Assembly (NCBI GenBank): GCA_041651455.1 | Contig: JBAZJG010000005.1 | Coordinates: 3,882-67,881, forward strand | Origin: Candidatus Omnitrophota bacterium | Lineage (GTDB): Bacteria; Omnitrophota; Gorgyraeia; Pluralincolimonadales; Pluralincolimonadaceae | DNA: 64,000 bases | Direction: 5' to 3' | Shown: positions 1-64,000 of the stretch, one piece after another | Layout: every line of letters begins with the position of its first letter | Numbering within the stretch: position 1 is the first letter of the stretch | Program-made: the position numbers and the translations under genes | The notes under the pieces: model-generated | Told to the model about the DNA's origin: nothing | Databases searched by the model: none | The model's input: the letters and a program-made list of their open reading frames with translations, nothing else

Positions 1-1184
1 TCAGGCCGAACACGCAGAGCGTTTTTGTCAGGGTGTTTGTCAAGGAGCCGGCTCCATCAAGCCGTATAGCATGGCGCGGGACAGGAACAGTGTATCCGCT
101 GGCGTTCCCGCCGCCCACAACGCCGCTTTACTCGGGCAGCAGCAGGCGGATCTATTACTACGATAAGGACGGGAATGACATCAGAAATGCGGATTTGAAC
201 GGAGTCATGGAACCGGAAGTCTATCCTGTGTATGATATAAACGGTAACCCGACATACATATATAACCCTTCGCGCCCGGCCAGCTGGACCCTTGAAAGCA
301 TACCGGCACCCGGAACCTACATCTACTGGCAACCGGAAGCGCCGTTCTGCGGGTGCTGGCTGTTCGCAAAAGGTGTCCAGGATGATACTTGGCCTACGGG
401 GGTCGGAGGGGAGACCTTCACGGCGAGGGGTTTCAAGTCGCTCGTAACGGACAGCCACGGCACGGGTGTTGTAAATACCGAGCCGAAGCCCCTCTATTGC
501 TTCGGTGATGTCAGCGAGATAAGGATGTATTCAAAAATGTATTACTCGCAATTCAATTATTCTGCGGATAAAACATTGGGTATGATTGGTTCAGATAACG
601 GGGCATCAACGTCTTATAGGGCCTGGATTAACGGAAGCATGGGGAGGCTTTCAACTTGGACCCCGACATATCCGGCCGCGAACACGACGATATTCAAATA
701 TGTCGCGAACAATCAGTATCTCGGCTGGGATTGGTCGGATTTCGACAGGGGCCAGTGCACTATTGGCCCTAGCGACTGGGACAAGGCAGGCGCTGTCACG
801 AAGATGCAGACGCACTGGGACAATTTACGCGGGATCCCTGAGAGCGGTTATATAACGTCGACTCCTTTCTACGCGGGATCTTTCGTGAAATGGGGGACGG
901 TTACGTGGTCTCCCCAGACCCAGCCAATGGCAAATACGGCGGTCACCATGTACCTAAGGAAGACATCTACGGCGCTCCCGTCCGCGGATGTCTCGTGGAC
1001 CGCGCTCGCGAACGGCGCGGCGATATCGGGGACGGACCCATGGATTCAGTATAAAGCGGTTCTCTCCACTACAAATATAAGCAGGGACCAGTATGCGGCA
1101 AGTTCAAGGACCCCCGTCCTTGCGGACGTAACGATAACGTATTTGCCCGCGATAAAAATAGAATATTGGAGGGAAGGGCTATGA
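1..1184 (+). CDS. 3' part of a large exported protein of unknown function; the gene starts upstream of the window
   Basis: The frame of ORF 33..1184 stays open back to nt 3 with no in-frame stop, so the CDS is 5'-truncated by the window edge. Its C-terminus TPVLADVTITYLPAIKIEYWREGL is paralogous to the C-terminus of the 1038-aa GspK-like protein. Its stop overlaps the next start (ATGA at 1181-1184). Confidence 0.6.
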   Translation, partial: RPNTQSVFVRVFVKEPAPSSRIAWRGTGTVYPLAFPPPTTPLYSGSSRRIYYYDKDGNDIRNADLNGVMEPEVYPVYDINGNPTYIYNPSRPASWTLESIPAPGTYIYWQPEAPFCGCWLFAKGVQDDTWPTGVGGETFTARGFKSLVTDSHGTGVVNTEPKPLYCFGDVSEIRMYSKMYYSQFNYSADKTLGMIGSDNGASTSYRAWINGSMGRLSTWTPTYPAANTTIFKYVANNQYLGWDWSDFDRGQCTIGPSDWDKAGAVTKMQTHWDNLRGIPESGYITSTPFYAGSFVKWGTVTWSPQTQPMANTAVTMYLRKTSTALPSADVSWTALANGAAISGTDPWIQYKAVLSTTNISRDQYAASSRTPVLADVTITYLPAIKIEYWREGL

Positions 1185-2176
1185 CGACGAGGATATTTAT
1201 GGCCGTATTTATAGTTTTTTGCGTGGTGGCTTCGACACGTGCCGACACGGTAGTTCTGCAGAACGGAAGGACACTGGAAGGCAGGATACTTGAACAAACA
1301 GACGACTACATTGAGATAAAACTCGGGTCGGGCAAGATGAAGCTCGGTAAGAAAGACATAAAATCATTCGAGATTAAGGAGCCGGCCGAAGGTTATTCAA
1401 CAGTAGAACTTCCCGATATCGAAGTGATGCCCGAGGAAGCGGCGGTACGGAAGCCGGTTGCTGCGGATATCAAGTTGAAGGCGGAGTATACGAAGGGCAA
1501 GGTCTTCGTGAGCGGCACGAGCTCCTATCCGAACAACACGCCGCTGAGGGTCTATTTTATGCAGGGCGAGAGCGTCGTGATGGTCAAGGAATCCCGCGTC
1601 AAGAGAGGGGAGTTCTATATCGCGTTCGGGCCTTTCGAGAAGGAAATTATGGCGGGCAAGTATTCGGTGCGTGCAGAGGCGACCATAGACGGCTCTAAGG
1701 CCTATTCGGAGCCCTTTGCGCTGGTCATCGGAAGCGGAGAGCGCGTAAAGGTCGACGAGACAAGGGAGAAACAGTACCTGCAGGATAAAGCGCAGGAAGT
1801 GTCGGAACTTTATGCAGAGCTGAACAGGGCGTATGATAACGCAAAGGCCTCTTATGACGGGCGGAAATGGAAGGGGTGGTCGAAGGGATGGCTTGAAAAG
1901 GTAAATTCAGCGGCCGCGGAATTCAACGATGATTCCCGGAAGTACATAGCGTCCGTCCGTCCCGTTTCGCAGAGGAGGCTTCAGTTCTGTTTCCACCAAC
2001 TTCCTCTCCTGCTTCGTGCATATACGATAGAGTTCAATTCAAAGAGCGCAAAATCCCCCGGGCAGGTGCTTCCGGTGCAGGATGCGCAGGCGCTGAGGCA
2101 GTCCTTTGACAGGGCACTGTCCGAGACGGTACAGGACGTATCCGCCGTCGCCGTGGACTTGAACCATACGAGATAA
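1181..2176 (+). CDS. Exported protein of unknown function, paralogue A (signal peptide, beta-domain, Trp-rich helical tail)
   Basis: ATG 1181 is preceded by GGAGGG (1169-1174) and overlaps the upstream stop. The N-terminus MTTRIFMAVFIVFCVVASTRA-DT looks like a signal peptide. It shares the ..GEFYIAFGPFEKEIMAGKYSV.. domain and the ELYAEL..W..W..W tail with the next gene. Confidence 0.7.
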   Translation: MTTRIFMAVFIVFCVVASTRADTVVLQNGRTLEGRILEQTDDYIEIKLGSGKMKLGKKDIKSFEIKEPAEGYSTVELPDIEVMPEEAAVRKPVAADIKLKAEYTKGKVFVSGTSSYPNNTPLRVYFMQGESVVMVKESRVKRGEFYIAFGPFEKEIMAGKYSVRAEATIDGSKAYSEPFALVIGSGERVKVDETREKQYLQDKAQEVSELYAELNRAYDNAKASYDGRKWKGWSKGWLEKVNSAAAEFNDDSRKYIASVRPVSQRRLQFCFHQLPLLLRAYTIEFNSKSAKSPGQVLPVQDAQALRQSFDRALSETVQDVSAVAVDLNHTR

Positions 2177-2232
2177 TGTGATATATTTATATAGATAGAA
2201 ACGCATCTGACTGTCGGGTGGGGGAGTATTCT

Positions 2233-3432
2233 GTGGGCAAAACGACTTCGTATAAAGCCGTTAGGACTGTAGCATTTCTGACCGGCTTTTTTTGTTTTTT
2301 ATGCCTTGCCCGGGCGGAGGTATTGCCCTCGCCGAAGATCACGATACTGAAAGTCGAGTATAATGTATCAGAAGGGAAGCCTATTATAGAGGTTGAGGGC
2401 GAAACGGACCTTCCGGAAGGCGCAGTGCTTTCGGTCTCCATAAGGAATGGCCCGGAACTTACGGCTTACAAGGATATAAAAGCAGTGCCGGGCAGGTTCA
2501 GCGTAAAACTTGGCCCGCTGGACAAGGAACTTGACGGGGAATACAGCGTGCAGGTCATGCTGGGCCATGAACAGCCGCAGGAGATTATAGACCGCCTTAA
2601 AAGGGACTCTTCGGATCTGTCCCTCAAGAGCATACAGGCGGTATCGCTTTTCAAGGCGGTCGCCGTAAGCCGTGAAAAATCCCCTTACGGGATCGAGGTC
2701 TGGGCATACAACGAGCAGTACGGCAAGCAGGTAATAGTGCATGCGGACGGCAAGACAAGCCTGCCTGACGGCGCGGTCCTTAAGGTATACCTGAAGCGCA
2801 TAGATACTATTATTGTCTTCGGAGAATGCATGGTAGCCGAGGGCTCATTCAGTATTTCGTTCGGGCCTTTCGGAAAAGAGCTGGCGCCGGGGACGTATAC
2901 GATCGAAGCGGAGTTCTTCCCCGACCTGCAGAGGCCCGAGTTCAAGAAGGTTGCCAACAACGAGAAGATACCCGCAGCGAAAAGTTCCTGCGAGGCAGTG
3001 GTAGGAAAGGTCTCGGACGTCTCAAAGGCCGAGAATGCGGCGTGGCAGGAAATCAACTCGGCGGTGATGTCCATCGATGAATTATATTGGGAGTTGAAGG
3101 ATGTCTACGCTCTGTCACAAACGCATTTCGACCCTGCCGCCTGGGACGAATGGTCAGACAGGTGGCGTTTCCACCTTAAGAAGGTAAGCAATAGCCTGAA
3201 AGACGGCACGGGCAGGGACAAGTCCCTGTCGTTGTATCCGGAGGCCGAAAAGGGCCTGCCGCTGGCGGTAAAGTACCTTTCGGAGATATATGTTATAATG
3301 ACCGACACGCTGAAGAACCGCGCCCCGGCAAAAAAGGGGGAGCTCGAAAAGCGCTGTTATGCCCTGGAAAACGAACTGGTAAAGCTTATGAAAAAGATGA
3401 AAGCCGAACTGGCGAACTCGCCGAAGGTGTAA
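2233..3432 (+). CDS. Exported protein of unknown function, paralogue B (two copies of the beta-domain)
   Basis: GTG 2233 lies 6 nt after GGGGGAG (2220-2226); the ORF-track start at 2218 would leave no RBS. The signal peptide is ..FLTGFFCFLCLARA-EV. There are two internal copies of the LP(E/D)GAVL..G.F...(L/F)GP..KEL..G.Y domain. The helical tail is ELYWEL..AAWDEWSDRW. Confidence 0.65.
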   Translation: MGKTTSYKAVRTVAFLTGFFCFLCLARAEVLPSPKITILKVEYNVSEGKPIIEVEGETDLPEGAVLSVSIRNGPELTAYKDIKAVPGRFSVKLGPLDKELDGEYSVQVMLGHEQPQEIIDRLKRDSSDLSLKSIQAVSLFKAVAVSREKSPYGIEVWAYNEQYGKQVIVHADGKTSLPDGAVLKVYLKRIDTIIVFGECMVAEGSFSISFGPFGKELAPGTYTIEAEFFPDLQRPEFKKVANNEKIPAAKSSCEAVVGKVSDVSKAENAAWQEINSAVMSIDELYWELKDVYALSQTHFDPAAWDEWSDRWRFHLKKVSNSLKDGTGRDKSLSLYPEAEKGLPLAVKYLSEIYVIMTDTLKNRAPAKKGELEKRCYALENELVKLMKKMKAELANSPKV

Positions 3433-3436
3433 GAGG

Positions 3437-6400
3437 ATGATAAAGAAGGGTGTGGCTATAGTATTTGCGCTCGGTGTCCTGGCGATGCTCTCATTGATCG
3501 GCTCGACGATGGTCCTGTCGGTCATAATGGAGCGGAAGGGGACCGTCAATTCCACCGCAAAGATAAAGGCGAGATATCTCGCCGATGCGGGTGTCGCGCG
3601 GGCTATCGCAGAGCTCAAATACGGCAATCAGGGTGCGCGCAATGATTCGGTCGATACGCTGGCGGAGACGATATTCGCGAGCGGACTGTCCGACAATACG
3701 TTGCTGAACGGCCGCGGCAGCTACAGCGTCACGGTTATCGATTGCGCGAGCCGCATAAACCTCAATGGCGGTAACTGCGACGCGCGCCTGTCTCTGATGC
3801 TCCAGAACCTCAGTACGGTCACTGCGGCGGGGCTTACGGTCGCGGAATGCGATACGATTGCCTCGAGGCGCCCATATGTCTGCATAGAAGAGGTGAAATC
3901 AAGGGCTGGTATATCAAGCACCAAATTCGCAAAAATTGAGAATTTTATCACGGTATTCGGTTATATAGACCCGAAGACCGTGGATCCGCAGAACCTCGCT
4001 TCTCCTTACGTGCTTCAGCCCCGTTCACCCGTCAATGTCAATACCGCTTCGGAGGAGGTCCTCAGGGCGGTGCTTATGGGCATTGAGGCGATCCATTCCT
4101 GCCCCAAGTGCGGCGGCGACGGGTACTACTTTGATGTTCTCGGGAACCATCTCGATTGCCCTTATTGTGATGGGTCGGGTTCGTCGGGCTCAATAACGGG
4201 CAACCTTGTTATAAACTCGACAGAAGCGCAGAACCTCGCACAGTACATTGTGACGCACAGGCCGTACTTGAACTGGGAATCTTTTTATGCTTCTATAAAG
4301 TCGTTCTTCAACAACGGGACGACGTCATCCGACCAGGAAGTGGTCATGGCGAACGCGAACCCGAATACCGGCTTCTCTTGGGTGCGCAACGATGCCTGGG
4401 CATCAAGGCTCGGCTATGTCGGCAAATACGTCATAGATATAAACAAGAACGGGACGGTCGAGGCATCGGATAGGGGCCTTACCAAGAGCACTACGGAATT
4501 TAGTTTCAACTCCGGGGGTTTCTACGAGATAAGGTCTACGGGCGTTTACAGGACGGCAGGCGGAGTTCCGCTGGCCCAGCGCGGTGTCGTGACGATTGTT
4601 AAGCTCTTCGGTACGATCAGGGCGACATCTCAGTCCGATTTCGACGGGGCGGGTAATACGAAGACCAATATCTCGACGTATCCGGAACCGGCAGGCGTGG
4701 GGGTTTCCGCGGCGGCTTATGACGGGCAGATAATGCTCTCGAGGATAAACCGCGCGACTCCGAGCTCGGGCAAATACTTCAGGGCAAATTATAATACTAC
4801 GTTGAATGCCGATGCAGGAGGAGGTAACACTGCCCTGCAGAACCCCCCGAATCCAGGGTCCGGGGTTATAGGCACGAAGCCGAACATAGGCAGTATTGCC
4901 TCATACAGCTCTAGGGGTGAGCTGGTGCCGGACGGGATGCTTGTGGATTCTTACGATGTCGTATGTCCGGACTACCTGCCCTCAAATAATATAACCTATA
5001 ATGCGGGGACGATGGAAGTATGGTTCAAGACGATGTGGAACAGCAACGACACGTTGATGTATAACGATAATTGCAAAGACCGCAAGGTCTATCGCCTCAT
5101 GAGCAGGGACGAGATAACCGGTGCCGGTACGAAGACATGGCCTTTCTCGACTTATGTCTTTTATTCTCAGAATTTCGGAGGAGTACAGAAGGGGTGTTCG
5201 ATAGGCGCCCAGGGTTACGGATACTACCAGAGCGGCAATTGGTCTTATATACCGAACACGCCGGAAGGTTCCGGGGATTATAAGATAGAGTTTTGCAGGA
5301 ATTATGTAGGCACCGAGGCATTGGGGATCTGGAATTCCGGCAAGTGGCGCCATTATGTCATTACATGGAAAGAGCCGCCGAACGGAGGCGCGTGTGACCC
5401 GGCGAATACCGGTAATTGGCCCGGTGTTTATCCGAATGACCTGAAGGTATACATGGACGGTACCGAGAGGAGCGCGGACCAGTATTTCCACCACTTTGAA
5501 TACCTTGACAATACCTCGGCGCAATACCTGATGCTCGGCCATGAATGGTGGGCGGGTTCGGGGTCGGTATCGCATTACGAACGCAACCAGCTGAACGGCG
5601 TAATAGGTTCGGTAAGGATATGGGATACACAGTTGTCCACGGCGCAGATATTGGCCGAATACGGCGCGGGGCTTTTTCAGAAGACCGGGACATATGTCTC
5701 GCCTACACTGGCCGTACCGGCCTCCGACGGCCCGACGGTAGAGTGGGGCACGGCAAGCTGGACAGGCATAGTGCCCAGCAGTGATGAATCGATAACCATG
5801 GGCGTGGATACGAATATCTCAGGGACTTATCACGGCAACTGGACATCTACCGGGACCGGCGAGGCTATTGTCGACGGATCCGGCAACCGGCTCAGGAGCG
5901 GCTCAATACGATTCAGGAGTATTTTAAGTTCCACTAAAGGCACGGCAGCCCAGCCGGACGCGGATATAATGCAGAATTATACCGATCCGACCTTCGAGAC
6001 GCATCCTCCGGGAGCCGGCGGGAATGAAGCGCCGCTTCCTCCGGGGTGGGGCGCCTCCGGAAGCTGGGGCACTTTCCTTTCCACTAAGGGAAGGCCTGTC
6101 CACGGAGGCACGTGGTGCGCCGGAAATTTCGGCAGCGGCAGGACTTTCATAAATATACCGGTCACCGGAGGCAAGTCCTACAAGTTCGTGGGTTACTCAT
6201 ACCTGCCGAGCGACCCGGACACCATAAATTGCTATTATACGATGCGGTTCAACGGGACGGGCGGATATAATAGCGGGGAGGTCTCCATAATGGGGACGCG
6301 GGACGCATGGCTCTATACCCGTATACCCACCAACGGAGGCTGGGTCACAGCGCCGTTGGATGCCACGCAATGTACTATCTCGCTGTGCTCGTGGCATACG

Positions 6401-6553
6401 GGGTCCGGATGGATAGCCGCAAGCTTCGACGACCTTAAGCTTATAGAGCAGGGCGCTACGGTCCTGGTCCCGCTTACGGATACGCCCGTCATAGAGGATG
6501 TCAGCATAACCTACCTGCCCAGGACGCAGGTGTTATACAGCAGGGAATTTTAA
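3437..6553 (+). CDS. GspK/PilX-like minor pseudopilin fused to a DnaJ-type zinc-finger insert, a LamG-like domain and a CBM4/9-like jelly-roll domain
   Basis: The N-terminus KKGVAIVFALGVLAMLSLIGSTMVL and the ..PVNVNTASEEVLRAVL.. block are typical of T2SS protein K-type pseudopilins. The LamG-type edges are GTMEVWFKT ... VIGSVRIWDTQLSTAQILAEY. The C-terminal NYTDPTFE...GKSYKFVGYSY...ASFDDLKLIE resembles a CBM4/9 jelly-roll. Confidence 0.65.
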   Translation: MIKKGVAIVFALGVLAMLSLIGSTMVLSVIMERKGTVNSTAKIKARYLADAGVARAIAELKYGNQGARNDSVDTLAETIFASGLSDNTLLNGRGSYSVTVIDCASRINLNGGNCDARLSLMLQNLSTVTAAGLTVAECDTIASRRPYVCIEEVKSRAGISSTKFAKIENFITVFGYIDPKTVDPQNLASPYVLQPRSPVNVNTASEEVLRAVLMGIEAIHSCPKCGGDGYYFDVLGNHLDCPYCDGSGSSGSITGNLVINSTEAQNLAQYIVTHRPYLNWESFYASIKSFFNNGTTSSDQEVVMANANPNTGFSWVRNDAWASRLGYVGKYVIDINKNGTVEASDRGLTKSTTEFSFNSGGFYEIRSTGVYRTAGGVPLAQRGVVTIVKLFGTIRATSQSDFDGAGNTKTNISTYPEPAGVGVSAAAYDGQIMLSRINRATPSSGKYFRANYNTTLNADAGGGNTALQNPPNPGSGVIGTKPNIGSIASYSSRGELVPDGMLVDSYDVVCPDYLPSNNITYNAGTMEVWFKTMWNSNDTLMYNDNCKDRKVYRLMSRDEITGAGTKTWPFSTYVFYSQNFGGVQKGCSIGAQGYGYYQSGNWSYIPNTPEGSGDYKIEFCRNYVGTEALGIWNSGKWRHYVITWKEPPNGGACDPANTGNWPGVYPNDLKVYMDGTERSADQYFHHFEYLDNTSAQYLMLGHEWWAGSGSVSHYERNQLNGVIGSVRIWDTQLSTAQILAEYGAGLFQKTGTYVSPTLAVPASDGPTVEWGTASWTGIVPSSDESITMGVDTNISGTYHGNWTSTGTGEAIVDGSGNRLRSGSIRFRSILSSTKGTAAQPDADIMQNYTDPTFETHPPGAGGNEAPLPPGWGASGSWGTFLSTKGRPVHGGTWCAGNFGSGRTFINIPVTGGKSYKFVGYSYLPSDPDTINCYYTMRFNGTGGYNSGEVSIMGTRDAWLYTRIPTNGGWVTAPLDATQCTISLCSWHTGSGWIAASFDDLKLIEQGATVLVPLTDTPVIEDVSITYLPRTQVLYSREF

Positions 6554-6564
6554 GTATGTCTTTA

Positions 6565-6610
6565 AAGGCCGGCAGGGTACTTGTTATCCTGGCCGGCCTT
6601 TTTTTGTTTT
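6565..6610 (+). terminator. Rho-independent terminator after the pseudopilin cluster
   Basis: A GC-rich stem AAGGCCGGCAGG / CCTGGCCGGCCTT with one bulge is followed by TTTTTTTGTTTT, 12 nt after the stop at 6553. Confidence 0.7.
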
Positions 6611-6751
6611 CAGCCGTTCCGGAGCGGATGAGATTGTCCCCAGGAAAGATGTCGAATCAATAAAGAAGGAAGCGCTGCCTGAGGGTTATCCCGGGATCCC
6701 GGATAAGGAAGATGAGAAATCTCCCGCCGCGAATTTTAGGGCCATTTTTGC

Positions 6752-6780
6752 TTGACAACATTTTTCGGCGGAGTTATATT
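6752..6780 (+). promoter_or_regulatory. Sigma70-type promoter for the EF-G gene
   Basis: TTGACA (6752-6757), a 17-nt spacer, then TATATT (6775-6780), about 55 nt upstream of ATG 6837. Confidence 0.6.
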
Positions 6781-6836
6781 AACTGATACTTATCTGAAGA
6801 TGGACCTCACCAATAATATATTAAAGGAAGGCTTCC

Positions 6837-8885
6837 ATGGAAAGATACCCCGTTGAGAACATCCGCAACATAATCTTCGTGTCGCACTCCGGTTCGGGCA
6901 AGACCTCGTTGGTCGAGGCGTTGCTCTACGATGCCAAGATGACCACCCGTCTCGGGAAGATCTCGGAAGGCAACACGCATTCCGACTATAACTCCGACGA
7001 AATAGAGCGCAAGATATCCATTAGCTCGAAATTCCTGCACCTCATATGGAAGAATACGAGGGTCCACATACTCGATACGCCCGGTTACGCGGATTTCGTC
7101 GGCGACGTCATATCGCCGATGCGCGCAGCCGACGCGGCCGTGCTGCTGGTAGAGGCGGTCCACGGGATAGAGGTCGGCACCGAGCGCGTATGGGAATTCC
7201 TCGAGCAGAGGGGCCTTCCGCGAATAATATTCATAAACAAGCTGGACAAGGAGAACGCGAATTTCGAGAATACGCTGAACATGATACGCGAGAGGTTCGG
7301 CAGGCAGTGCGTGGCGCTGAACTCGCCTGTCGGCGAGCAGCAGTCGCTGAAATCGGTCGAGAGCGTGCTCGCGAAGGGCGGGAAACTGAAAGAGGACCTG
7401 CTCGATGCAGTCGTGGAGACCGACGATACGCTTACCGAGAAATACCTCGAAGGCAAGGAGCTTTCCGCGGACGAGATAACGAAAGCCCTTAAGTCCGCGT
7501 GCGTATCGGGCAAGATAATACCGGTATTCTGCGGTTCCGCCGTCCAGAACATCGGCGTCCAGGAACTGCTCGACGGCATCACGGGCCTTTTGCCTTCGCC
7601 GGCGGACCGTCCCGCGGTCGAGGGGATAAACCCAAAGACGAAGGAGGCCGTTACGAGAAAACCGTCGGAATCCGAACCGTTCTCGGCTTTCATATTCAAG
7701 GACATATTCGACCCGTATGTAGGGCACCTAACGCTCTTCAGGGTCTACTCCGGCTCGGTGGAGTCGAACACGGGTTTCTATAACTCGTCGAGGGACCTGA
7801 AAGAGAGGATAGGCCAGATATACATCCTGCAGGGCAAGGAACAGGTCCCGGTGCAGAAGGCCGGCGCGGGCGATATCGCGGCGGTCGCGAAGCTCAAGGA
7901 TACGCACAATAACGATACCGTATGCGATGAGAAGAACCCGGTTGTCTTCGAGCCGACCGCCTATCCCGAGCCGTGCATATCGAGCTCGGTAAAGCCGAAG
8001 ACGCGCCAGGACGAAGAGAAGATCATGGGCACGCTCACGCGCCTGGCTTCCGAGGACCCGACGTTCAGGATAAGCCGCGACGAGCAGACGCACGAACTGG
8101 TGATATCCGGCATGGGGGACCTGCATCTCGATGTGATGCTCGACAGGATGAAGAAGCGTTTCGGCGTCGACGTAGAAGTCGGCGTCCCGAAGGTCCCGTA
8201 CAAAGAGACGATAAAGAAGGCCGTAAAGATACAGGGAAAGTTCAAGAGGCAGTCCGGCGGCCGCGGACAGTACGGCGACTGCTGGCTTGAGCTCGAACCC
8301 CTGCCCCACGGGCAGCAGTTCGAGTTCGTGGACAAGGTCGTAGGCGGCGCGATACCGAGGCAGTTCATACCTTCCGTCGAGAAGGGCGTAAAGGAAGCGA
8401 TGACGAAGGGCTTCCTCGCGGGTTATCCTGTCGTCGACGTCAGGGTCACGGTGTTCGACGGCTCGTTCCACGAGGTCGACTCGTCTGATATGGCTTTCCA
8501 GATAGCCGGCTCCATGGCGTTCAAGAACGGCCAGGAGCAGGCGAGCCCGGTCCTGCTCGAGCCGATAATGAGCGTGGAGATAATCGTGCCGAACGATTAC
8601 CTCGGGCAGATAACGGGCGATATCAACTCCCGCCGCGGCAGGATCATGGGCATCGAGGGGAGGGGCAAGCAGGAGTACGTGAAGGCGTCCATACCCCTGT
8701 CCGAGATGTTCAAATACGCCACGGAACTGCGCTCGATGACGGGCGGCCGCGGCTCATATTCGATGAAATTCGACCATTACGAGGAAGTCCCGGCCAAGAT
8801 CACCCAGATCATAGTCGCCAACATGAAGAAGGCGGCTGAGGAAGCTGCCGGGGGCCACGCGGGGCACGGCCACGAGCATAAGTAA
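6837..8885 (+). CDS. fusA: Elongation factor G (EF-G2-like paralogue)
   Basis: The 682-aa product has GTPase motifs SHSGSGKTS, DTPGYADF and NKLD and a full-length EF-G domain order. An AAGGAAGG RBS precedes the ATG. The gene stands alone, not in an rpsL-rpsG-fusA-tuf context. Confidence 0.9.
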   Translation: MERYPVENIRNIIFVSHSGSGKTSLVEALLYDAKMTTRLGKISEGNTHSDYNSDEIERKISISSKFLHLIWKNTRVHILDTPGYADFVGDVISPMRAADAAVLLVEAVHGIEVGTERVWEFLEQRGLPRIIFINKLDKENANFENTLNMIRERFGRQCVALNSPVGEQQSLKSVESVLAKGGKLKEDLLDAVVETDDTLTEKYLEGKELSADEITKALKSACVSGKIIPVFCGSAVQNIGVQELLDGITGLLPSPADRPAVEGINPKTKEAVTRKPSESEPFSAFIFKDIFDPYVGHLTLFRVYSGSVESNTGFYNSSRDLKERIGQIYILQGKEQVPVQKAGAGDIAAVAKLKDTHNNDTVCDEKNPVVFEPTAYPEPCISSSVKPKTRQDEEKIMGTLTRLASEDPTFRISRDEQTHELVISGMGDLHLDVMLDRMKKRFGVDVEVGVPKVPYKETIKKAVKIQGKFKRQSGGRGQYGDCWLELEPLPHGQQFEFVDKVVGGAIPRQFIPSVEKGVKEAMTKGFLAGYPVVDVRVTVFDGSFHEVDSSDMAFQIAGSMAFKNGQEQASPVLLEPIMSVEIIVPNDYLGQITGDINSRRGRIMGIEGRGKQEYVKASIPLSEMFKYATELRSMTGGRGSYSMKFDHYEEVPAKITQIIVANMKKAAEEAAGGHAGHGHEHK

Positions 8886-8888
8886 ACT

Positions 8889-8918
8889 ATTGCCAATACC
8901 CTCCTAAAAGTGGTATAA
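8889..8918 (+). promoter_or_regulatory. Sigma70-type promoter with extended -10, upstream of yebC
   Basis: TTGCCA (8889-8894), an 18-nt spacer ending in TGg, then TATAAT (8913-8918). A GGAGG RBS sits at 8951-8955. Confidence 0.55.
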
Positions 8919-8967
8919 TTCCCTATCAAAATCCACAAGACAATCCTAATCGGAGGTATTTTCTGAG

Positions 8968-9717
8968 ATGTCCGGACATTCAAAATGGAAGACACAAAAG
9001 AACAAGAAGGCCGCTGCTGACGCGGTAAAGGGCAGGGCGTTCACGAAGGCGACAAAAGAGATCACCGTAGCCGCGAAAGACGGCGGCGGCGACCCCGATA
9101 CGAACCCGAGGCTGCGTTTCGCGCTGGCAAAAGCCAGGGAAGTGAACATGCCTAAGGATAACATCGAAAAGGCGATAAAAAAGGGCACCGGCGAGCTTCC
9201 CGGCGTCGTTTACGAGACGATCTACTACGAAGTATACGGGCCCGGCGGCGTGGCTATCATAGTCGAGGCGCTTACCGACAACAAGAACAGGGCTTCGGCG
9301 GAAATAAAGAACATCCTTTCGCGCAAGGGCGGCAGCATGGCGGGGACGGGCTCGGTATCGCGCCTGTTCCACAAGAAAGGCCTTATCGTCGTCGAGAAGT
9401 CGAAGATAGACGAGGATAAGCTCATGGATATCGTCCTCAACGCCGGCGCCGAGGACATGGCGACCGAGGATACCGTTTACGAGATAACGACGGACCCGAA
9501 GGATTTCGAAAAGGTAAAGAAGGCGCTTGACGACAACAAGGTCGAATGCCAGAGCGCGGAAGTCACGACGCTGCCGACGATGACGGTGAAGGTGGCGGGA
9601 GCCGCCGCGAAACAGGTGCTCGCGCTCGTCGAGATGCTGGAAGATTACGAGGACGTCCAGAACGTCTACGCGAATTTCGATATTCCCGACGACATACTGG
9701 AGCAGCCCAAGGACTGA
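8968..9717 (+). CDS. yebC: YebC/PmpR family DNA-binding transcriptional regulator
   Basis: The N-terminus MSGHSKWKTQKNKKAAADAVKGRAFTK..NPRLRFALAKAREVNMPKDNIEKAIKKG is diagnostic of the family. The gene lies in the conserved yebC-ruvCAB order. Confidence 0.9.
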   Translation: MSGHSKWKTQKNKKAAADAVKGRAFTKATKEITVAAKDGGGDPDTNPRLRFALAKAREVNMPKDNIEKAIKKGTGELPGVVYETIYYEVYGPGGVAIIVEALTDNKNRASAEIKNILSRKGGSMAGTGSVSRLFHKKGLIVVEKSKIDEDKLMDIVLNAGAEDMATEDTVYEITTDPKDFEKVKKALDDNKVECQSAEVTTLPTMTVKVAGAAAKQVLALVEMLEDYEDVQNVYANFDIPDDILEQPKD

Positions 9718-9719
9718 TA

Positions 9720-10241
9720 ATGAGGATACTGGGTATCGACCCAGGGTTATGCATAACGGGTTACGGGCTCATAGAAGCCGGCCCGCGCGGCCTCAGACTG
9801 ATAGAGGCGGGCGTGGTAAGGACGTCCGCAAAAGACGATATAGAAGCAAGGCTCGCAAGGATATATGAGGGCCTCGAAGGGCTCGTAAAGGAGCACAGGC
9901 CCGAAGTCTTCGTGCTCGAGCAGCTCTATTCGCATTACAAGCACCCGATGACGGCGATACTTATGGGGCACGCGAGGGGCGTCATATGCCTGCTCGCGAA
10001 GCGGTCGGGCGCTAAGCTCGTAGGGTATCCCGCGACCCGCATCAAGAAGGCTTTGACGGGCGCAGGGCATGCAAGCAAGAACCAGATACAGCGCATGATA
10101 CAGGGCGTCTTCGGCATGGCAGCGATGCCGGAACCGCCCGACATTTCGGACGCGCTGGCACTCGCGGTCGCCCATGCATACATGGCGCAGAAAGAGCCCG
10201 TCACTAAATTAACCCTGAAGGTCAACCGGGGGAACAGATGA
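9720..10241 (+). CDS. ruvC: Crossover junction endodeoxyribonuclease RuvC
   Basis: MRILGIDPGLCITGYGLIE... begins at ATG 9720, 2 nt after the yebC stop. The ORF-track start at 9546 is an Arg/Gly-rich extension overlapping yebC and is rejected. Confidence 0.9.
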   Translation: MRILGIDPGLCITGYGLIEAGPRGLRLIEAGVVRTSAKDDIEARLARIYEGLEGLVKEHRPEVFVLEQLYSHYKHPMTAILMGHARGVICLLAKRSGAKLVGYPATRIKKALTGAGHASKNQIQRMIQGVFGMAAMPEPPDISDALALAVAHAYMAQKEPVTKLTLKVNRGNR

Positions 10242-10870
10242 TATCCCATATCCGCGGAAAGATCGCCAAGCGCAAGCCGTCGTCTCTTATCCTCGACGTG
10301 GACGGCGGGTTCTCCTACGAAGTCCTTATACCGGGCTGCGTCATGAAGGCGATAGACGGCAGCACGGCTCCCGACGGAACGGTCAAGCTCATAACGTACC
10401 ACTACCACCATACCGACCCCGCCCGCAGCATACCGGTCCTCATAGGTTTCCTCAACGAGATAGAGAAGGAATTCTTCGAGAAGTTCATAACGGTTTCCGG
10501 CATAGGGCCGAAGGCCGCCGTAAAGGCGCTCAACGCCTCCATACCGCAGGTGGTCAAGGCGATAGCCGACGGCGACCTGTCCACGCTGAAGTCCCTTCCG
10601 GGCATAGGCGAGCAGAGGGCAAAGGAGATAGTCGCGAAACTGCAGAACAAGGTCGGGAAGTTCGGCCTGATACGCGAATACGGCATAGAGGTCACGGTAT
10701 CGAAGGGGCAGGATTTTGTCGAGGAGGCGGTCGATGTCCTGCTGCAGCTGCAGTATACGAAGCAGGAGGCGAAGGATATGGTGCAGAAGGCGCTGCAGCG
10801 TTCGCCGAAGATGGACACCGCCGAGGACCTCCTGAACGAAGTATACAAAAATAAGAAGGGCGCAAAGTGA
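10238..10870 (+). CDS. ruvA: Holliday junction branch migration complex subunit RuvA
   Basis: ATGA overlap with ruvC. The HhH motifs are [13 protein letters not shown] and [13 protein letters not shown]. Confidence 0.9.
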
Positions 10871-11919
10871 GCTCCGATAAGGCCAGAGAGGAAGGGCCGC
10901 TGCGCGAGAAACTGGTCGTCGCGCAGGAGGCCGAAGAAGACGCGATACTGAACCTGTCGCTGCGGCCGGCGAAGGTCGGTGATTTCGTCGGGCAGAAGGA
11001 CGTTGTCGATAACGTACTGATAGCTATCGCCGCCGCTAAAGGCCGCAAGGAGCCGCTCGAGCACGTGCTCTTCTCGGGCCCTCCCGGACTCGGCAAGACG
11101 ACGCTCGCCCATATAATCGCGGCCGAGATGGGTACTAAGATAACGGCGACATCGGGGCCCGCCATAGAACGCGCGGGGGACCTTATAGGGATCCTGACGA
11201 ACCTCGGGGAAGGCGATATACTTTTCATAGACGAGATACACCGGCTCTCTAAGGTCGTCGAGGAGTTCCTCTACCCTGCGATGGAGAATTACCAGATAGA
11301 TTTCACCATAGATAAGGGGCCGTACGCGAAAACGATAAAGTTCAACCTTAAGCGTTTCACGCTGATAGGCGCGACGACCCGTTCCGGACTGCTGAGCGCG
11401 CCGATGCGCGGAAGGTTCGGGATGCATTATACGCTGGATTTCTATTCCCCGGAGGACCTTGTCCGGATAGTGAAGAGATCGGCCGATATACTCAAGATCG
11501 GCCTCGATAAGGAGAGCGCCGCGGAGATATCCCGCCGCGCGCGCGGAACCCCGCGTATCGCGAACAGGCTGCTGCGAAGGGTAAGGGATTACGCCGAAGT
11601 CAAGAACGGCGGCAAGGTCGACGCGAATACGGTCGACAGGGCGCTCGCTATGCTCGGCATCGATAACATTGGCCTCGATGCGCTCGACAGGAAAGTGCTC
11701 AAGGCGGTCATAGAGACATACAAGGGCGGGCCGGTCGGCATAGAATCCCTTGCCGCGACGCTGAACGAAGAGCCCGATACGATATCCGACGTCGTCGAAC
11801 CGTTCCTGCTGAAGATTGGGTTCCTGAAACGGACCCCGAGAGGCAGGGAGGCGACGGACGCCGCCTGCGAACACATGAAAGTCCCCTCCAAAAAAGAGCC
11901 CCGGAAGGAGTTATTTTAG
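10867..11919 (+). CDS. ruvB: Holliday junction branch migration DNA helicase RuvB
   Basis: GTGA overlap with ruvA. Walker A is [11 protein letters not shown] and Walker B is LFIDEIHRL; [15 protein letters not shown] is also present. Confidence 0.95.
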
Positions 11920-11925
11920 CCGGTC

Positions 11926-13080
11926 ATGCGCAATCGCCTCCTGTTAACCATCCTGACCTTACTCGCAGTTAATCTTACCGACGCGGCAGCCGCGCCGGTG
12001 GTCCGCGTCGCCATAGCGAAGGATTTTGATTCGGTAAAGATATTCATAGCGGGCGATTACAGGGTAACAGACCTCATATCGAAAGCTGTGCTGCTCGAAG
12101 GCAAATATGCGGCCGAGACGGCTTTGGCCGCCGGCGGCGCGGGCGGTTTCAGAATGGGGGATTCCCGCTTATCCGCCGACGCGATAAGCATAGAGCCGCT
12201 CGGGGGCGCGAGGGCATATATAAACGACCGCATATTCAGGGGCGGCATAAGGGTATACAAGAACGCAGGGAAGATCACGGTGGTCAACGCGGTCGACCTC
12301 GAGGAATACCTTTACGGCGTCATACGCAACGAAGTGTCGACCTGGTGGCCGATGGAAGCGCTGAAGGCGCAGGCGATCGCGGCAAGGACATATGCGCTCA
12401 ACCAGATGAAGGAATCGAAGGGCAAGGACTACGACGTGCAGGCGGACGTCAGCTCGCAGGTCTACGGCGGGATATTCTCGGAGAAATGGAGGACGAACAG
12501 GGCGGTCGACCAGACGAAGGGCCTCGTGCTGACATATAACGGCGCGATATTCCCGGCGTTCTTCCACGCGACATGCGGCGGAAGCACCTTCGACGCCGCG
12601 AACCTCTGGAACATAAGCCTGCCCCCGCTCAAGGGGGTCAAATGCGACTGGTGCCGCAAGTCCCCGCATTATTATTGGGAGCGCTGGACGCCCGTGAACG
12701 AGGCGGAGAAGAAGCTTGAGGACGCCGGATACCCCGTCGGAGATATCCTCGGCTTCGAAGTGCTCAGGAAGGACCCGTCCGGCAGGGTACTCGAATTGAG
12801 GGTAAAGGGCAGCAAGGGAGACGCGGTCATGCTCGCAAAGGATTTCAGGAGGATCATCGGTTCGGACATAGTCAGGAGCACGAACTTCAAGGTGACGGTC
12901 GTCGGGGAATACGCCGCTTTTGAGGGGCTCGGCTGGGGGCACGGGGTAGGGTTTTGCCAGTGGGGCGCGTATTACATGTCGCGCGCGGGGAAGAAGGCGG
13001 ACGAGATACTGTATTTTTATTATCCGGGGGCGAAGATAATGGGGGATTACGGGGCCGGCGAGGCCAAGGGGAAGATATGA
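11926..13080 (+). CDS. spoIID: SpoIID/LytB domain protein (peptidoglycan lytic enhancer)
   Basis: A signal peptide is followed by EEYLYGVIRNEVSTWWPMEALKAQAIAARTYAL and ..FFHATCGGST.., which are typical of SpoIID. Confidence 0.8.
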   Translation: MRNRLLLTILTLLAVNLTDAAAAPVVRVAIAKDFDSVKIFIAGDYRVTDLISKAVLLEGKYAAETALAAGGAGGFRMGDSRLSADAISIEPLGGARAYINDRIFRGGIRVYKNAGKITVVNAVDLEEYLYGVIRNEVSTWWPMEALKAQAIAARTYALNQMKESKGKDYDVQADVSSQVYGGIFSEKWRTNRAVDQTKGLVLTYNGAIFPAFFHATCGGSTFDAANLWNISLPPLKGVKCDWCRKSPHYYWERWTPVNEAEKKLEDAGYPVGDILGFEVLRKDPSGRVLELRVKGSKGDAVMLAKDFRRIIGSDIVRSTNFKVTVVGEYAAFEGLGWGHGVGFCQWGAYYMSRAGKKADEILYFYYPGAKIMGDYGAGEAKGKI

Positions 13081-14120
13081 GGCTCAGCGAATTCGACTAC
13101 AGGCTGCCGGAAGAGCTTATTGCGCAGTATCCCGCGCAGGCACGTGACGCCTCGCGGCTCATGGTGGTCCACAAGATATCCAGGAAGATCGAGCACAGGA
13201 ACTTTTCCGACATCGCGGATTATATAGGCCCGGCGGACTGCGTCGTCGTCAACGATACGAAGGTCATAAAGGCGCGCATACCGGGCAAGCGCGCGGATAC
13301 CGGCGGCAAGGCCGAGGTCATGCTGATAGAGAAGCTCAGCGATAAGCTCTACAAGTGCCTGATAGACACCTCGACGAAGATAAAAGTGGGCACGAAGTTC
13401 GTCTTCGGCAGCGGGGAACTTACGGGAGTGATACGCGGGGAGAGCGAGGGCATCAGGCTCATAGAGTTCAGCATAAACGGCGCGGACTTCAACTCGATAC
13501 TCGAGAAGATAGGCATAGTGCCGCTGCCCCCGTATATCAAGAGGGCGCCCGAGAAGGCGGACGAGGAGAGGTACCAGACCGTCTACGCGAAATCACCCGG
13601 GGCGGTCGCGGCCCCGACGGCGGGCCTGCATTTCACCGGCGATGTCATAAATAAGATCAAGTCTACCGGCGCGTCCGTCGAATCCGTGACGCTGCACGTA
13701 GGGTACGGGACGTTCAAGCCGGTCACGTCCGATGACGTGACGAGGCATAAGGTGGAGCCCGAGCTCTTCGACCTGAAGCCCGAGACAGCCCAGAAGCTCA
13801 ACGGCATCAAGGAGAACGGCGGCAAGATATTCGCCGTCGGTACGACCACATGCAGGGTCCTCGAGAGCCAGGCGCAGCTCGTCAAGGGCTCGAAAAACAG
13901 GGTAGGTCCCGGGAAGGGATGGACGAACCTGTTCATATATCCTCCTTATAACTTCAAGTTCGTTGACGCGCTCGTTACGAATTTCCACCTTCCGAAGACG
14001 ACGCTGCTGATGCTCGTCGCCGCGTTCTGCGGCAGGGAGGTCATGCTGCAGGCGTATGAAGAGGCCGTGAAAGAGAAGTACAGGTTCTACAGCTACGGCG
14101 ATTCGATGCTGATAATATGA
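13077..14120 (+). CDS. queA: tRNA preQ1(34) S-adenosylmethionine ribosyltransferase-isomerase QueA
   Basis: MRLSEFDYRLPEELIAQYP.. begins at ATG 13077 (ATGA overlap with spoIID). TNFHLPKTTLLMLV is present. The ORF-track start at 12954 is rejected. Confidence 0.9.
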   Translation: MRLSEFDYRLPEELIAQYPAQARDASRLMVVHKISRKIEHRNFSDIADYIGPADCVVVNDTKVIKARIPGKRADTGGKAEVMLIEKLSDKLYKCLIDTSTKIKVGTKFVFGSGELTGVIRGESEGIRLIEFSINGADFNSILEKIGIVPLPPYIKRAPEKADEERYQTVYAKSPGAVAAPTAGLHFTGDVINKIKSTGASVESVTLHVGYGTFKPVTSDDVTRHKVEPELFDLKPETAQKLNGIKENGGKIFAVGTTTCRVLESQAQLVKGSKNRVGPGKGWTNLFIYPPYNFKFVDALVTNFHLPKTTLLMLVAAFCGREVMLQAYEEAVKEKYRFYSYGDSMLII

Positions 14121-15238
14121 AGATAGAGATAATAGCCAGGGATACGCATACGCGCGCAAGGGCCGGCAAGGCGGCCACTTCGCACGGGGAGTTCGAGACG
14201 CCGGCGTTCATGCCGGTCGGCACGCAGGCGACCGTAAAGACGCTTTCTAACGGCGATCTCACGGAATGCGGCGTGCAGATCCTGTTATCGAACGCGTACC
14301 ATTTATACCTGCGGCCGGGCGAAGATATCATAAGGAACGCCGGGGGCCTGCATAAGTTCATGGGCTGGGACAGGCCCATATTGACCGACTCGGGGGGTTT
14401 CCAGGTCTTCAGCCTGGCGGTCCTGCGCAAGGTCACCGATGAGGGCGTCGAGTTCCAGTCGCACATAGACGGCTCGAAGCACTTCCTGACCCCGGAGAAG
14501 ATGGTAGGGTTCCAAACCGCGCTCGGAAGTGATATAATGATGGTCCTTGACGAGTGCGTCCATTACCCGTGCGAACATGAGATGGCGAAGAGCGCGGTAA
14601 AGAGGACGCTCGACTGGGCGAAGCTATCGAAGAAGGCGTTCGACCCCGGAACAAGACAGCACCTCTTCGGCATAGTGCAGGGCGCTTCATACAAGGACCT
14701 GAGGCAGGAATGCGCCGAGGAGCTGGTTAAGATGGATTTTGACGGTTACGCGCTCGGGGGGCTTGCGGTGGGCGAGCCGAAGGAGATAACTGCGGAGATG
14801 ACGGCTTTCACGGCCGCGCTGCTTCCCGAAGGGAAGCCCCGATACCTTATGGGCGTCGGCGAGCCGCAGGATATCCTCGAGGCGGTATCGTCGGGCATAG
14901 ACATGTTCGACTGCGTCGTGCCCACGCGCAACGGGCGCAACGGGACCGCGTTCACGTCGAACGGGCGTTTTTCGGTCAGGAATGCCGCCAATTCGCGGGA
15001 CCTCGGGCCCATCGAAGAGGGATGCGGCTGTTACGCGTGCAGGAACCATACGCGCAGTTATATAAGGCACCTCTTCAATACGGACGAGATACTCGGCTTA
15101 AAGCTCGTCTCGCTGCATAACGTTTATTTTTACCAGAAACTCATGCGCGAGATAAGGCAGGCGATAAAGGACGGGAAGTTCACGGAATACAAAAACGAAA
15201 GGACAGGAAGATGGAACAGCAGGCAGCAGGTTCAGTGA
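14117..15238 (+). CDS. tgt: Queuine tRNA-ribosyltransferase
   Basis: ATGA overlap with queA. TPAFMPVGTQATVK, DSGGFQV, LGGLAVGE and the zinc site CGCYACRNHTRSYIRHL are present. Confidence 0.95.
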   Translation: MKIEIIARDTHTRARAGKAATSHGEFETPAFMPVGTQATVKTLSNGDLTECGVQILLSNAYHLYLRPGEDIIRNAGGLHKFMGWDRPILTDSGGFQVFSLAVLRKVTDEGVEFQSHIDGSKHFLTPEKMVGFQTALGSDIMMVLDECVHYPCEHEMAKSAVKRTLDWAKLSKKAFDPGTRQHLFGIVQGASYKDLRQECAEELVKMDFDGYALGGLAVGEPKEITAEMTAFTAALLPEGKPRYLMGVGEPQDILEAVSSGIDMFDCVVPTRNGRNGTAFTSNGRFSVRNAANSRDLGPIEEGCGCYACRNHTRSYIRHLFNTDEILGLKLVSLHNVYFYQKLMREIRQAIKDGKFTEYKNERTGRWNSRQQVQ

Positions 15239-15504
15239 TCAGTTTTTTGCCCCTGATACTTATATTTGTGGTATTCTATTTTTTACTTATCAAACCGCAG
15301 CAGAAGGAACGCAAACGCCACGAAGAGATGGTCAAGAACCTCGCGAAGAACGATGAGGTGGTCACCTCCGGAGGCATCCACGGCACGATAGTCAACGTCA
15401 AGGAGACGTCCGTGGTGCTGCGCGTCGACGAGAACGCGAAGATGGAAGTCGACAAATACGCGATAGCTTACACAGTGAAGAAGAGGTCAGGAGAAGAGAA
15501 ATGA
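15211..15504 (+). CDS. yajC: Preprotein translocase subunit YajC
   Basis: A single TM segment FLPLILIFVVFYFLLIKPQQKR.. is followed by ..GDEVVTSGGIHGTIV.. in the conserved tgt-yajC-secDF order. Confidence 0.85.
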   Translation: MEQQAAGSVISFLPLILIFVVFYFLLIKPQQKERKRHEEMVKNLAKNDEVVTSGGIHGTIVNVKETSVVLRVDENAKMEVDKYAIAYTVKKRSGEEK

Positions 15505-17738
15505 AAAAGGGTCTTATCTGGAAATTAGCGCTTGTCCTTTTGCTCGCGGGCGTCTCAGCATGGCTCATAAACCCTGTGCTCGACATCAAGGATAAGGACG
15601 GCAAGGTGGTCAGGGAAGGGAAGATAAACCTCGGCCTCGACCTGCAGGGCGGCATGCATCTCGTGCTGAAGGTCGATACCTCTAAGATACCCGAAGAAGC
15701 GAGGAAGGACGCGGCCGACCGCGCGCTTGAGGTCATCCGCAACAGGATAGACGAGTTCGGCGTGAAGGAACCGCAGATATCCCCGCAGGGCAAGGACGAG
15801 ATAGTCGTCCAGCTGCCGGGCATAACCGACAGGGACAGGGCGCTCCAGCTCATAGGCAAGACGGCGCTCCTCGAGTTCAAGCTTGTTTCCGATGACGCCG
15901 AGGCGATCAAGAAAGCCCTCGGAGGGGAGACGCCGGCCGGTTATGAGCTCAAGGAAGATGAGAACGGCGATAAGATCCTGCTTGAAAAAGAGGCCGTCCT
16001 GACCGGTTCCGCGATCATCACGGCATATATGAGTTTTGACAATTCGCGTTTCAATGAACCGTACGTGGCGCTGGAGTTGAATTCGGAAGGCGCAAAGAAG
16101 TTCGCCGAGATAACGAAGAAATTCTGCAGGAGGGGCGGGATACCGGGCAGGCAGCTTGCCATCGTGCTTGACGGGAAAGTCAAGTCGGCGCCCGAACTGA
16201 AAGATCCCATTACCGACGGCAAGGCCGTGATAACGGGCAGGTTCTCGAAAGAGGACGCCAACGACCTCGCTATAGTGCTTAAGGTCGGCGCGCTTCCGGC
16301 CCCCGTATACATCGAGGAGGAGAGGACCGTCGGCCCGCTGCTCGGGCAGGACTCTATAAATGACGGCATCAGGGCCACGCTTCTCGGCGCGGCTTTCGTC
16401 GGGATTTTCATATTGGTCTATTACCTGTTCGCGGGTTTTGTGGCGGACATCGCGATGGCGCTGAACATACTTTTGCTGTTGGGTGCCATGGCATATTTCA
16501 AGGTAACGATGACGCTGCCCGGCATCGCGGGTATCGTGCTTACCCTCGGCATGGCGGTCGACGCGAACGTGCTTATACAGGAGAGGATGCGCGAAGAGAT
16601 CGAGGCGGGCAAGACGCTCGCTCAGGCCATAAGGCTCGGTTACGACAGGGCCATGAGCGCGATCATCGATTCCAACCTGACGACGGTAGTAGCCGCCATA
16701 TTCCTGTTCCAGTTCGGCACGGGCCCTATACGCGGGTTCGCGCTGACGCTCATAATCGGTCTTCTGATAAGCATGTTCACGTCCGTTTTTGTGACAAGGG
16801 TCATATTCGAGACGCTGTTAGGGCTTAAACTGCTGAAGGGCCTGCCGATGCTCAAGATCATCGGGACCCCGAAGTTCGACTATATAAAGATCCGCTGGAT
16901 ATGCTACGCGCTTTCTATCACGGTGCTCGCGGTAGGCATGGGCACTTATTTCATGAAAGGCCCGGATGTATACGGCGTGGACTTCAGGGGCGGCCAGGTC
17001 CAGGAATTCAAGTTCCGCGATACGGTGGATGCGAAGGACGTGCGCGCGGCGCTCGCGGAGATAAACCTCGGCAACGCCTCCGTCCAGCAGCTAAGGGACG
17101 ACCCCAAGGTCTTCATAATCCGCACCCAGGAAGAGGTCACCGACGAGATATCGAAGAAATTCGCATCGACCTTCAAGGAGAACAAGGCCGAGATAATAAA
17201 GATAGACAAGGTCGGGCCTTCGGTAGGCGGCCAGCTGAGGATGAAAGCTTTATACGCGATCGTCTTTTCGATGCTCGGCATCATGGTATATGTCGCGTTC
17301 AGGTTCAAGCACTGGTATTTCGCGCTTGCGGGCGTCATCGCGCTGTTCCATGACGTATTCGTCGCGATGGGATTCATGGCGCTTTCCGGGCGCGAGATGA
17401 CGCTTCTGATCGTCTCGGCACTGCTGACTATCGCCGGTTTTTCGATAAACGACACTATAGTTATCTATGACAGGATAAGGGAGAACGCGAAGCTGAACCA
17501 TAAGATGTCCCTGAGAGACCTTATAAACCTCAGCGTGAACCAGACGATGTCGAGAACTCTGCTGACATCCTTCACGGTGCTCGTGGTCGTGGCCGTGCTT
17601 TATATGTACGGCGGCGAAGTCCTCAACGATTTCGCGTTCTGTCTTCTCGTAGGGTTCATATCGGGCATCTATTCGACGGTCTTCATCGCGAGCCCGCTGA
17701 TATTGCTGTTCCACGGGAATAAAAAAAGGAACCTATGA
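15501..17738 (+). CDS. secDF: Protein translocase subunit SecDF (fused SecD-SecF)
   Basis: A single 745-aa ORF with no internal stop. The SecD periplasmic head (LGLDLQGGMHLVL) plus 6 TM segments is followed by the SecF part (GVDFRGG ... FSINDTIVIYDRIRE). Confidence 0.9.
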   Translation: MKKGLIWKLALVLLLAGVSAWLINPVLDIKDKDGKVVREGKINLGLDLQGGMHLVLKVDTSKIPEEARKDAADRALEVIRNRIDEFGVKEPQISPQGKDEIVVQLPGITDRDRALQLIGKTALLEFKLVSDDAEAIKKALGGETPAGYELKEDENGDKILLEKEAVLTGSAIITAYMSFDNSRFNEPYVALELNSEGAKKFAEITKKFCRRGGIPGRQLAIVLDGKVKSAPELKDPITDGKAVITGRFSKEDANDLAIVLKVGALPAPVYIEEERTVGPLLGQDSINDGIRATLLGAAFVGIFILVYYLFAGFVADIAMALNILLLLGAMAYFKVTMTLPGIAGIVLTLGMAVDANVLIQERMREEIEAGKTLAQAIRLGYDRAMSAIIDSNLTTVVAAIFLFQFGTGPIRGFALTLIIGLLISMFTSVFVTRVIFETLLGLKLLKGLPMLKIIGTPKFDYIKIRWICYALSITVLAVGMGTYFMKGPDVYGVDFRGGQVQEFKFRDTVDAKDVRAALAEINLGNASVQQLRDDPKVFIIRTQEEVTDEISKKFASTFKENKAEIIKIDKVGPSVGGQLRMKALYAIVFSMLGIMVYVAFRFKHWYFALAGVIALFHDVFVAMGFMALSGREMTLLIVSALLTIAGFSINDTIVIYDRIRENAKLNHKMSLRDLINLSVNQTMSRTLLTSFTVLVVVAVLYMYGGEVLNDFAFCLLVGFISGIYSTVFIASPLILLFHGNKKRNL

Positions 17739-18601
17739 GCAATAACAAGTTTGCCCAGATACGCAAACTGCTCCTGGTCATCCTCGCGCTGAACTGGGGC
17801 GTGGCCATCGCGAAGATCGTATACGGCCACCTGACGAACTCCGTTTCGATGTTCGCGGACGGCATCCATTCGCTCTCGGACGGCTCGTCGAACATAATAG
17901 GGCTGATAGGCATAGGTGTGGCCGCGCGCCCGAGGGACGTCGGGCATCCTTACGGCCACAGGAAGTACGAGACGCTCGCGTCGATGGCGATAGCCGTTGC
18001 GCTCTTTATGATAGCGTTCAGGCTGCTGAGCGATTCGGTCCATAAGTTGTGGCACCAGGAGCTGATAAATCCCGAGGCGAACCTGTTGAGCTTCATCGTT
18101 ATGGGCGTCACGATCGCGGTCAACGTCAGCGTGATGAAGTATGAGCGCAGGAAGGGCAAGGAGCTTAACAGCGATTTCCTCATCGCGGATTCGCTGCATA
18201 CGGGCTCCGACATTCTCGCCTCCGTCATGGTCGTCGTCAGCTTAATAAGCGTAAGGCTCGGCCTGCCCATAATCGACGTCATCGCGGGCATGGTCATATC
18301 GCTTCTGGTCGGCTATGTCGGCGTAAGCATACTCAGGGACAGTTCGAGGGTCCTGACCGATTATGCGGTCATAAATTCCCAGCAGATTACGGAGACCCTG
18401 TCAGACATGAAAGAGGTCATCGGCTGCCACCGCATACGCACGCGCGGCCGCACCGACGATGTCCATGTCGACCTGCACATCACTGTGGACAGGAACATGA
18501 GCGTGGGAAAGGCCCATGACCTCTCCACGGCGATAGAGAAGCGCATACGCGAGAAGTTTTCCGGCGTTACCGACGTGATGGTACACGTCGAGCCCGCGTA
18601 G
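17735..18601 (+). CDS. Cation diffusion facilitator family transporter
   Basis: ATGA overlap with secDF. There are six TM segments with the HSLSDG and HTGSD metal-site motifs, and a C-terminal cytoplasmic domain ..HRIRTRGRTDDVHVDLHI.. Confidence 0.85.
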   Translation: MSNNKFAQIRKLLLVILALNWGVAIAKIVYGHLTNSVSMFADGIHSLSDGSSNIIGLIGIGVAARPRDVGHPYGHRKYETLASMAIAVALFMIAFRLLSDSVHKLWHQELINPEANLLSFIVMGVTIAVNVSVMKYERRKGKELNSDFLIADSLHTGSDILASVMVVVSLISVRLGLPIIDVIAGMVISLLVGYVGVSILRDSSRVLTDYAVINSQQITETLSDMKEVIGCHRIRTRGRTDDVHVDLHITVDRNMSVGKAHDLSTAIEKRIREKFSGVTDVMVHVEPA

Positions 18602-18602
18602 C

Positions 18603-20318
18603 ATGCAGAAGGCCTGGGAGGTAGATTCTCCGGATAAGAATTCCTGCGAAGCCCTCGCGAAAGAACTCAACGTTTCCCCGATTCTCGCCCACCTGCTGGC
18701 AAAAAGGGGAGTTAAGTCCGCCGAAGACGCTCGCGCTTTCCTCGAATGCGGCCTCGATTCACTGCACGACCCGTTCCTCTTCAAGGACATGCCGAAGGCC
18801 GTCTCCCGCATCAACTCCGCCATAGGCAAAAAGGAAAAGATAATAATCTTCGGCGACTACGATGTCGACGGGTTGACCGCCACGGCGCTACTTTATAATA
18901 CGCTTAGGTCATACGGCGCCGACGTCCATAACTACATCCCCGACCGTGTTAAAGAGGGCTATGGCTTGAATCTTTCCGCACTCGAAAAGGCGTGCGACGG
19001 AAAGATGAAACTCGCGATAGCCGTCGATTGCGGCATCACCTCGGCGGAAGAGATAGATTTCCTAAATAAGCACGGCATAGATTCCATAATAATAGACCAT
19101 CACGAACCGGTCGAAGGTAAAATTCCGCACGCGTACGGAATTTTAAACCCGCTGGTGCCGGGCTCAGGATATCCTTATAAGCACCTGGCCAGCGTGGGGC
19201 TGGTTTATAAGCTCTCACAGGCCATGTCCGGGGACTCAAAGCACGCAGGACGGCCCGTAGAAGAGGACCTCGACCTTGTCGCGCTCGGCACGATAGCCGA
19301 TGTCGCTCCGCTGACCGGCGAGAACAGGATCCTCGTAAAGCACGGCCTGAAATACCTTGCTAAGACGAAGAGGCCGGGGCTGCGCGCGCTCATGGAAGTC
19401 GCGGGCATCGGCAGGAAGAAGGAGTTCTATTCCGAGACGGTCGGTTTCATCCTCGGCCCCCGGATAAATGCCTCGGGAAGGATGAACTCTTCCTCGCATT
19501 CGCTGAAACTACTGCTTACCGAAGACAAGGAAGAAGCGATGAAGCTCGCGGAAGAACTCGACAAAAGCAACCGCGAACGGCAGAAGATGGAGGAGGTAAT
19601 ACTTAAGGAAGCCGTCTCGAAGGTCGAGCGCGAAGTCAACTTCAAGGAACATAAGGTAATAGTCCTGCACGGCGACACATGGCACCCCGGCGTTATAGGG
19701 ATAGTCGCATCGCGCATAGTCGAGAGGTTCTACCGTCCCACGATACTCGTCGCGTTCGACGGCGAAGGGGCCGGGCACGGCAAAGGTTCCGGGAGGTCGA
19801 TAAAGAGGTTCCATCTTTTTGACGCCATATCTAAATGCAAGGAACACCTCGTGGAATTTGGCGGGCACGAGCATGCGGCCGGCATAACTATAACGAAGGG
19901 CAACATGGATAATTTCCGCAACGCCTTGAACCTTGTCGCGCATGAGACGCTGCAACCGCTGGACCTCGTGCCGACGCTCGATATAGACGCCTGGATATCC
20001 CTAAAGGACATAACGCCGAAATTGATGAAGGAGCTTGCGCTGCTCGAGCCGTACGGCGTCGGCAACAGGAAGCCGGTCTTTGCGGTAAAGGGGCTGACCC
20101 TGAAGGCCCCGCCGAAGGTCCTCGGCTCGAATACGCTGAAGATATGGGTAACGGACGGGCAGATGACTTATGAGGCGGTGGGTTTCAGGAAAGCCCTGGA
20201 TTATAAACTCGATTCCGCCTCATTGAATTTCGATCTGGCTTTCACGCCATCGGTCAACGTATGGCAGGGGCAGGAGATGGTGCAGTTGCAGCTTAAGGAC
20301 CTGAAAGTAAAGCTTTAG
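18603..20318 (+). CDS. recJ: Single-stranded-DNA-specific exonuclease RecJ
   Basis: The DHH motifs FGDYDVDGLTA, VDCG and IIIDHH and the DHHA1 motif FGGHEHAAG are present. Confidence 0.9.
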   Translation: MQKAWEVDSPDKNSCEALAKELNVSPILAHLLAKRGVKSAEDARAFLECGLDSLHDPFLFKDMPKAVSRINSAIGKKEKIIIFGDYDVDGLTATALLYNTLRSYGADVHNYIPDRVKEGYGLNLSALEKACDGKMKLAIAVDCGITSAEEIDFLNKHGIDSIIIDHHEPVEGKIPHAYGILNPLVPGSGYPYKHLASVGLVYKLSQAMSGDSKHAGRPVEEDLDLVALGTIADVAPLTGENRILVKHGLKYLAKTKRPGLRALMEVAGIGRKKEFYSETVGFILGPRINASGRMNSSSHSLKLLLTEDKEEAMKLAEELDKSNRERQKMEEVILKEAVSKVEREVNFKEHKVIVLHGDTWHPGVIGIVASRIVERFYRPTILVAFDGEGAGHGKGSGRSIKRFHLFDAISKCKEHLVEFGGHEHAAGITITKGNMDNFRNALNLVAHETLQPLDLVPTLDIDAWISLKDITPKLMKELALLEPYGVGNRKPVFAVKGLTLKAPPKVLGSNTLKIWVTDGQMTYEAVGFRKALDYKLDSASLNFDLAFTPSVNVWQGQEMVQLQLKDLKVKL

Positions 20319-20319
20319 T

Positions 20320-20547
20320 CTATGCTTTTACTATCTTACCGGACCTGATGCAGGCGGTACAGACCTTGATCGTCTTTATAACGCCTTTCATGTTGACCTT
20401 GACCTTCTGCAGGTTGGGGGTAAAGCGCCTTATGCTCCTGCCGGTTATCTTGCGCCCGACACCGCCGTCCTTCTTGGCCATACCGCGGCGCTTGATCTTC
20501 ATGCCGGCCATCTTGCCTTTTCCGCATATATCGCATACTTTTGACAT
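20320..20547 (-). CDS. rpmB: 50S ribosomal protein L28
   Basis: The product is MSKVCDICGKGKMAGMKIKRRGMAKKDGGVGRKITGRS.RRF.PNLQKVKV... An AGGAGG RBS (reverse complement at 20553-20558) precedes it. It converges with recJ across a 1-nt gap. Confidence 0.95.
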   Translation of the reverse strand: MSKVCDICGKGKMAGMKIKRRGMAKKDGGVGRKITGRSIRRFTPNLQKVKVNMKGVIKTIKVCTACIRSGKIVKA

Positions 20548-20569
20548 TACTTCCTCCTTAATGTATTAT
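20541..20569 (+). promoter_or_regulatory. Candidate recG promoter overlapping the rpmB translation start
   Basis: TTGACA (20541-20546), a 17-nt spacer, then TATTAT (20564-20569). The predicted TSS near 20576 leaves only a 4-nt (ATG 20580) or 16-nt (ATG 20592) leader with no SD. Confidence 0.35.
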
Positions 20570-20579
20570 TGAGTGTATA

Positions 20580-20608
20580 ATGATAGCATATATGGATAAA
20601 AACATCAA
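20580..20608 (-). promoter_or_regulatory. Candidate rpmB promoter lying inside the recG 5' end
   Basis: On the minus strand: TTGATG (20608-20603), a 17-nt spacer, then TATCAT (20585-20580). The predicted TSS near 20573 gives a roughly 26-nt leader carrying the AGGAGG RBS. Confidence 0.4.
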
Positions 20609-22688
20609 CAGTAAAAAGCAGCCCTTATGCGATATTCCCGTCCGTTTCGTCAAGGGCGTAGGCCCGGCGAGGGCCGAGATACTGAAAAAGCTCGATATCG
20701 TGACTGTCGAGGACCTGCTTTACCATTTCCCGCGAAGGTATGAGGACCGCAGCCGCTTCAATCCGATCAACAAGCTCAAGGAGGGCGAGTACGCCGCCAT
20801 CAGGGGCGAGGTGCTGACGTCGGGCACGCGCAGCGGCAGGCCCCGTTTCGGCCGGGGCAAGGGCATGTCTTTATATAAGATGGCGTTCGGCGACGACACC
20901 GGCATTATCTATGCCGTCTGGTTCAACCAGCCCTATATGCAGGATGTCTTCAAGCAGGGGGATAAGGTCATATTGTACGGCAAAGTCGAGAGGTACAAGG
21001 ACCTCCAGATGTCAAACCCCGAATTCGAGATAATTAACGACGAGGACAAAGAAACGATCCATACAGGTAGGATAGTCCCCATATACCCGCTGACCGAAGG
21101 GGTCAGCCAGAGGGGCATGCGCGGCATAATCAAAAATATGCTCGACAGGTATCTTGGAGACGCGGAGGAGTTCCTGCCAGAAGAGGTCAGGCAGAGGAAT
21201 AACCTGCCAGCGCTGGAGCGGGCCCTTTCCAATATGCATTTCCCCGAGAGCGAGGAGCTGCGCAGGGCCGCGTACGAGAGGGTCGTCTTCGACGAATTCT
21301 TCGTGTTGCAGGTCGCGCTTGCGCAGAGGCGGCAGAAGATAAAAGGGCTCGGCACCGGCGTCGCGCATAAGACGGGCGGTGAGCTGATGGAGTCGTTCAG
21401 GGCCATGCTGCCATTCAAGCTTACCGGTGCGCAGGAGCGGGCCGTAGAAGATATCGAAAAGGACATGGCGAGCGATAAGCCGATGAACCGCCTGCTTGAG
21501 GGCGATGTCGGGTCGGGAAAGACCATAGTTGCCGCCCACGCGCTCGTGCTTACGGTATCGAACGGCTACCAGGGCGCGTTGATGGCGCCGACGCAGATAC
21601 TCGCGCAGCAGCACTTTACCGGCCTTAACAGGCTCCTGAGCCCTCTAGGGATAAATGTGATGCTGCTTCGGGATGAGGCCCGGGAGGAGGCCCTGCGGAT
21701 GATAGAGGAGGGCCGCGCGAATATTGTTGTCGGCACGCACGCGCTCATACAGGAAGGTGTCAGGTTCAAGCGCCTCGGGCTTGCCGTTGTGGACGAGCAG
21801 CATAAGTTCGGCGTCGACCAGAGGGCGCAGCTGAAGCAGAAGGGCATCAATCCCGACATGCTGTTCATGACCGCCACGCCTATACCGCGGACGCTTGCGA
21901 TGACGCTCTACGGCGACCTCGACCTTTCGGTGCTGGATGAGCTGCCGAAAGGCAGGATACCGTCTAAGTCATTCCTTGTCGGGGAGGACAAGCGCGAAGG
22001 CGTATACAAGTTCATAGCGCAGGAGGCCGCCGCCGGCAGCCAGGTATTCATAATATGCCCGCTTATCAAGAAAAAGGATGGCGAGCTGAAAGCGGCTACC
22101 GAGATGTACGACAGGTTCAGGAAAGGGGTCTTCCCGGGGCTCAATGTCGGGCTCATCCACGGGAAGCTCGATAACGACGAGAAAGAGCGCGTGATGCGGG
22201 ATTTCGGGGCAGGGAAGGTGCAGATACTCGTCTCGACCACGGTGGTCGAGGTCGGCATCGATAACCCGAACGTCTCTGTAATGCTTATAGAGAACCCCGA
22301 AAGGTTCGGGCTTAGCCAGCTGCACCAGCTGCGCGGCAGGATCGGAAGGGGCAACCAGCGCTCGTACTGCATAATGATCTCGGATACGGGTTCCGAAACG
22401 GCGCGCAAGCGCATAAAAGCCCTTGTCAGCAACACGAGCGGGTTCAGTATCGCCGAAGAGGACCTGCAGCTGCGCGGCCCGGGGCAGTTCTTCGGGACCA
22501 GGCAGCACGGCCTCCCGGAACTGCGCTACGCAAACCTGCTTGCCAACGTCAGGCAGCTCGAAGCGGCGCGCAGGGAAGCGTTCGGGCTGGTCGGCGCCGA
22601 CGCGGAACTCGCGAAACCCCGGAACAGGCACCTAAAAGAGACCGTCAGGAGGAAGTTCCCCGATGAGGATAACAAGCGGGACTCATAA
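20580..22688 (+). CDS. recG: ATP-dependent DNA helicase RecG
   Basis: The wedge-domain region is followed by helicase motifs GDVGSGKT, VDEQHKFG, TATPIPRT and QLRGRIGRG. The start may be ATG 20592 instead. Confidence 0.9.
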   Translation: MIAYMDKNINSKKQPLCDIPVRFVKGVGPARAEILKKLDIVTVEDLLYHFPRRYEDRSRFNPINKLKEGEYAAIRGEVLTSGTRSGRPRFGRGKGMSLYKMAFGDDTGIIYAVWFNQPYMQDVFKQGDKVILYGKVERYKDLQMSNPEFEIINDEDKETIHTGRIVPIYPLTEGVSQRGMRGIIKNMLDRYLGDAEEFLPEEVRQRNNLPALERALSNMHFPESEELRRAAYERVVFDEFFVLQVALAQRRQKIKGLGTGVAHKTGGELMESFRAMLPFKLTGAQERAVEDIEKDMASDKPMNRLLEGDVGSGKTIVAAHALVLTVSNGYQGALMAPTQILAQQHFTGLNRLLSPLGINVMLLRDEAREEALRMIEEGRANIVVGTHALIQEGVRFKRLGLAVVDEQHKFGVDQRAQLKQKGINPDMLFMTATPIPRTLAMTLYGDLDLSVLDELPKGRIPSKSFLVGEDKREGVYKFIAQEAAAGSQVFIICPLIKKKDGELKAATEMYDRFRKGVFPGLNVGLIHGKLDNDEKERVMRDFGAGKVQILVSTTVVEVGIDNPNVSVMLIENPERFGLSQLHQLRGRIGRGNQRSYCIMISDTGSETARKRIKALVSNTSGFSIAEEDLQLRGPGQFFGTRQHGLPELRYANLLANVRQLEAARREAFGLVGADAELAKPRNRHLKETVRRKFPDEDNKRDS

Positions 22689-23229
22689 AAGCAGGATAAT
22701 CAAGGCCCCGGACAGCATAAGGCCCACGCTCGATAACGTCCGGAAAGCCATATTTGACATACTCGGCGAGGGCGTAAAGGGCTCCAGGGTGCTAGACCTT
22801 TTCGCCGGCTCGGGCGCGCTGGGTATTGAAGCCCTCAGCAGGGGGGCGGCCTCATGCACGTTCGTCGACAACAGCCGCGCCTCCATAAAGGCCATAAAGG
22901 CGAACCTTGAGGGTTTGGGGCTCAGCGCCGCCGGGCGCGGGCCGTCGGAAAGCTCCGTCATATACGCCGATTCCGAGGCCGCCATTGGCAGGCTCGCGGA
23001 AGACGGAGCCGCATTCGACATAATACTGATGGACCCCCCCTATTATAAGGAATTAGCCAAAAAAACCTTGTCTTTGCTGGGCAATTGTGATATATTATCC
23101 GGGACTGGCGTAGCGGTTATAGAGCAGTCTAAGCACGATGGCCCACTACCGCCTGTATGCGGGGGCCTAAAGCTCTTGCGTACCGCCAGGTACGGTGATA
23201 CGCTGGTTTCATTTTATCGCAAGGATTAA
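22663..23229 (+). CDS. rsmD: 16S rRNA (guanine966-N2)-methyltransferase RsmD
   Basis: MRITSG..KSRIIKAP, the SAM motif VLDLFAGSGALGIEALSRGA and the MDPPY motif are present. Confidence 0.85.
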   Translation: MRITSGTHKSRIIKAPDSIRPTLDNVRKAIFDILGEGVKGSRVLDLFAGSGALGIEALSRGAASCTFVDNSRASIKAIKANLEGLGLSAAGRGPSESSVIYADSEAAIGRLAEDGAAFDIILMDPPYYKELAKKTLSLLGNCDILSGTGVAVIEQSKHDGPLPPVCGGLKLLRTARYGDTLVSFYRKD

Positions 23230-23237
23230 CGCAAATC

Positions 23238-23717
23238 ATGAAGAATAAGGCAGTCTATCCGGGGACTTTTGACCCTGTAACATTCGGCCATATCGACCTG
23301 ATAAAAAGGGCCCTGAAGATCTTTGATACCGTCATAATAGCCGTTGCGCACAATGCGGACAAGGGGCCGCTATTCGGCGTTGAGGAGCGCATCGCGATGC
23401 TGAGACAGGCGACCGGGGGCATGAAGGGCGTCGTCATAGAGAGCTTTGACGGGCTCGCGGTGGATTACGTCAGGAAGAAGGGTTCCGTCGTCATGGTCCG
23501 CGGCCTAAGGATGCTCTCTGACTTCGAATACGAGTTCCAGATGGCGCTGACGAACAGGAAGCTCGGACAGGATATAGAGACGATATTCATGATGCCTTCG
23601 GAATCCTACTCATACCTTTCATCAAAACTCATCAAGGAGGCGTTCGCGCTCGGCGCAGACGTAAAGGACTTTGTCCCGCCGTTCGTCGCCAAGGCGCTCG
23701 CGAAAAAACTAAGATGA
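23238..23717 (+). CDS. coaD: Phosphopantetheine adenylyltransferase
   Basis: The N-terminus is AVYPGTFDPVTFGHIDLI, and the ..SSKLIKE.. C-terminal motif is present. Confidence 0.9.
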   Translation: MKNKAVYPGTFDPVTFGHIDLIKRALKIFDTVIIAVAHNADKGPLFGVEERIAMLRQATGGMKGVVIESFDGLAVDYVRKKGSVVMVRGLRMLSDFEYEFQMALTNRKLGQDIETIFMMPSESYSYLSSKLIKEAFALGADVKDFVPPFVAKALAKKLR

Positions 23718-24160
23718 AGATAAAGATAAACGACATACCGAAGGACGGCATCACGCTGGAAGAGAGACAGGACGCCGCGGCGCTTGACCTCGCGCGCGAC
23801 GACCTCAAGTTCGTGACCCCCGTGGCCCTCTCGGCGTTCCTGACGCGCGATAAGGACGACGTGTACGCGCACGTGAAGGCGAGCGGGCGCATAGAGGCGG
23901 TATGCGGCAGGTGCCTTGCGGCATATACGATAGATTTCGACAAGGAATTCGATTTCAGCTACGATGTGAAGGGCAAGAACATCCTCGACTTGACGGACGA
24001 CATAAGGGCGGAGATAATATTGGAGTATCCGATCAAGCCGCTTTGCAGGGAGAACTGCAAGGGGTTGTGCCAGGTATGCGGCAAGAGCCTCAACGAGGGC
24101 GATTGCGGGCACACACCTGACGCGCAAAAATGGAACGAAGCGAAAAAGAACGGTAATTAA
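23714..24160 (+). CDS. yceD: YceD/DUF177 family protein (large-subunit rRNA accumulation protein)
   Basis: ATGA overlap with coaD. The gene sits immediately upstream of rpmF as in many bacteria. The Cys pairs CGRC and CQVCGKSLNEGDCGH are present. Confidence 0.75.
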   Translation: MKIKINDIPKDGITLEERQDAAALDLARDDLKFVTPVALSAFLTRDKDDVYAHVKASGRIEAVCGRCLAAYTIDFDKEFDFSYDVKGKNILDLTDDIRAEIILEYPIKPLCRENCKGLCQVCGKSLNEGDCGHTPDAQKWNEAKKNGN

Positions 24161-24181
24161 GGAAAGAAGGAGAAGAGATAA

Positions 24182-24379
24182 ATGGCACTGCCAAAGAGAA
24201 AACATTCGAAAGCAAGGCGCGACAAATCCCGCACACACCAGGTACTGTCGGCACCCCAGGTGACGAAGTGCCCGCAATGTTTCGCGTTCGTAAAGACGCA
24301 TTGCGCGTGCCCGAGCTGCGGATATTATAAGGGGCGCAAGGTCCTTGACGTCAAGGTCAAGGAAGAGAAGAAGAAATGA
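24182..24379 (+). CDS. rpmF: 50S ribosomal protein L32
   Basis: MALPKRKHSKARRDKSRTH with the CPQC...CPSCG zinc ribbon. Confidence 0.95.
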   Translation: MALPKRKHSKARRDKSRTHQVLSAPQVTKCPQCFAFVKTHCACPSCGYYKGRKVLDVKVKEEKKK

Positions 24380-25368
24380 GGATAGCCGTAGATGGGATGG
24401 GGGGCGACTACGCGCCTAAGGTAGTCGTCGAAGGCGCCGTAATGGCCGCATCCGAATACGGACATGAGGTAATAATAGTCGGCGACAAGCCGAGGATAGA
24501 CGCGGAACTCGGCAGGATCGGCCCGGTCCCGCAGAGCATCAGCGTCGTGCACGCCTCGGAAGTCATCGATATGCACGAGCCCGGCGCCACGAGCGCTCGC
24601 GCGAAGAAGGACTCCTCGATATGCGTCGCGACGGAGCTTGTGAAGGAAGGCAAGGCCGACGCGGTCGTATCGGCCGGCAATACGGCCGCTTTCGTAAGCG
24701 CGGCGATGCTGTCGCTGCGCAGGCTCCCGGGGGTCGAACGCCCCGGCATCGCGATACCGCTGCCCTCGATCAAGGGGCCGGTAGTGCTGATAGACGTCGG
24801 AGCGACGATAAACCCCGAGCCGGAGCACCTCCTGGGCTTCGCCGTAATGGGCGGCGTATATGCCCGCCATATATTGCGGATGGAAGATCCCTCGATAGGC
24901 CTGTTGAATATCGGCGAGGAGTCATCGAAGGGCCCAGATTACCTTAAGCAGGCGCACCAGTTGCTGGAATCGAGCAACCTGAATTTCAAAGGCAACGCAG
25001 AGGGCAAGGATATATTCGCCGGACATTTCGACGTCGTGGTATGCGACGGTTATACGGGCAACGTGGTGCTGAAGGTATCCGAATCCATTGCGACCACGAT
25101 CTCCTCGTTCATAAAGGACCAGATAAAGAAAGATCCGCTGAGGATAATCGGCGGGCTGCTTACAAAGCCGGCGTTCGAGGCCGTCAAGAAGCAGATAGAC
25201 TATGCCGAATACGGCGGCGCCCCGCTGCTCGGCGTCAACGGCATATGCATAATCAGCCACGGCCGCTCTTCGGCTAAGGCAGTCAAGAACGCGATCAGGG
25301 TCGCGGGCGAGTTCGTAGAGCACAAGGTGAACAACCATATCCTCGAAGCGGTAAAGACCCTCAAATGA
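24376..25368 (+). CDS. plsX: Phosphate acyltransferase PlsX
   Basis: ATGA overlap with rpmF. MRIAVDGMGGDYAP, SAGNTAA and GAPLLGVNG.ISHG.S are present. Confidence 0.9.
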   Translation: MRIAVDGMGGDYAPKVVVEGAVMAASEYGHEVIIVGDKPRIDAELGRIGPVPQSISVVHASEVIDMHEPGATSARAKKDSSICVATELVKEGKADAVVSAGNTAAFVSAAMLSLRRLPGVERPGIAIPLPSIKGPVVLIDVGATINPEPEHLLGFAVMGGVYARHILRMEDPSIGLLNIGEESSKGPDYLKQAHQLLESSNLNFKGNAEGKDIFAGHFDVVVCDGYTGNVVLKVSESIATTISSFIKDQIKKDPLRIIGGLLTKPAFEAVKKQIDYAEYGGAPLLGVNGICIISHGRSSAKAVKNAIRVAGEFVEHKVNNHILEAVKTLK

Positions 25369-26381
25369 CGCCAAAACCCAAAACTATAAAGAAAAACCCG
25401 AAGAAGGCGAAAGCCGGCATAATAGGCCTCGGCGCGTACCTTCCGAGCAAGGTCATGACGAACCTCGACCTCGAGAAGCTCGTCGAGACCTCGGACGAAT
25501 GGATACGCACAAGGACCGGCATCTCCGAACGCAGGATAGCCTGCAAGGAAGAGACCACCTCGGACCTTGCGGCATATGCAGCTACGGCGGCTATAAAAGA
25601 CGCGAAGCTCGACCCGAAGGACATAGAGCTAATAATACTCGCTACGATAACCCCGGATATGCCTTTCCCGGCAACGAGCTGTTTTGTGCAGGCGAAGATC
25701 GGCGCGGTGAACGCGGCATGCTTCGATATCAACGCCGCATGTTCCGGTTTTATACATGAACTTACGATAGCGCAGCAGTTCATAGAGAGCGGGATGTATA
25801 AGAATATACTCGTGATAGGGGTGGAACTGCTCTCCCGTTTTGTCGACTGGAAAGACCGTTCGACCTGCGTGCTCTTCGGCGACGGCGCCGGCGCGGCCGT
25901 AATTGCGCCGGTCAAGAAGGGCGGGCTGCTGTCCTCATATATCGGCGCAGACGGGACGAAGAGCAACCTGCTGATGTTCCCGGCCGGCGGTTCCGTGAAT
26001 CCCGCGTCGCACGAGACGGTGACGCAGGGGCTGCATTTCCTGAAGATGGAGGGCAATGAGGTCTTCAAGAACGCCGTACGCGTCATGACGACGGCGGCGG
26101 GCAAGGCAGTAGAGAAGGCGGGGCTTACGATAAAAGATATCGATTGCGTCATACCGCACCAGGCAAATATAAGGATAATCGAAGCGGTCATCGCCCGCGT
26201 CGGTATCCCGCTCGAGAAGGTATTTGTGAACGTTGAAAAATACGGCAACATGTCTGCCGCCTCGGCGATCGTCGCGCTGTTCGAAGCCGTTGAGGCGGGG
26301 CGCGTGAAGAAGGGCGACAAGGTCCTTCTCGTCGCGTTCGGGAGCGGTTTTGTCTGGGGGTCGTGCGTAATAGAATGGTAG
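25365..26381 (+). CDS. fabH: Beta-ketoacyl-ACP synthase III
   Basis: ATGA overlap with plsX. The catalytic triad contexts are NAACSGF (Cys), IPHQANIRI (His) and GNMSAAS (Asn). Confidence 0.9.
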   Translation: MTPKPKTIKKNPKKAKAGIIGLGAYLPSKVMTNLDLEKLVETSDEWIRTRTGISERRIACKEETTSDLAAYAATAAIKDAKLDPKDIELIILATITPDMPFPATSCFVQAKIGAVNAACFDINAACSGFIHELTIAQQFIESGMYKNILVIGVELLSRFVDWKDRSTCVLFGDGAGAAVIAPVKKGGLLSSYIGADGTKSNLLMFPAGGSVNPASHETVTQGLHFLKMEGNEVFKNAVRVMTTAAGKAVEKAGLTIKDIDCVIPHQANIRIIEAVIARVGIPLEKVFVNVEKYGNMSAASAIVALFEAVEAGRVKKGDKVLLVAFGSGFVWGSCVIEW

Positions 26382-27310
26382 ATACCGCTATAATATTCCC
26401 CGGCCAGGGGGCCCAGTATGTAGGCATGGGCAAGGAGCTTTACGGGCAGTTTCCCGCCTCGAAGGTAATATTCGAAAAAGCCAACCAGATCCTCAGTTTC
26501 GATATCGCCAAACTCTGTTTCGAAGGGCCCAAGGAAGAACTTACGAGGACCGATATCTGCCAGCCGGCGATCCTTACCGTCTCGATAGCCGCGCTGAGGG
26601 CGCTTGAATCCGCGCTGCCGGTCCAGTTGGCGCCGAAAGCGGTTCTGGGCCTTAGCCTCGGAGAATATACCGCGCTTGTTGCGGCGGGATCGATCGCTTT
26701 CGACGACGCGGTCACGCTCGTAAGGAAACGCGGGCAGTTCATGGAGGAGGCCTCGCGCGAGAACCCCGGCACTATGGCATCGGTCATAGGTTTCCCGCTC
26801 GAAGAGACGAAGAAGGCCTGCGCCGAGACGGGCGCCCAGATAGCGAACCTGAACTCACCCGGTCAGATAGTGATATCCGGTACCAAGGAGAAAGTAGAAG
26901 CGGCCTCTAACCTGGCCAGGGAGAGGGGCGCGAGGAAAGTTATACCGCTCGATGTAAGCGGTGCTTTCCACTCGGACCTCATGGAGCCTGCCGCACGCAG
27001 GCTGAAGGCCGAGGTGGATAATATTGATATAAAGGAACCGAAGATAAAAGTGGTAACGAACGTCAACGCGGGCTATGAATCCTCTCCGGACGAGATCAAG
27101 GCGAACCTTGTGACGCAGGTGAAGTCGTCCGTGCTCTGGGAGGACTCGATAAAGCTCCTCGCGCATGAAGGGATAAAGAGGTATATTGAAGTGGGGCCGG
27201 GAAAGGTGCTCGCAGGGCTGTTACGCAGGATCGACCCGGGGCTCGAGTGCCTTAACGTGGAGACCGCCTCCGACGTTTCAGCCGTAAAAGAAGCGTTGGC
27301 GCAGGGGTAG
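26375..27310 (+). CDS. fabD: ACP S-malonyltransferase
   Basis: MVDTAIIFPGQGAQYVGMG is the N-terminus and GLSLGEYTAL carries the active-site Ser. ATG 26375 is preferred over the GTG at 26363, but the start remains uncertain. Confidence 0.85.
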   Translation: MVDTAIIFPGQGAQYVGMGKELYGQFPASKVIFEKANQILSFDIAKLCFEGPKEELTRTDICQPAILTVSIAALRALESALPVQLAPKAVLGLSLGEYTALVAAGSIAFDDAVTLVRKRGQFMEEASRENPGTMASVIGFPLEETKKACAETGAQIANLNSPGQIVISGTKEKVEAASNLARERGARKVIPLDVSGAFHSDLMEPAARRLKAEVDNIDIKEPKIKVVTNVNAGYESSPDEIKANLVTQVKSSVLWEDSIKLLAHEGIKRYIEVGPGKVLAGLLRRIDPGLECLNVETASDVSAVKEALAQG

Positions 27311-27323
27311 AGAGGAGAAACGC

Positions 27324-28064
27324 ATGATATTCAAGGACAGGGTGTGCCTCGTGACAGGTGGAGCAAGGGGAATAGGCAGGGAGATAGCGCTTGCGTTCGC
27401 AAAACAGGGCTCGGATATAGCGCTTTGCGACGTGAACCAGGAAGCTCTCGACGTCACGAGCAAGGAGATAGAGGCCCTCGGGCGCAAAGCGGCGACATTC
27501 GTCGTCGACGTGACGAACCTGTCGCAGGTCGAGGATATGGTCAATAAGACGCTTGACAAATTCCAGAAAATCGATATACTGATTAACAACGCAGGCATTA
27601 CCAGAGACGCCTTGATAGTCCGTATGAGCGAGCAGGAGTTCGACTCCGTTATCGCCGTAAACCTAAAGGGGACATTCAATTGCACCAAGGCGTGCTCAAA
27701 GGTAATGATGAAGCAGAGATACGGGAAGATCGTGTCTATAGCTTCGATCATAGGGATAATGGGTAATGCCGGACAAGCCAATTACGCGGCTTCGAAGGCG
27801 GGCATAATAGGGATAACGAAGAGCGTCGCCAAGGAACTGGCGTCAAGGAACGTGAACGTGAACGCGATCGCTCCGGGCTTCATAGAGACCGATATGACGG
27901 CCAAACTTCCCGAGAACGTAAAGGCCCAAATGTTGTCGCTTATCCCTTTGAGCAGGTTCGGAAAAGCCAGCGACGTAGCTGAACTTGCGATGTTCCTGGC
28001 GTCGGAAGCGTCGTCATATATAACCGGACAGGTAATAAAGATCGACGGCGGGATGGTCATGTAG
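27324..28064 (+). CDS. fabG: 3-oxoacyl-ACP reductase FabG
   Basis: The SDR motifs [13 protein letters not shown] and YAASKAG are present. Confidence 0.9.
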
Positions 28065-28086
28065 TCAACCCAACAAGGAGGAGTAC

Positions 28087-28332
28087 ATGTCAGCTGTAGC
28101 AGATAAAGTCAGGGAGATCATAGCAAAGCAGTTAGGCGTAAAACTCGAAGAAGTCACACCCCAGGCGACGTTCATAGACGACCTCGGCGCAGATTCGCTT
28201 GATACGGTCGAGATAGTCATGGCTTTGGAAGAGGAGTTCAAGGCCGAGATACCGGATGAAGATGCCGAAAAGATGAAGACGGTCGGCGAAGCCATCAAAT
28301 ACATCGAAGAAAAATCGGGCGGTAAGGCCTAG
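28087..28332 (+). CDS. acpP: Acyl carrier protein
   Basis: [19 protein letters not shown] contains the phosphopantetheine-attachment Ser. Confidence 0.95.
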
Positions 28333-28342
28333 CCCAGGGGGC

Positions 28343-28382
28343 AGGCCTACCTAATCCACTAAAGGTAGGGCCTATATTTTTT
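28343..28382 (+). terminator. Intrinsic terminator or attenuator between acpP and fabF
   Basis: The stem AGGCCTACCT / AGGTAG(G)GCCT (10 bp, one bulged G, 10-nt loop) is followed by ATATTTTTT. The T-tract abuts the fabF ATG at 28383, which has no visible SD. Confidence 0.55.
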
Positions 28383-29630
28383 ATGGAAAGAAGAAGAGTC
28401 GTAGTTACCGGCCTTGGCGCCATCACCCCGGTAGGGAACAGCAAAGATGAACTCTGGGCTTCCCTCCTCGCGGGTAAAAGCGGCGCAGGCAGGATAACCC
28501 AATTCGATCCCACGGAATTCGACAGCCAGATAGCCTGCGAGGTCAAGGATTTTGACCCCTCCAAGTATATTGCGAACCAGAAGGACATAAGGAGGATGGA
28601 CAGGTTTGTCCAGTTCGCGGTCAGTTCGACGAAAATGGCTATCGATGATTCCGGGCTGGACATATCGAAAGAGGACCCCTACAGGATCGGCGTGCTTGTC
28701 GGTTCCGGCATAGGCGGCCTCAAGGTCATCCAGGACCAGACCCTCGTCTGGAAGGAGAAAGGCCCCGGAAGGCTCGCCCCTCTTCTGATCCCCATGCTTA
28801 TAGTCAATATGGCCCCCGGCCAGATATCCATACAGTTCGGGCTCAAAGGCCCGAACTCGTGCGTTGCGACGGCATGCGCGACGGGTAACCATTCGATAGG
28901 GGAAGCCCTGAGGCTTATCCAGCACGGGTATGCCGATGTAATGATCGCCGGAGGAACGGAGGCGGCGGTCGTACCTACGGGCGTTGGCGGTTTTTGCGCG
29001 CTGACCGCCCTTTCGAAGAGGAATAACGACCCGGAACACGCGAGCAGGCCGTTCGACAAGAACAGGGACGGTTTCGTCATCGGCGAGGGCTGCGGTATAG
29101 CGGTGCTCGAATCTCTAGAGCATGCGCAGAAGCGCGGCGCGAAGATATACGCCGAGGTCGCCGGATACGGGATGTCGGGCGATGCCTATCATATGACGGC
29201 CCCTGACCCGAACGGCGAAGGCGCGGCGATGTGCATGAAACTCGCGCTTAAGGACGGCGGGTTGGATCTTGGGGACGTCTCCTACATAAATGCCCACGGG
29301 ACTTCCACGGAACTTAACGACAAGATAGAGACGCTCGCGATAAAGAAGGTCTTCGGCGAACTGGCATACAAGATACCGGTCAGCTCGACGAAATCAATGA
29401 CGGGCCACTGCCTCGGCGCGGCCGGCGGCGTGGAATTCGCCGCCTGCGTCATGGCGATAAAGGAGGATATCGTGCCTCCGACCATAAATTACGAGACGCC
29501 CGACCCGGCCTGCGATCTCGATTATGTACCGAATAAGGCAAGGAAGGTCAAGGTCAACGTCGCGATATCCAACGCCTTCGGCTTTGGCGGGCACAATGCG
29601 TGCGTCGCCGTCAAGAAATTCCTGCCTTAA
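28383..29630 (+). CDS. fabF: Beta-ketoacyl-ACP synthase II
   Basis: [18 protein letters not shown] is the N-terminus. The active-site contexts are VATACATG (Cys), NAHGTST and GHCLGAAG (His). Confidence 0.9.
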
Positions 29631-29648
29631 CAATTATGGAGTAAAAAA

Positions 29649-30803
29649 ATGGATTACCTTTTAACCGAACAGCAGATAATGGTGCGCGATCTCGCGCGCA
29701 AGATCGCGAAAGAGAAGATAGCTCCGGTAGCGGCCGAGCATGACGAGAAAGAGACGTTCCCGTGGGAGATAATGAAGGTCATGGCCGAATCCGACCTCTG
29801 CGGCGTATATATAGAGGAGAAGTACGGCGGCCTCGGCGGCGGCGCGATGGAACTCTGCCTCGTGACCGAGGAGCTCTCCCGCGCGTGCGGCGGCATAGCT
29901 ATATGCTTCGCGGCGACTGCGCTCGGCACTTACCCTATAATACTGTTCGGCAATGACGCGCAGAAGCAGAAATACCTGCCGGAGATTGCGAGCGGCAGGA
30001 AGCTCGCGGCTTTTGCCCTGACCGAAGCGGGGGCGGGCTCGGACGCCGGCGCCATCGCCACGACAGCAAGGAAAGAGGGCGACTATTACGTGCTGAACGG
30101 CGTGAAGCAGTGGATAACCAACGGCGGGGAAGCGGAGATATATACGGTCATCGCGATGACCGACAGGGATAAGGGCGCTCGCGGGGCAAGCTTCTTTATA
30201 GTCGAGAAGGGGACTCCCGGTTTTGATTTCGGCAAGAAAGAGAAGAAACTCGGGATCCGCGCCTCGGCGACGCGCGAGCTCATATTCAACGAATGCAAGG
30301 TCCATAAGGATAACCTGCTCGGCCGCGAAGGCATGGGTTTTATAGTCGCCATGAAGACCTTCGACAAGTCGCGCCCGGGTGTCGCGGCGCAGGCCGTGGG
30401 CATTGCGCAGGGCGCATTGGACCACGCGGTCAAGTATTCGCGCGAACGCAAACAGTTCGGCAAGACGATATCGTCGTTCCAGGGCCTCCAGTTCATGCTC
30501 GCGGACATGGCCACGCAGGTAGAGGCGGCGCGCGCGTTGACTTACGCCACCGCGAGGATGGTCGATTCCGGCGCAAGGGATGTCTCGAAGGAATCGGCAA
30601 TGGTGAAATTGTTCGCGTCCGATACGGCGATGAAGGTCACGACCGACGCGATACAGGTCCTCGGCGGTTACGGTTACATGCGCGATTACCCGGTAGAGAA
30701 GTATATGCGCGACGCGAAGATAACCCAGATATACGAAGGCACGAACCAGATACAGCGCAACATAATAGCGCTTGAAGTGCTGAAAGAGCAGCTGAAGAAA
30801 TGA
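29649..30803 (+). CDS. Acyl-CoA dehydrogenase (short-chain/butyryl-CoA dehydrogenase-like)
   Basis: [19 protein letters not shown] and the catalytic-base region ..[17 protein letters not shown] are present. The gene is followed by ATGA-coupled etfB. Confidence 0.85.
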
Positions 30804-31606
30804 ACATAATCGTCTGCATAAAACAGGTCCCCGATACGCAGGACATCAGGATAAACCCCGAGACGAACACGCTGATGCGCGAGGGCGTCCAGTCGATAGT
30901 CAACCCGTTCGACATGTACGCGATAGAAGAGGCGCTCAGGATAAAGGAAAAGGCCGGCGCCGCCACGACGAAGGTAACGGTGCTTTCGATGGGCCCGCAG
31001 CAGGCCGAGGAGGCGCTGCGCGAGGCGGTATCGATGGGCGTAGACGAGATGGTGCTGATGTGCGACCGCGCGTTCGCGGGTTCCGACACCTGGGCGACGA
31101 GCTATACCCTTGCCAAGGGCATACAGAAGCTCGGGAAGTTCGACCTTATAATATGCGGCAAACAGGCGATAGACGGCGATACGGCCCAGGTTGGCCCCGG
31201 CATCGCCGCCACGCTTGACATCCCGCAGGTGACTTATGTCAAGAAGACCGAAGAGATCAAGGAAGGTTCCGCGCGTTTCGAGAGGATGACCGAGGAGGGT
31301 TACGAGGTCATAGAGACGCCGCTGCCCTGCCTGATAACGGTCGTAAAAGAGATAAATATCCCGCGCCTCCCGTCCCTGAAAGGGAAGATAAAAGCGAAAC
31401 AGTCGAAGGCAGCGGTCATATGCGCGAAGGACATAGACGCGGACCCGGATAGGCTCGGCCTTAAGGGATCGCCTACCGTGGTCAACAAGATATTTTCCCC
31501 GCCGAAGAGGACGGGCGGCCAGATGCTCCAGGGGGAGGTCCCGGAGATAGTCGGCAAGCTGGCGGATTCCATCAAGGATGTAGTCATATCAGTGAGCAAG
31601 ACATAA
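30800..31606 (+). CDS. etfB: Electron transfer flavoprotein subunit beta
   Basis: [12 protein letters not shown].. is the N-terminus, with ..[18 protein letters not shown].. The length and context are typical of EtfB. Confidence 0.9.
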
Positions 31607-31607
31607 A

Positions 31608-32852
31608 ATGGCTGATAATAATTCAAGGGAATGTTCGATACAGATACTCGCGGATAAATGCACGGGCTGCACGCTCTGCGTGAAGGCGTGCCCGTTCGGC
31701 GCGATATCTATGAAGGATGACGCGCAGGCCAAGAAGGGCAAGCTCGCAGTAATAGATTTCGTTAAATGCACGCTCTGCGGCGCGTGCGTCGAGGCATGCA
31801 AGTTCAACGCGATCGAGAAGACCGTATGCAAAGTCCAGCCGAAGGTGCGGCTCGACGACTATAAGGGCGTATGGGTCTTTGCCGAACAGAAAAAAGGCAA
31901 AGTCCAGAGCGTAGCGTTCGAGCTCCTCGGGAAGGGCAGGGAACTAGCTAACGACCTCGGTGTGGAGCTTGCGGCGGTACTGGTCGGCGATAACGTAGCC
32001 AGCCAGGCGGACGAGCTTTTCTCCCGCGGCGCGGACAAGGTCTACCTTGTCGAAAGCCCGAAGCTCAAGGATTACCAGGACGAGCCCTACACGAACATAA
32101 TTGTAGAGCTCGTGAAGGAGTTCAAGCCCGAGATACTGTTGTACGGGGCTACATCGATAGGAAGGTCCCTCGCGTCGCGCATCGCCGTGAAGATATACAC
32201 GGGCCTCACGGCCGACTGCACAGGCCTCGCGATAGACAAACAGAAGAGATTATTATTGCAGACCCGTCCGGCGTTCGGAGGCAATATAATGGCCACGATC
32301 CTCTGCGAGAACTACCGGCCGCAGATGGCAACGGTGCGCCACAAGGTCTTTAAGGAAGCCGCCGTGGACAAGGCGAAAAAAGGCCAGGTTATCAAGAAGG
32401 ATTACCCGGGCAACATTTACGACTCACGCACGAAGATAACGAACGTCGTGGAAGAGCTGTCGGCCACGGTCAACCTTACCGAGGCGGACATAATCGTCTC
32501 CGGAGGCAGGGGGCTCGGAAAGGCCGAAAACTTCAAGGTAATAGAGGAACTCGCGAAAGTGCTCGGGGGCGCCGTGGGCGCCTCGCGTTCGGCGGTAGAC
32601 GCCGAGTGGATACCTTACTCGCACCAGGTGGGCCAAACGGGCAAGACCGTTTGTCCCAAGATATACATAGCGTGCGGCATCTCGGGGCAGATACAGCATC
32701 TTGCCGGGATGTCTTCCTCGGAGATCATAATCGCGGTCAATAAAGACCCCCAGGCGCCTATATTCTCCGTGGCGACCTACGGGATCGTCGGGGACCTGTT
32801 TGAGGTAGTCCCCGCGCTGACGCAGAAGTTCAAGGAGATCCTTAAAAAGTAG
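31608..32852 (+). CDS. etfA: Electron transfer flavoprotein subunit alpha with an N-terminal 2x[4Fe-4S] ferredoxin domain
   Basis: Two cluster motifs, CTGCTLCVKACP and CTLCGACVEACK, precede a normal EtfA body (..SGGRGLG.., ..YIACGISGQIQHLAGM..). Confidence 0.85.
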   Translation: MADNNSRECSIQILADKCTGCTLCVKACPFGAISMKDDAQAKKGKLAVIDFVKCTLCGACVEACKFNAIEKTVCKVQPKVRLDDYKGVWVFAEQKKGKVQSVAFELLGKGRELANDLGVELAAVLVGDNVASQADELFSRGADKVYLVESPKLKDYQDEPYTNIIVELVKEFKPEILLYGATSIGRSLASRIAVKIYTGLTADCTGLAIDKQKRLLLQTRPAFGGNIMATILCENYRPQMATVRHKVFKEAAVDKAKKGQVIKKDYPGNIYDSRTKITNVVEELSATVNLTEADIIVSGGRGLGKAENFKVIEELAKVLGGAVGASRSAVDAEWIPYSHQVGQTGKTVCPKIYIACGISGQIQHLAGMSSSEIIIAVNKDPQAPIFSVATYGIVGDLFEVVPALTQKFKEILKK

Positions 32853-32876
32853 CTTCTCTTTAACAGGGGGATCCAA

Positions 32877-34454
32877 TTGGCAGAAGTCCCGCTTAGCAGC
32901 ACAAGAGAGAAGATCCCTTTTACCTCAAGCATAAACTTCAGGTTCATCCTCATATTCATCCTGCTCGTCACCGTTACGACATTCCTCAGCGGCATCATAC
33001 TGATATACCAGGGCCAGAGGTCGCTCGAGGACGCGGTCCTCAAGAGGAACCTGACCGCGTGCGAGAATGTCCGCAGCAAGATAGAAAATTTTATACAGGG
33101 GGCCAAATCCTCCGTTGAACTGATGACCCTGATGCCCGGGATAAAAGACCTCGACCTTTTCCAGATAGACAAGATGATGTACGAGGTCATATCGGAGCAT
33201 GAGCGCCTGGACCCCGTGGCGGTCCTCAACGACCAGGGCATAATGATATCCTCGCGCAATCCCGCAGACCAGAACAAGGACATGTCCGGCAGCGATCTTT
33301 TCCTGAAGACCAAGAGCAAGAGCTACATATCGGACATATATTTTTCCTCCGACGGACAGCCGCTGATAACCATAGCGGCGCCGATATTCGATTACGACAG
33401 CTTCGGCAGGAGGATAGGCGTGCTTGTGACTGCCGTCAAACTTCGCAGCCTCTGGCCGACCCTCGACGGGACCAAGGTCGGGGAGAAGGGCATGATAGTG
33501 GTGACGGACAGGAAGGGCGAACTGGTCTACAGGTCCGGAGAAGTGAAGACGGGCAACGTCGGCAATGACAGGACCGTAAAGCTCGCGCTTGAAGGCAGGA
33601 CGGGCAGCGTAAATTACGGGAACATGCTAAGCTCATACATGCCGCTTACCGGGATGGTTACCGGGTCCGTGGTCGTTAAGCAGCCGGCAAGGGAGGCCCT
33701 TTACGGCGTGGCGAAGATGAGGAGCCAATCGATGATCCTGCTGGTCCTGAGCATAATGGTTGCCATCGCGATAGGCCTCGTGTTGTCGAACAGCATGCTC
33801 ATCTCGGTCAGGAAACTTCTTGTAGGTACGAAGATAGTCGCCGAGGGCGACCTCGGATATAAGATAGACATAAAGACGGATGACGAGATCGGCGAGCTCG
33901 CGAGGTCGTTCAACGCGATGACGGTCGAGCTCAAAAAGCAAAGGGAGCGGGCGATAACCGACGAGCTTACGCATCTCTATACGCATTCGTATTTCCTTGA
34001 GACGCTTAAGGCGGAGGTCTACAGGTCGAAGAGGTACAGGGTCCGCCTGTCGCTGATGATGCTCGACATCGACCATTTTAAGTCGTTCAACGACAACTAC
34101 GGGCACCAGGTCGGCGATGAGGTGCTTATCAAGATATCCGATATGCTGAAGTCGAGCCTCAGGGAATCCGATGTCGCGTCAAGGTACGGCGGCGAGGAGC
34201 TCGTCGTGCTCGCGGCCGAGACCGACAAGGAGGGAATATACATACTTGCCGAAAGGGTGCGCAAGAAGATCGCCGAGGACGTGATCGTCGAGTATGAGGA
34301 CAAGAAGCTAAGGGTCACCGTAAGTATAGGCGTCACGACACTTACCGAGGACGACATAAAGAGGGACATATTCCCGGATGACTTCCTGAAGCGGGTCGAT
34401 ATGGCGCTCTATAAGGCAAAGGACAAAGGAAGAAATTGCGTCGTACAATTATAG
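32877..34454 (+). CDS. Membrane diguanylate cyclase (TM, Cache-like periplasmic sensor, TM, HAMP, GGDEF)
   Basis: Two TM segments flank a roughly 250-aa extracytoplasmic region. The HAMP motif is DEIGELARSFNAM. The GGDEF domain carries an I-site plus A-site, RESDVASRYGGEELVVL. The start is TTG after AGGGGGA. Confidence 0.85.
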   Translation: MAEVPLSSTREKIPFTSSINFRFILIFILLVTVTTFLSGIILIYQGQRSLEDAVLKRNLTACENVRSKIENFIQGAKSSVELMTLMPGIKDLDLFQIDKMMYEVISEHERLDPVAVLNDQGIMISSRNPADQNKDMSGSDLFLKTKSKSYISDIYFSSDGQPLITIAAPIFDYDSFGRRIGVLVTAVKLRSLWPTLDGTKVGEKGMIVVTDRKGELVYRSGEVKTGNVGNDRTVKLALEGRTGSVNYGNMLSSYMPLTGMVTGSVVVKQPAREALYGVAKMRSQSMILLVLSIMVAIAIGLVLSNSMLISVRKLLVGTKIVAEGDLGYKIDIKTDDEIGELARSFNAMTVELKKQRERAITDELTHLYTHSYFLETLKAEVYRSKRYRVRLSLMMLDIDHFKSFNDNYGHQVGDEVLIKISDMLKSSLRESDVASRYGGEELVVLAAETDKEGIYILAERVRKKIAEDVIVEYEDKKLRVTVSIGVTTLTEDDIKRDIFPDDFLKRVDMALYKAKDKGRNCVVQL

Positions 34455-35668
34455 CGTTAGCCGCATTCGTCGCCGTTGCGGCGTTCCTGCCCGCGGAAGT
34501 CCTGGTCCGCGAAAGGGTCCTCAAGAAACCCGAGACGATCCAGAACATCGGCTTCACAAAAGGCACTACGGTGTATTTCGACGAATCCGGCAGGCTGCAA
34601 TTCGCGAGCCTCGGCGCCGACCAGCAGGTCGGGGGCATCAGGTTCGCTAAACGAACGTCCGTTTATTTCGACGGCTCCGGAAGGATCGATTATGTATACC
34701 TCGCCGCCGACCAGCAGGTGCTCGGGGTGGACGTAAGAAAGGGGACCTCGGTATATTTTACCAAGAACGGGAAGCTTGACTACATCATGGTCGCCGGTGA
34801 CGAAGAGATCGGCGGCCTTCTCTGTGCGAATGGCTCAAAGGCGGGTTTCTATGAGTCGGGAAAACTCCGGTATGCCACGCTCGGCAAGGACCAGCAGGTG
34901 CAGGGGATACCGTGCGCTAAGGGCTCAATAGCGGGTTTTTATGAATCGGGGAAACTGCGGCACGGGATATTATCAGATGACTCATGCGTGCAGGGCATAA
35001 TGTTCGCGAAAGGCACCTACCTTCTTTTTTATGAGACGGGCGGCATAAAGAGCGCATACCTCGTTGCGCCTACCGAAATAATGGGCATTACCTGCGCGAA
35101 CGGTCCGAGCGCGAGTTTTTATGAGAACGGTAAACTTGACTGGGCTGTCCTTGCGAACGTAAGCGAGGTCCAGGGGATATCATGCGCGAAGGGTTCGACG
35201 ATCGGGTTTTATAATACCGGAAAGCTCCAGTACGCTACGCTGTCTTACGAACAGGAAATCGACGGCATCGCATGCGCAAAAGGCGCGAAGGCCGGTTTTT
35301 ACCAGTCGGGTAAACTCCAGTTCACGACTCTTGCGGCAGACCAGCAGGTCTTCGGCATTCCTTGCGCAAAGGGCACGGTCGCCGGCCTGTATGAGAACGG
35401 CAAGCTGCAGTATGCGACCCTCAGCTCCGACAGGGAGATAAACAGCATACCCTGCGCGAAGGGAACGAAAGTTGATTTTTATGAGTCCGGAAGCCTGCAG
35501 AATGCTACGCTGTCCAAAGACCACAGGATAGGCAATATCGACTGTCCTAAAGGAGCAGTTGTCGGTATACGCGAATCCGGCACGCTTAAATACCTGATAT
35601 CCGAAGGGTCTAAGGCGAGTTTCGACGAGAACGGAAACCAGAGAGATATCGAAAAGACTGCAGATTGA
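34436..35668 (+). CDS. Exported tandem-repeat protein (12 x about 30 aa, MORN/YwqK-like beta-hairpin repeats)
   Basis: The TTG start lies 19 nt inside the cyclase gene, after an AAGGAAG RBS. The signal peptide is MRRTIIALAAFVAVAAFLPA. The repeat unit is G-I-x-C-A-K-G-x4-F-Y-E-S-G-K-L-x-Y-A-T-L-x3-Q-x-V. Confidence 0.75.
   Translation: MRRTIIALAAFVAVAAFLPAEVLVRERVLKKPETIQNIGFTKGTTVYFDESGRLQFASLGADQQVGGIRFAKRTSVYFDGSGRIDYVYLAADQQVLGVDVRKGTSVYFTKNGKLDYIMVAGDEEIGGLLCANGSKAGFYESGKLRYATLGKDQQVQGIPCAKGSIAGFYESGKLRHGILSDDSCVQGIMFAKGTYLLFYETGGIKSAYLVAPTEIMGITCANGPSASFYENGKLDWAVLANVSEVQGISCAKGSTIGFYNTGKLQYATLSYEQEIDGIACAKGAKAGFYQSGKLQFTTLAADQQVFGIPCAKGTVAGLYENGKLQYATLSSDREINSIPCAKGTKVDFYESGSLQNATLSKDHRIGNIDCPKGAVVGIRESGTLKYLISEGSKASFDENGNQRDIEKTAD
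34550..35629 (+). repeat. 12 diverged in-frame 90-nt tandem repeats within the CDS
   Basis: The protein-level period is 30 aa, for example GIPCAKGSIAGFYESGKLRHGILSDDSCVQ / GISCAKGSTIGFYNTGKLQYATLSYEQEID / GIPCAKGTVAGLYENGKLQYATLSSDREIN. The nucleotide copies are clearly diverged. Confidence 0.8.
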
Positions 35669-35705
35669 GTTCCCGCCTATTTTTTAGTTTTTCCTTAAAA
35701 AATCC

Positions 35706-35734
35706 TTGACGACCTTCCGTACGCGTAATACAAT
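35706..35734 (+). promoter_or_regulatory. Sigma70-type promoter of the HTH / triple-TolC / GT48-like operon
   Basis: TTGACG (35706-35711), a 17-nt spacer, then TACAAT (35729-35734). A GGAGGAAGGAG RBS (35749-35759) precedes ATG 35767. Confidence 0.6.
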
Positions 35735-35766
35735 TATATACGAAATATGGAGGAAGGAGAGTCTAT

Positions 35767-35961
35767 ATGGACATAGGCGCGAAATACATAACTATGGAAG
35801 AGGTCGTGAATTACTTAAGCCTTAGCGAGGGCAGTATCCGTAAACTTATACGGGAACAGAGTTTCCCGCACGTAAAGGTGCTCAGGAAATATCTGTTCAA
35901 TAAGCAGGATGTCGACGCGTGGCTTAAGATGCATTCACAGGGCCTAAGGGCAAATAAGTAG
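35767..35961 (+). CDS. Small helix-turn-helix DNA-binding protein (excisionase/MerR-superfamily HTH_17 type)
   Basis: The 64-aa product ..ITMEEVVNYLSLSEGSIRKLIREQSFPHVKVLRKYLFNKQDVDAWL.. matches the 'helix-turn-helix, excisionase family' pattern. It is the first gene of the operon. Confidence 0.7.
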   Translation: MDIGAKYITMEEVVNYLSLSEGSIRKLIREQSFPHVKVLRKYLFNKQDVDAWLKMHSQGLRANK

Positions 35962-35985
35962 CATTACCTAACTATTAAAGGGGTC

Positions 35986-38900
35986 ATGCTAAGCCAAAAT
36001 TGTAAGAAATATATTATATCATTATCCATCGCGCTCGCGATGTCGTTTCCGTCGATGTCGTGCCCCGGGGAATTAGATTACAATAAGCTTTCGCTTGAAG
36101 CCGCGCTGAACAGGATGTATGAAGTAGACCCCGAAATACAGATAAGCAGACTCGCATGCGATGCGTCCCTCCTCGAGATAAAAGCAAGGAAACTCGATAC
36201 ATTCATGCCGAAGCTCAGCGTCGGCGTCAGTATAGTCAAGCCGGTCGATATCTTCACGAAACTTGACCAGCAAAAAGAGATGTTCTTTGAACAGCAGGTT
36301 ATCATAGAATTCGCCGTGACCTCAAACAGCTTCAACCATATCCTTAAGGACAGGAAAGGGTACGAAGCTAGCATGCTCGAATTGAAGCAGGCGGTTTCCG
36401 AAAGGAGCCGTGAGCTCATCACCGTATATTACGCCGTCGCAAGGGCCCAGGAGAATTACAGGTCCAGCTGCGATAACATCGAGACAGTCGAGAAGGTCCT
36501 GAAGATGGTCGAAAACAGCAATGAATATACGGACGTCGAAAAACTCGAGATAAGGAACTATCTTGCCGTGGTCACGGAAGAGAAGTTAGGCGCGCTGAAT
36601 ACGCTCATCAATACGAGAAGAGACCTCCGCGGGCTTCTCGGTCTGGAGAACAGGGAAGATATCGATATAACCGTCGAGGAACTGCCTGATAATATCAACA
36701 ATGACATCGCCTTCTATGAAAACCCGTTGATAAGGCCGGCGGATTACACCCTCGACATATATAAGAAAAGGGGTGAGGCTGCGGACGTGGCCTCCCGGAT
36801 CAGCGCGTCTCCCTTATTGAAATTTTCTTCCGCGACGATCCTCGGCATCGCCGAGGGCAGGTTCACGAAACTCCAGAAGAAAGTGATAACTGATACGGGA
36901 GTGGAGTTGCATATAACCGACTTTGGCTATACCGGAGGCCTCAATGATGTAAGCAAGATTAATTCGCAGATAGCGAGGTTGGAGGTATTGAAAGCAGAAG
37001 AGGACCTTGAGTATTCGGATTTAATAGCGAACGGCAAACTGGCCGAACTAAGCGGCCTAATAGATAATTACAGGGAATACATAACGAAGACGGAAGACAT
37101 GTTGAGGATGTTCAGGGAACGCCTCTCCTTGCCGGTCATCGAGATAATAAGGATGAACGATAATCTCTATAAGGCCAAGTATGCGATGCAACAGGCGCTC
37201 GTCGATTATACGGTCATGCTCTCGAACCTTAAAGGTGTCGAGCTGAAACCCGAACAGACCAGCCCTCAATACCAGGATATGAGCTTGGAAGACCTGCTTG
37301 CGAGGGGCGAGAGGAGTGACATCCTGACCGTCAAACAGATATCCGAGAAGAAGATGAGGATGGAAAACGTCAGGATCAACGCGACAAAGGCCGGATATTT
37401 CCCGAAGATCACCGGTGCGGCCATACTTGAGAACGCGAACATAGACGGCGTGCCGTCGCAGGCTACGAGGGCTTACGTTGCGCTTGAAGGGCAGCTCTTT
37501 AACTTCAAGAACGGGCAGGCCATCAGGGCAGCGAAGGCCAGCATGGAAGAAATCAGGTACGAGGGCGCCGCGCTGCAGAACGTGGTCGCGGATGAGATAA
37601 TAAAGAACTACCTGTTCATATTAAGGAGCAAGAATACCTTAAAATGGCTGAACGAGATCAAGGGGATAAAAGACGACATAATACGCGATATGCTGGAAAA
37701 TATGGAAGGCAAGGGCCCCAAATATAGTAATTCGGATATACTGCCGCTGGTCCTGCAGCAGATGGAGCTGGACAGGATGATGGCGGATGCCGAGTTCTCG
37801 CTGGCGGTCGTCGAGTATAGCCTCAAGAAATGGACCGGCATACCGCTCAACGAGACGATAAGCGTAAAGGAGCTCCCGGCGTTCGGGGAGGACGAAGGGC
37901 TCTCAGGGTTCATGGCGCTGATCCGGTCCAAGGTGGCGCCGTATTTCGACGGTAAGGCGCCGGTAAAACAAGCCCTGAGCGCCGTCGAAAAGAACAGGGC
38001 GGAAGAGGCGCGGGCCGTCGCGTATGATGGGGCGCTGCTCCAGGTAAAATGCGAGACGAAGGGCATGGAATATAAGGGATGGCATGATCCCGACAGGCAG
38101 GTGTCTTTCAGCGTCTCCGTGCCGTGGGGCGACCGCAGGGAAAAGATAGCCAGGTCTGAGGCGGCGAGGACCCGCATCAAGTCGGAGATCGAGTATTTGA
38201 AGAGCATGGATGCTTATGAAAAAGAGAGGTTATCCGTCAAGACCTCCTACGATTCATCGAAAGCGCTCCTTGAAGACCTGCGCAGCAAGAAGGAGAATAT
38301 GGAATCGCAGTACAGGATAACCGAGGAACTTTACCGGTTCGGCGGCCGGACAAAGAAGCAGATGGTTGATTCCAAGCTGGATTTCATAGTAGCGCAGATG
38401 AGCTATGAGGAAGCCGTCCTTGACAACTATTACCACAATGCGAGGGAGCTGCTGGTAGTGGAGAAAGATGCGGAACCCGAAGGCAGCGAAAGGATATTGC
38501 TGGCCGGATTGCAGGAAGCGATAGACCTTGCCATGCAGAACAGCCGCGAAATAAGGAAATACGAGGAGAGCCTCAAGCTCGAGAAGGAAACATTGGATTA
38601 TTACAAGACGGTGAGGATAAAGGGCGATATCGGAGGGGATTCCTATATAATAGATAACAAGGGCTGGAATGAGACAAAGAGGGTCAAGACCGCGGGGATC
38701 GTCGCGACCGCCGACATTGACCTCGTGAACAAATATATGGTGAAAGTCCAGCAGCGCAGGATCGAGCTTGCCGAAAAGGACCTCGAGCAGGCGAAGTTCG
38801 ACCTGACCCTGAAGGTCGCGGATGCCTACTCGGGCTACCTCGGTTCGCTCGCGGAGACCTCGGAAGTCCGCAAGGAATACGAGAGGCAGAAGACGGTCCT

Positions 38901-39795
38901 GGCGGAAATGGAAGAGCTTTTCAAGGCGAAAGCGATAGCGCATGTGGACCTGCTGAAGCAGAGGGAGTTCGTAGAGAGCCTTCTGCAGAAGTACATCGAC
39001 ACCAACAGGTATACCGAAGGGCACAGGAACAGCCTCGGCATTGCCGTCGGAGGCCTCGACCCGAGGTTTTCGGTCGTGAACACCGAGGTTTACGACAAGT
39101 CCGCCCGGCGCGTCGCGCTTACGGAAGATTTCGAGATCAAGCAGAGGCTGTTGGACGAGCTTACATCCGCGAGGCAGGCGCTCCAGGGACTGCTGCAGGA
39201 TGATCTGCTCAAGCGCGCGGAGATCAAACTCGACATGGCCAGGCTTGATACCCAAGCTATATCAAAACAGGTAAAGACGCTCGCGGTCAACCTCGAGTAC
39301 ATATACCTTACGGATTTCATGGGACTAATAATGAGGGATGAAGCCGCCTTCTCGCGTTATGACAACATGTCGGAGTTTTTCTCGCTGAACTCCATAGACC
39401 AGATATTCAATCCCGCCACCGGGACTAAGGCGAGGATTGCGGCGATAAGCGAGAAGGTCGCGGCATTAAGGTCGAAGTCATATACGAAAAACGTTGTCCA
39501 GGACGCGTTGAGGAGGTTTACCGATTACCAGGTGGCCGTGGCCGATTACGCCAACTACGAGAAGAACGAAACGGTGCTGGAAAACGAGATGGCCGAGAAG
39601 ATGCGTATGGAAGAGGCGGCAGGGAACACGGCCCTGATCAGGCAGAGGGAGCTAAAAGAGACGATACTTAACAACAAGATAAAGAAGATACAGGCATTCT
39701 ACAGGATGATGAAATTTATGAACGAACTGGACCGTTATCTGATAAGATATACTTCAAAAGGCATAGAATCATACGTAACATTCGTCACAAAATGA
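35986..39795 (+). CDS. Giant TolC-family outer-membrane factor with about six OEP-type repeats (three TolC-protomer equivalents in one polypeptide)
   Basis: The 1269-aa product has an N-terminal signal-like segment (..LSIALAMSFPSMSC). TolC-style module starts occur at aa ~35 (LSLEAALNRMYEVDPEIQ), aa 432 (MSLEDLLARGERSDILTVKQ) and aa 838 (LLAGLQEAIDLAMQNSREIR). Each is followed by long heptad-rich helical hairpins and short Gly/aromatic beta segments. Confidence 0.65.
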   Translation: MLSQNCKKYIISLSIALAMSFPSMSCPGELDYNKLSLEAALNRMYEVDPEIQISRLACDASLLEIKARKLDTFMPKLSVGVSIVKPVDIFTKLDQQKEMFFEQQVIIEFAVTSNSFNHILKDRKGYEASMLELKQAVSERSRELITVYYAVARAQENYRSSCDNIETVEKVLKMVENSNEYTDVEKLEIRNYLAVVTEEKLGALNTLINTRRDLRGLLGLENREDIDITVEELPDNINNDIAFYENPLIRPADYTLDIYKKRGEAADVASRISASPLLKFSSATILGIAEGRFTKLQKKVITDTGVELHITDFGYTGGLNDVSKINSQIARLEVLKAEEDLEYSDLIANGKLAELSGLIDNYREYITKTEDMLRMFRERLSLPVIEIIRMNDNLYKAKYAMQQALVDYTVMLSNLKGVELKPEQTSPQYQDMSLEDLLARGERSDILTVKQISEKKMRMENVRINATKAGYFPKITGAAILENANIDGVPSQATRAYVALEGQLFNFKNGQAIRAAKASMEEIRYEGAALQNVVADEIIKNYLFILRSKNTLKWLNEIKGIKDDIIRDMLENMEGKGPKYSNSDILPLVLQQMELDRMMADAEFSLAVVEYSLKKWTGIPLNETISVKELPAFGEDEGLSGFMALIRSKVAPYFDGKAPVKQALSAVEKNRAEEARAVAYDGALLQVKCETKGMEYKGWHDPDRQVSFSVSVPWGDRREKIARSEAARTRIKSEIEYLKSMDAYEKERLSVKTSYDSSKALLEDLRSKKENMESQYRITEELYRFGGRTKKQMVDSKLDFIVAQMSYEEAVLDNYYHNARELLVVEKDAEPEGSERILLAGLQEAIDLAMQNSREIRKYEESLKLEKETLDYYKTVRIKGDIGGDSYIIDNKGWNETKRVKTAGIVATADIDLVNKYMVKVQQRRIELAEKDLEQAKFDLTLKVADAYSGYLGSLAETSEVRKEYERQKTVLAEMEELFKAKAIAHVDLLKQREFVESLLQKYIDTNRYTEGHRNSLGIAVGGLDPRFSVVNTEVYDKSARRVALTEDFEIKQRLLDELTSARQALQGLLQDDLLKRAEIKLDMARLDTQAISKQVKTLAVNLEYIYLTDFMGLIMRDEAAFSRYDNMSEFFSLNSIDQIFNPATGTKARIAAISEKVAALRSKSYTKNVVQDALRRFTDYQVAVADYANYEKNETVLENEMAEKMRMEEAAGNTALIRQRELKETILNNKIKKIQAFYRMMKFMNELDRYLIRYTSKGIESYVTFVTK

Positions 39796-42700
39796 GCGGG
39801 AATATGTCAAAGAGCGGCAAAAAAATAGCCATAGTGCTGGTAGCGGTCGCGGCCATCTTCATCACGGCGCGCTCGTGTATGCACCGTTCCGCGGATGTAC
39901 GGGACGCGGCCGGCACACAGCAACCGATCGCAGCCGGTGCCGCGCGTACAGATAACCCGCTCGACCATGCGCGGCAGCGCGATTCGGCTTTAAATGCCGG
40001 AGAATTGATATCCTTCATATTGGAATGGACCAACCCGGAGACCGGGCTGGTGCCTACAATCATATCAAAGAGCGGGCAAAAGAACCCTTTTGCCGACCTG
40101 TCTTATACGTACGCGCAGGCGGTTGCGCACCAGAACCTCATAATTGCGGGATCAAACGACAGGTCGCAGGCCGCCGCGGAGATATTCAGGCAGAGGGGAG
40201 AGACGAGGGATATACCTAACTGCTTCAACGTCCGGACCGGGTTTAGCGAGGACCCTTTGGTAACTGCCGGGCCAAACGCGTACTGGGGCATAAGTTTCAT
40301 AAGGGAATACAAGGCAACCGGCGACGAAAAGTGGCTTACGGCAGCAAAGAGGCGCGCAGATTTCCTGCTAAAACTGCAGACGGATGACGGCGGGATAAGA
40401 AAGAACCCCTTCCAGGGCAACGCGGAATATAAAGCCAAGTCGACAGAGGAGAACCTCGATTGCTATGCGCTGTTCGTGATGCTTTCCGATATCACAAAGG
40501 AGAATAAGTATGCGGTTGCCGCGTCCGATGTGCTCAAATGGCTTGCGGAAAGCGGTGTATATGACATAGAAGCGGGTTATTTTATCGCAGGCACATCGGA
40601 TGATCAGATGAACCCGTTGTATGCAACAGACGCGAACGCGCTCGCTATCATAATACTCGGCCCTGAGCTGCTCGATTCAGAAGGCAAGGTCCGGTTCGGC
40701 GGGGCCGGCACAAGCCGCAGGATCCTGGACAGCCTTGATGCGGCCAAGGTCAAAGTAGATTATCTCCATCCGTCCGGCGTCACGATAAAAGACCTAGAAG
40801 GATTCGATTTTACCGACAAATTCGGCAGGCCAGGCAGGAAACCAGTCCTGAGCCCCGAGTTCACTTCCCAGGCGGTGCTGGCATATCTGGTAATGGCAAG
40901 GCACGCGAAAGAGAAAGGAGATGCCGAGTATTCGGCCAAGCTGATCGAAGACGCGCGGCGTTATCTCGATAACCTAGGGAGGATGGCAGCGCGCACAGGG
41001 AAGTCGGCGTCACTGCCTTATGCCTCGGAGAAAGGGATTAGGCGTTATCCGTTCGACAACTGGCTGACGCCGCAGGGAGATGCGGATATATCGGCGACAT
41101 GGGCGTCATTCCCATTATCGGGATTCAATCCGTTCGCGCTTGAAGGGTTAGGGCTGCGTGATGCGCTGAAGGACTCCGCGGAATGGATGTCCGATACGGG
41201 TGAGGTCATAAAGCCCGAAAAAGCTTTCGTTATCCCCGAACCGGAGAAGATCATATCCGAAGCAGAGCTCATTGCCCAGCAGGAAGCGGCAAGGGAAGAG
41301 GCGATGAGGAAGCCGATCGTGTATTATAAGGTCCTTTACGACCAGGTCAATAAGGATGCGACTATTGCGAGAAGGAGAGTGATAGCCGTCCTGATGACAA
41401 GCTACAATTGCTGGTTCGACGGCGTGCTGGATACGGCGTCGCGGGACTATGACGTGATCGGCGTTGACGGGAATTATAAGGTTTTCTACAAAAGATTCCA
41501 GGACCTTCCGGAAGCGACAAGGAAAGCCGTGCAATCGGAATATGCCTATTTTGACGAGCCAACCGGCATAAAATGGAGGATGGCCCCGAAATACAATTTG
41601 TATCTAGACGGGCAGTATAAGCCGTATTATGCCTTCGAGATAGACGGCGATTACAACATAATCAGGCAGTTTGCGTCCGAGAGCGACATCCCTGAAGAGA
41701 ACAGGGCCGATCTCAAGAGCGCAAAAGCCCAATTCCAGTCCTCCCGCGGCCTTCCCGAGGGCCATCTTATAGCAAGGTATTTCACCGCGCTCGAAGTGGA
41801 CGACGAGATGAATATAACGAACTATTACGAAGCGATAGATGACCTTCCCGGCCTTGTCTCTAAAGTCCCGATAAGCGAGGATGAGTTCAGGAGGTATATA
41901 AAGGCGAAGGACTGGGAGAGGCTGGACCTGGTCTCTGCTGGCATCATACCTGATGAAAAAGGGATGCTTGCCGTACAGGAGAGAGGTATGTATTACGCAA
42001 GGGTCCTCGGCCTCGATGAGACGAGGAGGCTGCGTGTCGGTGGTGTCTCCGTAGCCAGCGGACGCGAGATAATCATGGGAACGAGGTTCAGTCTTACTAA
42101 CTGGCGCATAGGAGAGGCATCGAAAACTAACGCCGTCAAATACGAGATCGGGCTCATAAAAGGCATGGTCATAAAGCCGCGTGAACAGTTTACCGGAAGC
42201 GGCCCTTCACCGACGCAGCCGCTTTGGATATACCTCGGGGAAGATATGATCGCGTCCGAGACCGCGGAATTCAAGAGAAGGCTCATGAGCTTGTTGAAGC
42301 GCATCAAATCAGAGAAGGATGCGCAGACACGCCTCGAGCTCGTGGAACAATACGACCGGTTGGCCGGAGAGCTCGCCTGGTACGACGAGAACGGGTTCAT
42401 ACATGTTATCTATTATGGTGTAAAAGCTGCCGAAAAGAGGTTCGGGGATTTTGCGTCGGCAAAGGCAAGAGCGGAGAACAGCCTGAGGACCTACGAATCG
42501 ATCCTGGGTAAGGACCAACTCGGGCGGGACCTGCGCGATTCATACGGCCGCGTATGGCTAAAGGTCATAAACGAGGCGACCGGACGCATATTATACGTCG
42601 AGGTCTATGATATGGCGGGAAATCTCGAGACGATATATTCCGGGAAAATCGATATCGACCCGCTAACTAAGGAGGTCAGGTCCGAAATAAGGACCGATCT

Positions 42701-45700
42701 CGAGTACGACAAGGAGACCCTGCAGGTAGTCGGCAGCCACACATACCGCACGGACGAGAACGGGGATTGGGTGTCCGATATATCCGAGAGCATATTCAAA
42801 GGGTATACGCCCGACAAGAAGTATTTCGTTTCGGAGGTGCATATATTCGATAGGGACGAGGACGGCAGGATAATATTCGAGGACGGGAAAGCCAGGTATA
42901 CAAAGAAGATAGAATATTACACGCCTGAAGGCGATATATCGGCCCAGATGGTGAAGAATATAATTACTATAGTCAAGTACGGCGCCAACCATGAGGTCGT
43001 GAAAGAGGTATTTCTCGAGCGGCCCGGAAAGGTCCTGACAGGGGAGAACACGAACCTCGATAACCTGACGCAGGGCCTTGCGTGGGTCCGCAGGTACAAG
43101 ACGACAGGCAAGATCTTGACTTTCAAGGATTCGCTCGTGAAGTCCCTGACATCGCTGCCGGAAGAAGAAAGGGAAACGGCCGCGCTGCTGATATTGAACA
43201 GGCTCGGCGCGGAGAAGGTGGGCAGGATCAGCGATATCCTTATGCTGGAAGAGAACGAGGTCACGAACAACCTGACCGGCGACCCTGCCGCGGCCGGGGA
43301 GGCGCCCTATTTTGTGTTCTATGAACCGGGCGACAGTTTAGGCCGGCAAAGGCTCATAGTGCGCGGCGGTACGATGGAGGTCCCCGTTGACTGGATAGCC
43401 GAGGCCGATATACCTTCGAAGACGCTCACCTTCAACCTTGCCGGTGAATTGGTCTCGATAAGCGATGTCGACAGCTCTGTCCGCGCGGATTCCGTACTGC
43501 CTCCCGGATATATAGAAAGGATGGCGCCGCTCGGTATCAACGCCGATACGCTGCTGCCCCAGATGAAGAAGAGGATATTCAGGATGGTGACCGGCGAGGA
43601 CGGCCTGCCGCATTTCACGAATACGGTGGCCATAACGACGGTCAGCTACATGATACCCGACGACGTTCTCGGCAGGGAGCTCTTGAATGTCAAGTTTGTC
43701 ATGCTCGGGGACGAGACGACGCTCCACAGCGGCAGCGCGCTGAAGCTCAAGCGAAATATATTCGGCAGGGACACGCTTATCGAGTCGTGGAAGGACGAAA
43801 GGGGCGAGGCCCGCACCCGTGCTATAGCCAAGAAAGAGGATACCGTAGTATATGAATGGTATAAGGAAGGCCTCGGCACCGGCGAGCTGCGAGAGCGCCT
43901 GAAGTCCGAATGCGGCAAGATCGTGAAACGCAAGATACTGGAAGAGGCGCTTGAGAACGTCGCGGAGGCGCCGTTCGGCACAATGCCCGGCTATCACGTC
44001 ATAAAGCCGAACGGGCGTATAGGCGAGATCAAATATTTCTCCGGCACAGTCGAATATCCGCGCAGCGTCTTCAGTCATCCCGGGGTAAAGGTGCCTTATG
44101 AGACGGAAGCGCCGCCGTTCAAGCTTCCGGACGGTCCCCTGATAAGGGGAGTGAAATACGGCGTGTTGAATTCCGATTACGCGTTCTATGACGTGCATTC
44201 GCTCAGCGGCCAGCTGATAGTCCTCGAACGCCGTTTCATAATCCTGCGCCTCATGAACATACTGCCGGTGCAGGGCGGCAGGCAGACTGAATATTATGAC
44301 CCGCTCGTCCCGTATTCATACCTGAGGCCGATAAAGATAGAAAGGGATTTCAGGCCCGGCACACAACCCGAGGGCACGCAGCCGGGCACCCAGATCGTTG
44401 CGGTCTTTATCGGCGATGCGAGCATCTACCACCGTAACGGATGGCAGACCCAGACTTTCCTCGAGAGGAGGCCGTTCGATATAGAGCACTGGATACGCTC
44501 TGATTACGAGTTCGACGATAACGGCGTATATAAGTTCAAGAAAGAGCATATCGAAAGCAGTTCGATATACCTGATGAGGTCTATAAAATGGCAGAAGCCG
44601 CTAGCTTTCTTCGCGTTTGTGGCAGGCCTCTTCTTCCTGGCCGGGTATGTCTCGCGCAGCAGGCTTAAGGCAGGTAAGAGGTCCAGGATGGCTGTCGCGC
44701 GTGCGGCATCGCGGCCGTTCAGCAGGGAAGTGCTTGCGCGGCTCTCGGTACCTGAAGAGCTGAAAGCCGCCTGTATAAGGGTTTATGAAGGACATGAGCC
44801 GGTATCGGAACTCTTCGCCGCATCCGAAAAGGTCTTCAGGCCCAGGATCGAGGAATGCCTTCGCGGTTTCGGGGCCGACCCTGCCGGACATACGGCAAGC
44901 GTAAATGTCCTGCTGGACAGGATCGCGTGCCGGATCGGAAGGGAGGATATAAATTTAAGCAACCTGTTCGCAGTTGAAGCGAAAGAGTTCGGGGAATGGT
45001 CTAAGAAGAACGGGCATTCCGTCAACATTGCCGCAGGCAGGCCCGGCAGGGACGACCTGTCGGTGATAGTCCTCTTCAGGCTGGTATTCGACGAATCGAT
45101 GGAATTCAGGGCCGCCGTCACCGGGTTCAGGAATTACCTGCTCGATAAGTCGCTCGGGCTCCTTGACGAAGGCAGGAAAGGCGATATATTGCGCGAGATA
45201 CGCGGCGATACTCTCGCTTTCCTCGAGGCCTTAAGGCCTGGTTATGACAGGAAGCTCGGGCTCACTAAGGAATATATATTCACGTATGATGACATGAGCG
45301 AGCTCTTTGAAGGAAAGAGGCCAGGTTTCATCGCCTCATTCTCCCAGCTGGCAGGAAAGACCGCCGAGCAAAAACTCTCCTGGCTCGCGTCAAGGGCGGG
45401 CAAGGATGCCGCCGCGGACGTGAAGTCATACAAGAGCTACATATGGCTCAAGACGTTCCCTGATAAGGCCGGCGTTCCGCAGTTCGTCTGGAACCTTAGG
45501 CGCTTCTGGGAATTTCTCGTGCCGATGTTCGCGGCAGTGACTCTGGGCGGCGTAGCGATAGCCCTGAAACGGATACCGTTCGCCCAACGCCTCTCCGGTG
45601 CGATGGGCCCGATAGGAGCCACCTTTGTCGAGGTAACGGCCCTGATATTTATCGGCCTCATCATAACTATGGCCTTCAAGAGGCGGACACTCGGCGATTA

Positions 45701-48700
45701 CAGGCCCGCGCTGAGGGATGCGGCCGGGAGCAAGGAGCTCAGGCGCTCGATCAGGCTGTTCTGGATAATGTTCGGCTCGGCTTCTTATCTCTGGGGCCTC
45801 TTCAGCATATTCGTGATAATCTGGACCGTCAGGATCATAAGCAAACTCACGTTCGTGAGCGCCGGATGGGGCCTGTTCATCAACGTGAGCGCGCTGCTGC
45901 TCACCTTCACGTTCATACTGTCGAGCTTCTTCTCGCTCTTTTATATCATAATAGCGTTGATAGGGTTTTACCGCGGCAAGAGGGAAGGCATCGGCCAGGT
46001 CATATCATGGGCCCAGATGAGGAGGAAGTTCGAGGCATCCAGGCGGTGCTTCGGGCAGATCATCACTCCGTCCGAAGCGTTTTGGAAATCATATTGGAAT
46101 TCCATGATAACGGAACTCTACGATTATTATGTCATCAGTGCCGCGGAGAGGGATGGGCTGGTTTATTCGGAAAAGAACGCGGTGCCGAAGCTATCCTCAC
46201 AGCCGCGTGCCGAAGAGGCCTCCGAAAGGATGCGCCTGTACGTAAACAGCTGGCTTATGGAGATGCCGAAGGCATGCTCCTGGAACGACCTGCCGACCTT
46301 CACGGCAATGGTAACGGCTTTCAATGAGCCGGTAAGCTTCTCGTTCGACGAGCTGAACGGCTGCGACAGGGGGGCCGAGGTCACGAGGCTTAACCACCTG
46401 ATCGGGTTCTATAGGCCGCAGTGGGAAGAATTTGTCGGCAGGCTAAATTCCGCCGACCTCGGGCATTATATCACGAGGGAACAGCTAAAGCTGCTCTTCG
46501 GCCTGAAGAAGCTGCCCGAAGGGCTCCCTGAACAACTGAAGGAAAAGATCAGGAAGTGGGCAAACCTGACGGTCCAGTGCGTCGAGAAGACGGCCGTGGA
46601 GGTATACAGGATACGCGACGCTTTCGCGGCATACGCACGGGCCTGCTATCCCGGAATCTCCGAGAAGGCGGTATCGGAGATGGTCTCTGATAAGGTCCAG
46701 ATACTGCTGAATTACGAGGGCTACCACAGCGCCGCGACCCGCGATTCCGACAAGGAGGCCCTGAGGAGGATCATGAAGGAGCTCCCGTTCCTTGACGTAT
46801 ACTGGGCGGCGCCGGAAGGCGACGAGAAGGGAACGGACCGCGGGCTCCACCGCTATAACCCGTCGACAGACAGCATAGAGCTTATAGAGACCGCGCCGTT
46901 CACCTCCACGGTCAAGAAAGGCAAGCCGAGCGGGCTGAACCAGGCGCTGCCGTTCGTGAAGGGCGAGACGGTCCTTTTCTTCGACGCGAACTGCTCGGTC
47001 AGGATAGAGGACGCCCTGAAACTGCCCGTCGCGCTTTCCGAGTTCGCGGACGACCCGTCGCTCGGCGAAGTCCTGTTCGCGGAATACATATTCAACAAGA
47101 ACTACTCCTGGATCTCCCAGGCGATAGGTTTCAACGAGGAGACCTTCGTTTCGGTGACCCAGAGGACGCTTAACATCTTCCAGGCCTGCGGTTTCTACGG
47201 CCACAGCGCGATAATAAAGACAGACATGATAACCGCGGCCTGCGGCCTGCCGCAGGATTACATATCGGAGGACATACTCCTTGCCACGGCATTATGGAAA
47301 AAGGGCCTGAGGACCTCGCACAAAGAATACCTGACCTTCGGGAAGGGCAGGGAGACCTCGTATTTCACGAGCCTCGTGCCGCTGACGAAGTGGGCGATGG
47401 GTTCTTCCGACGCCGCGATAGGCCGCGTCATGCGCGGCATACTCGATTCGAGGAATGTCCATGTCGCGCAGAAGTTCATGCTGATGTTCGGGTTCTCGTT
47501 CTTCTACCAGACCCCGCTGATGTTCGTGATAAACTTCCTTTACCTGTGGCTGATGATCTGCTGGGGCATAAACGGTTTCATGGCGGTCCCGTACCCGATA
47601 GTCTTCGGTATCCTCGGCCTGCTCTTCAACCAGGCGATAACCGCTACCGGCGTCGCGTACCTCGTGGAACATTACGGTTTCAGGAAGTCCTTCTCCGCAT
47701 ACATGAAGCTTGTCGCGAAGAACCATTTCTTTTACGCGTCGGTCATACCCGCGTACGCGTTCGGTTTCCTCGCAGGCCTGAAGGGAAAGGCAGTCTTTAT
47801 CATAAGCCCGAAGGGATGGAACCTGGGCCACCTGCCCCTCAAGACGATATGGGGGGAGAAGAGGGCCATACTGAAGGCGGCGCTCTTCAGCACCATGGTA
47901 GGCCTTCCGCTCGCATACCTGTTCGTGTCGACCGAGACGGTCCCGTTATGGATAAGCCCGTTCATACCGTTCCTGCCGTTCGCCGTAGTTGCGGCTATGT
48001 ACTTGGCCGGCCTCAGGTGGAAAGAGACGGGATTGGGTTTCCTGAAGGATTGGCGCGACGAGATAGTCCCCGACGGCGACATCCGCAAGATGTCCGTCAT
48101 AAAGCTGCAGATGATATACGCGATGGTCTTGCTTGTCTTCACGGGAGTCGGCTTCGTCATGTGGGGCCTTATATTCTCATCCCTGGCGGTCAAGGCGCTG
48201 TTCATATTCTCGGTCCTTTACATAAGCACGACGCTGTCGTTCATAATAATGCCGCTCTTTGCGCATTCGCAGCCGGTCGCGCTGTTCAAGGAGATAACGA
48301 TATCCAAGTTCTGGAATTACGCGGTGATACCGATGCTGCTGGCGAGCATTGTTCTCGGCGCGGTCTCTATAATGTCGAGCCCCGCGACGGCATCGCCCGA
48401 ATCCGTCGTCTATACGCTTCTCGGCATATCGATGCTTGTCGGATGGGCGCTGCTTAAGTGGAAGCTCAGCGGGTATGCGAGGCTTGACAGGTGGCTCAGG
48501 CAGAACCTGGCCGGATACGCATCCTCTTCGCCGGTACGCAAAGCCGACCTCATGGATGACATATACTTCGCTCACCAGGAGTTGATCCAGAGCGACAGGC
48601 AGGAGGAGCTTAAATACAGCAGGAAGGCCGGGAAGGCCAAAGCCGTGTTCGTGTTCACGCTGTCGGCCGCGTTGCTGATGTATTTCACGTCGGAATTCTA

Positions 48701-49019
48701 CCCGAGGTTCTTCAGCAACTGGATATGGATCGTTATCGCGATCGAGGCGGTCTACCTGCTGATATTGAACGTCGAGCATACTAAGGGCGACAGGATATAC
48801 CTGGGCAAGTTATTCAGCGAAATAATGATTAATGATTTCAACAGGCTCAATGAGAATGTCAGGGCCATGGAAGACATCTGGAAGAAACTGGACAGGATAT
48901 ACAAGGCCAAGCTTATCAGGACCTATGAGGACGAAGTCAGGGCCAAGAGGGCGATGACCGTTTACATGTCCAGGTGCATAAGGTCGTGGGAGGCGGGACA
49001 GCAGCAGAAGCCTACTTAG
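39792..49019 (+). CDS. 3075-aa envelope-spanning protein. Order: N-terminal TM anchor, ~1570-aa periplasmic region (alpha/alpha-toroid-like plus beta-rich), TM, cytoplasmic linker, TM cluster, FKS1/callose-synthase-like (GT48-like) glucan synthase core, ~10-TM C-terminal cluster
   Basis: ATGA overlap with the TolC-like gene, then one uninterrupted ORF. The GT48-type blocks are EEASERMRLYVNSW..MP..LPTFTAMV, YRPQWEEFV, IRKWANLTVQ, GKPSGLNQALPFVKGETVLFFDAN, EDALKLPVALSEF, AEYIF, FYGHSA, SEDILLA and EYLTFGKGRE. Hydrophobic clusters lie at 45.5-46.0 kb and 47.5-48.8 kb. Confidence 0.75.
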   Translation: MSGNMSKSGKKIAIVLVAVAAIFITARSCMHRSADVRDAAGTQQPIAAGAARTDNPLDHARQRDSALNAGELISFILEWTNPETGLVPTIISKSGQKNPFADLSYTYAQAVAHQNLIIAGSNDRSQAAAEIFRQRGETRDIPNCFNVRTGFSEDPLVTAGPNAYWGISFIREYKATGDEKWLTAAKRRADFLLKLQTDDGGIRKNPFQGNAEYKAKSTEENLDCYALFVMLSDITKENKYAVAASDVLKWLAESGVYDIEAGYFIAGTSDDQMNPLYATDANALAIIILGPELLDSEGKVRFGGAGTSRRILDSLDAAKVKVDYLHPSGVTIKDLEGFDFTDKFGRPGRKPVLSPEFTSQAVLAYLVMARHAKEKGDAEYSAKLIEDARRYLDNLGRMAARTGKSASLPYASEKGIRRYPFDNWLTPQGDADISATWASFPLSGFNPFALEGLGLRDALKDSAEWMSDTGEVIKPEKAFVIPEPEKIISEAELIAQQEAAREEAMRKPIVYYKVLYDQVNKDATIARRRVIAVLMTSYNCWFDGVLDTASRDYDVIGVDGNYKVFYKRFQDLPEATRKAVQSEYAYFDEPTGIKWRMAPKYNLYLDGQYKPYYAFEIDGDYNIIRQFASESDIPEENRADLKSAKAQFQSSRGLPEGHLIARYFTALEVDDEMNITNYYEAIDDLPGLVSKVPISEDEFRRYIKAKDWERLDLVSAGIIPDEKGMLAVQERGMYYARVLGLDETRRLRVGGVSVASGREIIMGTRFSLTNWRIGEASKTNAVKYEIGLIKGMVIKPREQFTGSGPSPTQPLWIYLGEDMIASETAEFKRRLMSLLKRIKSEKDAQTRLELVEQYDRLAGELAWYDENGFIHVIYYGVKAAEKRFGDFASAKARAENSLRTYESILGKDQLGRDLRDSYGRVWLKVINEATGRILYVEVYDMAGNLETIYSGKIDIDPLTKEVRSEIRTDLEYDKETLQVVGSHTYRTDENGDWVSDISESIFKGYTPDKKYFVSEVHIFDRDEDGRIIFEDGKARYTKKIEYYTPEGDISAQMVKNIITIVKYGANHEVVKEVFLERPGKVLTGENTNLDNLTQGLAWVRRYKTTGKILTFKDSLVKSLTSLPEEERETAALLILNRLGAEKVGRISDILMLEENEVTNNLTGDPAAAGEAPYFVFYEPGDSLGRQRLIVRGGTMEVPVDWIAEADIPSKTLTFNLAGELVSISDVDSSVRADSVLPPGYIERMAPLGINADTLLPQMKKRIFRMVTGEDGLPHFTNTVAITTVSYMIPDDVLGRELLNVKFVMLGDETTLHSGSALKLKRNIFGRDTLIESWKDERGEARTRAIAKKEDTVVYEWYKEGLGTGELRERLKSECGKIVKRKILEEALENVAEAPFGTMPGYHVIKPNGRIGEIKYFSGTVEYPRSVFSHPGVKVPYETEAPPFKLPDGPLIRGVKYGVLNSDYAFYDVHSLSGQLIVLERRFIILRLMNILPVQGGRQTEYYDPLVPYSYLRPIKIERDFRPGTQPEGTQPGTQIVAVFIGDASIYHRNGWQTQTFLERRPFDIEHWIRSDYEFDDNGVYKFKKEHIESSSIYLMRSIKWQKPLAFFAFVAGLFFLAGYVSRSRLKAGKRSRMAVARAASRPFSREVLARLSVPEELKAACIRVYEGHEPVSELFAASEKVFRPRIEECLRGFGADPAGHTASVNVLLDRIACRIGREDINLSNLFAVEAKEFGEWSKKNGHSVNIAAGRPGRDDLSVIVLFRLVFDESMEFRAAVTGFRNYLLDKSLGLLDEGRKGDILREIRGDTLAFLEALRPGYDRKLGLTKEYIFTYDDMSELFEGKRPGFIASFSQLAGKTAEQKLSWLASRAGKDAAADVKSYKSYIWLKTFPDKAGVPQFVWNLRRFWEFLVPMFAAVTLGGVAIALKRIPFAQRLSGAMGPIGATFVEVTALIFIGLIITMAFKRRTLGDYRPALRDAAGSKELRRSIRLFWIMFGSASYLWGLFSIFVIIWTVRIISKLTFVSAGWGLFINVSALLLTFTFILSSFFSLFYIIIALIGFYRGKREGIGQVISWAQMRRKFEASRRCFGQIITPSEAFWKSYWNSMITELYDYYVISAAERDGLVYSEKNAVPKLSSQPRAEEASERMRLYVNSWLMEMPKACSWNDLPTFTAMVTAFNEPVSFSFDELNGCDRGAEVTRLNHLIGFYRPQWEEFVGRLNSADLGHYITREQLKLLFGLKKLPEGLPEQLKEKIRKWANLTVQCVEKTAVEVYRIRDAFAAYARACYPGISEKAVSEMVSDKVQILLNYEGYHSAATRDSDKEALRRIMKELPFLDVYWAAPEGDEKGTDRGLHRYNPSTDSIELIETAPFTSTVKKGKPSGLNQALPFVKGETVLFFDANCSVRIEDALKLPVALSEFADDPSLGEVLFAEYIFNKNYSWISQAIGFNEETFVSVTQRTLNIFQACGFYGHSAIIKTDMITAACGLPQDYISEDILLATALWKKGLRTSHKEYLTFGKGRETSYFTSLVPLTKWAMGSSDAAIGRVMRGILDSRNVHVAQKFMLMFGFSFFYQTPLMFVINFLYLWLMICWGINGFMAVPYPIVFGILGLLFNQAITATGVAYLVEHYGFRKSFSAYMKLVAKNHFFYASVIPAYAFGFLAGLKGKAVFIISPKGWNLGHLPLKTIWGEKRAILKAALFSTMVGLPLAYLFVSTETVPLWISPFIPFLPFAVVAAMYLAGLRWKETGLGFLKDWRDEIVPDGDIRKMSVIKLQMIYAMVLLVFTGVGFVMWGLIFSSLAVKALFIFSVLYISTTLSFIIMPLFAHSQPVALFKEITISKFWNYAVIPMLLASIVLGAVSIMSSPATASPESVVYTLLGISMLVGWALLKWKLSGYARLDRWLRQNLAGYASSSPVRKADLMDDIYFAHQELIQSDRQEELKYSRKAGKAKAVFVFTLSAALLMYFTSEFYPRFFSNWIWIVIAIEAVYLLILNVEHTKGDRIYLGKLFSEIMINDFNRLNENVRAMEDIWKKLDRIYKAKLIRTYEDEVRAKRAMTVYMSRCIRSWEAGQQQKPT

Positions 49020-50391
49020 TATTGTAGCTTTCTTTCAAAACCTCGTGGTAGTAGAGCCAATCGTCGCTAACCTTCTTCATCGCGCTGTAGAGGTTCCTGT
49101 AATCGTCGTAGATATCGCATTCGAACTCGATATTACGCCTTCCGCTCAGGAAATGCGCGAAGAGCTTGTAGTTCATCTCCTTGCGCAGGAAGTTCTTCTT
49201 CTTGAGGGCATAGAAGAGCGATCCGCTGCCTTCGAAGCAGTTCATTATCCTTACCCATTCGCAGGCGATGAATATGCAGTTCTTGTAGCTTCCGAACAGG
49301 TCGACCGTGTCGCAGTCGATGAATACGCATGATTCGAGCTTGCTCGACGGTTTTATCTTCTTGCTCCTGACGAAATAGTTGCCGTTCTCGTCCGGTTTGG
49401 ATATCTGCGCGGTCAGCTTGCGCAGCAATTCGAGATATGTCATTATGTTTGACGCCCAGTCGATCCAGTAGCCCCTGGCGATGGCGCCGCCGACGCTTAT
49501 CTCGTATTGCTGAAGGCATTCCCTCATTGCGAGCTGTATCTTCGATAGCGCCTTCTTCTCCAGGACGAGCGACTCGCAGACCAGCTTGTTGAAGCTCCAT
49601 TCGGTCGCGTTCAGGTGCGCGATGAAGTCCTTGTTCTTCTCCTTGGAGCAGAAGAGGTCGACCGCGTTCTGCAGCTTATCCAGGCTGTCTTTTGTGGTGA
49701 ATAGCTGGAACGTATTCGCGAGCGTCATACCCTTTGTATATTTAGGTATCAATTTTTCGTCGAAGGTCTTTTCGTAAAAAGAGGATATGCCGTTATTAGA
49801 GTCGAGCTTAGCCGTGCCGAGGCTCCCGAGGGCCCTGTTTATCTGTATCGGGGTCAGCAGCATGGAAGCCGTATGCGAGTTAAGCGATCTCAGCAGGCCG
49901 TTTATGTCCACATCGGCGTAATCGAAACACTGGTCGATCGGAAGTATGATAACCGTGTTCTTCAAAAGCGGGATGCTCTTGGCGATGCACGGAAGAAGCA
50001 TGTCCGGCGCCCGGCCTTCGGGGAACCTTATGCTCGCCTTTGACGGCGTGCCGAATTCATAAGAGAGGGGGAATATCCTCGTGGCGAGGCCGGCGTCATG
50101 GATATATACAATAGTATCGAAGGAATCAAGCTTCTTCTTGGAAAGGAGCCTCTTTATACGCTCGTGGGTCTTGAGGTAACCGGTAAGGTTACCGCGGGTC
50201 TGGCCCATCTCGGCCATCCCGACAAGCTCGACGTCTATCGTCTTGTTATACCGCTCCCTGAGCTTCTTCTTGAAGAGCTGTTTGAGGTCGAGAGAGAACT
50301 CAAGCTTATCATAAGAGTTCAGTACGAGCAGTACCCTGTCCGCGACCTCATTTTTTACTTTTAGGTTCTCCAGTACGGTAGTCTTAGCCAT
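49012..50391 (-). CDS. Hypothetical cytoplasmic protein; weak motif-level resemblance to nucleotide-sugar pyrophosphorylase-type folds
   Basis: The 459-aa ORF has clean coding character, is Lys/Asn/Phe-rich and has no TM segment. The motif VYIHDAGLATRIFPLSYEFGTPSKASIRFP loosely recalls the G-x-x-(S/T)-R-x-x-P-(L)-(S/T)...K loop of NDP-sugar pyrophosphorylases and fucokinase-N-type domains. Its 3' end overlaps the giant gene by 8 bp. Confidence 0.6.
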   Translation of the reverse strand: MAKTTVLENLKVKNEVADRVLLVLNSYDKLEFSLDLKQLFKKKLRERYNKTIDVELVGMAEMGQTRGNLTGYLKTHERIKRLLSKKKLDSFDTIVYIHDAGLATRIFPLSYEFGTPSKASIRFPEGRAPDMLLPCIAKSIPLLKNTVIILPIDQCFDYADVDINGLLRSLNSHTASMLLTPIQINRALGSLGTAKLDSNNGISSFYEKTFDEKLIPKYTKGMTLANTFQLFTTKDSLDKLQNAVDLFCSKEKNKDFIAHLNATEWSFNKLVCESLVLEKKALSKIQLAMRECLQQYEISVGGAIARGYWIDWASNIMTYLELLRKLTAQISKPDENGNYFVRSKKIKPSSKLESCVFIDCDTVDLFGSYKNCIFIACEWVRIMNCFEGSGSLFYALKKKNFLRKEMNYKLFAHFLSGRRNIEFECDIYDDYRNLYSAMKKVSDDWLYYHEVLKESYNTK

Positions 50392-50398
50392 TTACGAA

Positions 50399-50427
50399 AA
50401 TATACCCTTTTTTATTAAAAAAGTCAA
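50399..50427 (-). promoter_or_regulatory. Promoter of the 459-aa gene; predicts a leaderless mRNA
   Basis: On the minus strand: TTGACT (50427-50422), a 17-nt spacer, then TATATT (50404-50399). Only 7 nt (TTCGTAA) separate it from ATG (50391-50389), and there is no SD. Confidence 0.55.
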
Positions 50428-50442
50428 GCATTTTGGCCTGCC

Positions 50443-50471
50443 TTGACATTTCTAACCCTATGTGGTATACT
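50443..50471 (+). promoter_or_regulatory. Sigma70-type promoter of cvpA
   Basis: TTGACA (50443-50448), a 17-nt spacer, then TATACT (50466-50471). Confidence 0.6.
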
Positions 50472-50491
50472 TGCTTCCAAATATCAGGAGA

Positions 50492-51028
50492 ATGATCTTG
50501 CCGGAAGCGGTCCAGCGTATAAATTGGGTTGATGTCTTAACCGTAATCCTTTTGCTAAGAACATGTTATATCGGCGCCAGGACCGGCCTATCGGAAGAGG
50601 TCTTCAGGATGATAGGCGTCATTTTCGCCCTGTATATTTCAATGAGTTTTTACTCTCCGCTCGGGAGCAGGATCAATGCGAGTTTTTCCCTGCCTCAGGA
50701 ACTTGTCGACGGGGTTTCTTTTTTAATTCTAATTTTACTGTCTATGTTAAGTCTTAAGTTAGTCGCCCTCGGCGTGACGAAGGTGGTCAAGCTCGCGTTC
50801 GCCGACAAGATAAACCAGTGGGGCGGGTTCATATCGGGATTGCTGAGGGGCGCTTTACTCCTCAGCCTGCTCTTCACGCTGTTCGGGATATTGCAGGTGG
50901 ATTACCTCGTGAAGTCGGTCGAAGAACGTTCCCTGACCGGCCCGTATATAAGCAAGATCGCGCCGTACGCATACCAGGTTGTCGTAAGGAACTCCCCCGA
51001 AGCAATAAAAATAGAAGAACAAAAATAA
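50492..51028 (+). CDS. cvpA: CvpA family (colicin V production) membrane protein
   Basis: ..INWVDVLTVILLLRTCYIGARTGLSEEVFRMIGVIFALYISMSFY.. with 4 TM segments. The ORF-track start at 50462 lies inside the promoter. The likely start is ATG 50492, or the in-frame TTG 50498, which is better spaced from AGGAG at 50486-50490. Confidence 0.75.
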   Translation: MILPEAVQRINWVDVLTVILLLRTCYIGARTGLSEEVFRMIGVIFALYISMSFYSPLGSRINASFSLPQELVDGVSFLILILLSMLSLKLVALGVTKVVKLAFADKINQWGGFISGLLRGALLLSLLFTLFGILQVDYLVKSVEERSLTGPYISKIAPYAYQVVVRNSPEAIKIEEQK

Positions 51029-51040
51029 CAGGAGGATGAG

Positions 51041-52000
51041 TTGAAATTATCGAAGATCTATGATCTCGTGGTAAGGGAAGGTATTGCCGCCGACCCGCGC
51101 GGAAAAGATGCGGTCGCGAAAGTCCTCTCGAAAGCCGGTAGGGATTACGAGGCGCTGAAGGAGAAGGATAAGCAGTATTTCGACAAGGAGAGGCTGCGGA
51201 ACCCTTACGCGGACACGAGGATACTTTACGGCAGCGGCTCTACGGAGGTCAAGCGTATAATCGTAGGCGTCGATATGGAAGTGGGCGAGGTCGTCCTGGC
51301 CGACAGGCTCAGGGAGAAAGGGATGAAGATAGACCTCATACTGGCCCACCACCCGGAAGGCCGCGCATGGGCGAATTTTTATGAGGTGATGAATATGCAG
51401 CCGGACATATGGGCGAAGTTCGGCGTACCGATAAATGTCGCGGAAGGGATAATGAAGGACAGGGTAAAAGAGGTCGAGCGCAGGGTCATGCCGGCCAACC
51501 ATACGCGCACGGTCGACGCCGCGAGATTGCTCGACATCCCCATGATGTGCGCGCATACGGTGGCGGACAACCATGTCGTCTCGTATTTGCAGAAGCTCAT
51601 GGACTCGAAAGCGCCGGACACGGTTGCCGAGGTCATAGACATACTGAAAGAGATACCCGAATACCAGCAAGCGATGAAGGTCAACGCCGGGCCGCGCGTA
51701 TTTTTCGGGGATCCGAAGAACAGGGCGGGCAAGGTCTTCGTGGACATGACCGGAGGCACCGAAGGCCCGACCAACATGTTCGAGAAGCTCGAAGACGCCG
51801 GGGTCGGCACGATCGTCGCGATGCACCTCGGAGAGGACCACCTGAAGAACGCGCAGAAAGGCCACCTGAACGTGGTCATCGCAGGGCACATATCGAGCGA
51901 TAACCTCGGCCTGAACCTGCTCTTCGACAAGCTCGCGAAAGAGGAAAAGCTTGAGTTCATCGGTTGTTCGGGCTTCGAAAGGGTAAGCCGCGGCAAATAA
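51041..52000 (+). CDS. Nif3-like dinuclear metal center protein
   Basis: The HHP motif (LILAHHPEG), MCAHTVADN and the C-terminal VIAGHISSD metal ligands are present. The start is TTG after AGGAGGA. Confidence 0.8.
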   Translation: MKLSKIYDLVVREGIAADPRGKDAVAKVLSKAGRDYEALKEKDKQYFDKERLRNPYADTRILYGSGSTEVKRIIVGVDMEVGEVVLADRLREKGMKIDLILAHHPEGRAWANFYEVMNMQPDIWAKFGVPINVAEGIMKDRVKEVERRVMPANHTRTVDAARLLDIPMMCAHTVADNHVVSYLQKLMDSKAPDTVAEVIDILKEIPEYQQAMKVNAGPRVFFGDPKNRAGKVFVDMTGGTEGPTNMFEKLEDAGVGTIVAMHLGEDHLKNAQKGHLNVVIAGHISSDNLGLNLLFDKLAKEEKLEFIGCSGFERVSRGK

Positions 52001-53772
52001 TGGCGTTTTCGGAACAGGTATTAGAAGAGATACAGAGCAAGTCCGATATCGTCGAGATCATCGGAAGCTACATACCGCTCAGGCGCGCCGGAAGGAATTA
52101 CAAGGCGAACTGCCCGTTCCATAAGGAAAAGACCCCGTCATTCATGATTAGCCCCGCGAAACAGATCTTCCATTGTTTCGGGTGCGGCGCGGGCGGGAAC
52201 GTCTTCGGGTTCGTGATGAAGATGGAGAACATAGATTTCCCGGAGGCGGTAAGGACCCTGGCGGAAAAAGCCGGCGTAAAACTCCCGAGCTTCACGCGCA
52301 GCCAGTTCGAGACGAGCAGTTACGCGGTGCAGATATACAAGACGAACGAGATGGCAGCGGCATATTACCGTTCTATGCTGTTGAGCACGGATGCCGGAAA
52401 GCGCGCGGCGGCATACCTGAAGAACCGCGGCATAAGCGAAGAGGCAGCTAAGAAGGCGGGCCTCGGGTTCGCGCCGGACGAATGGAGCGGGCTCATAAAC
52501 TACGCGAAGGGCAAGGGCGTAGACATAGCGGTGCTCGAGCGTTCGGGCCTCGTCGTCCCGAAAGAGGGAGGCGGGCACTACGACAGGTTCAGGAACAAGG
52601 TCATCTTCCCGATATTTGACATAAAGGACAGGGTTGTCGCTTTCGGCGCAAGGGTGCTGGACAACTCGGTCCCGAAGTACATAAATTCTCCCGAGACTGA
52701 GGTCTATATAAAGAGCAGGCACCTCTACGGCCTTAACTTTTCGGTCAAGGAGGTAAAGGAGAAGGACCTCTGCATAATCGTGGAGGGCTATCTCGATTTC
52801 CTTGTGCCATACGATATGGGCGCCGGGAATATCGCGGCTTCCCTCGGGACGAGCCTCACGGACTCGCAGGCGAGGCTTATCAAAAGATATACGAAGAACG
52901 TGGTCATGCTCTATGACGGGGATTCCGCAGGCGAGGCAGCGTCGTTGCGCGGACTGGATGTTTTCCTCCAGGAGAACATCACCGTGAAGGTCGCGGTTCT
53001 GCCGAAGGGTTTCGACCCGGATTCCTTCATAAGGGGCAAAGGACTCGCGGCGTTCGAGGCGCTCATCTCGTCGGCTTCGGACCTGTTCGATTACAAGTTA
53101 GGGATATTGTCGTCGAGATACGACGGCCGCACTTCATCGGGCAAGGCGAAGATATGCTCCGAGATGCTGCCGACGATAGCGAAGGTCTCCGACGCGGTAC
53201 TGAAGTTCGAGTTCATAAGGAGGCTGTCGGAGAAGCTCCAGATACGGGAAGAGGCGCTCCTTTCGGAGATAAAGAAGGTAAAGCCCCAGGACCGCGGCTA
53301 TGAGCTCCCGGAGGAGTTCGCCTCAGAGAGCAGGCCGCAGGCCGCGATGGCCGAGAAGATAATTGTCGGGCTTATGCTCGAGGACCCGGACGTCATAGCC
53401 GAGGTAAAGGGAAAGCTGAAACCCTCGGATTTCGAGGACCAGGCGGCCAGGAAGGTCGTCGAGGAGATATTCGCGAATTACGGCGACGGGAAGTCGTTCA
53501 ACCCTTCCCGGCTCATAAACAAATTGTCGGACCCGGAACTTACGAGGCTCATTGCGGAGTCGACAAGCCTGATCGAAGATATAAAGGACAAGCAGAAGAA
53601 CCTCGAGGATTGCATCAGGTGGATGGCGGCCAAGCACGCGAAGGCGCGGCTCGCGGAATTACAGAACCTTATTAAGGCGGCCCAGGTCATGGGCGACGAA
53701 GGCAAGGTAAACCAGCTCGTCGCCGAATACAGCGGCCTGATAAAATACCAGAAAGAATTTGCCAGGAGATGA
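52000..53772 (+). CDS. dnaG: DNA primase
   Basis: [67 protein letters not shown] is the zinc-ribbon N-terminus. The TOPRIM motif is IIVEGYLD...YDGDSAG. ATG 52000 overlaps the upstream TAA by 1 nt. Confidence 0.9.
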
Positions 53773-55364
53773 CTGCAGTGAAGAAGACGGACATTAGGAA
53801 AAGGATAAAGGGCCTTGAGAAGCTCATAGCCCTCGGCAAGGAGAAGGGGCACCTCACTTTCGAGGAGGTAAACAACCTGCTTCCCGAGGAAGTGACGTCC
53901 TCCGAGGATATCGACGAGATATTCGCGGTCCTCGACAAGGAGAAGATCGAGATAATCGACTCCGAAGAGGAGAAGGAGCTCAAGGAAGAGGCGATGGAGG
54001 AGGAGAAGGAAGAGCACCATAAGCACGAGGCAGAGGCAGAAGAGCTCCCCCGCATGGCCGTCATGGAAGACCCTGTCCGCATGTACCTGAAGCAGATGGG
54101 GCAGATCTCGCTCTTGACGCGCGAGCAGGAGTTAGAGCTCGCGAAGAAGATAAAAGAAGCGGAGTTCAGGTTCCGCGAAGCGGTCTTCGAGTGCAAGTTC
54201 TGCAGGAGGGAGATCCTCCAGCTCGTAAACGATATCCTCGCGAGGCAGGTCAACATAGACGAGGTCGTCGATATAGACCCGACCGAGAAGATAGAGAAGG
54301 TCGTGAAGAAGATGCAGCGCCTGACCAAGAGGCTGCGCGGCGCAAAGAAGACGACGAACCTCGTGCCGCTTCTGATGGAATTCAGGTTCTCGACTTCCGT
54401 GGTCGAAGACCTTTCGAACATGATGAAATACCTTGTCGCCGACATAGAGAAGATAGACAGGGACGTCGTCAGGTTAAGGGGCAGGGCGCCGAGGGGGCAT
54501 ATCTCCGGGATCAAGGAGAGGAAGCGCAAGATACTCCGCGATTTCGGCGAGCCGCTGCTGAAGATAAAGGACAGGTTGGCTTACGTTAGGCGCCGCGAAA
54601 GGCAGTTCGAGAGCGCGCAGAAGAAACTCGTCGAGGCGAACCTCAGGCTCGTTGTGTCGATCGCTAAAAAATACACGAACAGGGGCTTATCGTTCCTCGA
54701 CCTCATACAGGAAGGCAATATCGGCCTGATGCGCGCGGTCGACAAGTTCGAATACGAGCGCGGATACAAGTTCTCGACGTACGCGACGTGGTGGATAAGG
54801 CAGGCGATAACCCGCGCTATTGCGGACCAGGCGCGCACTATCAGGATCCCGGTCCATATGACCGAGACGATAAACAAGCTCATACGCGTATCGCGCAACC
54901 TCGTGCAGGAGACAGGCCGCGAGCCGCTTCCCGAGGAGATCGCGCACGAGATGAGGATGGCGACCGAGAAGGTGCGCGGTATCCTCAAGATAGCTCAGGA
55001 ACCCATATCCCTGCAGACGCCGGTCGGCGACGAGGGAGATACGCATTTCGGCGATTTCATCGAGGACAAACGTGCCGTCTCCCCTGCAAATGCCACGGCA
55101 TATTCGATGCTCAAGGAACAGCTCGAGGACGTGCTGACCACGCTGACCGAAAGGGAGAAGAAGGTACTGAAGCTCCGTTTCGGCATCGGCGACGGCTGCC
55201 CGAGGACGCTCGAAGAGGTCGGCTCGATATTCAATGTCACGAGGGAGAGGGTAAGACAGATAGAAGCTAAGGCCCTGCGCAAGCTGCGCCATCCGATACG
55301 CTCGAAGAAGCTCAAGACGTTCCTCGAGATGGGATTGGGCCTGGGAGAGGAGAGTGCTTCCTAA
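53769..55364 (+). CDS. rpoD: RNA polymerase sigma factor RpoD
   Basis: ATGA overlap with dnaG. The acidic region 1 is followed by region 2 ([30 protein letters not shown]) and region 4 ([30 protein letters not shown]). Confidence 0.95.
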
Positions 55365-56325
55365 GGGTTTGAAGTTATCGCGTCGCAGGTTCATGAGGTA
55401 TTCCTTTGCCGGACTGGCTTTCCTAGCAGCCGGCAGTTTTATTTCCGGGGCCCGCCCGCTTCTCGCGCAATCGGGCGCTTCTAGCGGACGTCCGAAAAAG
55501 AGAATAAAAGGCGAACACGATCTCGTGTGCGCCAGGAATTCGGACCCGTATTCGATGACCGTAAAAGCCATAGGCGCGATGGGCGGGATGGAGAGGTTCG
55601 TGAAGAAAGGCAGCACGGTCGTCGTGAAGCCGAACATCGGCTGGGACCGCACGCCGGAACAGGCGGCGAACACGAACCCGCTTGTTGTCGCCGCGGTCGT
55701 AGAGCTCTGCTTCAAGGCCGGCGCGAAGAAGGTGAACGTATTCGATAATACCTGCAACGACCCGCGCCGCTGTTATGATTCGAGCGGCATCCGGGAGGCG
55801 GCAAAGGGGAAGGGCGCGAACGTATTCTTCCCGGACCTTAAGGACACCGTCCCCGCGAAGTTCCCTTACGAGAGCCCTATGGAGGGCTGGCCGATACTGC
55901 GCGCGGCGCTCGAATGCGATACTTTCATAAACGTCCCCGTGTTGAAACACCACGGCGGACCGGGGCTCACGCTCTCTATGAAGAACCTCATGGGTGTCTG
56001 CTCGGGCAGCCGCGGGCTTATGCATGACGGCCTTGGCAGGAAGATAGTCGACCTGACGGACTTCATAAATCCCGAACTTACGGTGATCGACGGCATAAAA
56101 TACCTCGAGAGGCACGGCCCGACCGGCGGCAGCCTTTCGGATGTGCGCGAGCTCAATACGGTGATCGTCTCGACGGACCCGACGCTCGCGGATGCCTACG
56201 CGTCGGACGCGGCAGGAAAGGGCCCGCTGTTCCTCGAAAGCGTCAGAATAGCCGCGCAACGCAAGCTTGGTAACGCTGATATCGGCAAGGCCGATATACT
56301 TGTAATGGACCCGCGGCTCGTATGA
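55354..56325 (+). CDS. DUF362 domain protein with a twin-arginine signal peptide
   Basis: The TAT motif [21 protein letters not shown] is followed by ..VVVKPNIGW.. and ..NVPVLKHHG.., which are typical of DUF362. The start is probably GTG 55354. Confidence 0.7.
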
Positions 56326-57731
56326 AAGCCAGAAAGTGGGTCGCCATCCGCAGGTCCTCCCAGATACTTTCCTTTTTGCTTTTCACGGCCATTCTCTGGT
56401 CGACGACTTACCCTCTTAAGGGCGGCCCCGTGCCCCCCGAAACATTATTCAGACTCGACCCGCTCGTGATCTTCATCACTTCGCTGAGCGAGAGGGTCCT
56501 GCTGCCGGGCATCGTACTATCCTCGATGATGATATTGCTGACCTTGATATTCGGCAGGTTCTTTTGCGGATGGGTATGCCCGCTCGGCGCGGCTTTCGAC
56601 CTTGCAGGCCTGGCGGCAAGGAAGAGGGAAAAGGAGAACGGGAAAGCCAACGCGAGGAACAGGAAGCTCAAATATGTCATACTGGCCGCCGTCGTGTTGT
56701 CCGCCCTTTTCGGCATCCAGGCGGCATGGGTGCTCGACCCGCTCGGTATAATGTCGCGGTTCCTTTCGCTCTCGTTCATACCGTCAGTATCGTCGGCGCT
56801 GCGGGTGCAGTTCAACAATACGTTCATCAATACGCAGTCCATGTCCGTACTGTTCCTCGTCGCTGCCGCCACGGTCCTGGTAAAAAAGCGTTTCTGGTGC
56901 CGCAGCGTATGCCCGCTCGGCGCGATATATGCACTTACGGCAAAAGCCGCGTTACTGAACCGCAGGGTCCGCGGGTGCAGCGATTGCGGGGCGTGCGCGG
57001 CGAACTGCAGGATGGGTGCGATCAGGGATGACTTCAGCTATTCGAAAGGGGAGTGCATCCTCTGCATGGACTGCGTTTATGACTGCCCGGCCGCCGGGAC
57101 GAAATTCGCGTTCGGCGGACAAGACGGGACGCGCGGTGCCGGTACTGACGCGTCGAGGAGGAATATCCTGATATTGATATCGTCCTCGGTGTTGTTGTCG
57201 GGGTTCGGGAGACTCAGGTTTCCCGCGCGCGCTCGCACGGTCATAAGGCCGCCTGCCGCGCTGCCGGAGGATGAGTTCGTCGACCGGTGTATCAGGTGCG
57301 GCAACTGCATGAGGGTATGTATAACGAACGGCCTGCAGCCCGCAATGGGAGAGTGCGGCGTTACAGGCATATGGACGCCGAAACTTGTTCCTGAGATAGG
57401 GTATTGCGAGTATAATTGTACGTTGTGCGGCAACACATGCCCGACCGGCGCGATACGCAGGATATCGCTCGCGCAGAAGCACGATACGGATCTCGGGCTC
57501 GCCGTTGTGGACCGCGAAAGGTGTATATCGTGGGCCGACGGGAAACAGTGCATGGTATGCGAGGAACACTGCCCCGTTCCGCGGAAAGCGATCAAGGCGG
57601 TAGAAGAGGCCGTCAACGGCAGGGTAATACGAAAGCCGGTAGTAGACGGCAACCTCTGCGTCGGCTGCGGCATCTGCCAGAACAAATGCCCGGTGGACCC
57701 CGTAAGGGCCATCAGGGTCAGGCCATTCTGA
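56322..57731 (+). CDS. Membrane-bound polyferredoxin (NapH/MauN-like 4Fe-4S binding protein)
   Basis: ATGA overlap with the DUF362 gene. TM segments carry FCGWVCPLGA and FWCRSVCPLGA. At least five CxxCxxC(xxx)C motifs follow, including CIRCGNCMRVC and CVGCGICQNKCP. Confidence 0.8.
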   Translation: MKARKWVAIRRSSQILSFLLFTAILWSTTYPLKGGPVPPETLFRLDPLVIFITSLSERVLLPGIVLSSMMILLTLIFGRFFCGWVCPLGAAFDLAGLAARKREKENGKANARNRKLKYVILAAVVLSALFGIQAAWVLDPLGIMSRFLSLSFIPSVSSALRVQFNNTFINTQSMSVLFLVAAATVLVKKRFWCRSVCPLGAIYALTAKAALLNRRVRGCSDCGACAANCRMGAIRDDFSYSKGECILCMDCVYDCPAAGTKFAFGGQDGTRGAGTDASRRNILILISSSVLLSGFGRLRFPARARTVIRPPAALPEDEFVDRCIRCGNCMRVCITNGLQPAMGECGVTGIWTPKLVPEIGYCEYNCTLCGNTCPTGAIRRISLAQKHDTDLGLAVVDRERCISWADGKQCMVCEEHCPVPRKAIKAVEEAVNGRVIRKPVVDGNLCVGCGICQNKCPVDPVRAIRVRPF

Positions 57732-57745
57732 AAGGAGAGCGAAAA

Positions 57746-58867
57746 ATGTTCGGAAGGAGAGCAGTGCCGAAGGTAAAATCATCCGATACGATCTACGCTT
57801 ACCTTAAACGCGGGATAAGGGAAGGCGCATCCGATATCCACTGGGAGCCGTACAACGACGGAAACAGGGAGAGCATAGTGATACGCTTCAGGGTAGACGG
57901 GATCCTGAAGGATGCGGGTAAGCTCTCCAGCGAGACGTTCTCGAGCACCGTAATAAACGCGATAAAGATAATGTCCGCGATGGACCCTACGAAGAAGCGC
58001 ACCAACCAGGACGGCCGCTTCAATTTTACGCAGGACGGCACCGGATACGACGTAAGGGTCGCTATCATGCCGACGATATCCGGCGAGAAGGTCGTCATGA
58101 GGATAACGAACAGGGGCACTTACTGCAAGAACATCTCCGAGCTCGGCATGGGCGGGGAAGCCCTGAAAAATTTCGAACAGATGATACACAGGCCGGAAGG
58201 CTTCGTGCTGATAACCGGCCCGTCCGGCGCCGGCAAGACGACGACGCTCTATTCGATACTGCAGAACGTCTACAGGCGCGAGATAAACATCTGCACGATC
58301 GAGGACCCGGTCGAGCTGCAGTTCGCCGGGATAAACCAGATACAGGTCAACTACGAATACGGCATGACGTTCGTCACGGGACTGCGCGCGATAATGAGGC
58401 AGGACCCCAATATAGTGGCGGTAGGCGAGATAAGGGACCTCGAGACAGTCCGGATAGCGTTCCAGGCGTCGCTCGCCGGCTCCATGGTGTTCTCGACGCT
58501 GCACGCGAGGGACGCGGTCAACACCGTGACGAGGCTCATGGACATGGGAGTCGAGCCGTTCTTCATTGCGACCGCGCTGACCGGCATAGTATCGCAGCGG
58601 CTCATCCGCCTCACATGCCGCGACTGCAGCGGCCAGGGCTGCAAACAGTGCAACTTTACCGGGTTCAGGAAGAGGATAGGCGTCTTCGAAGTGCTCCGCA
58701 TGAACGATCCCCTGAGGCAGCTGATATTGAAACGGCCGAATTTCGAGGAACTGAAGGCCGCGGCGATAGGCCAGGGGATGGTGCCGTTCGCGTCGCTTAT
58801 AGAGCCGATGATAAAGCAGGGCCTGACCACTGCCGAAGAGGTCAACAGGGTCCTCGCGCTGGAATAA
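57746..58867 (+). CDS. GspE/PilB-family type II/IV secretion ATPase, short form lacking the N-terminal domains
   Basis: ATG 57746 follows AAAGGAGAG; the ORF-track start at 57416 overlaps the polyferredoxin gene. ASDIHWEP, Walker A GPSGAGKTTT, the Asp box, Walker B and the C-terminal tetracysteine CRDCSGQGCKQCNFTG are present. Confidence 0.85.
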   Translation: MFGRRAVPKVKSSDTIYAYLKRGIREGASDIHWEPYNDGNRESIVIRFRVDGILKDAGKLSSETFSSTVINAIKIMSAMDPTKKRTNQDGRFNFTQDGTGYDVRVAIMPTISGEKVVMRITNRGTYCKNISELGMGGEALKNFEQMIHRPEGFVLITGPSGAGKTTTLYSILQNVYRREINICTIEDPVELQFAGINQIQVNYEYGMTFVTGLRAIMRQDPNIVAVGEIRDLETVRIAFQASLAGSMVFSTLHARDAVNTVTRLMDMGVEPFFIATALTGIVSQRLIRLTCRDCSGQGCKQCNFTGFRKRIGVFEVLRMNDPLRQLILKRPNFEELKAAAIGQGMVPFASLIEPMIKQGLTTAEEVNRVLALE

Positions 58868-58875
58868 GCCGCCCC

Positions 58876-58897
58876 GGCGCGCCGCGCGCCTTATTTT
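58876..58897 (+). terminator. Probable intrinsic terminator
   Basis: The GGCGCG-CCG-CGCGCC hairpin is followed by TTATTTT, 9 nt after the stop at 58867. The loop is tight (3 nt). Confidence 0.5.
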
Positions 58898-58942
58898 GGG
58901 CTTGCTAAATCCGACTTAAAATAGTATCATATCTATCACTTT

Positions 58943-59019
58943 GGGCCCATAGCTCAGTTGGTTAGAGCAGCTGACTCATAATCAGCGGGTCATAGGTTCA
59001 AGTCCTATTGGGCCCACCA
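58943..59019 (+). tRNA. tRNA with anticodon CAU, elongator type (Met or lysidine-modified Ile2), CCA encoded
   Basis: The cloverleaf reads GGGCCCA / TAGCTCAGTTGGTTAGAGC / GCTGA-CTCATAA-TCAGC / GGTC / ATAGG-TTCAAGT-CCTAT / TGGGCCC-A-CCA. G1:C72 is paired, so it is not an initiator. The acceptor pairs C4:G69 and C5:G68 resemble E. coli tRNA-Ile2. A candidate promoter TTGCTA-17-TATCAT lies at 58902-58930. Confidence 0.9.
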
Positions 59020-59027
59020 AATTTTTC

Positions 59028-59104
59028 GGGCGATTGGCTCAGTTGGTTAGAGCGCCACATTCACATTGTGGAGGTCAAAGGTTCGAATCCTTTATCGCCC
59101 ACCA
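59028..59104 (+). tRNA. tRNA-Val (anticodon CAC), CCA encoded
   Basis: The cloverleaf reads GGGCGAT / TGGCTCAGTTGGTTAGAGC / CCACA-TTCACAT-TGTGG / AGGTC / AAAGG-TTCGAAT-CCTTT / ATCGCCC-A-CCA. It starts 8 nt after the previous tRNA. Confidence 0.9.
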
Positions 59105-59126
59105 TCTCACACCCCGGGAGCGCCAC

Positions 59127-59861
59127 ATGCAAAAGATTAATGTTGAAGAGCAGATAGGCTACCTGAAAAAACTCCAGGCCGTCGACGGCGATATCTTCCG
59201 GCTGCGCAGGGATAGGGCGTCGAAGCCCAAGCTTATCGAGGACCTCGAAGCGCGCCGTAACGACGAGCAGGCCGCGGTCAGGGGCATCGAGGAGAAGATA
59301 AAGGCGAACCAGGTAAAGCGCAAACAGCGCGAGCTCGACCTGCAGGCGAAAGAGGACGGGGTCAAGAAGCTCCAGGCCCAGCTCTACCAGCTGAAGACGA
59401 ATAAAGAATACCAGACGATGCAGCAGGAGATAGAGGGCCATAAGGCGGACAAGTCCCGCGTCGAGGACGACATACTCGTGCTTATGGAAGAGGCGGACAC
59501 GCTGAATAGGGACCTCGCGAAGGAGAGGGCGCTTTTTGCCGACGCGGAGAAGCACCTGAACGAGGACAAGAAGGTCATAGAGGACGAGATCGCCGCGCTC
59601 GACAAACGGATCGCGGAACTCGAGGCGGAACGCGCCGCCGCGGCCGCTCAGGTCGATAAGAAGGTCCTCGCGCATTACGAGAAGGTATTGTCGGGCAGGG
59701 ACGGTGTCGCGATAGTCGCCGTAAAAGACAACGCGTGCCAGGGTTGCTTCATGAACCTTCCGCCGCAGATGATAAACGAGATCAAGATGAACGACAAGGT
59801 CATCACCTGCGAGAGCTGCGCGCGCATATTGTACATTGAGAAAGAAGCCGATGCGTCATAA
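59127..59861 (+). CDS. COG1579/DUF164-type coiled-coil protein with a C-terminal C4 zinc ribbon
   Basis: ATG 59127 follows GGGAG; the ORF-track start at 59034 lies inside tRNA-Val. A long coiled coil is followed by CQGCFMNLPPQ...ITCESCARILY. Confidence 0.8.
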   Translation: MQKINVEEQIGYLKKLQAVDGDIFRLRRDRASKPKLIEDLEARRNDEQAAVRGIEEKIKANQVKRKQRELDLQAKEDGVKKLQAQLYQLKTNKEYQTMQQEIEGHKADKSRVEDDILVLMEEADTLNRDLAKERALFADAEKHLNEDKKVIEDEIAALDKRIAELEAERAAAAAQVDKKVLAHYEKVLSGRDGVAIVAVKDNACQGCFMNLPPQMINEIKMNDKVITCESCARILYIEKEADAS

Positions 59862-60267
59862 GCGCCTCGTCATATATACGGACGGCGGTTCCCACGGTAA
59901 TCCAGGGCCGTCGGGCATAGGCGTCATCCTGTGCGCCGAAGGCGGAGAGACCGTAAAGAATATATCGAAGTATATCGGAGAGACGACGAACAACGTCGCG
60001 GAATACATGGCGCTGATATACGGCCTTCAGGAGGCCTTGATTTTAAGGGCCGATGAGGTTATAATCAATTCGGATTCGGAATTGCTTGTAAGGCAGCTGA
60101 AAAAGGAATATAAGGTAAAAGACAGGGACCTTAAGGTGCTCAACGGACAGGTAGAGCACCTGTTGTCGGGTTTCAGGAAATACGAGATAAACCATATCGA
60201 CCGTTCCCTTAACAAGGGCGCGGACAGGCTGGCCGATAAGGCCGTAGGCCAGGAGTCGCTCTTTTAG
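59851..60267 (+). CDS. rnhA: Ribonuclease HI family protein
   Basis: MRHKRLVIYTDGGSHGNPGPSGIGV..TNNVAEYMALIYGLQEAL..SDSELLVRQL...NKGADRLA carries the DEDD-type RNase H motifs. It overlaps the upstream gene by 11 nt. Confidence 0.85.
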   Translation: MRHKRLVIYTDGGSHGNPGPSGIGVILCAEGGETVKNISKYIGETTNNVAEYMALIYGLQEALILRADEVIINSDSELLVRQLKKEYKVKDRDLKVLNGQVEHLLSGFRKYEINHIDRSLNKGADRLADKAVGQESLF

Positions 60268-60276
60268 ATCACAGGA

Positions 60277-60610
60277 TTTGGGCAGGCCGGATGGTCGCTT
60301 CCAGCGATGGAGGAGGAAAGTCCGAGCTCCAAAGGACAGCGTAGCGGGTAACGCCCGTCTGCCGTAAGGCAAGGATCAGAGCCACAGTGACGAACAATCC
60401 CATGCGGGAGGCCAGACGGCCTTAACGCCGGGACGAAGTGAAACGCGGCAATCTCTACGCGGAGCAAGGCCAAATAGGCGCATCTCCTGGGGCTGTCCGC
60501 CCCAAGCCCGCAAGGGCGGATGCGCGGGTTGGCTGCTTGAGCCCCGGAGCAATCCGGGGTCTAGATGGATGATCATCGAACACAAAACTCGGCTTATAGG
60601 CCTGCCCAAA
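60277..60610 (+). ncRNA. rnpB: RNase P RNA, bacterial type A (compact)
   Basis: P1 pairs TTTGGGCAGGCC (60277-60288) with GGCCTGCCCAAA (60599-60610). The universally conserved P4 strands are GGAGGAAAGTCCGAGCTCC and ACAAAACTCGGCTTATAGG. GGTAACGCC, GAGCAAGGCCAAATAGG and GGCTGCTTGAGCC..CTAGATGGATGA are also present. Confidence 0.85.
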
Positions 60611-60630
60611 ATAATTTTCAGGAGAAGGAA

Positions 60631-61002
60631 TTGGCTATAGAAAGCCGCGCCGGCATAAGGGTTAAGATAGACGCGACCATAATGGTCGAGATCGACACGG
60701 GCATGAAGGACAAGATCCGCATAATCCGCGAGCCCCAGAAGGCCGTCGTCGTAGATATAAGCATCATCGGGCTTGGCGTGATATCGCCGATATTCCTTCC
60801 GAAAGGCGCCATTCTCGTCATTCAGCTCGATGCCTCGATATTCAATATCGGCAAACCCGCGAGGGTCATAGGAGAGGTCCGGTATTGCAGGCCGTCGAAG
60901 AACAAGGATTACAGGACCGGCGTAAAGTTCCTGGACATAGACAATGTCCTTCTGGCGAAGATAAAGGAATACGTCGAGCAGTATAAGCATAACGCGGTAT
61001 GA
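60631..61002 (+). CDS. Single-domain PilZ c-di-GMP receptor
   Basis: TTG 60631 lies 6 nt after AGGAG (60620-60624); the ORF-track ATG at 60565 lies inside rnpB. The canonical motifs are RAGIR (RxxxR) and DISIIG (DxSxxG). Confidence 0.75.
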   Translation: MAIESRAGIRVKIDATIMVEIDTGMKDKIRIIREPQKAVVVDISIIGLGVISPIFLPKGAILVIQLDASIFNIGKPARVIGEVRYCRPSKNKDYRTGVKFLDIDNVLLAKIKEYVEQYKHNAV

Positions 61003-61027
61003 ATCTACGGGAGACGCGGCACGGCAT

Positions 61028-62128
61028 ATGGACATAAAAACGATATTCAAATCAATGGTAGATACCGGGGCTTCCGACATCTTCTTCAAGGTGGGAAGCC
61101 CCGTTAATTTTCGCGTGGATGGGCTGCTGGTCCCGCAGGGTTCCGAAGCCCTTACCGAAAAAGACATCTCGAAAATGATCGACGATGTCCTGGGCGCGGA
61201 GCAGAAGAAGGCTTTTGAAAGGGACCGCGAGATAGATTTCGGCGTAAACTTCGAGGGGCTCGGAAGGTTCCGCGGAAGCATATTCCACCAGAACGGCCTG
61301 CCCGGCGCCGTCTTCAGGTTCATAAAGGGCAAGATAGAGGCGTTCGACCCGCTGAACCTGCCGTCGAAAGTGCTCAGCAAACTCGCGCTCGAGAAGAGGG
61401 GCCTGATACTTGTCACGGGCGCGACCGGAAGCGGCAAGTCCACGACTATCGCGAGCATAATTGAATATATCAACCAGAACCTCCCGTCCCATATAGTCAC
61501 GATCGAGGACCCGATAGAGTTTGTCTTCGAGGACAAGAGGTCTCTTGTCGAACAGCGCGAACTCGGCCTCGATACGCCGTCTTACATCGACGCGCTGAAG
61601 CATGTCATGTACCAGAGCCCGGACGTAATATTCATCGGCAACATACGCGACATGGAGACGATGGCGGCCGCCATGACAGCCGCCGAGACAGGCCAGCTCG
61701 TCGTGAGCACGATCCATTCCGTTAACGCTATACAGACCGTCGAGAGGATAGTGAATTTCTACCCGCCCCACCAGCATGAGGAGATACGCATGCAGCTCTC
61801 GCTGTTGCTGAAAGGCGTCATCTCGCAGAGGCTGATCCCCGTAAAGGAAGGCAAGGGCAGGATGCCTGCCTGCGAGGTCATGCTTAATACCCCGACTATC
61901 TCCGCCCTCATCAGGGAAGGCAAGACGAACGAACTTCTGCATTATATAGAGGAAGGCGGAATATTCGGCATGCAGACATTCGACCAGTGCCTCGCCAAGC
62001 TTTGCCTCGACGGCCGCATCTCCGTCGAAGAGGCAAAGCGATTCTGCGATTCCGTCGCGATACTCGACCTCGCCCTCAAAGGCATCAAGCGCACAGAGCG
62101 CGGCACCCCGTTCACCCCCAACCGCTAA
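61028..62128 (+). CDS. pilT: Type IV pilus retraction ATPase PilT family
   Basis: GASDIFFKVGSP, Walker A GATGSGKSTT, IVTIEDPIEF, TISALIREGK and GMQTFDQCL are present. Confidence 0.85.
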   Translation: MDIKTIFKSMVDTGASDIFFKVGSPVNFRVDGLLVPQGSEALTEKDISKMIDDVLGAEQKKAFERDREIDFGVNFEGLGRFRGSIFHQNGLPGAVFRFIKGKIEAFDPLNLPSKVLSKLALEKRGLILVTGATGSGKSTTIASIIEYINQNLPSHIVTIEDPIEFVFEDKRSLVEQRELGLDTPSYIDALKHVMYQSPDVIFIGNIRDMETMAAAMTAAETGQLVVSTIHSVNAIQTVERIVNFYPPHQHEEIRMQLSLLLKGVISQRLIPVKEGKGRMPACEVMLNTPTISALIREGKTNELLHYIEEGGIFGMQTFDQCLAKLCLDGRISVEEAKRFCDSVAILDLALKGIKRTERGTPFTPNR

Positions 62129-62236
62129 TTTAGGAGCCACTAGTCTGGTCCAGAGGGACACCCTAAGATAATAAAGGACGGAGTCTGTCCAGCATGTCCC
62201 CTCGGAGGATGGCTCCTACTACTACTATTATTTCCC

Positions 62237-62265
62237 TTGACATGAGTGGGGGAGGGGTGTATACT
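62237..62265 (+). promoter_or_regulatory. Sigma70-type promoter of the mraZ/dcw cluster
   Basis: TTGACA (62237-62242), a 17-nt spacer, then TATACT (62260-62265). It shares the CCTTGACAT...GTATACTT context with the cvpA promoter. Confidence 0.6.
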
Positions 62266-62277
62266 TTGTAGCGTCAG

Positions 62278-62317
62278 GTGGAGTAAAGTGGTTTAAAGTG
62301 GAGAATATGGTTGTGGG
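62278..62317 (+). promoter_or_regulatory. Candidate MraZ operator: phased GTGG direct repeats just downstream of the promoter
   Basis: GTGGAGTAAA GTGGTTTAAA GTGGAGAATA, with GTGG at 62278, 62288 and 62298 at exact 10-bp spacing. Further ATGG (62307) and GTGGG (62313) copies follow. AAAGTGG occurs twice. Confidence 0.5.
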
Positions 62318-62445
62318 TCCAAATTAGCCTTTGTCGGGGAGCCCTCGCAAGAGGGAAAGGCAAAGCAAAAAGGGTCCAGCCGGTCCTTATAAATTTTGGG
62401 CCCACAACCTTTTATTCTTGTCTTCGCTATTTGGGGGGATGATAG

Positions 62446-62892
62446 ATGTTTTACGGAGAATACGAACATACTATCGACAGGAAGGGCAGGATCATAATAC
62501 CCTCCAAGTTCCGCGAGGTCTTCAAGGAAAATTTCGTCGAAAAATTCTACGTGACGCGCGGCCTCGACAAGTGCCTCTTCGTTTTCACCGAGGAAGAATG
62601 GAAGCTCGCCGAGCAGAAGTTCAAAGGCATGTCTTTCACTAAAGCCGATTCGAGGAAGTTCAACCGCCTGTTCTTCTCGGGCGCCGTCGACGTCACATGC
62701 GACAAGCAGGGAAGGGTCCTGCTGCCGCAGTACCTGAAGGATTACGCGGGGATCAAGCGGGACGTGATGATAGTCGGCGTCTCGAACAGGATGGAGATCT
62801 GGTCGAAGGAGGAGTGGAACAGGTACTACGATAACGCGGCGCCTTCGTTCGAGAAGACCGCGGAGAATCTTTTGGAACTTGACAATACATAA
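62446..62892 (+). CDS. mraZ: Transcriptional regulator MraZ
   Basis: MFYGEYEHTIDRKGRIIIPSKFRE.. and a second SpoVT-AbrB repeat ..DKQGRVLLPQYLKDYAGI.. are present. Confidence 0.95.
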   Translation: MFYGEYEHTIDRKGRIIIPSKFREVFKENFVEKFYVTRGLDKCLFVFTEEEWKLAEQKFKGMSFTKADSRKFNRLFFSGAVDVTCDKQGRVLLPQYLKDYAGIKRDVMIVGVSNRMEIWSKEEWNRYYDNAAPSFEKTAENLLELDNT

Positions 62893-63778
62893 GCCCGTTC
62901 TTTTGAAAGAGGTTCTTGAGGCGCTTGAGCCCGCGCCGGGAAAGACGATAGTCGACTGCACGGTCGGCCTCGGAGGACATGCCGAGGCGATTGTTGCGGC
63001 GATATCGCCCGGAGGGCGGCTGGTCGGAATTGACAGGGACGCGCAGGCGCTTGAGATAGCGAAGGAGAGATTAGGGAGGCCCGGGGAGAGGGTAGACCTG
63101 ATCAAGGGAAGGTTTGACGAGCTCGACGCGATCTTTGAGAAGGCCGGGATAAAAGGGGCCGACGGTTTCCTGTTCGACCTCGGCGTATCCTCGATGCAGT
63201 TCGATGAGGCGGCCCGCGGGTTCAGTTTCCGCGCCGACGCCCCTCTCGATATGCGCATGGATACGGCTGCGGCAAAAGACGCCGCCGAGGTCGTCAATAC
63301 CGCGAGCGAGGCGGAGCTGGACCGCATACTCGACGAATACGGAGAGGAGAGGTTCCACCGGAGGATCGCCGCGGCGATAGTAGAGGAGAGGAAGAAGGCC
63401 CGGATAGAGACGACCGGAAGGCTTGTCGATATAATCGTGCACGCGATGCCTTATAAGATGAGGCACGGCAGGGTGCATGCGGCGACAAGGAGCTTCCAGG
63501 CGTTCAGGATAGCGGTGAACGACGAGCTGGGGGCGCTCGAAAGGGCGCTGGACCAGGCTATAGGGCTGCTGAACACGGCGGGTGTCATATGCGTGATATC
63601 CTACCACTCGCTGGAAGACAGGATAGTGAAGAACAAGTTCAGGGAAGCCAAGGCCCGAAAGATATTGGAATTGAAGAGCAAGAAGCCGGTGACGCCGACG
63701 GAGCAGGAGATAGGCGATAATCCGCGGGCACGCAGCGCAAAGATGCGCGCCGCAGCCAAAATGGCGGCAAGCGGCTAG
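62879..63778 (+). CDS. rsmH: 16S rRNA (cytosine1402-N4)-methyltransferase RsmH
   Basis: ..HKPVLLKEVLEAL..DCTVGLGGHAE..DLGVSSMQFD...SYHSLEDRIVK..NPRARSAKMR. The TTG start overlaps the mraZ 3' end. Confidence 0.9.
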   Translation: MTIHKPVLLKEVLEALEPAPGKTIVDCTVGLGGHAEAIVAAISPGGRLVGIDRDAQALEIAKERLGRPGERVDLIKGRFDELDAIFEKAGIKGADGFLFDLGVSSMQFDEAARGFSFRADAPLDMRMDTAAAKDAAEVVNTASEAELDRILDEYGEERFHRRIAAAIVEERKKARIETTGRLVDIIVHAMPYKMRHGRVHAATRSFQAFRIAVNDELGALERALDQAIGLLNTAGVICVISYHSLEDRIVKNKFREAKARKILELKSKKPVTPTEQEIGDNPRARSAKMRAAAKMAASG

Positions 63779-63798
63779 GACGCCGCAAAACGGCGTCC
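63778..63798 (+). other. Perfect 8-bp intercistronic hairpin between rsmH and ftsL
   Basis: GGACGCCG-CAAAA-CGGCGTCC overlaps the last base of the rsmH stop codon. No T-tract follows, so it is not a classical terminator. Confidence 0.4.
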
Positions 63799-63811
63799 AG
63801 ACAGGGGAGAG

Positions 63812-64000
63812 ATGAGAGTTTATAAGTTCCTTATAATGACGGTATCGGTCACGGCGGTTGCGCTGGTCTATGTGACGCAGCAGACCTCGCTGATACGCCT
63901 AAGCTACGACATAAAAGCCAAGGAGCAGGCCTACTCGGAGCTCCTTGACCGCAATAAGATACTGCTGTATAATGTGAGGCAGCTGGAATCCCCGGCGCGT
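63812..64000 (+). CDS. ftsL: Cell division protein FtsL-like, 3' end beyond the window
   Basis: ATG 63812 follows AGGGGAGAG. The translation MRVYKFLIMTVSVTAVALVYVTQQTSLIRLSYDIKAKEQAYSELLDRNKILLYNVRQLESPAR has one TM segment plus a coiled coil, in the conserved mraZ-rsmH-ftsL order. The frame is open to the window end and is not in the ORF track. Confidence 0.7.
   Translation, partial: MRVYKFLIMTVSVTAVALVYVTQQTSLIRLSYDIKAKEQAYSELLDRNKILLYNVRQLESPAR

Follow-up and report, generated by a model that had tools for sequence, protein, structure and literature searches.

The closest described counterparts of K2, the protein analysed here, are GspK and XcpX of the T2SS (PDB 3CI0_K, 5VTM_X, 6UTU). K2 is only 16-20% identical to these proteins and approximately 3.5 times larger, contains about 600 aa of lectin-type modules before its last strand and carries a Cys4 knuckle in the hairpin of its second helix-hairpin-helix (HhH) motif; in addition, no T2SS machinery was seen near its gene in the window, i.e., the whole 64-kb stretch of DNA that was analysed. 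The function of the GspK α-domain is still called unclear (PMC8179133, PMC13533445), and lineage-specific metal (Ca2+) sites have already been described in GspK/XcpX (PMC6211770). In its architecture K2 is the same as Thermus ComZ, Caulobacter CpaL (TadG) and Vibrio cholerae competence PilX, all PilK-family pilins with adhesin insertions in cis (PMC13533445). The likeness is one of architecture, as the inserted modules differ from those of K2 (a β-solenoid in ComZ) and these pilins are without its combination of a GspK-type α-domain and a knuckle. Modular pilins are also found in Streptococcus sanguinis, where PilC carries a ConA-like lectin module and PilB a vWA module. PilC is nevertheless unlike K2, since it is a small pilin with the module appended to its end, is not a GspK-type cap and has no α-domain, returning C-terminal strand or Cys4 element. 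Verru_Chthon cassette protein A (TIGR02600), whose gene accompanies those of prepilin-type proteins B-D in bacteria of the PVC group, is very large and has a GspK-like N-terminus, as does K2. The TIGR02600 model did not match K2 itself and gave weak N-terminal matches to its relatives (P0027, E 5.8e-7; P0031 and P0132, approximately 3e-4), with scores of 19-28 bits that lie far below the cut-off of 332. As for the knuckle, the DnaJ Cys-rich domain (PF00684; 1EXK), CYO1 and anti-TRAP have the same succession of CxxCxGxG, β-hairpin and CxxCxGxG as the K2 insert. Compared with the DnaJ domain, the insert would form one zinc centre instead of two and lies in a loop of an exported pilin, not in a cytoplasmic chaperone; the motif is too short to demonstrate common ancestry of the two.

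The features of the K2 locus are as follows (positions in the window; evidence in brackets).

33..1184, + strand: K1, C-terminal 383 aa; the complete protein is a GspK-like modular pilin of 962 aa that has a PA14 module but lacks a Cys knuckle (Pfam; ENA contig)
1166..2176, + strand: accessory secreted protein of 336 aa with a signal-peptide-like N-terminus, a β-sandwich repeat and a helical C-terminal part (blastp homology)
2218..3432, + strand: another member of this accessory family, from an ORF of 404 aa (369 aa in the ENA call) (blastp)
3437..6553, + strand: K2, 1038-aa ORF, GspK/PilK-family modular tip pilin carrying the Cys4 insert
3437..3622, + strand: prepilin-type leader and long hydrophobic α-1 helix of K2, aa 1-62 (MIKKG, then VAIVF..., without Glu at +5)
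3749..4456, + strand: α-domain of K2, aa ~105-340, within the pilin β-sheet, with two ComEA-like HhH units (AF2 model, profile, Foldseek)
4028..4084, + strand: first helix of the second HhH, the Pfam T2SSK motif (PVNVNTASEEVLRAVLMGI, aa 198-216) (T2SSK positions 1-18)
4085..4210, + strand: insert of 42 aa (aa 217-258) in place of a short loop, with the Cys4 knuckle hairpin on a stem of two strands (T2SSK excision; model)
4094..4189, + strand: two CxxCxGxG knuckles, HSCPKCGGDG and CPYCDGSGSSG, around the hairpin YYFDVLGNHLD (aa 220-251)
4934..5716, + strand: ConA-like/LamG-like lectin jelly-roll, aa ~500-760 (fold)
5729..5956, + strand: small family-conserved β-sandwich, aa ~765-840, with '...V.WGT..WT...' (model strands 768-838, family consensus)
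6104..6466, + strand: CBM-type β-sandwich, aa ~890-1010, flanked by the small conserved sandwich and the C-terminal strands (Foldseek and model)
6482..6550, + strand: conserved C-terminal β-strands (LTDTPVIEDVSITYLPRTQVLYSREF), predicted to rejoin and complete the pilin sheet ('C-beta' in cis) (model, motif conservation)
6556..6745, + strand: scar of a deleted third cassette, a 358-aa accessory gene and K3, a second knuckle-bearing K pilin (blastn)

K2 has the cleavage context MIKKG followed by VAIVFALGVLAML, with Phe at position +5. Absence of Glu+5 is a trait of PilK/GspK (PMC13533445), and the three pilins encoded upstream of K2 keep this residue, G being followed in them by (F/L)TLIE. The Pfam PilX_N model matched aa 4-54 (E 2.6e-4, 21.3 bits against a cut-off of 25.5), and the AF2 model has a helix at residues 2-62. 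Further along, the model places helices 115-325 between strands 94-102 and 346-350, giving a pilin fold with an α-domain inside the β-sheet, as in the GspK subtype. When this α-domain was folded alone, its top fold matches were XcpX (6utu_I, probability 1.0) and GspK (3ci0_K). GspK was absent when the K2 family profile was compared with PDB sequences, where ComEA/Tex HhH domains were the only matches (ComEA HhH 8dfk, E 6.7e-9); the GspK membership of K2 is therefore one of fold. Pfam T2SSK scored intact K2 at 16.2-21.5 bits, below its cut-off of 24.2, with a match over model positions 1-18 that ends exactly at the helix of aa 198-216, and the NCBIfam equivalog NF037980 gave 36.9 bits, below its cut-off of 130. 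Judged from these scores, K2 is a superfamily member and not a T2SS GspK equivalog. A GspK/PilX-like N-terminus had been claimed in the original prediction, and GspK and PilX profiles do match that part of K2. As a whole, K2 has a GspK/PilK-type tip-pilin fold, without Glu+5, encoded behind GspH/I/J-like pilin genes. Its leader, fold and operon rule out a cytoplasmic zinc-finger protein mistaken for a pilin.

The operon has the order H-I-J-K1-acc-acc-K2, which is conserved in five genomes. On the same contig (L001), genes for N_methyl pilins of 165, 123 and 238 aa are followed by K1, two accessory genes and K2, and the J homologue in L008 matches T2SSJ; GspH/I/J-type minor pilins are thus co-encoded with K2. 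The N-terminus of K1 lies outside the window; the ENA record of this contig has the full gene (L001 2290..5178). In Pfam, K1 matched PA14 at 29 bits (cut-off 24) and T2SSK_1st at 0.0012, and it has the C-terminal motif PVLADVTITYLPAIKIEYWRE in common with K2. Homologues of the 336-aa accessory protein are its 404-aa neighbour (E 1.5e-15), the 358-aa protein before K3 in sister genomes and a 320-aa neighbour of the distant, knuckle-bearing P0017, and the 404-aa protein itself matched the 358-aa protein of L008 at 7e-28; searches with the 336-aa protein against family models gave weak matches only. The third cassette is retained in all five related loci. In blastn comparisons, window positions 6300-6605 correspond to L008 8667-8972 and positions 6724-7000 to L008 13048-13324, and the scar between them still contains pieces of both reading frames, from the start of the accessory gene and the stop of K3. 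Within the 64-kb window, genes for a secretin, an ATPase or a platform protein were not found.

The Cys motif comes after PVNVNTASEEVLRAVL (aa 198-213). The segment HSCPKCGGDGYYFDVLGNHLDCPYCDGSGSSG (aa 220-251, nt 4094-4189) contains Cys 222, 225, 241 and 244 and is followed by NLAQYIVTHRPYLNWESF, so that the CxxCxGxG pair claimed at 4100-4190 between these two flanks is present, both units being exact. At the composition of K2, 5e-7 pairs of this kind lying within 40 aa would be expected, and composition-preserving shuffles of K2 produced a pair in none of 200,000 cases and a single motif in 604, which rules out a chance origin. Six-frame translation of the whole window gave three further single CxxCxGxG matches and no more. 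All four Cys are invariant in five Omnitrophota orthologues (L002-L006, 53-91% identity), in line with the conservation that had been proposed as a check, and in the K3 paralogues of five genomes, and they are kept in approximately 14 more distant relatives, one of them from Ca. Auribacterota. An exhaustive HMMER search together with a genome scan overturned the suggestion, from a word-indexed protein search that returned five distant knuckle-less homologues, that the insert is unique to K2. The family numbers 675 hits in total. PGAP has named one relative (MBN1522370.1) 'zinc finger-like domain-containing protein'. Among 18 aligned inserts the only invariant columns are C, P, C, G, D, G in the first knuckle and C, C, G in the second, while the loop between knuckles ranges from 9 to 22 residues; metal ligands combined with a variable hairpin would be expected to leave just such invariant Cys and Gly/Pro around a loop of variable length. 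The knuckle-less proteins P0019, P0021, P0023 and P0024 form a subclade that falls inside the knuckle-bearing proteins in an NJ tree without bootstrap values, so that the insert is dispensable for basic tip function; its history may be one gain and one loss, or two gains. P0132 and P0027 have similar knuckles elsewhere in this α-domain, at two further positions, suggesting repeated selection for such a brace.

The insert lies in the hairpin of the α-domain's second HhH motif, where relatives that lack the knuckle have a short 'sDGtNt' loop. Its removal in silico raised the Pfam T2SSK score from 21.5 to 27.8 bits (cut-off 24.2) and the HHH_3 score from 18.6 to 23.5 bits. As excision restores an above-threshold T2SSK match, the T2SSK/HhH motif is interrupted by the insert. 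In the AF2 model, stem strands 217-219/257-258 lead to a hairpin of strands 230-231/239-240 between the knuckles. The second knuckle has only a moderate pLDDT of 65 in the full model, knuckle values fall to 47-57 when the α-domain is modelled alone, and AF2 leaves zinc unmodelled. On the zinc ribbon that the original prediction proposed to look for with AlphaFold, the models speak at the level of strand topology, with a stem and a hairpin. Foldseek with the model of the α-domain alone returned no zinc-ribbon or DnaJ match. When a profile of the insert was compared with the PDB, the best match was the Cys-rich domain of E. coli DnaJ (1EXK, E 7e-7), followed by anti-TRAP (2e-3). The 1EXK alignment covers the hairpin of motifs 2 and 3 only, which is why we count a single putative zinc centre. 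PF00684 (DnaJ_CXXCXGXG) matched 18 of 18 inserts at E ≤ 1 (best 7.5e-6), though every score of this sequence model falls under the Pfam threshold of 32.7, with 13.9 bits for whole K2 and 19 bits for the isolated insert. There were also weak Pfam matches to rubredoxin-like ribbons (RUBY_RBDX, 0.024; zf-ChsH2). The insert has the CxxCxGxG knuckles around a β-hairpin and the invariant Cys of a DnaJ Cys-rich domain, but two of its four repeats and not its two centres. At the level of sequence it is half of such a domain, and the DnaJ-type pair predicted within the pilin is supported in this form. In the literature, our searches combining zinc, a zinc ribbon or CxxCxGxG with minor pilins, GspK or the periplasm found nothing relevant.

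Two carbohydrate-type modules had been predicted behind the cap domain. The first, a LamG-like domain at about 5.0-5.7 kb, was borne out by its ConA-like jelly-roll fold; Pfam Laminin_G_3 scored K2 at 18.2-21.8 bits, below the threshold of 27.6, and the homologue P0014 at 38.5 bits. For the second, a CBM4/9-like jelly-roll at about 5.96-6.46 kb, a CBM-type β-sandwich is likely from the Foldseek match (CBM16 2zew, TMt 0.55, 126 columns, E 1.2e-3), with a probable position at aa ~890-1010 from the layout of the model (pLDDT 56-91, behind a low-confidence linker at aa 855-886). The CBM4/9 assignment was only partly supported for K2, as Pfam CBM_4_9 (PF02018) had no match in aa 842-1038; this model gave a weak match in the orthologue L006 (E 0.0072) and reached its threshold only in the paralogue K3 (P0009, 26.2 bits against 25.9). 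The small β-sandwich directly precedes the C-terminal strand in most relatives and has an equivalent segment in K1. The terminal strands of K2 (1018-1027 and 1031-1037) were modelled with a pLDDT of 91-96, and the C-terminal strand motif is common to K1, K3 and the whole family. In GspK, CpaL and ComZ this strand licenses the tip complex, and a large insertion before C-beta where PilY1 is absent is a described pattern (PMC13533445).

Altogether, K2 is probably a modular adhesin at the tip of a type IV filament, with a structural Zn(Cys)4 hairpin on its cap domain. Of the possible functions of K2, the predicted one as a pilus-tip adhesin or glycan-binding tip subunit has the best support, with tip exposure and glycan binding as its inferred elements. 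K2 would be the apical (GspK/PilK/PilX-type) minor pilin of an Omnitrophota filament that is presumably T4aP-like rather than a secretion pseudopilus, anchored by its prepilin-like helix at the filament top, on the GspI/GspJ-like pair encoded upstream. Approximately 600 residues of lectin-type modules, ConA/LamG-like and then CBM-like, would loop out between the sheet and the C-terminal strand, which would return to complete the sheet and so license tip assembly, leaving the modules to bind glycan on a surface, a polymer or a partner cell. The two CxxCxGxG turns would together hold a single metal ion (most likely Zn2+) at the foot of a short aromatic-rich β-hairpin. The most likely role of the knuckle is structural, a metal brace stiffening a protruding, sequence-variable hairpin on the exposed cap, and the hairpin may also serve as a contact surface. 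Such a brace would need no disulfide chemistry and would suit anaerobic habitats; the knuckle-bearing hosts are largely anaerobic, uncultured Omnitrophota and Auribacterota, known as digester or groundwater MAGs.

Cys4 zinc sites are uncommon outside the cytoplasm, where the globular part of K2 folds and where CxxC pairs can oxidise, and the Cys of a CxxC pair within one knuckle would be near enough to do so, as in switches of the Hsp33/RsrA type. These features would fit redox chemistry, with the four Cys forming two structural disulfides, a zinc-releasing thiol switch or a PDI-like centre, and the knuckle altering the conformation of the cap or acting on a partner once the filament meets oxidising conditions. 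A precedent is CYO1, which has two CxxCxGxG units only, binds Zn2+ and shows PDI-like activity in thylakoids (PMC3800646). We nevertheless consider redox chemistry unlikely, as the conserved Gly/Pro of CPxCGGDG and CxxCxGxG are typical of zinc-knuckle turns and not of thioredoxin-like CxxC helices, a reducing envelope is plausible in these largely anaerobic lineages and no redox-related gene adjoins the operon.

The DnaJ Cys-rich domain and anti-TRAP, the closest sequence analogues of the insert, are protein-interaction elements, and the hairpin might, like anti-TRAP and zinc centre II of DnaJ, primarily be a binding surface that docks the accessory protein family or a ligand. Between the invariant knuckles the hairpin is variable and aromatic-rich (YYFDV, YLYSY, KISYQVW...), and a homologous accessory gene lies beside K genes even at the distant P0017 locus. 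However, accessory genes are also found beside K1, which has no knuckle, and the hairpin sequence is too little conserved to define a motif, leaving a primary binding role with a low probability. It is also quite doubtful, albeit tempting to speculate, that a functional metal-Cys4 cap centre, either a switch responsive to redox state or metal or a hairpin for docking as in DnaJ, selects which of the interchangeable lectin-bearing tip pilins K1, K2 and K3, each having an accessory protein of its own, is loaded or active.

The match of the family profile to ComEA HhH raises the question of whether K2 is a competence-pilus DNA receptor like Thermus ComZ, with DNA-binding HhH units and the knuckle as an extra nucleic-acid finger. 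P0027 also scores 44 bits against the ComEA HhH repeat model, and the homologue P0001 bears the JGI name 'ComE-like DNA-binding protein'. ComZ is a PilK-type pilin whose inserted module is thought to bind DNA (PMC8179133). We regard a DNA receptor as very unlikely, because the best fold matches are to the α-domains of GspK and XcpX, which have no known DNA binding, the knuckle breaks the hairpin that touches phosphate in HhH proteins and the appended modules have lectin/CBM folds, with one relative (P0017) adjoining GH9, GH94, GH39 and CBM genes in a cellulose-utilisation locus. That the Cys4 site binds iron as a rubredoxin-like, redox-active tip centre for extracellular electron exchange is highly improbable: CPxCG knuckles are common to rubredoxins and zinc ribbons, the rubredoxin-like matches noted above exist and conductive pilins are predicted in some Omnitrophota (PMC10066038), but the best profile matches are to DnaJ and anti-TRAP zinc sites, a single isolated tip centre has no wire to connect and the locus contains no cytochrome genes.

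Considered as a tip adhesin with a structurally braced cap, K2 is a new variation on known modular tip pilins and not a new system; it adds to the catalogue of modular pilins and leaves current views standing. A whole clade has added a conserved Cys4 knuckle to one HhH hairpin of the GspK α-domain, and two relatives have added knuckles elsewhere in the domain, which singles out this side of the cap as a site at which a rigid protrusion has repeatedly been favoured by selection. If it is a zinc knuckle, it would be an uncommon case of a DnaJ-type knuckle on an exported, surface-displayed protein, and zinc braces may then do for anaerobes what disulfides or calcium do for aerobes. The locus, with its conserved order H-I-J-K1-acc-acc-K2-acc-K3, agrees with a recent model in which the C-terminal strand licenses the tip. 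Should the knuckle after all be a functional centre, the ultra-small Omnitrophota cells would gain switchable host- or substrate-recognition tips. Omnitrophota have been proposed to live attached to hosts, and the K locus offers candidates for the adhesins of such a lifestyle.

K2, the 1038-aa protein encoded by ORF 3437..6553 (+) of the window, has cysteines at positions 222, 225, 241 and 244, and CxxCxGxG fits both units, so the pair predicted for this GspK-like protein is indeed present. It lies within HSCPKCGGDGYYFDVLGNHLDCPYCDGSGSSG (aa 220-251, nt 4094-4189), downstream of PVNVNTASEEVLRAVL (aa 198-213). Cysteine makes up 1.6% of K2; from this composition, 5e-7 CxxCxGxG pairs within 40 residues are expected, and none was found in 200,000 shuffles of K2. 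The only three other CxxCxGxG matches in a six-frame translation of the whole window are all isolated.

The predicted model of K2 has the GspK fold: behind a 60-residue N-terminal helix, the helical domain (aa ~105-340) is flanked by two strands on its N-terminal side and four on its C-terminal side. The leader, MIKKG/VAIVF, is without the Glu at +5, the hallmark of an apical K subunit (PMC13533445); the three pilin genes heading the operon have the canonical G/FTLIE. When the helical domain was folded alone, XcpX and GspK were its top matches, followed by ComEA-type helix-hairpin-helix (HhH) domains, and the K2 family profile matched ComEA HhH with an E of 6.7e-9.

In distant relatives of K2, a short loop ('GIsDGtNtIS') joins helices one and two of the second HhH unit, and at the same spot K2 has 42 residues (aa 217-258). 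Intact K2 aligned with only model positions 1-18 of Pfam T2SSK, scoring 21.5 bits against a cut-off of 24.2. In silico deletion of the 42 residues extended this alignment to positions 1-28 at 27.8 bits, above the cut-off, and raised the HHH_3 score from 18.6 to 23.5 bits. As the T2SSK and HHH_3 matches recover on excision, the Cys4 element of K2 is an insertion into an HhH hairpin, in agreement with the proposed T2SSK-type N-terminal region interrupted by a Cys insert. The model of the insert shows a stem of two short strands (217-219 and 257-258) and a beta-hairpin (230-231 and 239-240) between the knuckles, with block pLDDT values of 89, 75 and 65; the topology recurs, at lower confidence, in the helical domain folded alone.

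We then ran a profile built from 18 inserts against all PDB sequences. The best match was the E. coli DnaJ Cys-rich domain (1EXK, E 7e-7), followed by anti-TRAP. The 1EXK alignment spans motifs 2 and 3, the hairpin of one zinc centre, and to this extent supports the DnaJ-type nature claimed for the Cys pair. All 18 inserts matched PF00684 at E <= 1 (best 7.5e-6), and none of the 18 reached its 32.7-bit threshold, which is expected because they represent half a domain. Whereas the DnaJ Cys-rich domain has four repeats, the K2 insert is a one-centre hairpin like DnaJ motifs 2 and 3 and, judging from its sequence, would work like one DnaJ zinc centre; it does not belong to the four-repeat domain family. 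CYO1 is one example of a known two-repeat DnaJ-type finger that binds zinc (PMC3800646).

Species-representative genomes, when scanned, yielded five K2 orthologues (91, 89, 74, 55 and 53% identity), all in MAGs; two of these carry the label 'uncultured Planctomycetia' and the others Candidatus Omnitrophota. All four cysteines are retained in 5/5 orthologues, a ligand-like conservation of the predicted Cys pair. The K2 family comprises 675 members at E <= 1e-3 in an exhaustive HMMER search; among the best 150 of these, about 14 full-length proteins have a CxxC...CxxC insert 22 residues past NxNTA. Within the insert, the columns C, P, C, G, D, G / C, C, G do not vary, and the intervening hairpin, often rich in aromatic residues, is 9-22 residues long. 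A neighbour-joining tree of the family, calculated with the insert masked and without support values, shows one knuckle-bearing clade with a knuckle-less group nested inside, which implies that the knuckle was either gained once and lost once or gained twice. One knuckle-bearing member, from Ca. Auribacterota, is named 'zinc finger-like domain-containing protein' by PGAP. Two other relatives have CxxCxGxG-type knuckles at other positions of the same domain, before the 'RPY' turn in P0132 (aa ~238-270) and one helix later in P0027 (aa ~250-285), which suggests independent acquisitions.

The C-terminal part of K2 contains the following elements.

K2 aa ~765-840: small, family-conserved beta-sandwich, after the pilin sheet
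K2 aa ~890-1010: CBM-type sandwich, preceded by a low-confidence linker
Within motif TPVIEDVSITYLPRTQVLYSREF of K2: two terminal strands, model pLDDT >90, conserved family-wide

Foldseek matched the K2 model to CBM16 (TMt 0.55), and Pfam CBM_4_9 gave no match in K2, reaching threshold only in the paralogue K3. The module originally described as CBM4/9-like is probably a CBM-type sandwich, with no CBM_4_9 assignment in K2. According to a recent description of PilK-type subunits from filaments without PilC/PilY1, such as CpaL and ComZ, a large insertion separates the sheet from the C-terminal strand, and tip assembly is licensed only once this strand has come back to complete the sheet (PMC13533445). 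K2, with its big insertion ahead of the C-terminal strand, has the same layout, and its terminal strands are predicted to complete the sheet likewise. Pilins with lectin modules are a known, widespread design (PMC8179133). A tip this large fits an extended pilus better than it fits a secretion pseudopilus in the periplasm.

K2 belongs to a conserved operon. An ENA metagenome contig (L001) carries an identical K2 and reaches further upstream than the window; together they give the order H (165 aa), I (123) and J (238), which are GspH/I/J-like pilins, then the K2 paralogue K1, two accessory genes and K2.

Window 33-1184 (full gene L001 2290-5178): K1, 962-aa GspK-like pilin, PA14 at 29 bits, without knuckle
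Window 1166-2176 and 2218-3432: secreted accessory proteins of 336 and 404 aa, homologous to each other
L008 8923-9999 and L009 12520-13482 (other loci): further accessory homologues

K1 has its PA14 module behind the first HhH unit, lacks the second NVNTA unit and shares the C-terminal strand motif of K2. Several alternative lectin-bearing tips are thus encoded at this locus. A third cassette of ~4 kb lies between K2 and EF-G in 5/5 related genomes and consists of a 358-aa accessory homologue and K3. With a length of about 1020 aa and 37% identity to K2, K3 retains the knuckle and contains CBM_4_9. The third cassette has been deleted from the window, leaving a ~190-nt scar (6556-6745) that holds an accessory-gene start, a frame-shifted internal accessory piece and the last K3 codons ('REF*'). 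At one orthologous locus, the gene directly behind the GspJ-like gene (L003 1668-2777), the place of K1 in L001, encodes a repeat protein of 369 aa whose tail is PEP-CTERM-like; in a sister genome (L002 1-1200), the stretch of ~1.2 kb that precedes the first pilin gene has no convincing ORF.

The accessory family (320-400 aa) combines a repeated 'G.F...FGPF.K.L..G.Y' sandwich with a helical tail and has no informative Pfam match. Its genes always adjoin GspK-like genes, even at one distant locus; the proteins are candidate chaperones or tip partners. That locus encodes P0017, a distant knuckle-bearing relative, outside any pilin operon (L009/L010 10001-22523); a response regulator precedes it, and a CBM30/PEP-CTERM protein, a LacI-type regulator, GH94, GH9 and GH39 lie downstream, with CBM11 also nearby. 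Its neighbourhood is one of cellulose/polysaccharide utilisation.

No filament machinery genes were found within the 64-kb window, whose remaining genes are housekeeping (EF-G, YebC, RuvCAB, SpoIID, QueA/Tgt, SecDF, RecJ, RecG, fatty-acid synthesis, DnaG, RpoD). An overlapping gene pair encodes a 1269-aa product with TolC-like OEP repeats (35986-39795) and a 3075-aa product (39792-49019) with GH76 and GT2 regions and an FKS-type 1,3-beta-glucan synthase domain (PF02364, E 2.4e-24), a typically eukaryotic domain. The gene of a CDF-family cation (zinc) efflux transporter lies 11 kb downstream, at 17735-18601; we do not connect it with the Cys4 site.

Other roles for the knuckle are less probable. 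It is unlikely that the four cysteines are redox-active or form disulfides, and to a similar degree unlikely that the hairpin is a docking surface for an accessory protein or ligand. The ComEA-like HhH units speak for K2 as a DNA receptor, a role that we consider very improbable, and an iron centre is the least probable of all.

The alpha-domain of K2, a predicted modular tip pilin of the GspK/PilK family, thus carries an inserted Cys4 knuckle that is conserved, specific to one clade and DnaJ-like with a single centre, and the original prediction was essentially right in both observation and interpretation. K2 would cap a type IV filament, seated on the I/J pair, and its lectin-fold modules may bind glycan. 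The knuckle would hold one Zn2+ and stiffen a hairpin protruding from the cap domain. Classical GspK/XcpX carry Ca2+ sites, one of them lineage-specific (PMC6211770), and by analogy the putative zinc knuckle of K2 would fill their role. It is tempting to speculate that such a zinc brace, which needs no disulfide machinery, would suit anaerobes.

Follow-up and report, generated by a model that had tools for sequence, protein, structure and literature searches.

Background

What does an exported protein built of equal repeats do when its gene starts inside the gene for a membrane-bound diguanylate cyclase? The question is raised by a 64,000-nucleotide stretch of DNA from an uncultured Omnitrophota bacterium (contig JBAZJG010000005.1; the whole stretch is called the window here). 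A first-pass annotation of this DNA had suggested that the two proteins are made together, and that the repeat protein may serve the periplasmic Cache domain of the cyclase as a ligand-presenting or scaffold partner. In the present study, we analyzed the repeat protein, its relatives, and the genes that accompany it.

Results

The repeat gene and its coupling to the cyclase gene

The upstream gene (32877..34454, + strand) encodes a sensor diguanylate cyclase of 525 aa, in which Pfam and NCBIfam models indicate a transmembrane segment, a periplasmic dCache_1 domain, a second transmembrane segment, a HAMP domain, and a GGDEF domain. A partial NCBIfam match to DgcN/YfiN covers the HAMP-GGDEF part. 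The I-site is RESD and the active site is GGEEL (GGEEF in two orthologs). A protein 100% identical to the cyclase, P0164, has the source name "diguanylate cyclase [Candidatus Omnitrophota bacterium]".

The second gene (34436..35668, + strand) has a TTG start and encodes an exported repeat protein of 410 aa. Upstream, the frame has a stop at 34412, and the only other possible start is the GTG of codon 45, the use of which would delete the signal sequence. Orthologs of 410-424 aa are present at six loci (L004, L005, L011, L091, L092, and L096). Comparison with orthologs gave dN/dS values of 0.09-0.12 at a dS of about 0.5; judged from these substitution rates, purifying selection acts on the gene, and the possibility that 34436..35668 is not a real gene is ruled out. 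It is a genuine gene for an envelope protein.

The cyclase stop codon TAG lies at 34452-34454, so that the overlap of the two genes (34436 to 34454, + strand) is exactly the 19 nt that had been annotated. The putative translational-coupling site (34425..34454, + strand) consists of the Shine-Dalgarno-like sequence AAAGGAAG and the TTG, both of which are embedded in the cyclase codons for K-G-R-N-C. The motif GG(A/G)A(G/A)AAA-TTGCGTCGT is kept in L004, L005, L091, L092, and L096, and also in L093 despite a different downstream gene. The coupling is conserved down to 63-66% identity of the cyclase and about 51% identity of the repeat protein, and the conservation of the Shine-Dalgarno sequence, the TTG, and the overlap supports the suggested co-production with the cyclase. 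Two further cyclase orthologs (P0170 and P0171) are each followed by some gene, with the 19-nt overlap in one of the two. The coupling site lies in a conserved C-terminal motif of the GGDEF protein and stays constant while the partner gene is swapped; it is an example of a reusable translational-coupling socket.

The N-terminus of the repeat protein (about residues 1-20, MRRTIIALAAFVAVAAFLPA; 34436..34495, + strand) is of the export type and is conserved in orthologs, in line with the export that had been proposed. With the proposed cut written as MRRTIIALAAFVAVAAFLPA|EV, it contains two Arg and a hydrophobic core 15 residues long, and the residues ahead of the cut are small. It looks like a Sec signal, or it may be an uncleaved signal anchor that stays in the membrane; the AF2 model has a low-confidence helix at residues 2-16.

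The repeat array

Residues 35-394 (34538..35617, + strand) form twelve consecutive 30-aa units without gaps, as seen in the sequence, the periodicity, and the AF2 model. Both this number and the unit consensus agree with the first-pass annotation. The self-identity of the protein is 0.452 at lag 30 and stays at 0.415-0.417 for lags of 60, 90, and 120. After shuffling (2,000 times), the value at the best lag had a mean of 0.107 +/- 0.007 and a maximum of 0.139; the 30-residue periodicity far exceeds chance. TRF detected no tandem repeat in the gene at the DNA level, and the repeat exists in the protein only; the units are therefore old and diverged. Among orthologs with about 51% identity, the array has exactly 12 units and zero indels, and orthologous units share 15.8 identities per 30 positions versus 11.6 for paralogous units. 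Unit 12 is followed by a degenerate 13th half-unit (KASFDENGN), which together with the tail makes up the C-terminal SFDENGNQRDIEKTAD (35618..35665, + strand; from sequence and ortholog comparison).

An AlphaFold model had been suggested as a check, and the AF2 model obtained here (pLDDT 90.3) has four short predicted beta-strands per unit. In this model, the unit appears to be all-beta and to combine a MORN_2-type hairpin with a mini-hairpin of 8 residues. A hydrophobic face is conserved (unit positions 1, 4, 6, 12, 14, 23, and 25), as are two aromatic residues in each unit, F14 and Y15. As modelled, the fold suits scaffolding.

Eight of the twelve units have a Cys, as annotated, at unit position 6 of units 4, 5, and 7-12; the residue at this position is F in units 1, 2, and 6 and V in unit 3. 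The ninth Cys of the protein, residue 184, shows no conservation. The stress that had been placed on a conserved Cys is misleading, however, as the slot is C in 41%, F in 35%, and L in 12% of 177 units from 96 relatives, and in orthologs the Cys is singly replaced by L, A, or I. Judging from these substitutions, the slot that the Cys occupies is hydrophobic, and a disulfide or metal site is unlikely. Such single replacements argue against paired disulfides or metal sites, and a disulfide, metal, or redox role was rejected given the interchange of C, F, and L at that position.

A large family related to MORN_2

The likeness to MORN variants that had been noticed is real: the whole protein scores 35.4 bits with Pfam MORN_2 (PF07661; gathering score 29.6; E 6.6e-9). 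At the level of individual repeats the likeness did not hold, as none of them alone passes the 22-residue model. The match is confined to the F-Y-E-x-G-K-L core of the unit; its best stretch is residues 223-234 (GPSASFYENGKL), which align with positions 3-14 of the 22 in the model. The relatives P0015-P0039 score 20-63 bits. MORN_2 repeats have a period of 22-23 residues (PMC4222103), whereas the period here is exactly 30. The longer period is family-wide, with 30 as the modal spacing in relatives (265 of 646 spacings; 361 of 646 within 28-32). The repeat protein and MORN_2 proteins share the hairpin core F/Y-Y-x-N/S-G-K-L, and like the MORN2 proteins of Fusobacterium, the repeat protein is exported and, as modelled, has all-beta tandem hairpins (PMC4222103). 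In contrast, its unit carries an added segment, D-Q-x-(I/V)-x-G-(I/V)-x-(C/F), with four predicted strands in place of the two of MORN_2, and the copy number is fixed in its orthologs but variable in MORN_2 proteins.

Relatives were collected by an exhaustive profile search and a genome scan, with a consensus three-unit sequence as the metagenome query. A word-indexed homolog search returned only 14 distant proteins and missed the window protein and its 89% orthologs. The proteins with the 30-aa period (about 1,700 clusters at 50% identity, mostly exported) form a large family without a name, which current models catch marginally, as MORN_2. Most members begin with a signal or lipoprotein sequence, and their gene contexts are varied, as expected of a general binding scaffold. 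No NCBIfam family matches the repeat protein, and searches of PDB sequences with the protein and a unit profile gave no match even at E<=10. Foldseek against PDB gave only generic hairpin-repeat matches with TM <=0.25 (TcsL/TcdA CROPs, Rhs/teneurin, OspA, and alternansucrase domain V), which we do not take as homology. Our literature search found nothing on the 30-aa repeat family, and we know of no function for any bacterial MORN-like protein.

The family suggests one alternative, in which the repeat protein is secreted or lies at the surface as a matrix protein, and acts as an adhesin or binds glucan in the manner of a lectin. It would be co-expressed with a biofilm polysaccharide without belonging to the machinery. 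In addition to the MORN_2 similarity and the signal sequence, the tandem paralog arrays of the family in L016 and L025, the conserved aromatic residues in each unit, the Foldseek matches to the carbohydrate-binding TcdA CROPs and alternansucrase domain V, and the presence of GH5, GH10, and GH116 (with malectin) glycoside hydrolases among family neighbours are consistent with such a role. Moreover, the MORN2 proteins of Fusobacterium, which are exported and expanded as tandem arrays, have been proposed to be adhesins (PMC4222103). However, repeat counts of adhesins vary fast, whereas the number is fixed at 12 here. CW_binding and other lectin-repeat models do not match the protein even at E<=1, the TM-scores of the Foldseek matches concerned are just 0.1-0.2, and no outer-membrane anchor or secretion signal beyond Sec is present. 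We judge a matrix role distinctly unlikely.

A conserved four-gene module

A sigma-70-like promoter (TTGACG, 17 nt, TACAAT; 10 of 12 positions by consensus match only; 35706..35734, + strand) lies between the repeat gene and a gene for a small HTH_17 protein of 64 aa (Pfam; 35767..35961, + strand). The HTH gene is present in the window clade and L091, and is missing from the operons of L092 and L096. It is followed by a gene for an OEP/TolC-like outer-membrane factor of 1,269 aa (35986..39795, + strand). Each third of this factor matches OEP, and self-BLAST showed no internal repeat. The next gene, the start of which overlaps the OEP stop by 4 nt, encodes a GT48 (FKS/callose-type) glucan synthase membrane protein of 3,075 aa with an N-terminal GH76-like domain (39792..49019, + strand). 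Because the HTH gene and the promoter-like site precede the outer-membrane and GT48 genes, the tightest coupling of the repeat gene in the window is to the cyclase.

The order of dCache-HAMP-GGDEF cyclase, repeat protein, OEP/TolC-like protein, and GT48 glucan synthase is conserved in L091, L092, and L096. Their cyclases are 83%, 66%, and 63% identical with the N-terminal Cache query and 86%, 70%, and 66% over the full length. Each cyclase gene shares the 19-nt overlap with the gene that follows, which encodes a 12-unit ortholog of the repeat protein (414, 424, and 420 aa, respectively). Next are OEP proteins of 1,267-1,298 aa (76%, 38%, and 37% identical) and GT48 proteins of 3,038-3,086 aa. 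In L092, where no HTH gene intervenes, successive genes of the module overlap by 19, 4, and 4 nt. Thus the repeat protein is co-operonic with a glycan synthase and an outer-membrane component in the window and in these three loci. The upstream flank differs, with a small secreted protein in place of ACAD/ETF; therefore conservation applies to the module and does not extend to its wider surroundings. A search from the GT48 side gave four matches, on contigs that end short of the upstream genes. We detected no PilZ domain in the GT48 or OEP protein at E<=0.01, and the module may have a c-di-GMP receptor of a non-PilZ type. Neither bacterial GT48 nor an Omnitrophota operon of this kind came up in our literature search, and the review literature examined treats GT48 enzymes from eukaryotes only.

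At L093-95, a cyclase ortholog of 62% identity, the most distant in our comparison, is encoded at a locus that continues directly into CvpA-NIF3-DnaG-RpoD, with no repeat, outer-membrane, or GT48 gene. Here a multi-TM gene with TPR occupies the slot, with the same TTG-CGT-CGT overlapping start. The joint absence of the three genes agrees with a module, in what is a single lineage; the outer-membrane and GT48 genes could be elsewhere in its genome.

Omnitrophota genomes are compact, genes in the window often overlap by a few nucleotides, and family contexts elsewhere are heterogeneous. The adjacency might on these grounds have no meaning, the product being a general exported repeat protein or acting through the Cys discussed above. 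However, the gene order and the 19-nt overlap persist at dS well past saturation of the flanks, and do so despite the different upstream context. We consider this explanation very improbable.

A further possibility is that the repeat protein is a dedicated partner of the Cache domain that toggles or tunes c-di-GMP synthesis, by ligand presentation or by repression and release, in parallel with the action of YfiR on YfiN and NspS on MbaA. Regulation of membrane cyclases by periplasmic proteins is established, as in YfiBNR (PMC2837407, PMC3375315). Both the cyclase and the repeat protein have periplasmic parts, the overlap and the embedded start are strictly conserved in all orthologs examined at the DNA level, and in the window clade the transcription unit of the cyclase ends with the repeat gene, after which the promoter-like site follows. 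The survey of co-occurrence with Cache-GGDEF genes, proposed with the first-pass annotation, gave a divided answer: the linkage is kept in one Omnitrophota clade, but the family loci that are not orthologous (86 loci, about 0.5 Mb) all lack a GGDEF neighbour. Furthermore, the outer-membrane and GT48 genes always accompany the repeat gene in the clade (L091, L092, and L096), the 62% cyclase ortholog has the same Cache domain and coupling site followed by the TM and TPR protein, and the repeat protein has no homology to YfiR or periplasmic binding proteins. A dedicated Cache partner is thus not favoured, and we regard it as unlikely, although it deserves to be kept in mind.

Discussion

A proposed periplasmic scaffold for glucan synthesis and export

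We tentatively favour the explanation that the repeat protein serves, in the periplasm, as scaffold or adaptor for a module of glucan synthesis and export that is linked to c-di-GMP. From the conserved coupling and four-gene linkage of this export-type repeat protein, we infer that the scaffold role and the binding partners given here are the most likely ones. The protein would be an elongated beta-sheet rod in the periplasm, made in step with the cyclase. The rod may bind the periplasmic parts of inner-membrane components (the Cache domain, the GH76-like domain of the synthase, or both), and may also bind the outer-membrane channel, the nascent glucan, or both, thereby filling the role held by TPR scaffolds or membrane-fusion adaptors in known systems. 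To our knowledge, no polysaccharide system has a MORN-like scaffold or a TolC-like channel, and the scaffold analogy is therefore without precedent.

A more speculative extension, which we hold to be doubtful, is that the four genes constitute a new trans-envelope polysaccharide machine, with the GT48 synthase, of fungal/plant type, in the inner membrane, a TolC-like conduit in the outer membrane, the repeat protein as adaptor or ruler, and the cyclase supplying c-di-GMP locally. The OEP protein could then be three TolC protomers in one chain, as its matches in each third might suggest. The fixed 12-unit, 48-strand beta-meander, with a length of the order of 20 nm if flat, would be a rigid periplasmic adaptor or ruler that ties the sensor, synthase, and channel together and guides the glucan across. 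As far as we know, TPR scaffolds and membrane-fusion proteins are the only proteins with such a role to date.

One member of the repeat family now has a concrete context, a conserved, coupled operon with a Cache cyclase, a TolC-like protein, and GT48 in uncultured Omnitrophota. If the proposal is true, the combination of bacterial GT48, c-di-GMP, and a beta-repeat component would widen the known polysaccharide secretion systems, and also the repertoire of local c-di-GMP signalling.

Comparison with known envelope systems

The locus resembles YfiR-YfiN (TpbB) and NspS-MbaA in that a periplasmic protein is encoded beside a membrane sensor-HAMP-GGDEF cyclase (PMC2837407, PMC3375315). However, the repeat protein is related to YfiR or NspS neither in sequence nor in fold, and the GGDEF linkage is missing in the rest of the repeat family. 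The G-box of CPAP/SAS-4 (TCP) and the central sheet of OspA are elongated beta-meanders; they have no sequence relation to the repeat protein, which differs from them in its conserved hydrophobic face.

In synthase-dependent exopolysaccharide systems, the N-terminus of BcsC, AlgK, and the N-termini of PgaA and PelB are periplasmic TPR scaffolds. The likeness is that of a periplasmic repeat protein in an operon with a glycan synthase, an outer-membrane exporter, and c-di-GMP signalling (here judged from the genes), and in one relative a TPR-bearing protein takes the slot of the repeat gene. In contrast, the repeat protein is predicted to be composed of all-beta hairpins and not of alpha-helical TPR, the synthase in the window is GT48 and not GT2, the outer-membrane protein is OEP/TolC-like and not a beta-barrel porin, and the module in the window has no PilZ match. 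Thus the pairing of a TPR-type scaffold with a beta-barrel porin is not the arrangement found in this module.

AcrA and HlyD are membrane-fusion, or periplasmic adaptor, proteins of TolC-dependent tripartite systems. Like them, the repeat protein is encoded alongside a translocating enzyme of the inner membrane and an outer-membrane factor of the TolC family, and has an N-terminal signal or anchor and, according to the model, an elongated periplasmic body of defined length. HlyD-family domains (biotin-lipoyl, alpha-hairpin, and beta-barrel) were absent from the repeat protein in Pfam and NCBIfam searches at E<=1. Unlike AcrA and HlyD, it would have an all-beta repeat fold, and its cargo would be a glucan.

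The repeat gene and its overlapping start

The open reading frame of the repeat protein (34436..35668, + strand) begins with TTG inside the gene of a dCache_1-HAMP-GGDEF cyclase (32877..34454, +). The cyclase TAG stop lies at 34452-34454, so that the two genes overlap by 19 nt, in agreement with the coordinates and start proposed in the first-pass annotation. An in-frame stop is present upstream at 34412, and the sole alternative in-frame start, a GTG, lies 45 codons further on; its use would remove the hydrophobic N-terminus. In the cyclase, the Cache domain covers approximately aa 45-280, the I-site (RESD) is intact, and the active-site motif is GGEEL, which reads GGEEF in two orthologs. The window cyclase is 100% identical to a protein named by its source as Candidatus Omnitrophota. 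A genome scan found full-length orthologs of the repeat protein (89% identity) in two MAGs, of which one carries the label Candidatus Omnitrophota and the second the label Planctomycetia. Against these orthologs, dN/dS of the repeat gene was 0.09-0.12 at dS of approximately 0.5, slightly more relaxed than that of the cyclase (0.06-0.08) and of ETF-alpha (0.03-0.04). The TTG, the Shine-Dalgarno-like AAAGGAAG and the 19-nt overlap are all kept in orthologs, and the Shine-Dalgarno and start codon are encoded within the K-G-R-N-C codons of the conserved GGDEF-domain end. These sequence comparisons show the repeat gene to be real. Separately, a word-indexed search of a 5.8-billion-protein collection returned neither the repeat protein nor its 89% orthologs, whereas the adjoining cyclase was present at 100%; either the TTG-start overlapping gene had been left uncalled or unstored in the case of these MAGs, or it escaped the index.

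The twelve-unit array and the long-period repeat family

Residues 35-394, after the N-terminal MRRTIIALAAFVAVAAFLPA/EV, consist of twelve 30-residue units with zero gaps, as had been claimed for the region after the signal. Self-identity at lag 30 was 0.452, and the highest value among 2,000 shuffles was 0.139. TRF detected no DNA tandem repeat in the gene; thus the units are old. The only significant Pfam match was MORN_2 (35.4 bits; gathering score, 29.6), and no single unit passed this model alone. The best stretch placed model positions 3-14 of 22 on G-P-S-A-S-F-Y-E-N-G-K-L, and thus unit positions of approximately 9-24 equal the MORN_2 hairpin. The remainder of the unit, D-Q-x-(I/V)-x-G-(I/V)-x-(C/F)-x-K, is approximately 8 residues longer than its MORN_2 counterpart, which accounts for the length of 30 instead of 22 residues.

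When a two-unit profile was searched exhaustively, 1,705 cluster representatives matched at E<=1e-3, including 146 at E<=1e-30. The spacing of successive units in 163 retrieved proteins had a sharp peak at 30 (265/646; 361/646 at 28-32) with a harmonic at 60. The 30-residue period therefore marks a large family and is not peculiar to the window protein, and the suggested likeness to MORN variants with a longer period was upheld. NCBIfam contains no model for this family, a PDB sequence search found no chain matching the repeat protein, and no description of the family was found in the literature searched. Most family members on contigs start with Sec or lipoprotein signals, and others bear extra modules (a VWA domain, a weak beta-propeller-like C-terminus, or a multi-TM N-terminus). 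Zixibacteria-type proteins of approximately 424 aa (P0005-P0013) have a multi-TM N-terminal domain, followed by four or five units at the C-terminus; some contain longer inserts rich in Cys. Some family genes form tandem arrays of 3-4 paralogs; in metagenome contigs (L016, 4931-7034; L025/L026, 2898-7905), three or four paralogous genes in tandem each carry a near-identical signal peptide (MIRKRLLVLGLCLCLF...).

The AlphaFold2 model of the repeat protein, built with 15 sequences (pLDDT 90.3, pTM 0.78), is all-beta, each unit having four short strands of 3, 3, 4 and 6 residues. Foldseek against PDB found only hairpin-repeat proteins of low TM (0.25 or lower). We read the model as an elongated MORN-type hairpin meander with an extra mini-hairpin per unit; a flat arrangement of its 48 strands would be on the order of 20 nm long.

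The single Cys noted in 8 of the 12 units is at unit position 6. Among 177 ungapped units from 96 relatives, this position is C (41%), F (35%), L (12%), Y (5%) or V (3%), and it falls in register with the remaining conserved hydrophobic positions (1, 4, 12, 14, 23 and 25). In the six orthologs, single position-6 Cys residues give way to L, A or I; an additional cysteine, Cys184, is not kept. We take position 6 to be a packing slot. The possibility that this Cys serves in disulfides, metal sites or redox was also considered; it is unlikely, given the interchange of C, F and L and the single replacements in orthologs.

A conserved four-gene module

Orthologs of the cyclase Cache region were found in three related Omnitrophota contigs at 83% (L091), 66% (L092) and 63% (L096) identity. 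Each is followed, with the same 19-nt overlap, by a 12-unit ortholog of the repeat protein (414, 424 and 420 aa; approximately 73%, 51% and 52% identity), then by an OEP/TolC-like protein of 1,267-1,298 aa and a GT48 protein of 3,038-3,086 aa. The overlaps between the four genes of L092 are 19, 4 and 4 nt. The upstream flank of L092 and L096 is a small secreted protein in place of the ACAD-ETF genes; thus the conserved thing is the four-gene module.

In the window, the OEP/TolC-like protein (35986-39795, +; 1,269 aa) exceeds TolC approximately threefold in size, and each 423-aa third gave a separate OEP match. This one chain may correspond to three TolC protomers. Self-BLAST found no internal repeat, and thus any triplication would be ancient. 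The GT48 protein (39792-49019, +; 3,075 aa) matches Glucan_synthase of the fungal FKS and plant callose synthase type (86 bits, aa 2139-2587) and has a GH76-like domain at its N-terminus; no PilZ domain was detected in it. A Candidatus Aureabacteria MAG encodes a homolog at 44% identity. In a recent review, GT48 is discussed from the fungal side, and its regulation by Rho1 is set against the c-di-GMP control of BcsA in bacteria (PMC12715860).

Between the repeat and OEP genes of the window, there are a sigma-70-like promoter (TTGACG, 17 nt, TACAAT; a near-consensus match at 10/12 positions) and a 64-aa HTH_17 gene (35706-35961, +). Both are absent from the otherwise identical operon of L092 and L096, and this insertion probably splits the module of the window clade into two transcription units. 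Directly upstream of the cyclase (27324-32852, +) are FabG-like and FabF-like genes, then genes for acyl-CoA dehydrogenase, ETF-beta and a ferredoxin-fused ETF-alpha. The cyclase start lies only 24 nt past the stop of ETF-alpha; thus co-transcription of the cyclase and repeat genes with these fatty-acid/ETF genes is possible in the window clade. Just after the GT48 gene is a 459-aa ORF (49012-50391, -) with no Pfam match, and further downstream are two tRNA genes and a bacterial class-A RNase P RNA (215 bits) at 58943-59101 and 60279-60612 (+).

A cyclase ortholog at 62% identity in Omnitrophica WOR_2 (L093) has the identical TTG-CGT-CGT overlapping start, which is used there by a multi-TM and TPR gene. 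In both L093 (4049) and the window (34425-34454), the Shine-Dalgarno and TTG of the downstream gene lie within the conserved GGDEF C-terminal K-G-R-N-C-V-V-Q. This start (M-R-R) acts as a putative reusable coupling socket, at which the partner has been swapped for an unrelated one in WOR_2. The WOR_2 locus, which has no OEP or GT48 gene, goes straight to CvpA-NIF3-DnaG-RpoD, which in the window come after GT48. Thus, among the ortholog loci, the repeat gene goes with OEP and GT48 no less consistently than with the cyclase.

The first-pass annotation had linked the repeat protein with the cyclase and suggested a ligand-presenting or scaffold role at its Cache domain. In our co-occurrence survey, the linkage was present within the clade of cyclase orthologs but did not extend across the family: among 90 loci (575 kb) with family members, GGDEF was found only in four near-identical orthologous loci, to which window-type OEP and GT48 neighbours were likewise confined. 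Neighbours at the other loci were heterogeneous, and included PilZ, SpoIIE, secretin, GH5, GH10, GH116, Trans_reg_C regulators, peptidase M99 and many unknowns. A periplasmic partner of the Cache domain is a viable reading of the repeat protein, with YfiR-YfiN and NspS-MbaA as established analogues (PMC2837407, PMC3375315). We do not favour it as the sole function, and it could be one facet of a scaffold.

Possible function and comparison with known systems

The best-supported reading is that the repeat protein is a periplasmic scaffold or adaptor of a c-di-GMP-linked module for glucan synthesis and export. What the sequences show is an N-terminus of export type, an array fixed at 12 units, and conservation of both the translational coupling and the linkage of the four genes. 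The mature protein, which would be aa 21-410, would bind the Cache domain, the periplasmic GH76-like domain of the synthase, the glucan and/or the TolC-like channel. Candidate sites for such an interface are units 6-7, which carry atypical Y-L-L-F, A-P-T and D-W stretches that orthologs conserve. A matrix protein of adhesin or lectin-like type could also be considered, as an adhesin role has been proposed for Fusobacterium MORN2 proteins (PMC4222103); however, this is less likely because the repeat number is fixed. No description of a bacterial cyclase/TolC-like/GT48 operon was found in the literature searched. In itself, the repeat protein is of moderate interest, which would rise should the operon turn out to be a secretion system of a new type.

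Compared with MORN_2 proteins, the repeat protein belongs distantly and appears to work alike, but it departs from them in its period and in the failure of its repeats to match end to end, both of which are defining features, and thus its family is best named a long-period MORN_2-like variant family. Compared with TPR scaffolds and membrane-fusion adaptors, it would fill the same functional place, although the folds are not shared.

Follow-up and report, generated by a model that had tools for sequence, protein, structure and literature searches.

A compact locus of an Omnitrophota bacterium places the gene for a giant membrane protein beside one for a TolC-like protein, which raises the question of whether a single dedicated apparatus makes a glucan at the inner membrane and exports it across the whole envelope. 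All positions given here are those in the window, that is, the whole 64,000-nt stretch of Omnitrophota DNA that was analyzed. The host is uncultivated and known from MAGs only. The genes for a 64-aa HTH protein, a TolC-like protein, a 3075-aa protein and a 459-aa protein that an earlier note had outlined were borne out as open reading frames, coordinates included (Table 1).

Table 1. Features of the locus, with positions in the window, strand, and basis of the assignment
Feature	Position	Strand	Basis or remark
Membrane sensor diguanylate cyclase gene	32877-34454	+	Pfam and NCBIfam matches, TM segments
Secreted 410-aa protein with MORN-variant-like repeats	34436-35668	+	Pfam MORN_2
Sigma-70-type promoter TTGACG-17-TACAAT, 5' of the HTH gene	35706-35734	+	
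64-aa HTH_17/excisionase-family DNA-binding protein	35767-35961	+	Pfam, NCBIfam
1269-aa outer-membrane-factor protein (OEPx3), signal peptide	35986-39795	+	Pfam OEP
3075-aa inner-membrane synthase	39792-49019	+	Alternative start 39804
TM1, N-in signal anchor, aa 12-30	39825-39881	+	Hydropathy
Periplasmic GH76-like (alpha/alpha)6 toroid, aa 33-450	39888-41141	+	Pfam GH76
Periplasmic orphan region, aa 451-1601	41142-44594	+	
TM2, aa 1602-1622	44595-44657	+	Hydropathy; gene-split point in L017
Cytoplasmic accessory domain, aa 1623-1904	44658-45503	+	Without family match
GT48-type synthase core	45504-48779	+	Pfam Glucan_synthase
459-aa NDP-sugar-pyrophosphorylase-like protein	49012-50391	-	AF2, Foldseek; convergent to synthase
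Promoter-like TTGACT-17-TATATT, 5' of the 459-aa gene	50399-50427	-	Consensus match only

The synthase and its periplasmic module

The 3075-aa protein, which has 12 full-length homologues at 42-100% identity, is, judging from its sequence, a GT48-type synthase. Its core is made up of TM helices (aa 1905-2061), a GT-A domain of ~500 aa (aa 2062-2561) and ~10 further TM helices (aa 2562-2996); by the positive-inside rule, the GT-A domain between the two TM clusters would lie in the cytoplasm. The Pfam profile Glucan_synthase (PF02364) matches at aa 2139-2587 (86.1 bits, threshold 37.2; E 2.4e-24), and it is matched by 12/12 homologues, at best with an E of 1.6e-30. When the PDB was searched with the synthase sequence, FKS1 and GSC2 were the sole matches, and a GT48 protein from Cyanophora was matched at E 2.5e-40. 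Eleven of 14 FKS1 active-site residues, the positions needed according to mutagenesis, are kept: E2179, K2378, D2398, N2400, E2431 and E2449 correspond to E851, K1082, D1102, N1104, E1155 and E1173 of FKS1, and H2471, E2493, D2494, K2518 and R2520 to its H1195, E1221, D1222, K1246 and R1248. The remaining 3/14 positions are changed (D1080 to K, K1172 to N, and N1220 to S). The GT48-like core had been called non-homologous to GT2 in the earlier note, and this has to be withdrawn: FKS1 adopts the fold of cellulose synthase (PMC10499315), and the GT2 profile Glyco_trans_2_3 matches here with 26.7 bits, under its cut-off of 27.

GT48-like modules are also present in many other giant proteins of the Omnitrophota, which reach 7886 aa and have different partners. 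The contig scan used peptide patterns from the periplasmic region, and it yielded close Omnitrophota relatives, not this wider GT48-like family.

N-terminal to the core, hydropathy places a loop of 1569 aa (aa 33-1601) between TM1 and TM2. A very basic stretch follows TM2, which puts the long loop in the periplasm; the region of ~1570 aa between two TM segments is thus predicted to be periplasmic, as had been proposed, and not cytoplasmic. Near its N-terminal end the loop matches the Pfam profile GH76 (aa 162-271, E 1.5e-9; 38.3 bits, threshold 25.9), as do 12/12 homologues, with the match spanning just profile positions 89-206 of 366. The toroid also aligns with alpha-1,6-mannanases of the PDB (E 2e-5), in an alignment that begins just past the expected catalytic Asp-Asp. 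An invariant GPNA is found in the query at what we take to be the position of this GH76 Asp-Asp. The proposed glycoside-hydrolase-like toroid thus has a family match; a catalytic Asp-Asp pair is not aligned, and any hydrolase activity is putative.

The remainder of the loop begins with helical segments and continues into a part rich in beta-hairpins (aa ~900-1590), which is conserved to the same degree as the GT domain. This periplasmic region has no match among the Pfam, NCBIfam and PDB profiles, and its AF2 model is of low confidence; we treat the Rhs-like and LolA-like fold matches as hints. The accessory domain between TM2 and the core is a possible regulatory or nucleotide-receptor region; in an Auribacterota-like genome (locus L017), where the synthase is a protein of its own, this domain is at its N-terminus. 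Profile searches with the window protein and its homologues found neither PilZ nor another known c-di-GMP-binding domain in the synthase.

The TolC-like protein and the sugar-nucleotide enzyme

The 1269-aa protein fits three TolC protomer equivalents in a single chain. Pfam OEP matches three stretches of the whole protein, and each of its thirds (A, ~aa 30-432; B, 433-838; C, 839-1269) exceeds the OEP threshold of 22 bits when searched alone, scoring 48.2, 35.2 and 35.7 bits, respectively. Of six expected OEP repeats, five were recognized (aa 37-219, 305-416, 451-558, 697-812 and 842-1001), at a spacing of ~200 aa; the sixth has no Pfam match. Neither self-BLAST nor phmmer found significant internal triplication, and profile-profile comparison of the thirds and sixths with one another (hhalign) gave nothing significant. 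The reading as a triple TolC, which the earlier note had put forward and which we retain, is consequently based on the per-segment OEP matches. Against the PDB, sequence and profile searches gave no match for the whole protein and no OMF match for thirds A and B, and weak matches to CmeC, TolC and OprN/OprJ for third C. Full-length homologues have 1271-1350 aa, and all carry a signal peptide. OEP repeats and a signal peptide are shared with the TolC/OprM/CusC family, whose members are homotrimers in which protomers of ~450 aa together build a single 12-stranded barrel and tunnel; here, the length is exactly that of three protomers, and the three diverged equivalents appear to be joined in one chain.

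The 459-aa protein models confidently as an ADP-glucose-pyrophosphorylase-like enzyme. Its AF2 model (pLDDT 89.6) comprises a nucleotidyltransferase domain and a left-handed beta-helix, the two-domain fold that it has in common with the GlgC family, and the top Foldseek matches are ADP-glucose pyrophosphorylases (E 6e-10 over ~450 columns), along with GDP-mannose pyrophosphorylase. Model and matches give substance to what had been described as a possible NDP-sugar-related fold. The sequence itself is distant: identity to GlgC is ~12%, DAGxATR stands in the glycine-rich loop where GlgC enzymes have GGxGTR, and the profile of the family matches GlgC at E 0.002. The protein lies under the threshold of Pfam NTP_transferase, to which one homologue has a weak match. 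The family invariants are HDAGxATRxFPL, D153 and E207-K208; there seem to be conserved equivalents of what we presume to be the catalytic Asp and the Lys that binds the sugar phosphate. As the protein is nearer to ADP-glucose than to UDP-glucose enzymes, the donor used by the synthase is uncertain. The gene is the best conserved of the module, with 51-53% identity where the synthase has 43-49%. A 2809-aa gene that lies beside a paralogue of the 459-aa gene (L015) was considered and found to be unrelated to the synthase.

Layout and co-conservation of the module

The arrangement of the genes is tight. The promoter before the HTH gene is where it had been recognized, and its -35 and -10 elements, together with the Shine-Dalgarno sequence, are identical in 7 genomes, although the spacer has diverged in its 5' part. 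The OEP gene does follow the HTH gene after 24 nt. An ATGA overlap joins it to the synthase gene at 39792-39795; the NCBI annotation uses the second Met (39804) as the start of the giant protein, which then has 3071 aa (P0001). Judging from tblastn coordinates, the overlapping junction is apparently kept in the closest relatives (79-88% identity), and gaps of 8-47 nt separate the two genes in the gene calls of more distant ones. Outside the closest relatives it is thus the tight linkage of the OEP and synthase genes that is conserved, and not the ATGA overlap itself. At its 3' end the synthase gene overlaps the convergent 459-aa gene, as had been noted, by 8 nt (49012-49019), an overlap also found in locus L004.

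Total GC is 0.514 in the OEP gene and 0.508 in the 459-aa gene, ~2 SD under that of the flanking genes (0.562 +/- 0.024), so the impression that they are AT-richer was correct to this extent, but it does not extend to GC3, where values of 0.70 and 0.74 equal those of the flanks (0.72 +/- 0.06). The lower GC therefore reflects amino-acid composition and not foreign codon usage, and we reject a foreign origin of the locus. In several genomes the locus is flanked by ETF/acyl-CoA dehydrogenase genes and by cvpA-nif3-dnaG-rpoD.

Wherever a locus includes enough upstream sequence for adjacency to be judged, the OEPx3 gene lies immediately 5' of the synthase gene (L001, L004, L006, L008, L010-L013 and L017). 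This bears out the proposed co-conservation of the two genes, and the module recurs down to 43% identity: in L001 and L014, where the synthase has 43-49% identity, the 459-aa, GGDEF and MORN genes are again found beside it, although their order is changed and the genome context is unrelated. Both of these loci also have a PGM/PMM (phosphoglucomutase/phosphomannomutase) gene beside the module. No MFP/HlyD adaptor gene was found in the window locus, L001, L004, L014 or L017.

The locus L017 differs in that two genes, divided exactly past TM2, stand for the giant one: the first encodes a periplasmic protein of 1661 aa and the second a GT48 synthase of 1447 aa. The OEPx3 gene precedes this pair, and the convergent homologue of the 459-aa gene follows it. 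This natural split backs the idea of a BcsB-like periplasmic partner fused to the synthase, and with it this part of the mapping onto the cellulose system made in the earlier note.

The HTH gene had been counted as one of a conserved trio, but it lies outside the conserved core and is confined to the close clade (relatives of at least 74% identity): it is present in L004-L013, tblastn finds no match in L001, L010 or L014, and the gene calls of L017 show no HTH gene between those for the OEP protein and the synthase. The GGDEF cyclase and the MORN protein are accessories of the module in the Omnitrophota only; both genes are absent from L017. The cyclase gene is located, as previously reported, two genes 5' of the HTH gene and has the Pfam architecture dCache-HAMP-GGDEF, with 2 TM segments, a periplasmic dCache domain and a RESD I-site in the GGDEF domain. 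Its active-site motif in the window is GGEEL, and relatives have GGEEF or GGDEF. In L001 and L014 the GGDEF gene adjoins the synthase gene but on the opposite side. The MORN gene starts 19 nt before the GGDEF gene ends, and its 410-aa product has an N-terminus resembling a signal peptide and, read from the sequence, ~12 repeats of ~30 aa. In L001 (35% identity), L010 and L014, too, a MORN homologue comes after the GGDEF gene. The attached periplasm-sensing diguanylate cyclase suggests that the module is under c-di-GMP control in the Omnitrophota.

A proposed glucan export apparatus and its relatives

Taken together, we think it probable that the locus encodes an envelope-spanning apparatus for synthase-dependent glucan synthesis and export with four core parts. 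The 459-aa GlgC-like enzyme would provide an NDP-hexose donor, which the GT48-type core would polymerize at the cytoplasmic face, passing the chain through its own TM channel like FKS1 and BcsA. The periplasmic module of 1570 residues, with its GH76-like toroid and beta-hairpin-rich region, would receive, guide or trim the chain, standing in for a separate BcsB or HlyD-type adaptor. The outer-membrane exit would be the fused TolC-type duct, whose three diverged protomers in 1269 aa would let it fit a monomeric synthase asymmetrically and 1:1. In the close clade a single conserved promoter would drive the HTH-OEPx3-synthase operon. What the sequences show are the identities of the domains, the predicted topology, the kept catalytic residues, the co-conservation of the genes and the gene fission in L017. 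We infer that the polymer passes through the TolC-like duct, that duct and synthase dock physically and in 1:1 stoichiometry, and that the apparatus has a c-di-GMP receptor; the polymer would most likely be a beta-glucan, possibly a beta-1,3-glucan.

An alternative explanation is that the glucan stays in the envelope as a periplasmic or wall layer and is remodeled there by the periplasmic module, with the TolC-like protein acting as an anchor or tether or exporting something else. The very large, strongly conserved periplasmic module with its glycoside-hydrolase-like toroid would suit processing in situ, and the link between polymer and duct is itself a deduction; however, we consider this explanation unlikely, as the OEP gene is immediately 5' in every lineage, the split version included, and as glucan production by the TolC-dependent synthases already known is lost when TolC is missing (PMC13438883). 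Less likely still, the giant protein could serve attachment to, or attack on, a host or prey, the GT48 domain modifying a glycan of the surface or of the prey, with the TolC-like protein taking part in type-1-like secretion of another substrate. Giant proteins of the Omnitrophota have been tied to predation (10.1101/2023.11.21.568195), and the GT48-like modules of others among them, with their different partners, could be read in the same way. Such a system would be an odd place for a polytopic inner-membrane protein whose synthase core is intact and which has a sugar-nucleotide enzyme dedicated to it, ABC or MFP components of type-1 secretion were not found nearby, the locus lies among housekeeping genes, and the same module exists outside the Omnitrophota, in L017. 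Finally, a non-processive membrane glycosyltransferase whose acceptor is a lipid or a protein, as in the synthesis of envelope glycolipids, with export of the glycoconjugate through the TolC-like duct, would accommodate the three changed active-site positions and has a parallel in the TolC homologues that export glycolipids in cyanobacteria (HgdD/DevBCA), but it is very improbable given that the donor-binding, acceptor-binding and elongation residues of FKS1 are kept, as is the multi-helix TM region past the GT domain that forms the channel in FKS1.

Returning to the glucan export apparatus, the TolC-like exit, which the earlier note set against the TPR plus 16-strand barrel of the cellulose system, has precedents in TolC-type ducts for synthase-made glucans. 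In Sinorhizobium meliloti, BgsA (GT2), BgsB (HlyD) and TolC produce a c-di-GMP-activated mixed-linkage beta-glucan (PMC13438883), and the tripartite cellulose secretion system of cyanobacteria also uses a TolC-type factor (PMC13438883, citing Maeda et al. 2018). These two are the closest known systems to this locus. Each pairs an inner-membrane processive synthase with a TolC-type factor instead of a BcsC/PgaA/AlgE-type porin, and the sequences point to the same pairing here. Activation by c-di-GMP has its counterpart in the associated diguanylate cyclase gene, a counterpart known from genomic association. The synthase, however, is of GT48 type and not GT2; the separate HlyD-family adaptor is replaced by the 1570-aa periplasmic module within the synthase, or by a bitopic partner in L017; the shared housekeeping homotrimeric TolC is replaced by a dedicated, operon-encoded single chain; and a dedicated GlgC-like enzyme belongs to the module, unlike in either of the known systems. 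For polysaccharide in the lumen of a TolC-type duct, we know of genetic arguments and of no structural sighting, known systems included.

The synthase shares with FKS1 and callose synthase the GT-A domain between TM bundles and a cytoplasmic accessory domain ahead of the core. It differs from them in being bacterial and without a Rho1-type regulator, at ~25% identity, and in two extra N-terminal TM segments around the giant periplasmic module and a presumed coupling to an outer-membrane duct. The logic of the whole resembles that of Bcs, with a channel-bearing synthase, an anchored periplasmic partner, a glycoside-hydrolase-like domain, an outer-membrane exit and a c-di-GMP input, but there is no homology to BcsB, BcsC (TPR plus 16-stranded barrel) or GH8, and the PilZ, BcsB, TPR and BcsC-type profiles match no gene of the locus. 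Here, the periplasmic partner precedes the synthase in the chain and is anchored in the membrane twice. Fusions of synthase and partner also occur in Bcs, as in AcsAB of Komagataeibacter.

Our literature searches found no paper describing such a module, none on a single-chain TolC, and none combining "Omnitrophota" with "glucan synthase"; papers on Omnitrophota giant genes do not mention GT48 or TolC. In the literature searched, GT48, which comprises the fungal FKS enzymes targeted by echinocandins and plant callose synthase, is treated as eukaryotic. A bacterial GT48 enzyme with an intact active site would offer a prokaryotic reference against which the mechanism and the origin of FKS and callose synthases could be compared, and the natural split in L017 provides ready construct boundaries for heterologous expression. 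A fused TolC with threefold divergence would test the limits of asymmetry in a trimeric duct and would show how a monomeric machine can be coupled to a three-fold channel without hexameric adaptors. We add, as a doubtful conjecture, that the fused TolC, an asymmetric duct with three diverged arms, docks 1:1 and adaptor-free on a cocoon-like (Rhs-type) periplasmic chamber of the synthase, so that a beta-1,3-type glucan runs through one unbroken conduit, and that the GT48 modules widespread in the giant proteins of the Omnitrophota are prokaryotic kin of the FKS and callose synthases. If true, this would bear on the origin of a eukaryotic cell-wall enzyme.

The GT48 synthase and its periplasmic module

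The 3075-aa protein of the locus matches the Pfam Glucan_synthase (GT48) family (E 2.4e-24; score 86 bits, cut-off 37), and its GT2 match is sub-threshold. The GT48 match is repeated in 12 of 12 full-length homologues (42-100% identity), and yeast FKS1 and GSC2 are the sole solved structures that were reached from the synthase by sequence. Active-site residues of FKS1, as given in PMC10499315, were transferred through an FKS1-synthase sequence alignment, and 11 of the 14 are kept: E851, K1082, D1102, N1104, E1155, E1173, H1195, E1221, D1222, K1246 and R1248 correspond to E2179, K2378, D2398, N2400, E2431, E2449, H2471, E2493, D2494, K2518 and R2520. At the other three the synthase has K for D1080, N for K1172 and S for N1220. 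NCBI annotates the identical protein, from a Candidatus Omnitrophota MAG, with 3071 aa and a start four codons downstream of our call.

Features of the locus (nucleotide positions in the window; residues where aa is given)
Feature	Position	Size or content	Basis
GGDEF sensor cyclase gene	32877-34454 (+)		
Cyclase active-site motif GGEEL	34161-34175 (aa 429-442)		
MORN-variant gene	34436-35668 (+)		
Promoter	35706-35734	TTGACG-17-TACAAT	sequence match and seven-genome alignment
HTH gene (HTH_17)	35767-35961	64 aa	ORF call
Triple TolC-like (OEPx3) gene	35986-39795	1269 aa	ORF call
OEP repeats of OEPx3	aa 37-219, 305-416, 451-558, 697-812, 842-1001		Pfam, segment scan
Synthase gene	39792-49019 (+)	3075 aa	ORF call
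459-aa gene	49012-50391	convergent to synthase gene	ORF call
Synthase TM1	aa 12-30		hydropathy
Synthase, GH76 match	aa 162-271		Pfam
Synthase, TM1 to TM2		1569 aa, hydrophilic	hydropathy
Synthase TM2	aa 1602-1622	then highly basic segment	hydropathy
Synthase after basic segment		282-aa cytoplasmic domain, TM cluster, 500-aa GT domain, about ten TM helices	hydropathy
Synthase, GT48 match	aa 2139-2587		Pfam

The hydropathy of the two TM segments, together with the basic segment that follows the second, suggests that residues 33-1601 are periplasmic, in agreement with the large periplasmic region proposed in the earlier note. The glycoside-hydrolase-like toroid of that note survives as a partial GH76 match, but its alignment to solved alpha-1,6-mannanases begins just past what we take to be the site of the catalytic Asp-Asp, and where that pair is expected the synthase carries an invariant GPNA. 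Activity of the toroid as a hydrolase is therefore unproven. Residues 451-1601 have no Pfam, NCBIfam or PDB profile match and are conserved to the same degree as the GT domain. The AF2 model of residues 450-1601 has low confidence (pLDDT 64.5; four other models fell below 50) and consists mostly of long beta-hairpins. With this low-confidence model, the nine best PDB matches in Foldseek are all YD shells of the Rhs/teneurin/Tc-toxin type, at a TM score of only about 0.1, and a YD-like DxxG motif is enriched in the periplasmic region (4 observed versus 0.28 expected). We regard an Rhs-like shell as a lead and do not claim it as a result.

The single-chain TolC-like protein

In a segment-wise scan the three thirds of OEPx3 score 48, 35 and 36 bits for Pfam OEP, each on its own above the cut-off of 22, which fits the earlier description of a triple TolC. 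The OEP repeats recur at intervals of about 200 aa; of the six expected, the Pfam segment scan did not find the last. Alternating-hydrophobicity segments recur near residues 109, 304, 499, 710 and 908 in a noisy analysis, and the C-terminal third gives weak matches to CmeC, VceC, TolC, OprN and OprJ chains. All homologues (1271-1350 aa) have a signal-peptide-like N-terminus. The thirds show no significant similarity to each other, profile-profile comparison included. The best reading of the sequence is that OEPx3 would be a single chain of three strongly diverged TolC-protomer equivalents. We found no description of a fused, single-chain three-protomer TolC protein in the literature.

Conservation and gene content of the locus

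The gene calls, the promoter and the 24-nt gap between the HTH and OEPx3 genes proved exact. When the intergenic region was aligned among seven genomes, the -35, -10 and Shine-Dalgarno elements were invariant and the 5' part of the spacer had diverged, a phylogenetic footprint that argues for a real promoter. The ATGA overlap of the OEPx3 and synthase genes exists in the window, and tblastn coordinates suggest that it is retained in the clade with 79-88% identity, but gene calls in more distant relatives leave gaps of 8-47 nt; close spacing is conserved, and the overlap itself is not universal. The AT-richness noticed in the OEPx3 and 459-aa genes holds for total GC, which is about 2 SD under that of the flanking genes, but not for GC3, which equals that of the flanks; this gives no sign that the two genes are of foreign origin. 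Housekeeping genes flank the locus (secDF, recJ, recG, fatty-acid synthesis, ETF, cvpA, nif3, dnaG, rpoD). At 33-6553 (+) the window also holds four successive ORFs (383, 336, 404 and 1038 aa) without a Pfam match at E <= 1e-5, whose GC3 (0.63-0.66) lies somewhat below the level elsewhere in the window.

The predicted co-conservation of OEPx3 and synthase is borne out in relatives. Close relatives (synthase 74-90% identical) have the full order GGDEF, MORN protein, HTH, OEPx3, synthase and convergent 459 gene. In locus L010 (55%) the GGDEF, MORN, OEPx3 and synthase genes are present without the HTH gene and without an adjoining 459 gene. Locus L001 (43%) lies in another chromosomal context (ATP synthase, PGM); OEPx3 (28% identity over the full length) is immediately 5' of the synthase, the GGDEF (44%) and MORN (35%) genes are relocated immediately 3' of it, and a 459 homologue (51%) is upstream. 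Locus L014 (49%) has, in this order, synthase, GGDEF, MORN-like protein, 459 homologue and a PGM/PMM gene in convergent orientation. In L017, from an Auribacterota-like genome, the giant gene is naturally split exactly past TM2: an OEPx3-like gene (1321 aa, 27% over the full length) is followed by genes for a 1661-aa protein equivalent to residues 10-1633 (43%) and a 1447-aa GT48 synthase equivalent to residues 1680-3055 (44%), a small gene, and a convergent 459 homologue (52%). The split indicates that the periplasmic module can be separated from the synthase as its membrane-anchored partner, and that the system has a core made up of OEPx3, periplasmic module, GT48 synthase and pyrophosphorylase. 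On these gene orders, the GGDEF and MORN genes are accessories in Omnitrophota, and the HTH gene, which the earlier note had placed in a trio whose conservation it proposed to check, is clade-specific. None of the compared loci (the window locus, L001, L004, L014, L017) contains an HlyD/MFP-type adaptor gene. At L017:17357-23372, 3' of the split module, are a GH35/GH42-type beta-galactosidase, a GntR/LacI-type regulator and a GH94 glycan phosphorylase, which may represent a context of beta-glucan/oligosaccharide recycling, or coincidence.

The RxxD I-site of the cyclase is intact in the window, L001, L010, L014 and two further relatives (L004, L006); its active-site residues read GGEEL in the window and in L004 and L006, and in L001, L010 and L014 they read GGEEF or GGDEF. 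The synthase itself yielded no c-di-GMP receptor domain. In the 43-49% relatives a conserved block adjoins the module (L001:22214-26686, L014:11670-16197); it comprises phosphoglucomutase/phosphomannomutase, Formyl_trans_N, TP_methylase and, a few genes off the module, a PilZ-domain protein of about 440 aa that might serve the system as c-di-GMP receptor. The MORN-variant protein is secreted and has about twelve repeats of about 30 aa, most with a conserved cysteine-bearing CAKG motif; its gene overlaps the cyclase gene.

The 459-aa protein has no Pfam match. Its model, made from a 20-sequence alignment, is confident (pLDDT 89.6), its best full-length PDB matches are ADP-glucose pyrophosphorylases and GDP-mannose pyrophosphorylase (E about 1e-9), and its sequence profile weakly reaches GlgC, so that the NDP-sugar-related fold suspected earlier is upheld. 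HDAGxATRxFPL, D153 and E207-K208 are invariant in the family alignment; these are presumably the G-rich loop, catalytic Asp and sugar-phosphate Lys of GlgC/GDP-mannose-type enzymes. A 35%-identical paralogue in the MAG of L010 (L015:1416-11290) lies directly 3' of a 2809-aa gene without Pfam match or similarity to the synthase, and the family may also partner other large uncharacterised proteins. A 43%-identical homologue (L016:3360-12716) is found inside a conventional-looking exopolysaccharide locus with UDP-glucose dehydrogenase, alginate lyase, a 492-aa OEP protein, an MFP-like protein and a GT2 (Glyco_tranf_2_3) synthase, which ties the family also to ordinary GT2, adaptor and TolC systems.

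The wider GT48 family and known secretion systems

Searched exhaustively with HMMER, the GT/TM module of the synthase matched 392 clusters, 195 of them at E < 1e-10. Nearly every named top match is an Omnitrophota 'hypothetical protein', and many are pieces of giant proteins of up to 7886 aa; GT48-type modules thus recur as a building block in Omnitrophota. One Omnitrophota relative reaches 323 bits on the GT48 profile. The first eukaryote among the matches is a Cyanophora GT48 (E 2.5e-40). GT48-like modules occur within many Omnitrophota giant proteins of 5601-7886 aa (proteins P0040, P0047, P0074, P0093 and others). One such protein, of 6932 aa (L018:10001-30799), is preceded by a small LysM gene and followed, a few genes 3', by a 1048-aa pyruvate-kinase/fucose-pyrophosphorylase-like fusion. 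A 42%-identical GT48-like fragment (P0039; 961 aa, partial) on a 2.9-kb contig is labelled Candidatus Njordarchaeales (Asgard archaea); it may have been binned wrongly or represent a true archaeal copy, and bears on the origin of eukaryotic GT48.

BgsA, a c-di-GMP-activated GT2 glucan synthase, acts with the HlyD-type adaptor BgsB and TolC, and a cyanobacterial cellulose system is analogous (PMC13438883). These tripartite systems of synthase, HlyD adaptor and TolC are the nearest described ones, and a TolC exit for glucan thus has precedent. Whereas the core of BgsA-BgsB-TolC is GT2, here it is GT48, the adaptor is replaced by the giant periplasmic module of the synthase, and the TolC is a dedicated single chain. 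A monomeric synthase and a three-fold symmetric duct would normally require a symmetric adaptor ring between them. We propose, as a proposal only, that fusion and divergence of three TolC protomers would allow an asymmetric 1:1 fit to a monomeric synthase.

With the corrections described, every computational test run supports the reading of the locus as a trans-envelope synthesis and export machine; the identity of the product, export through the duct, docking and control of the system by c-di-GMP are what we infer from it. No publication describing a system of GT48, OEPx3 and pyrophosphorylase was found in the literature. In kind the system would belong with synthase-dependent, TolC-coupled glucan secretion.
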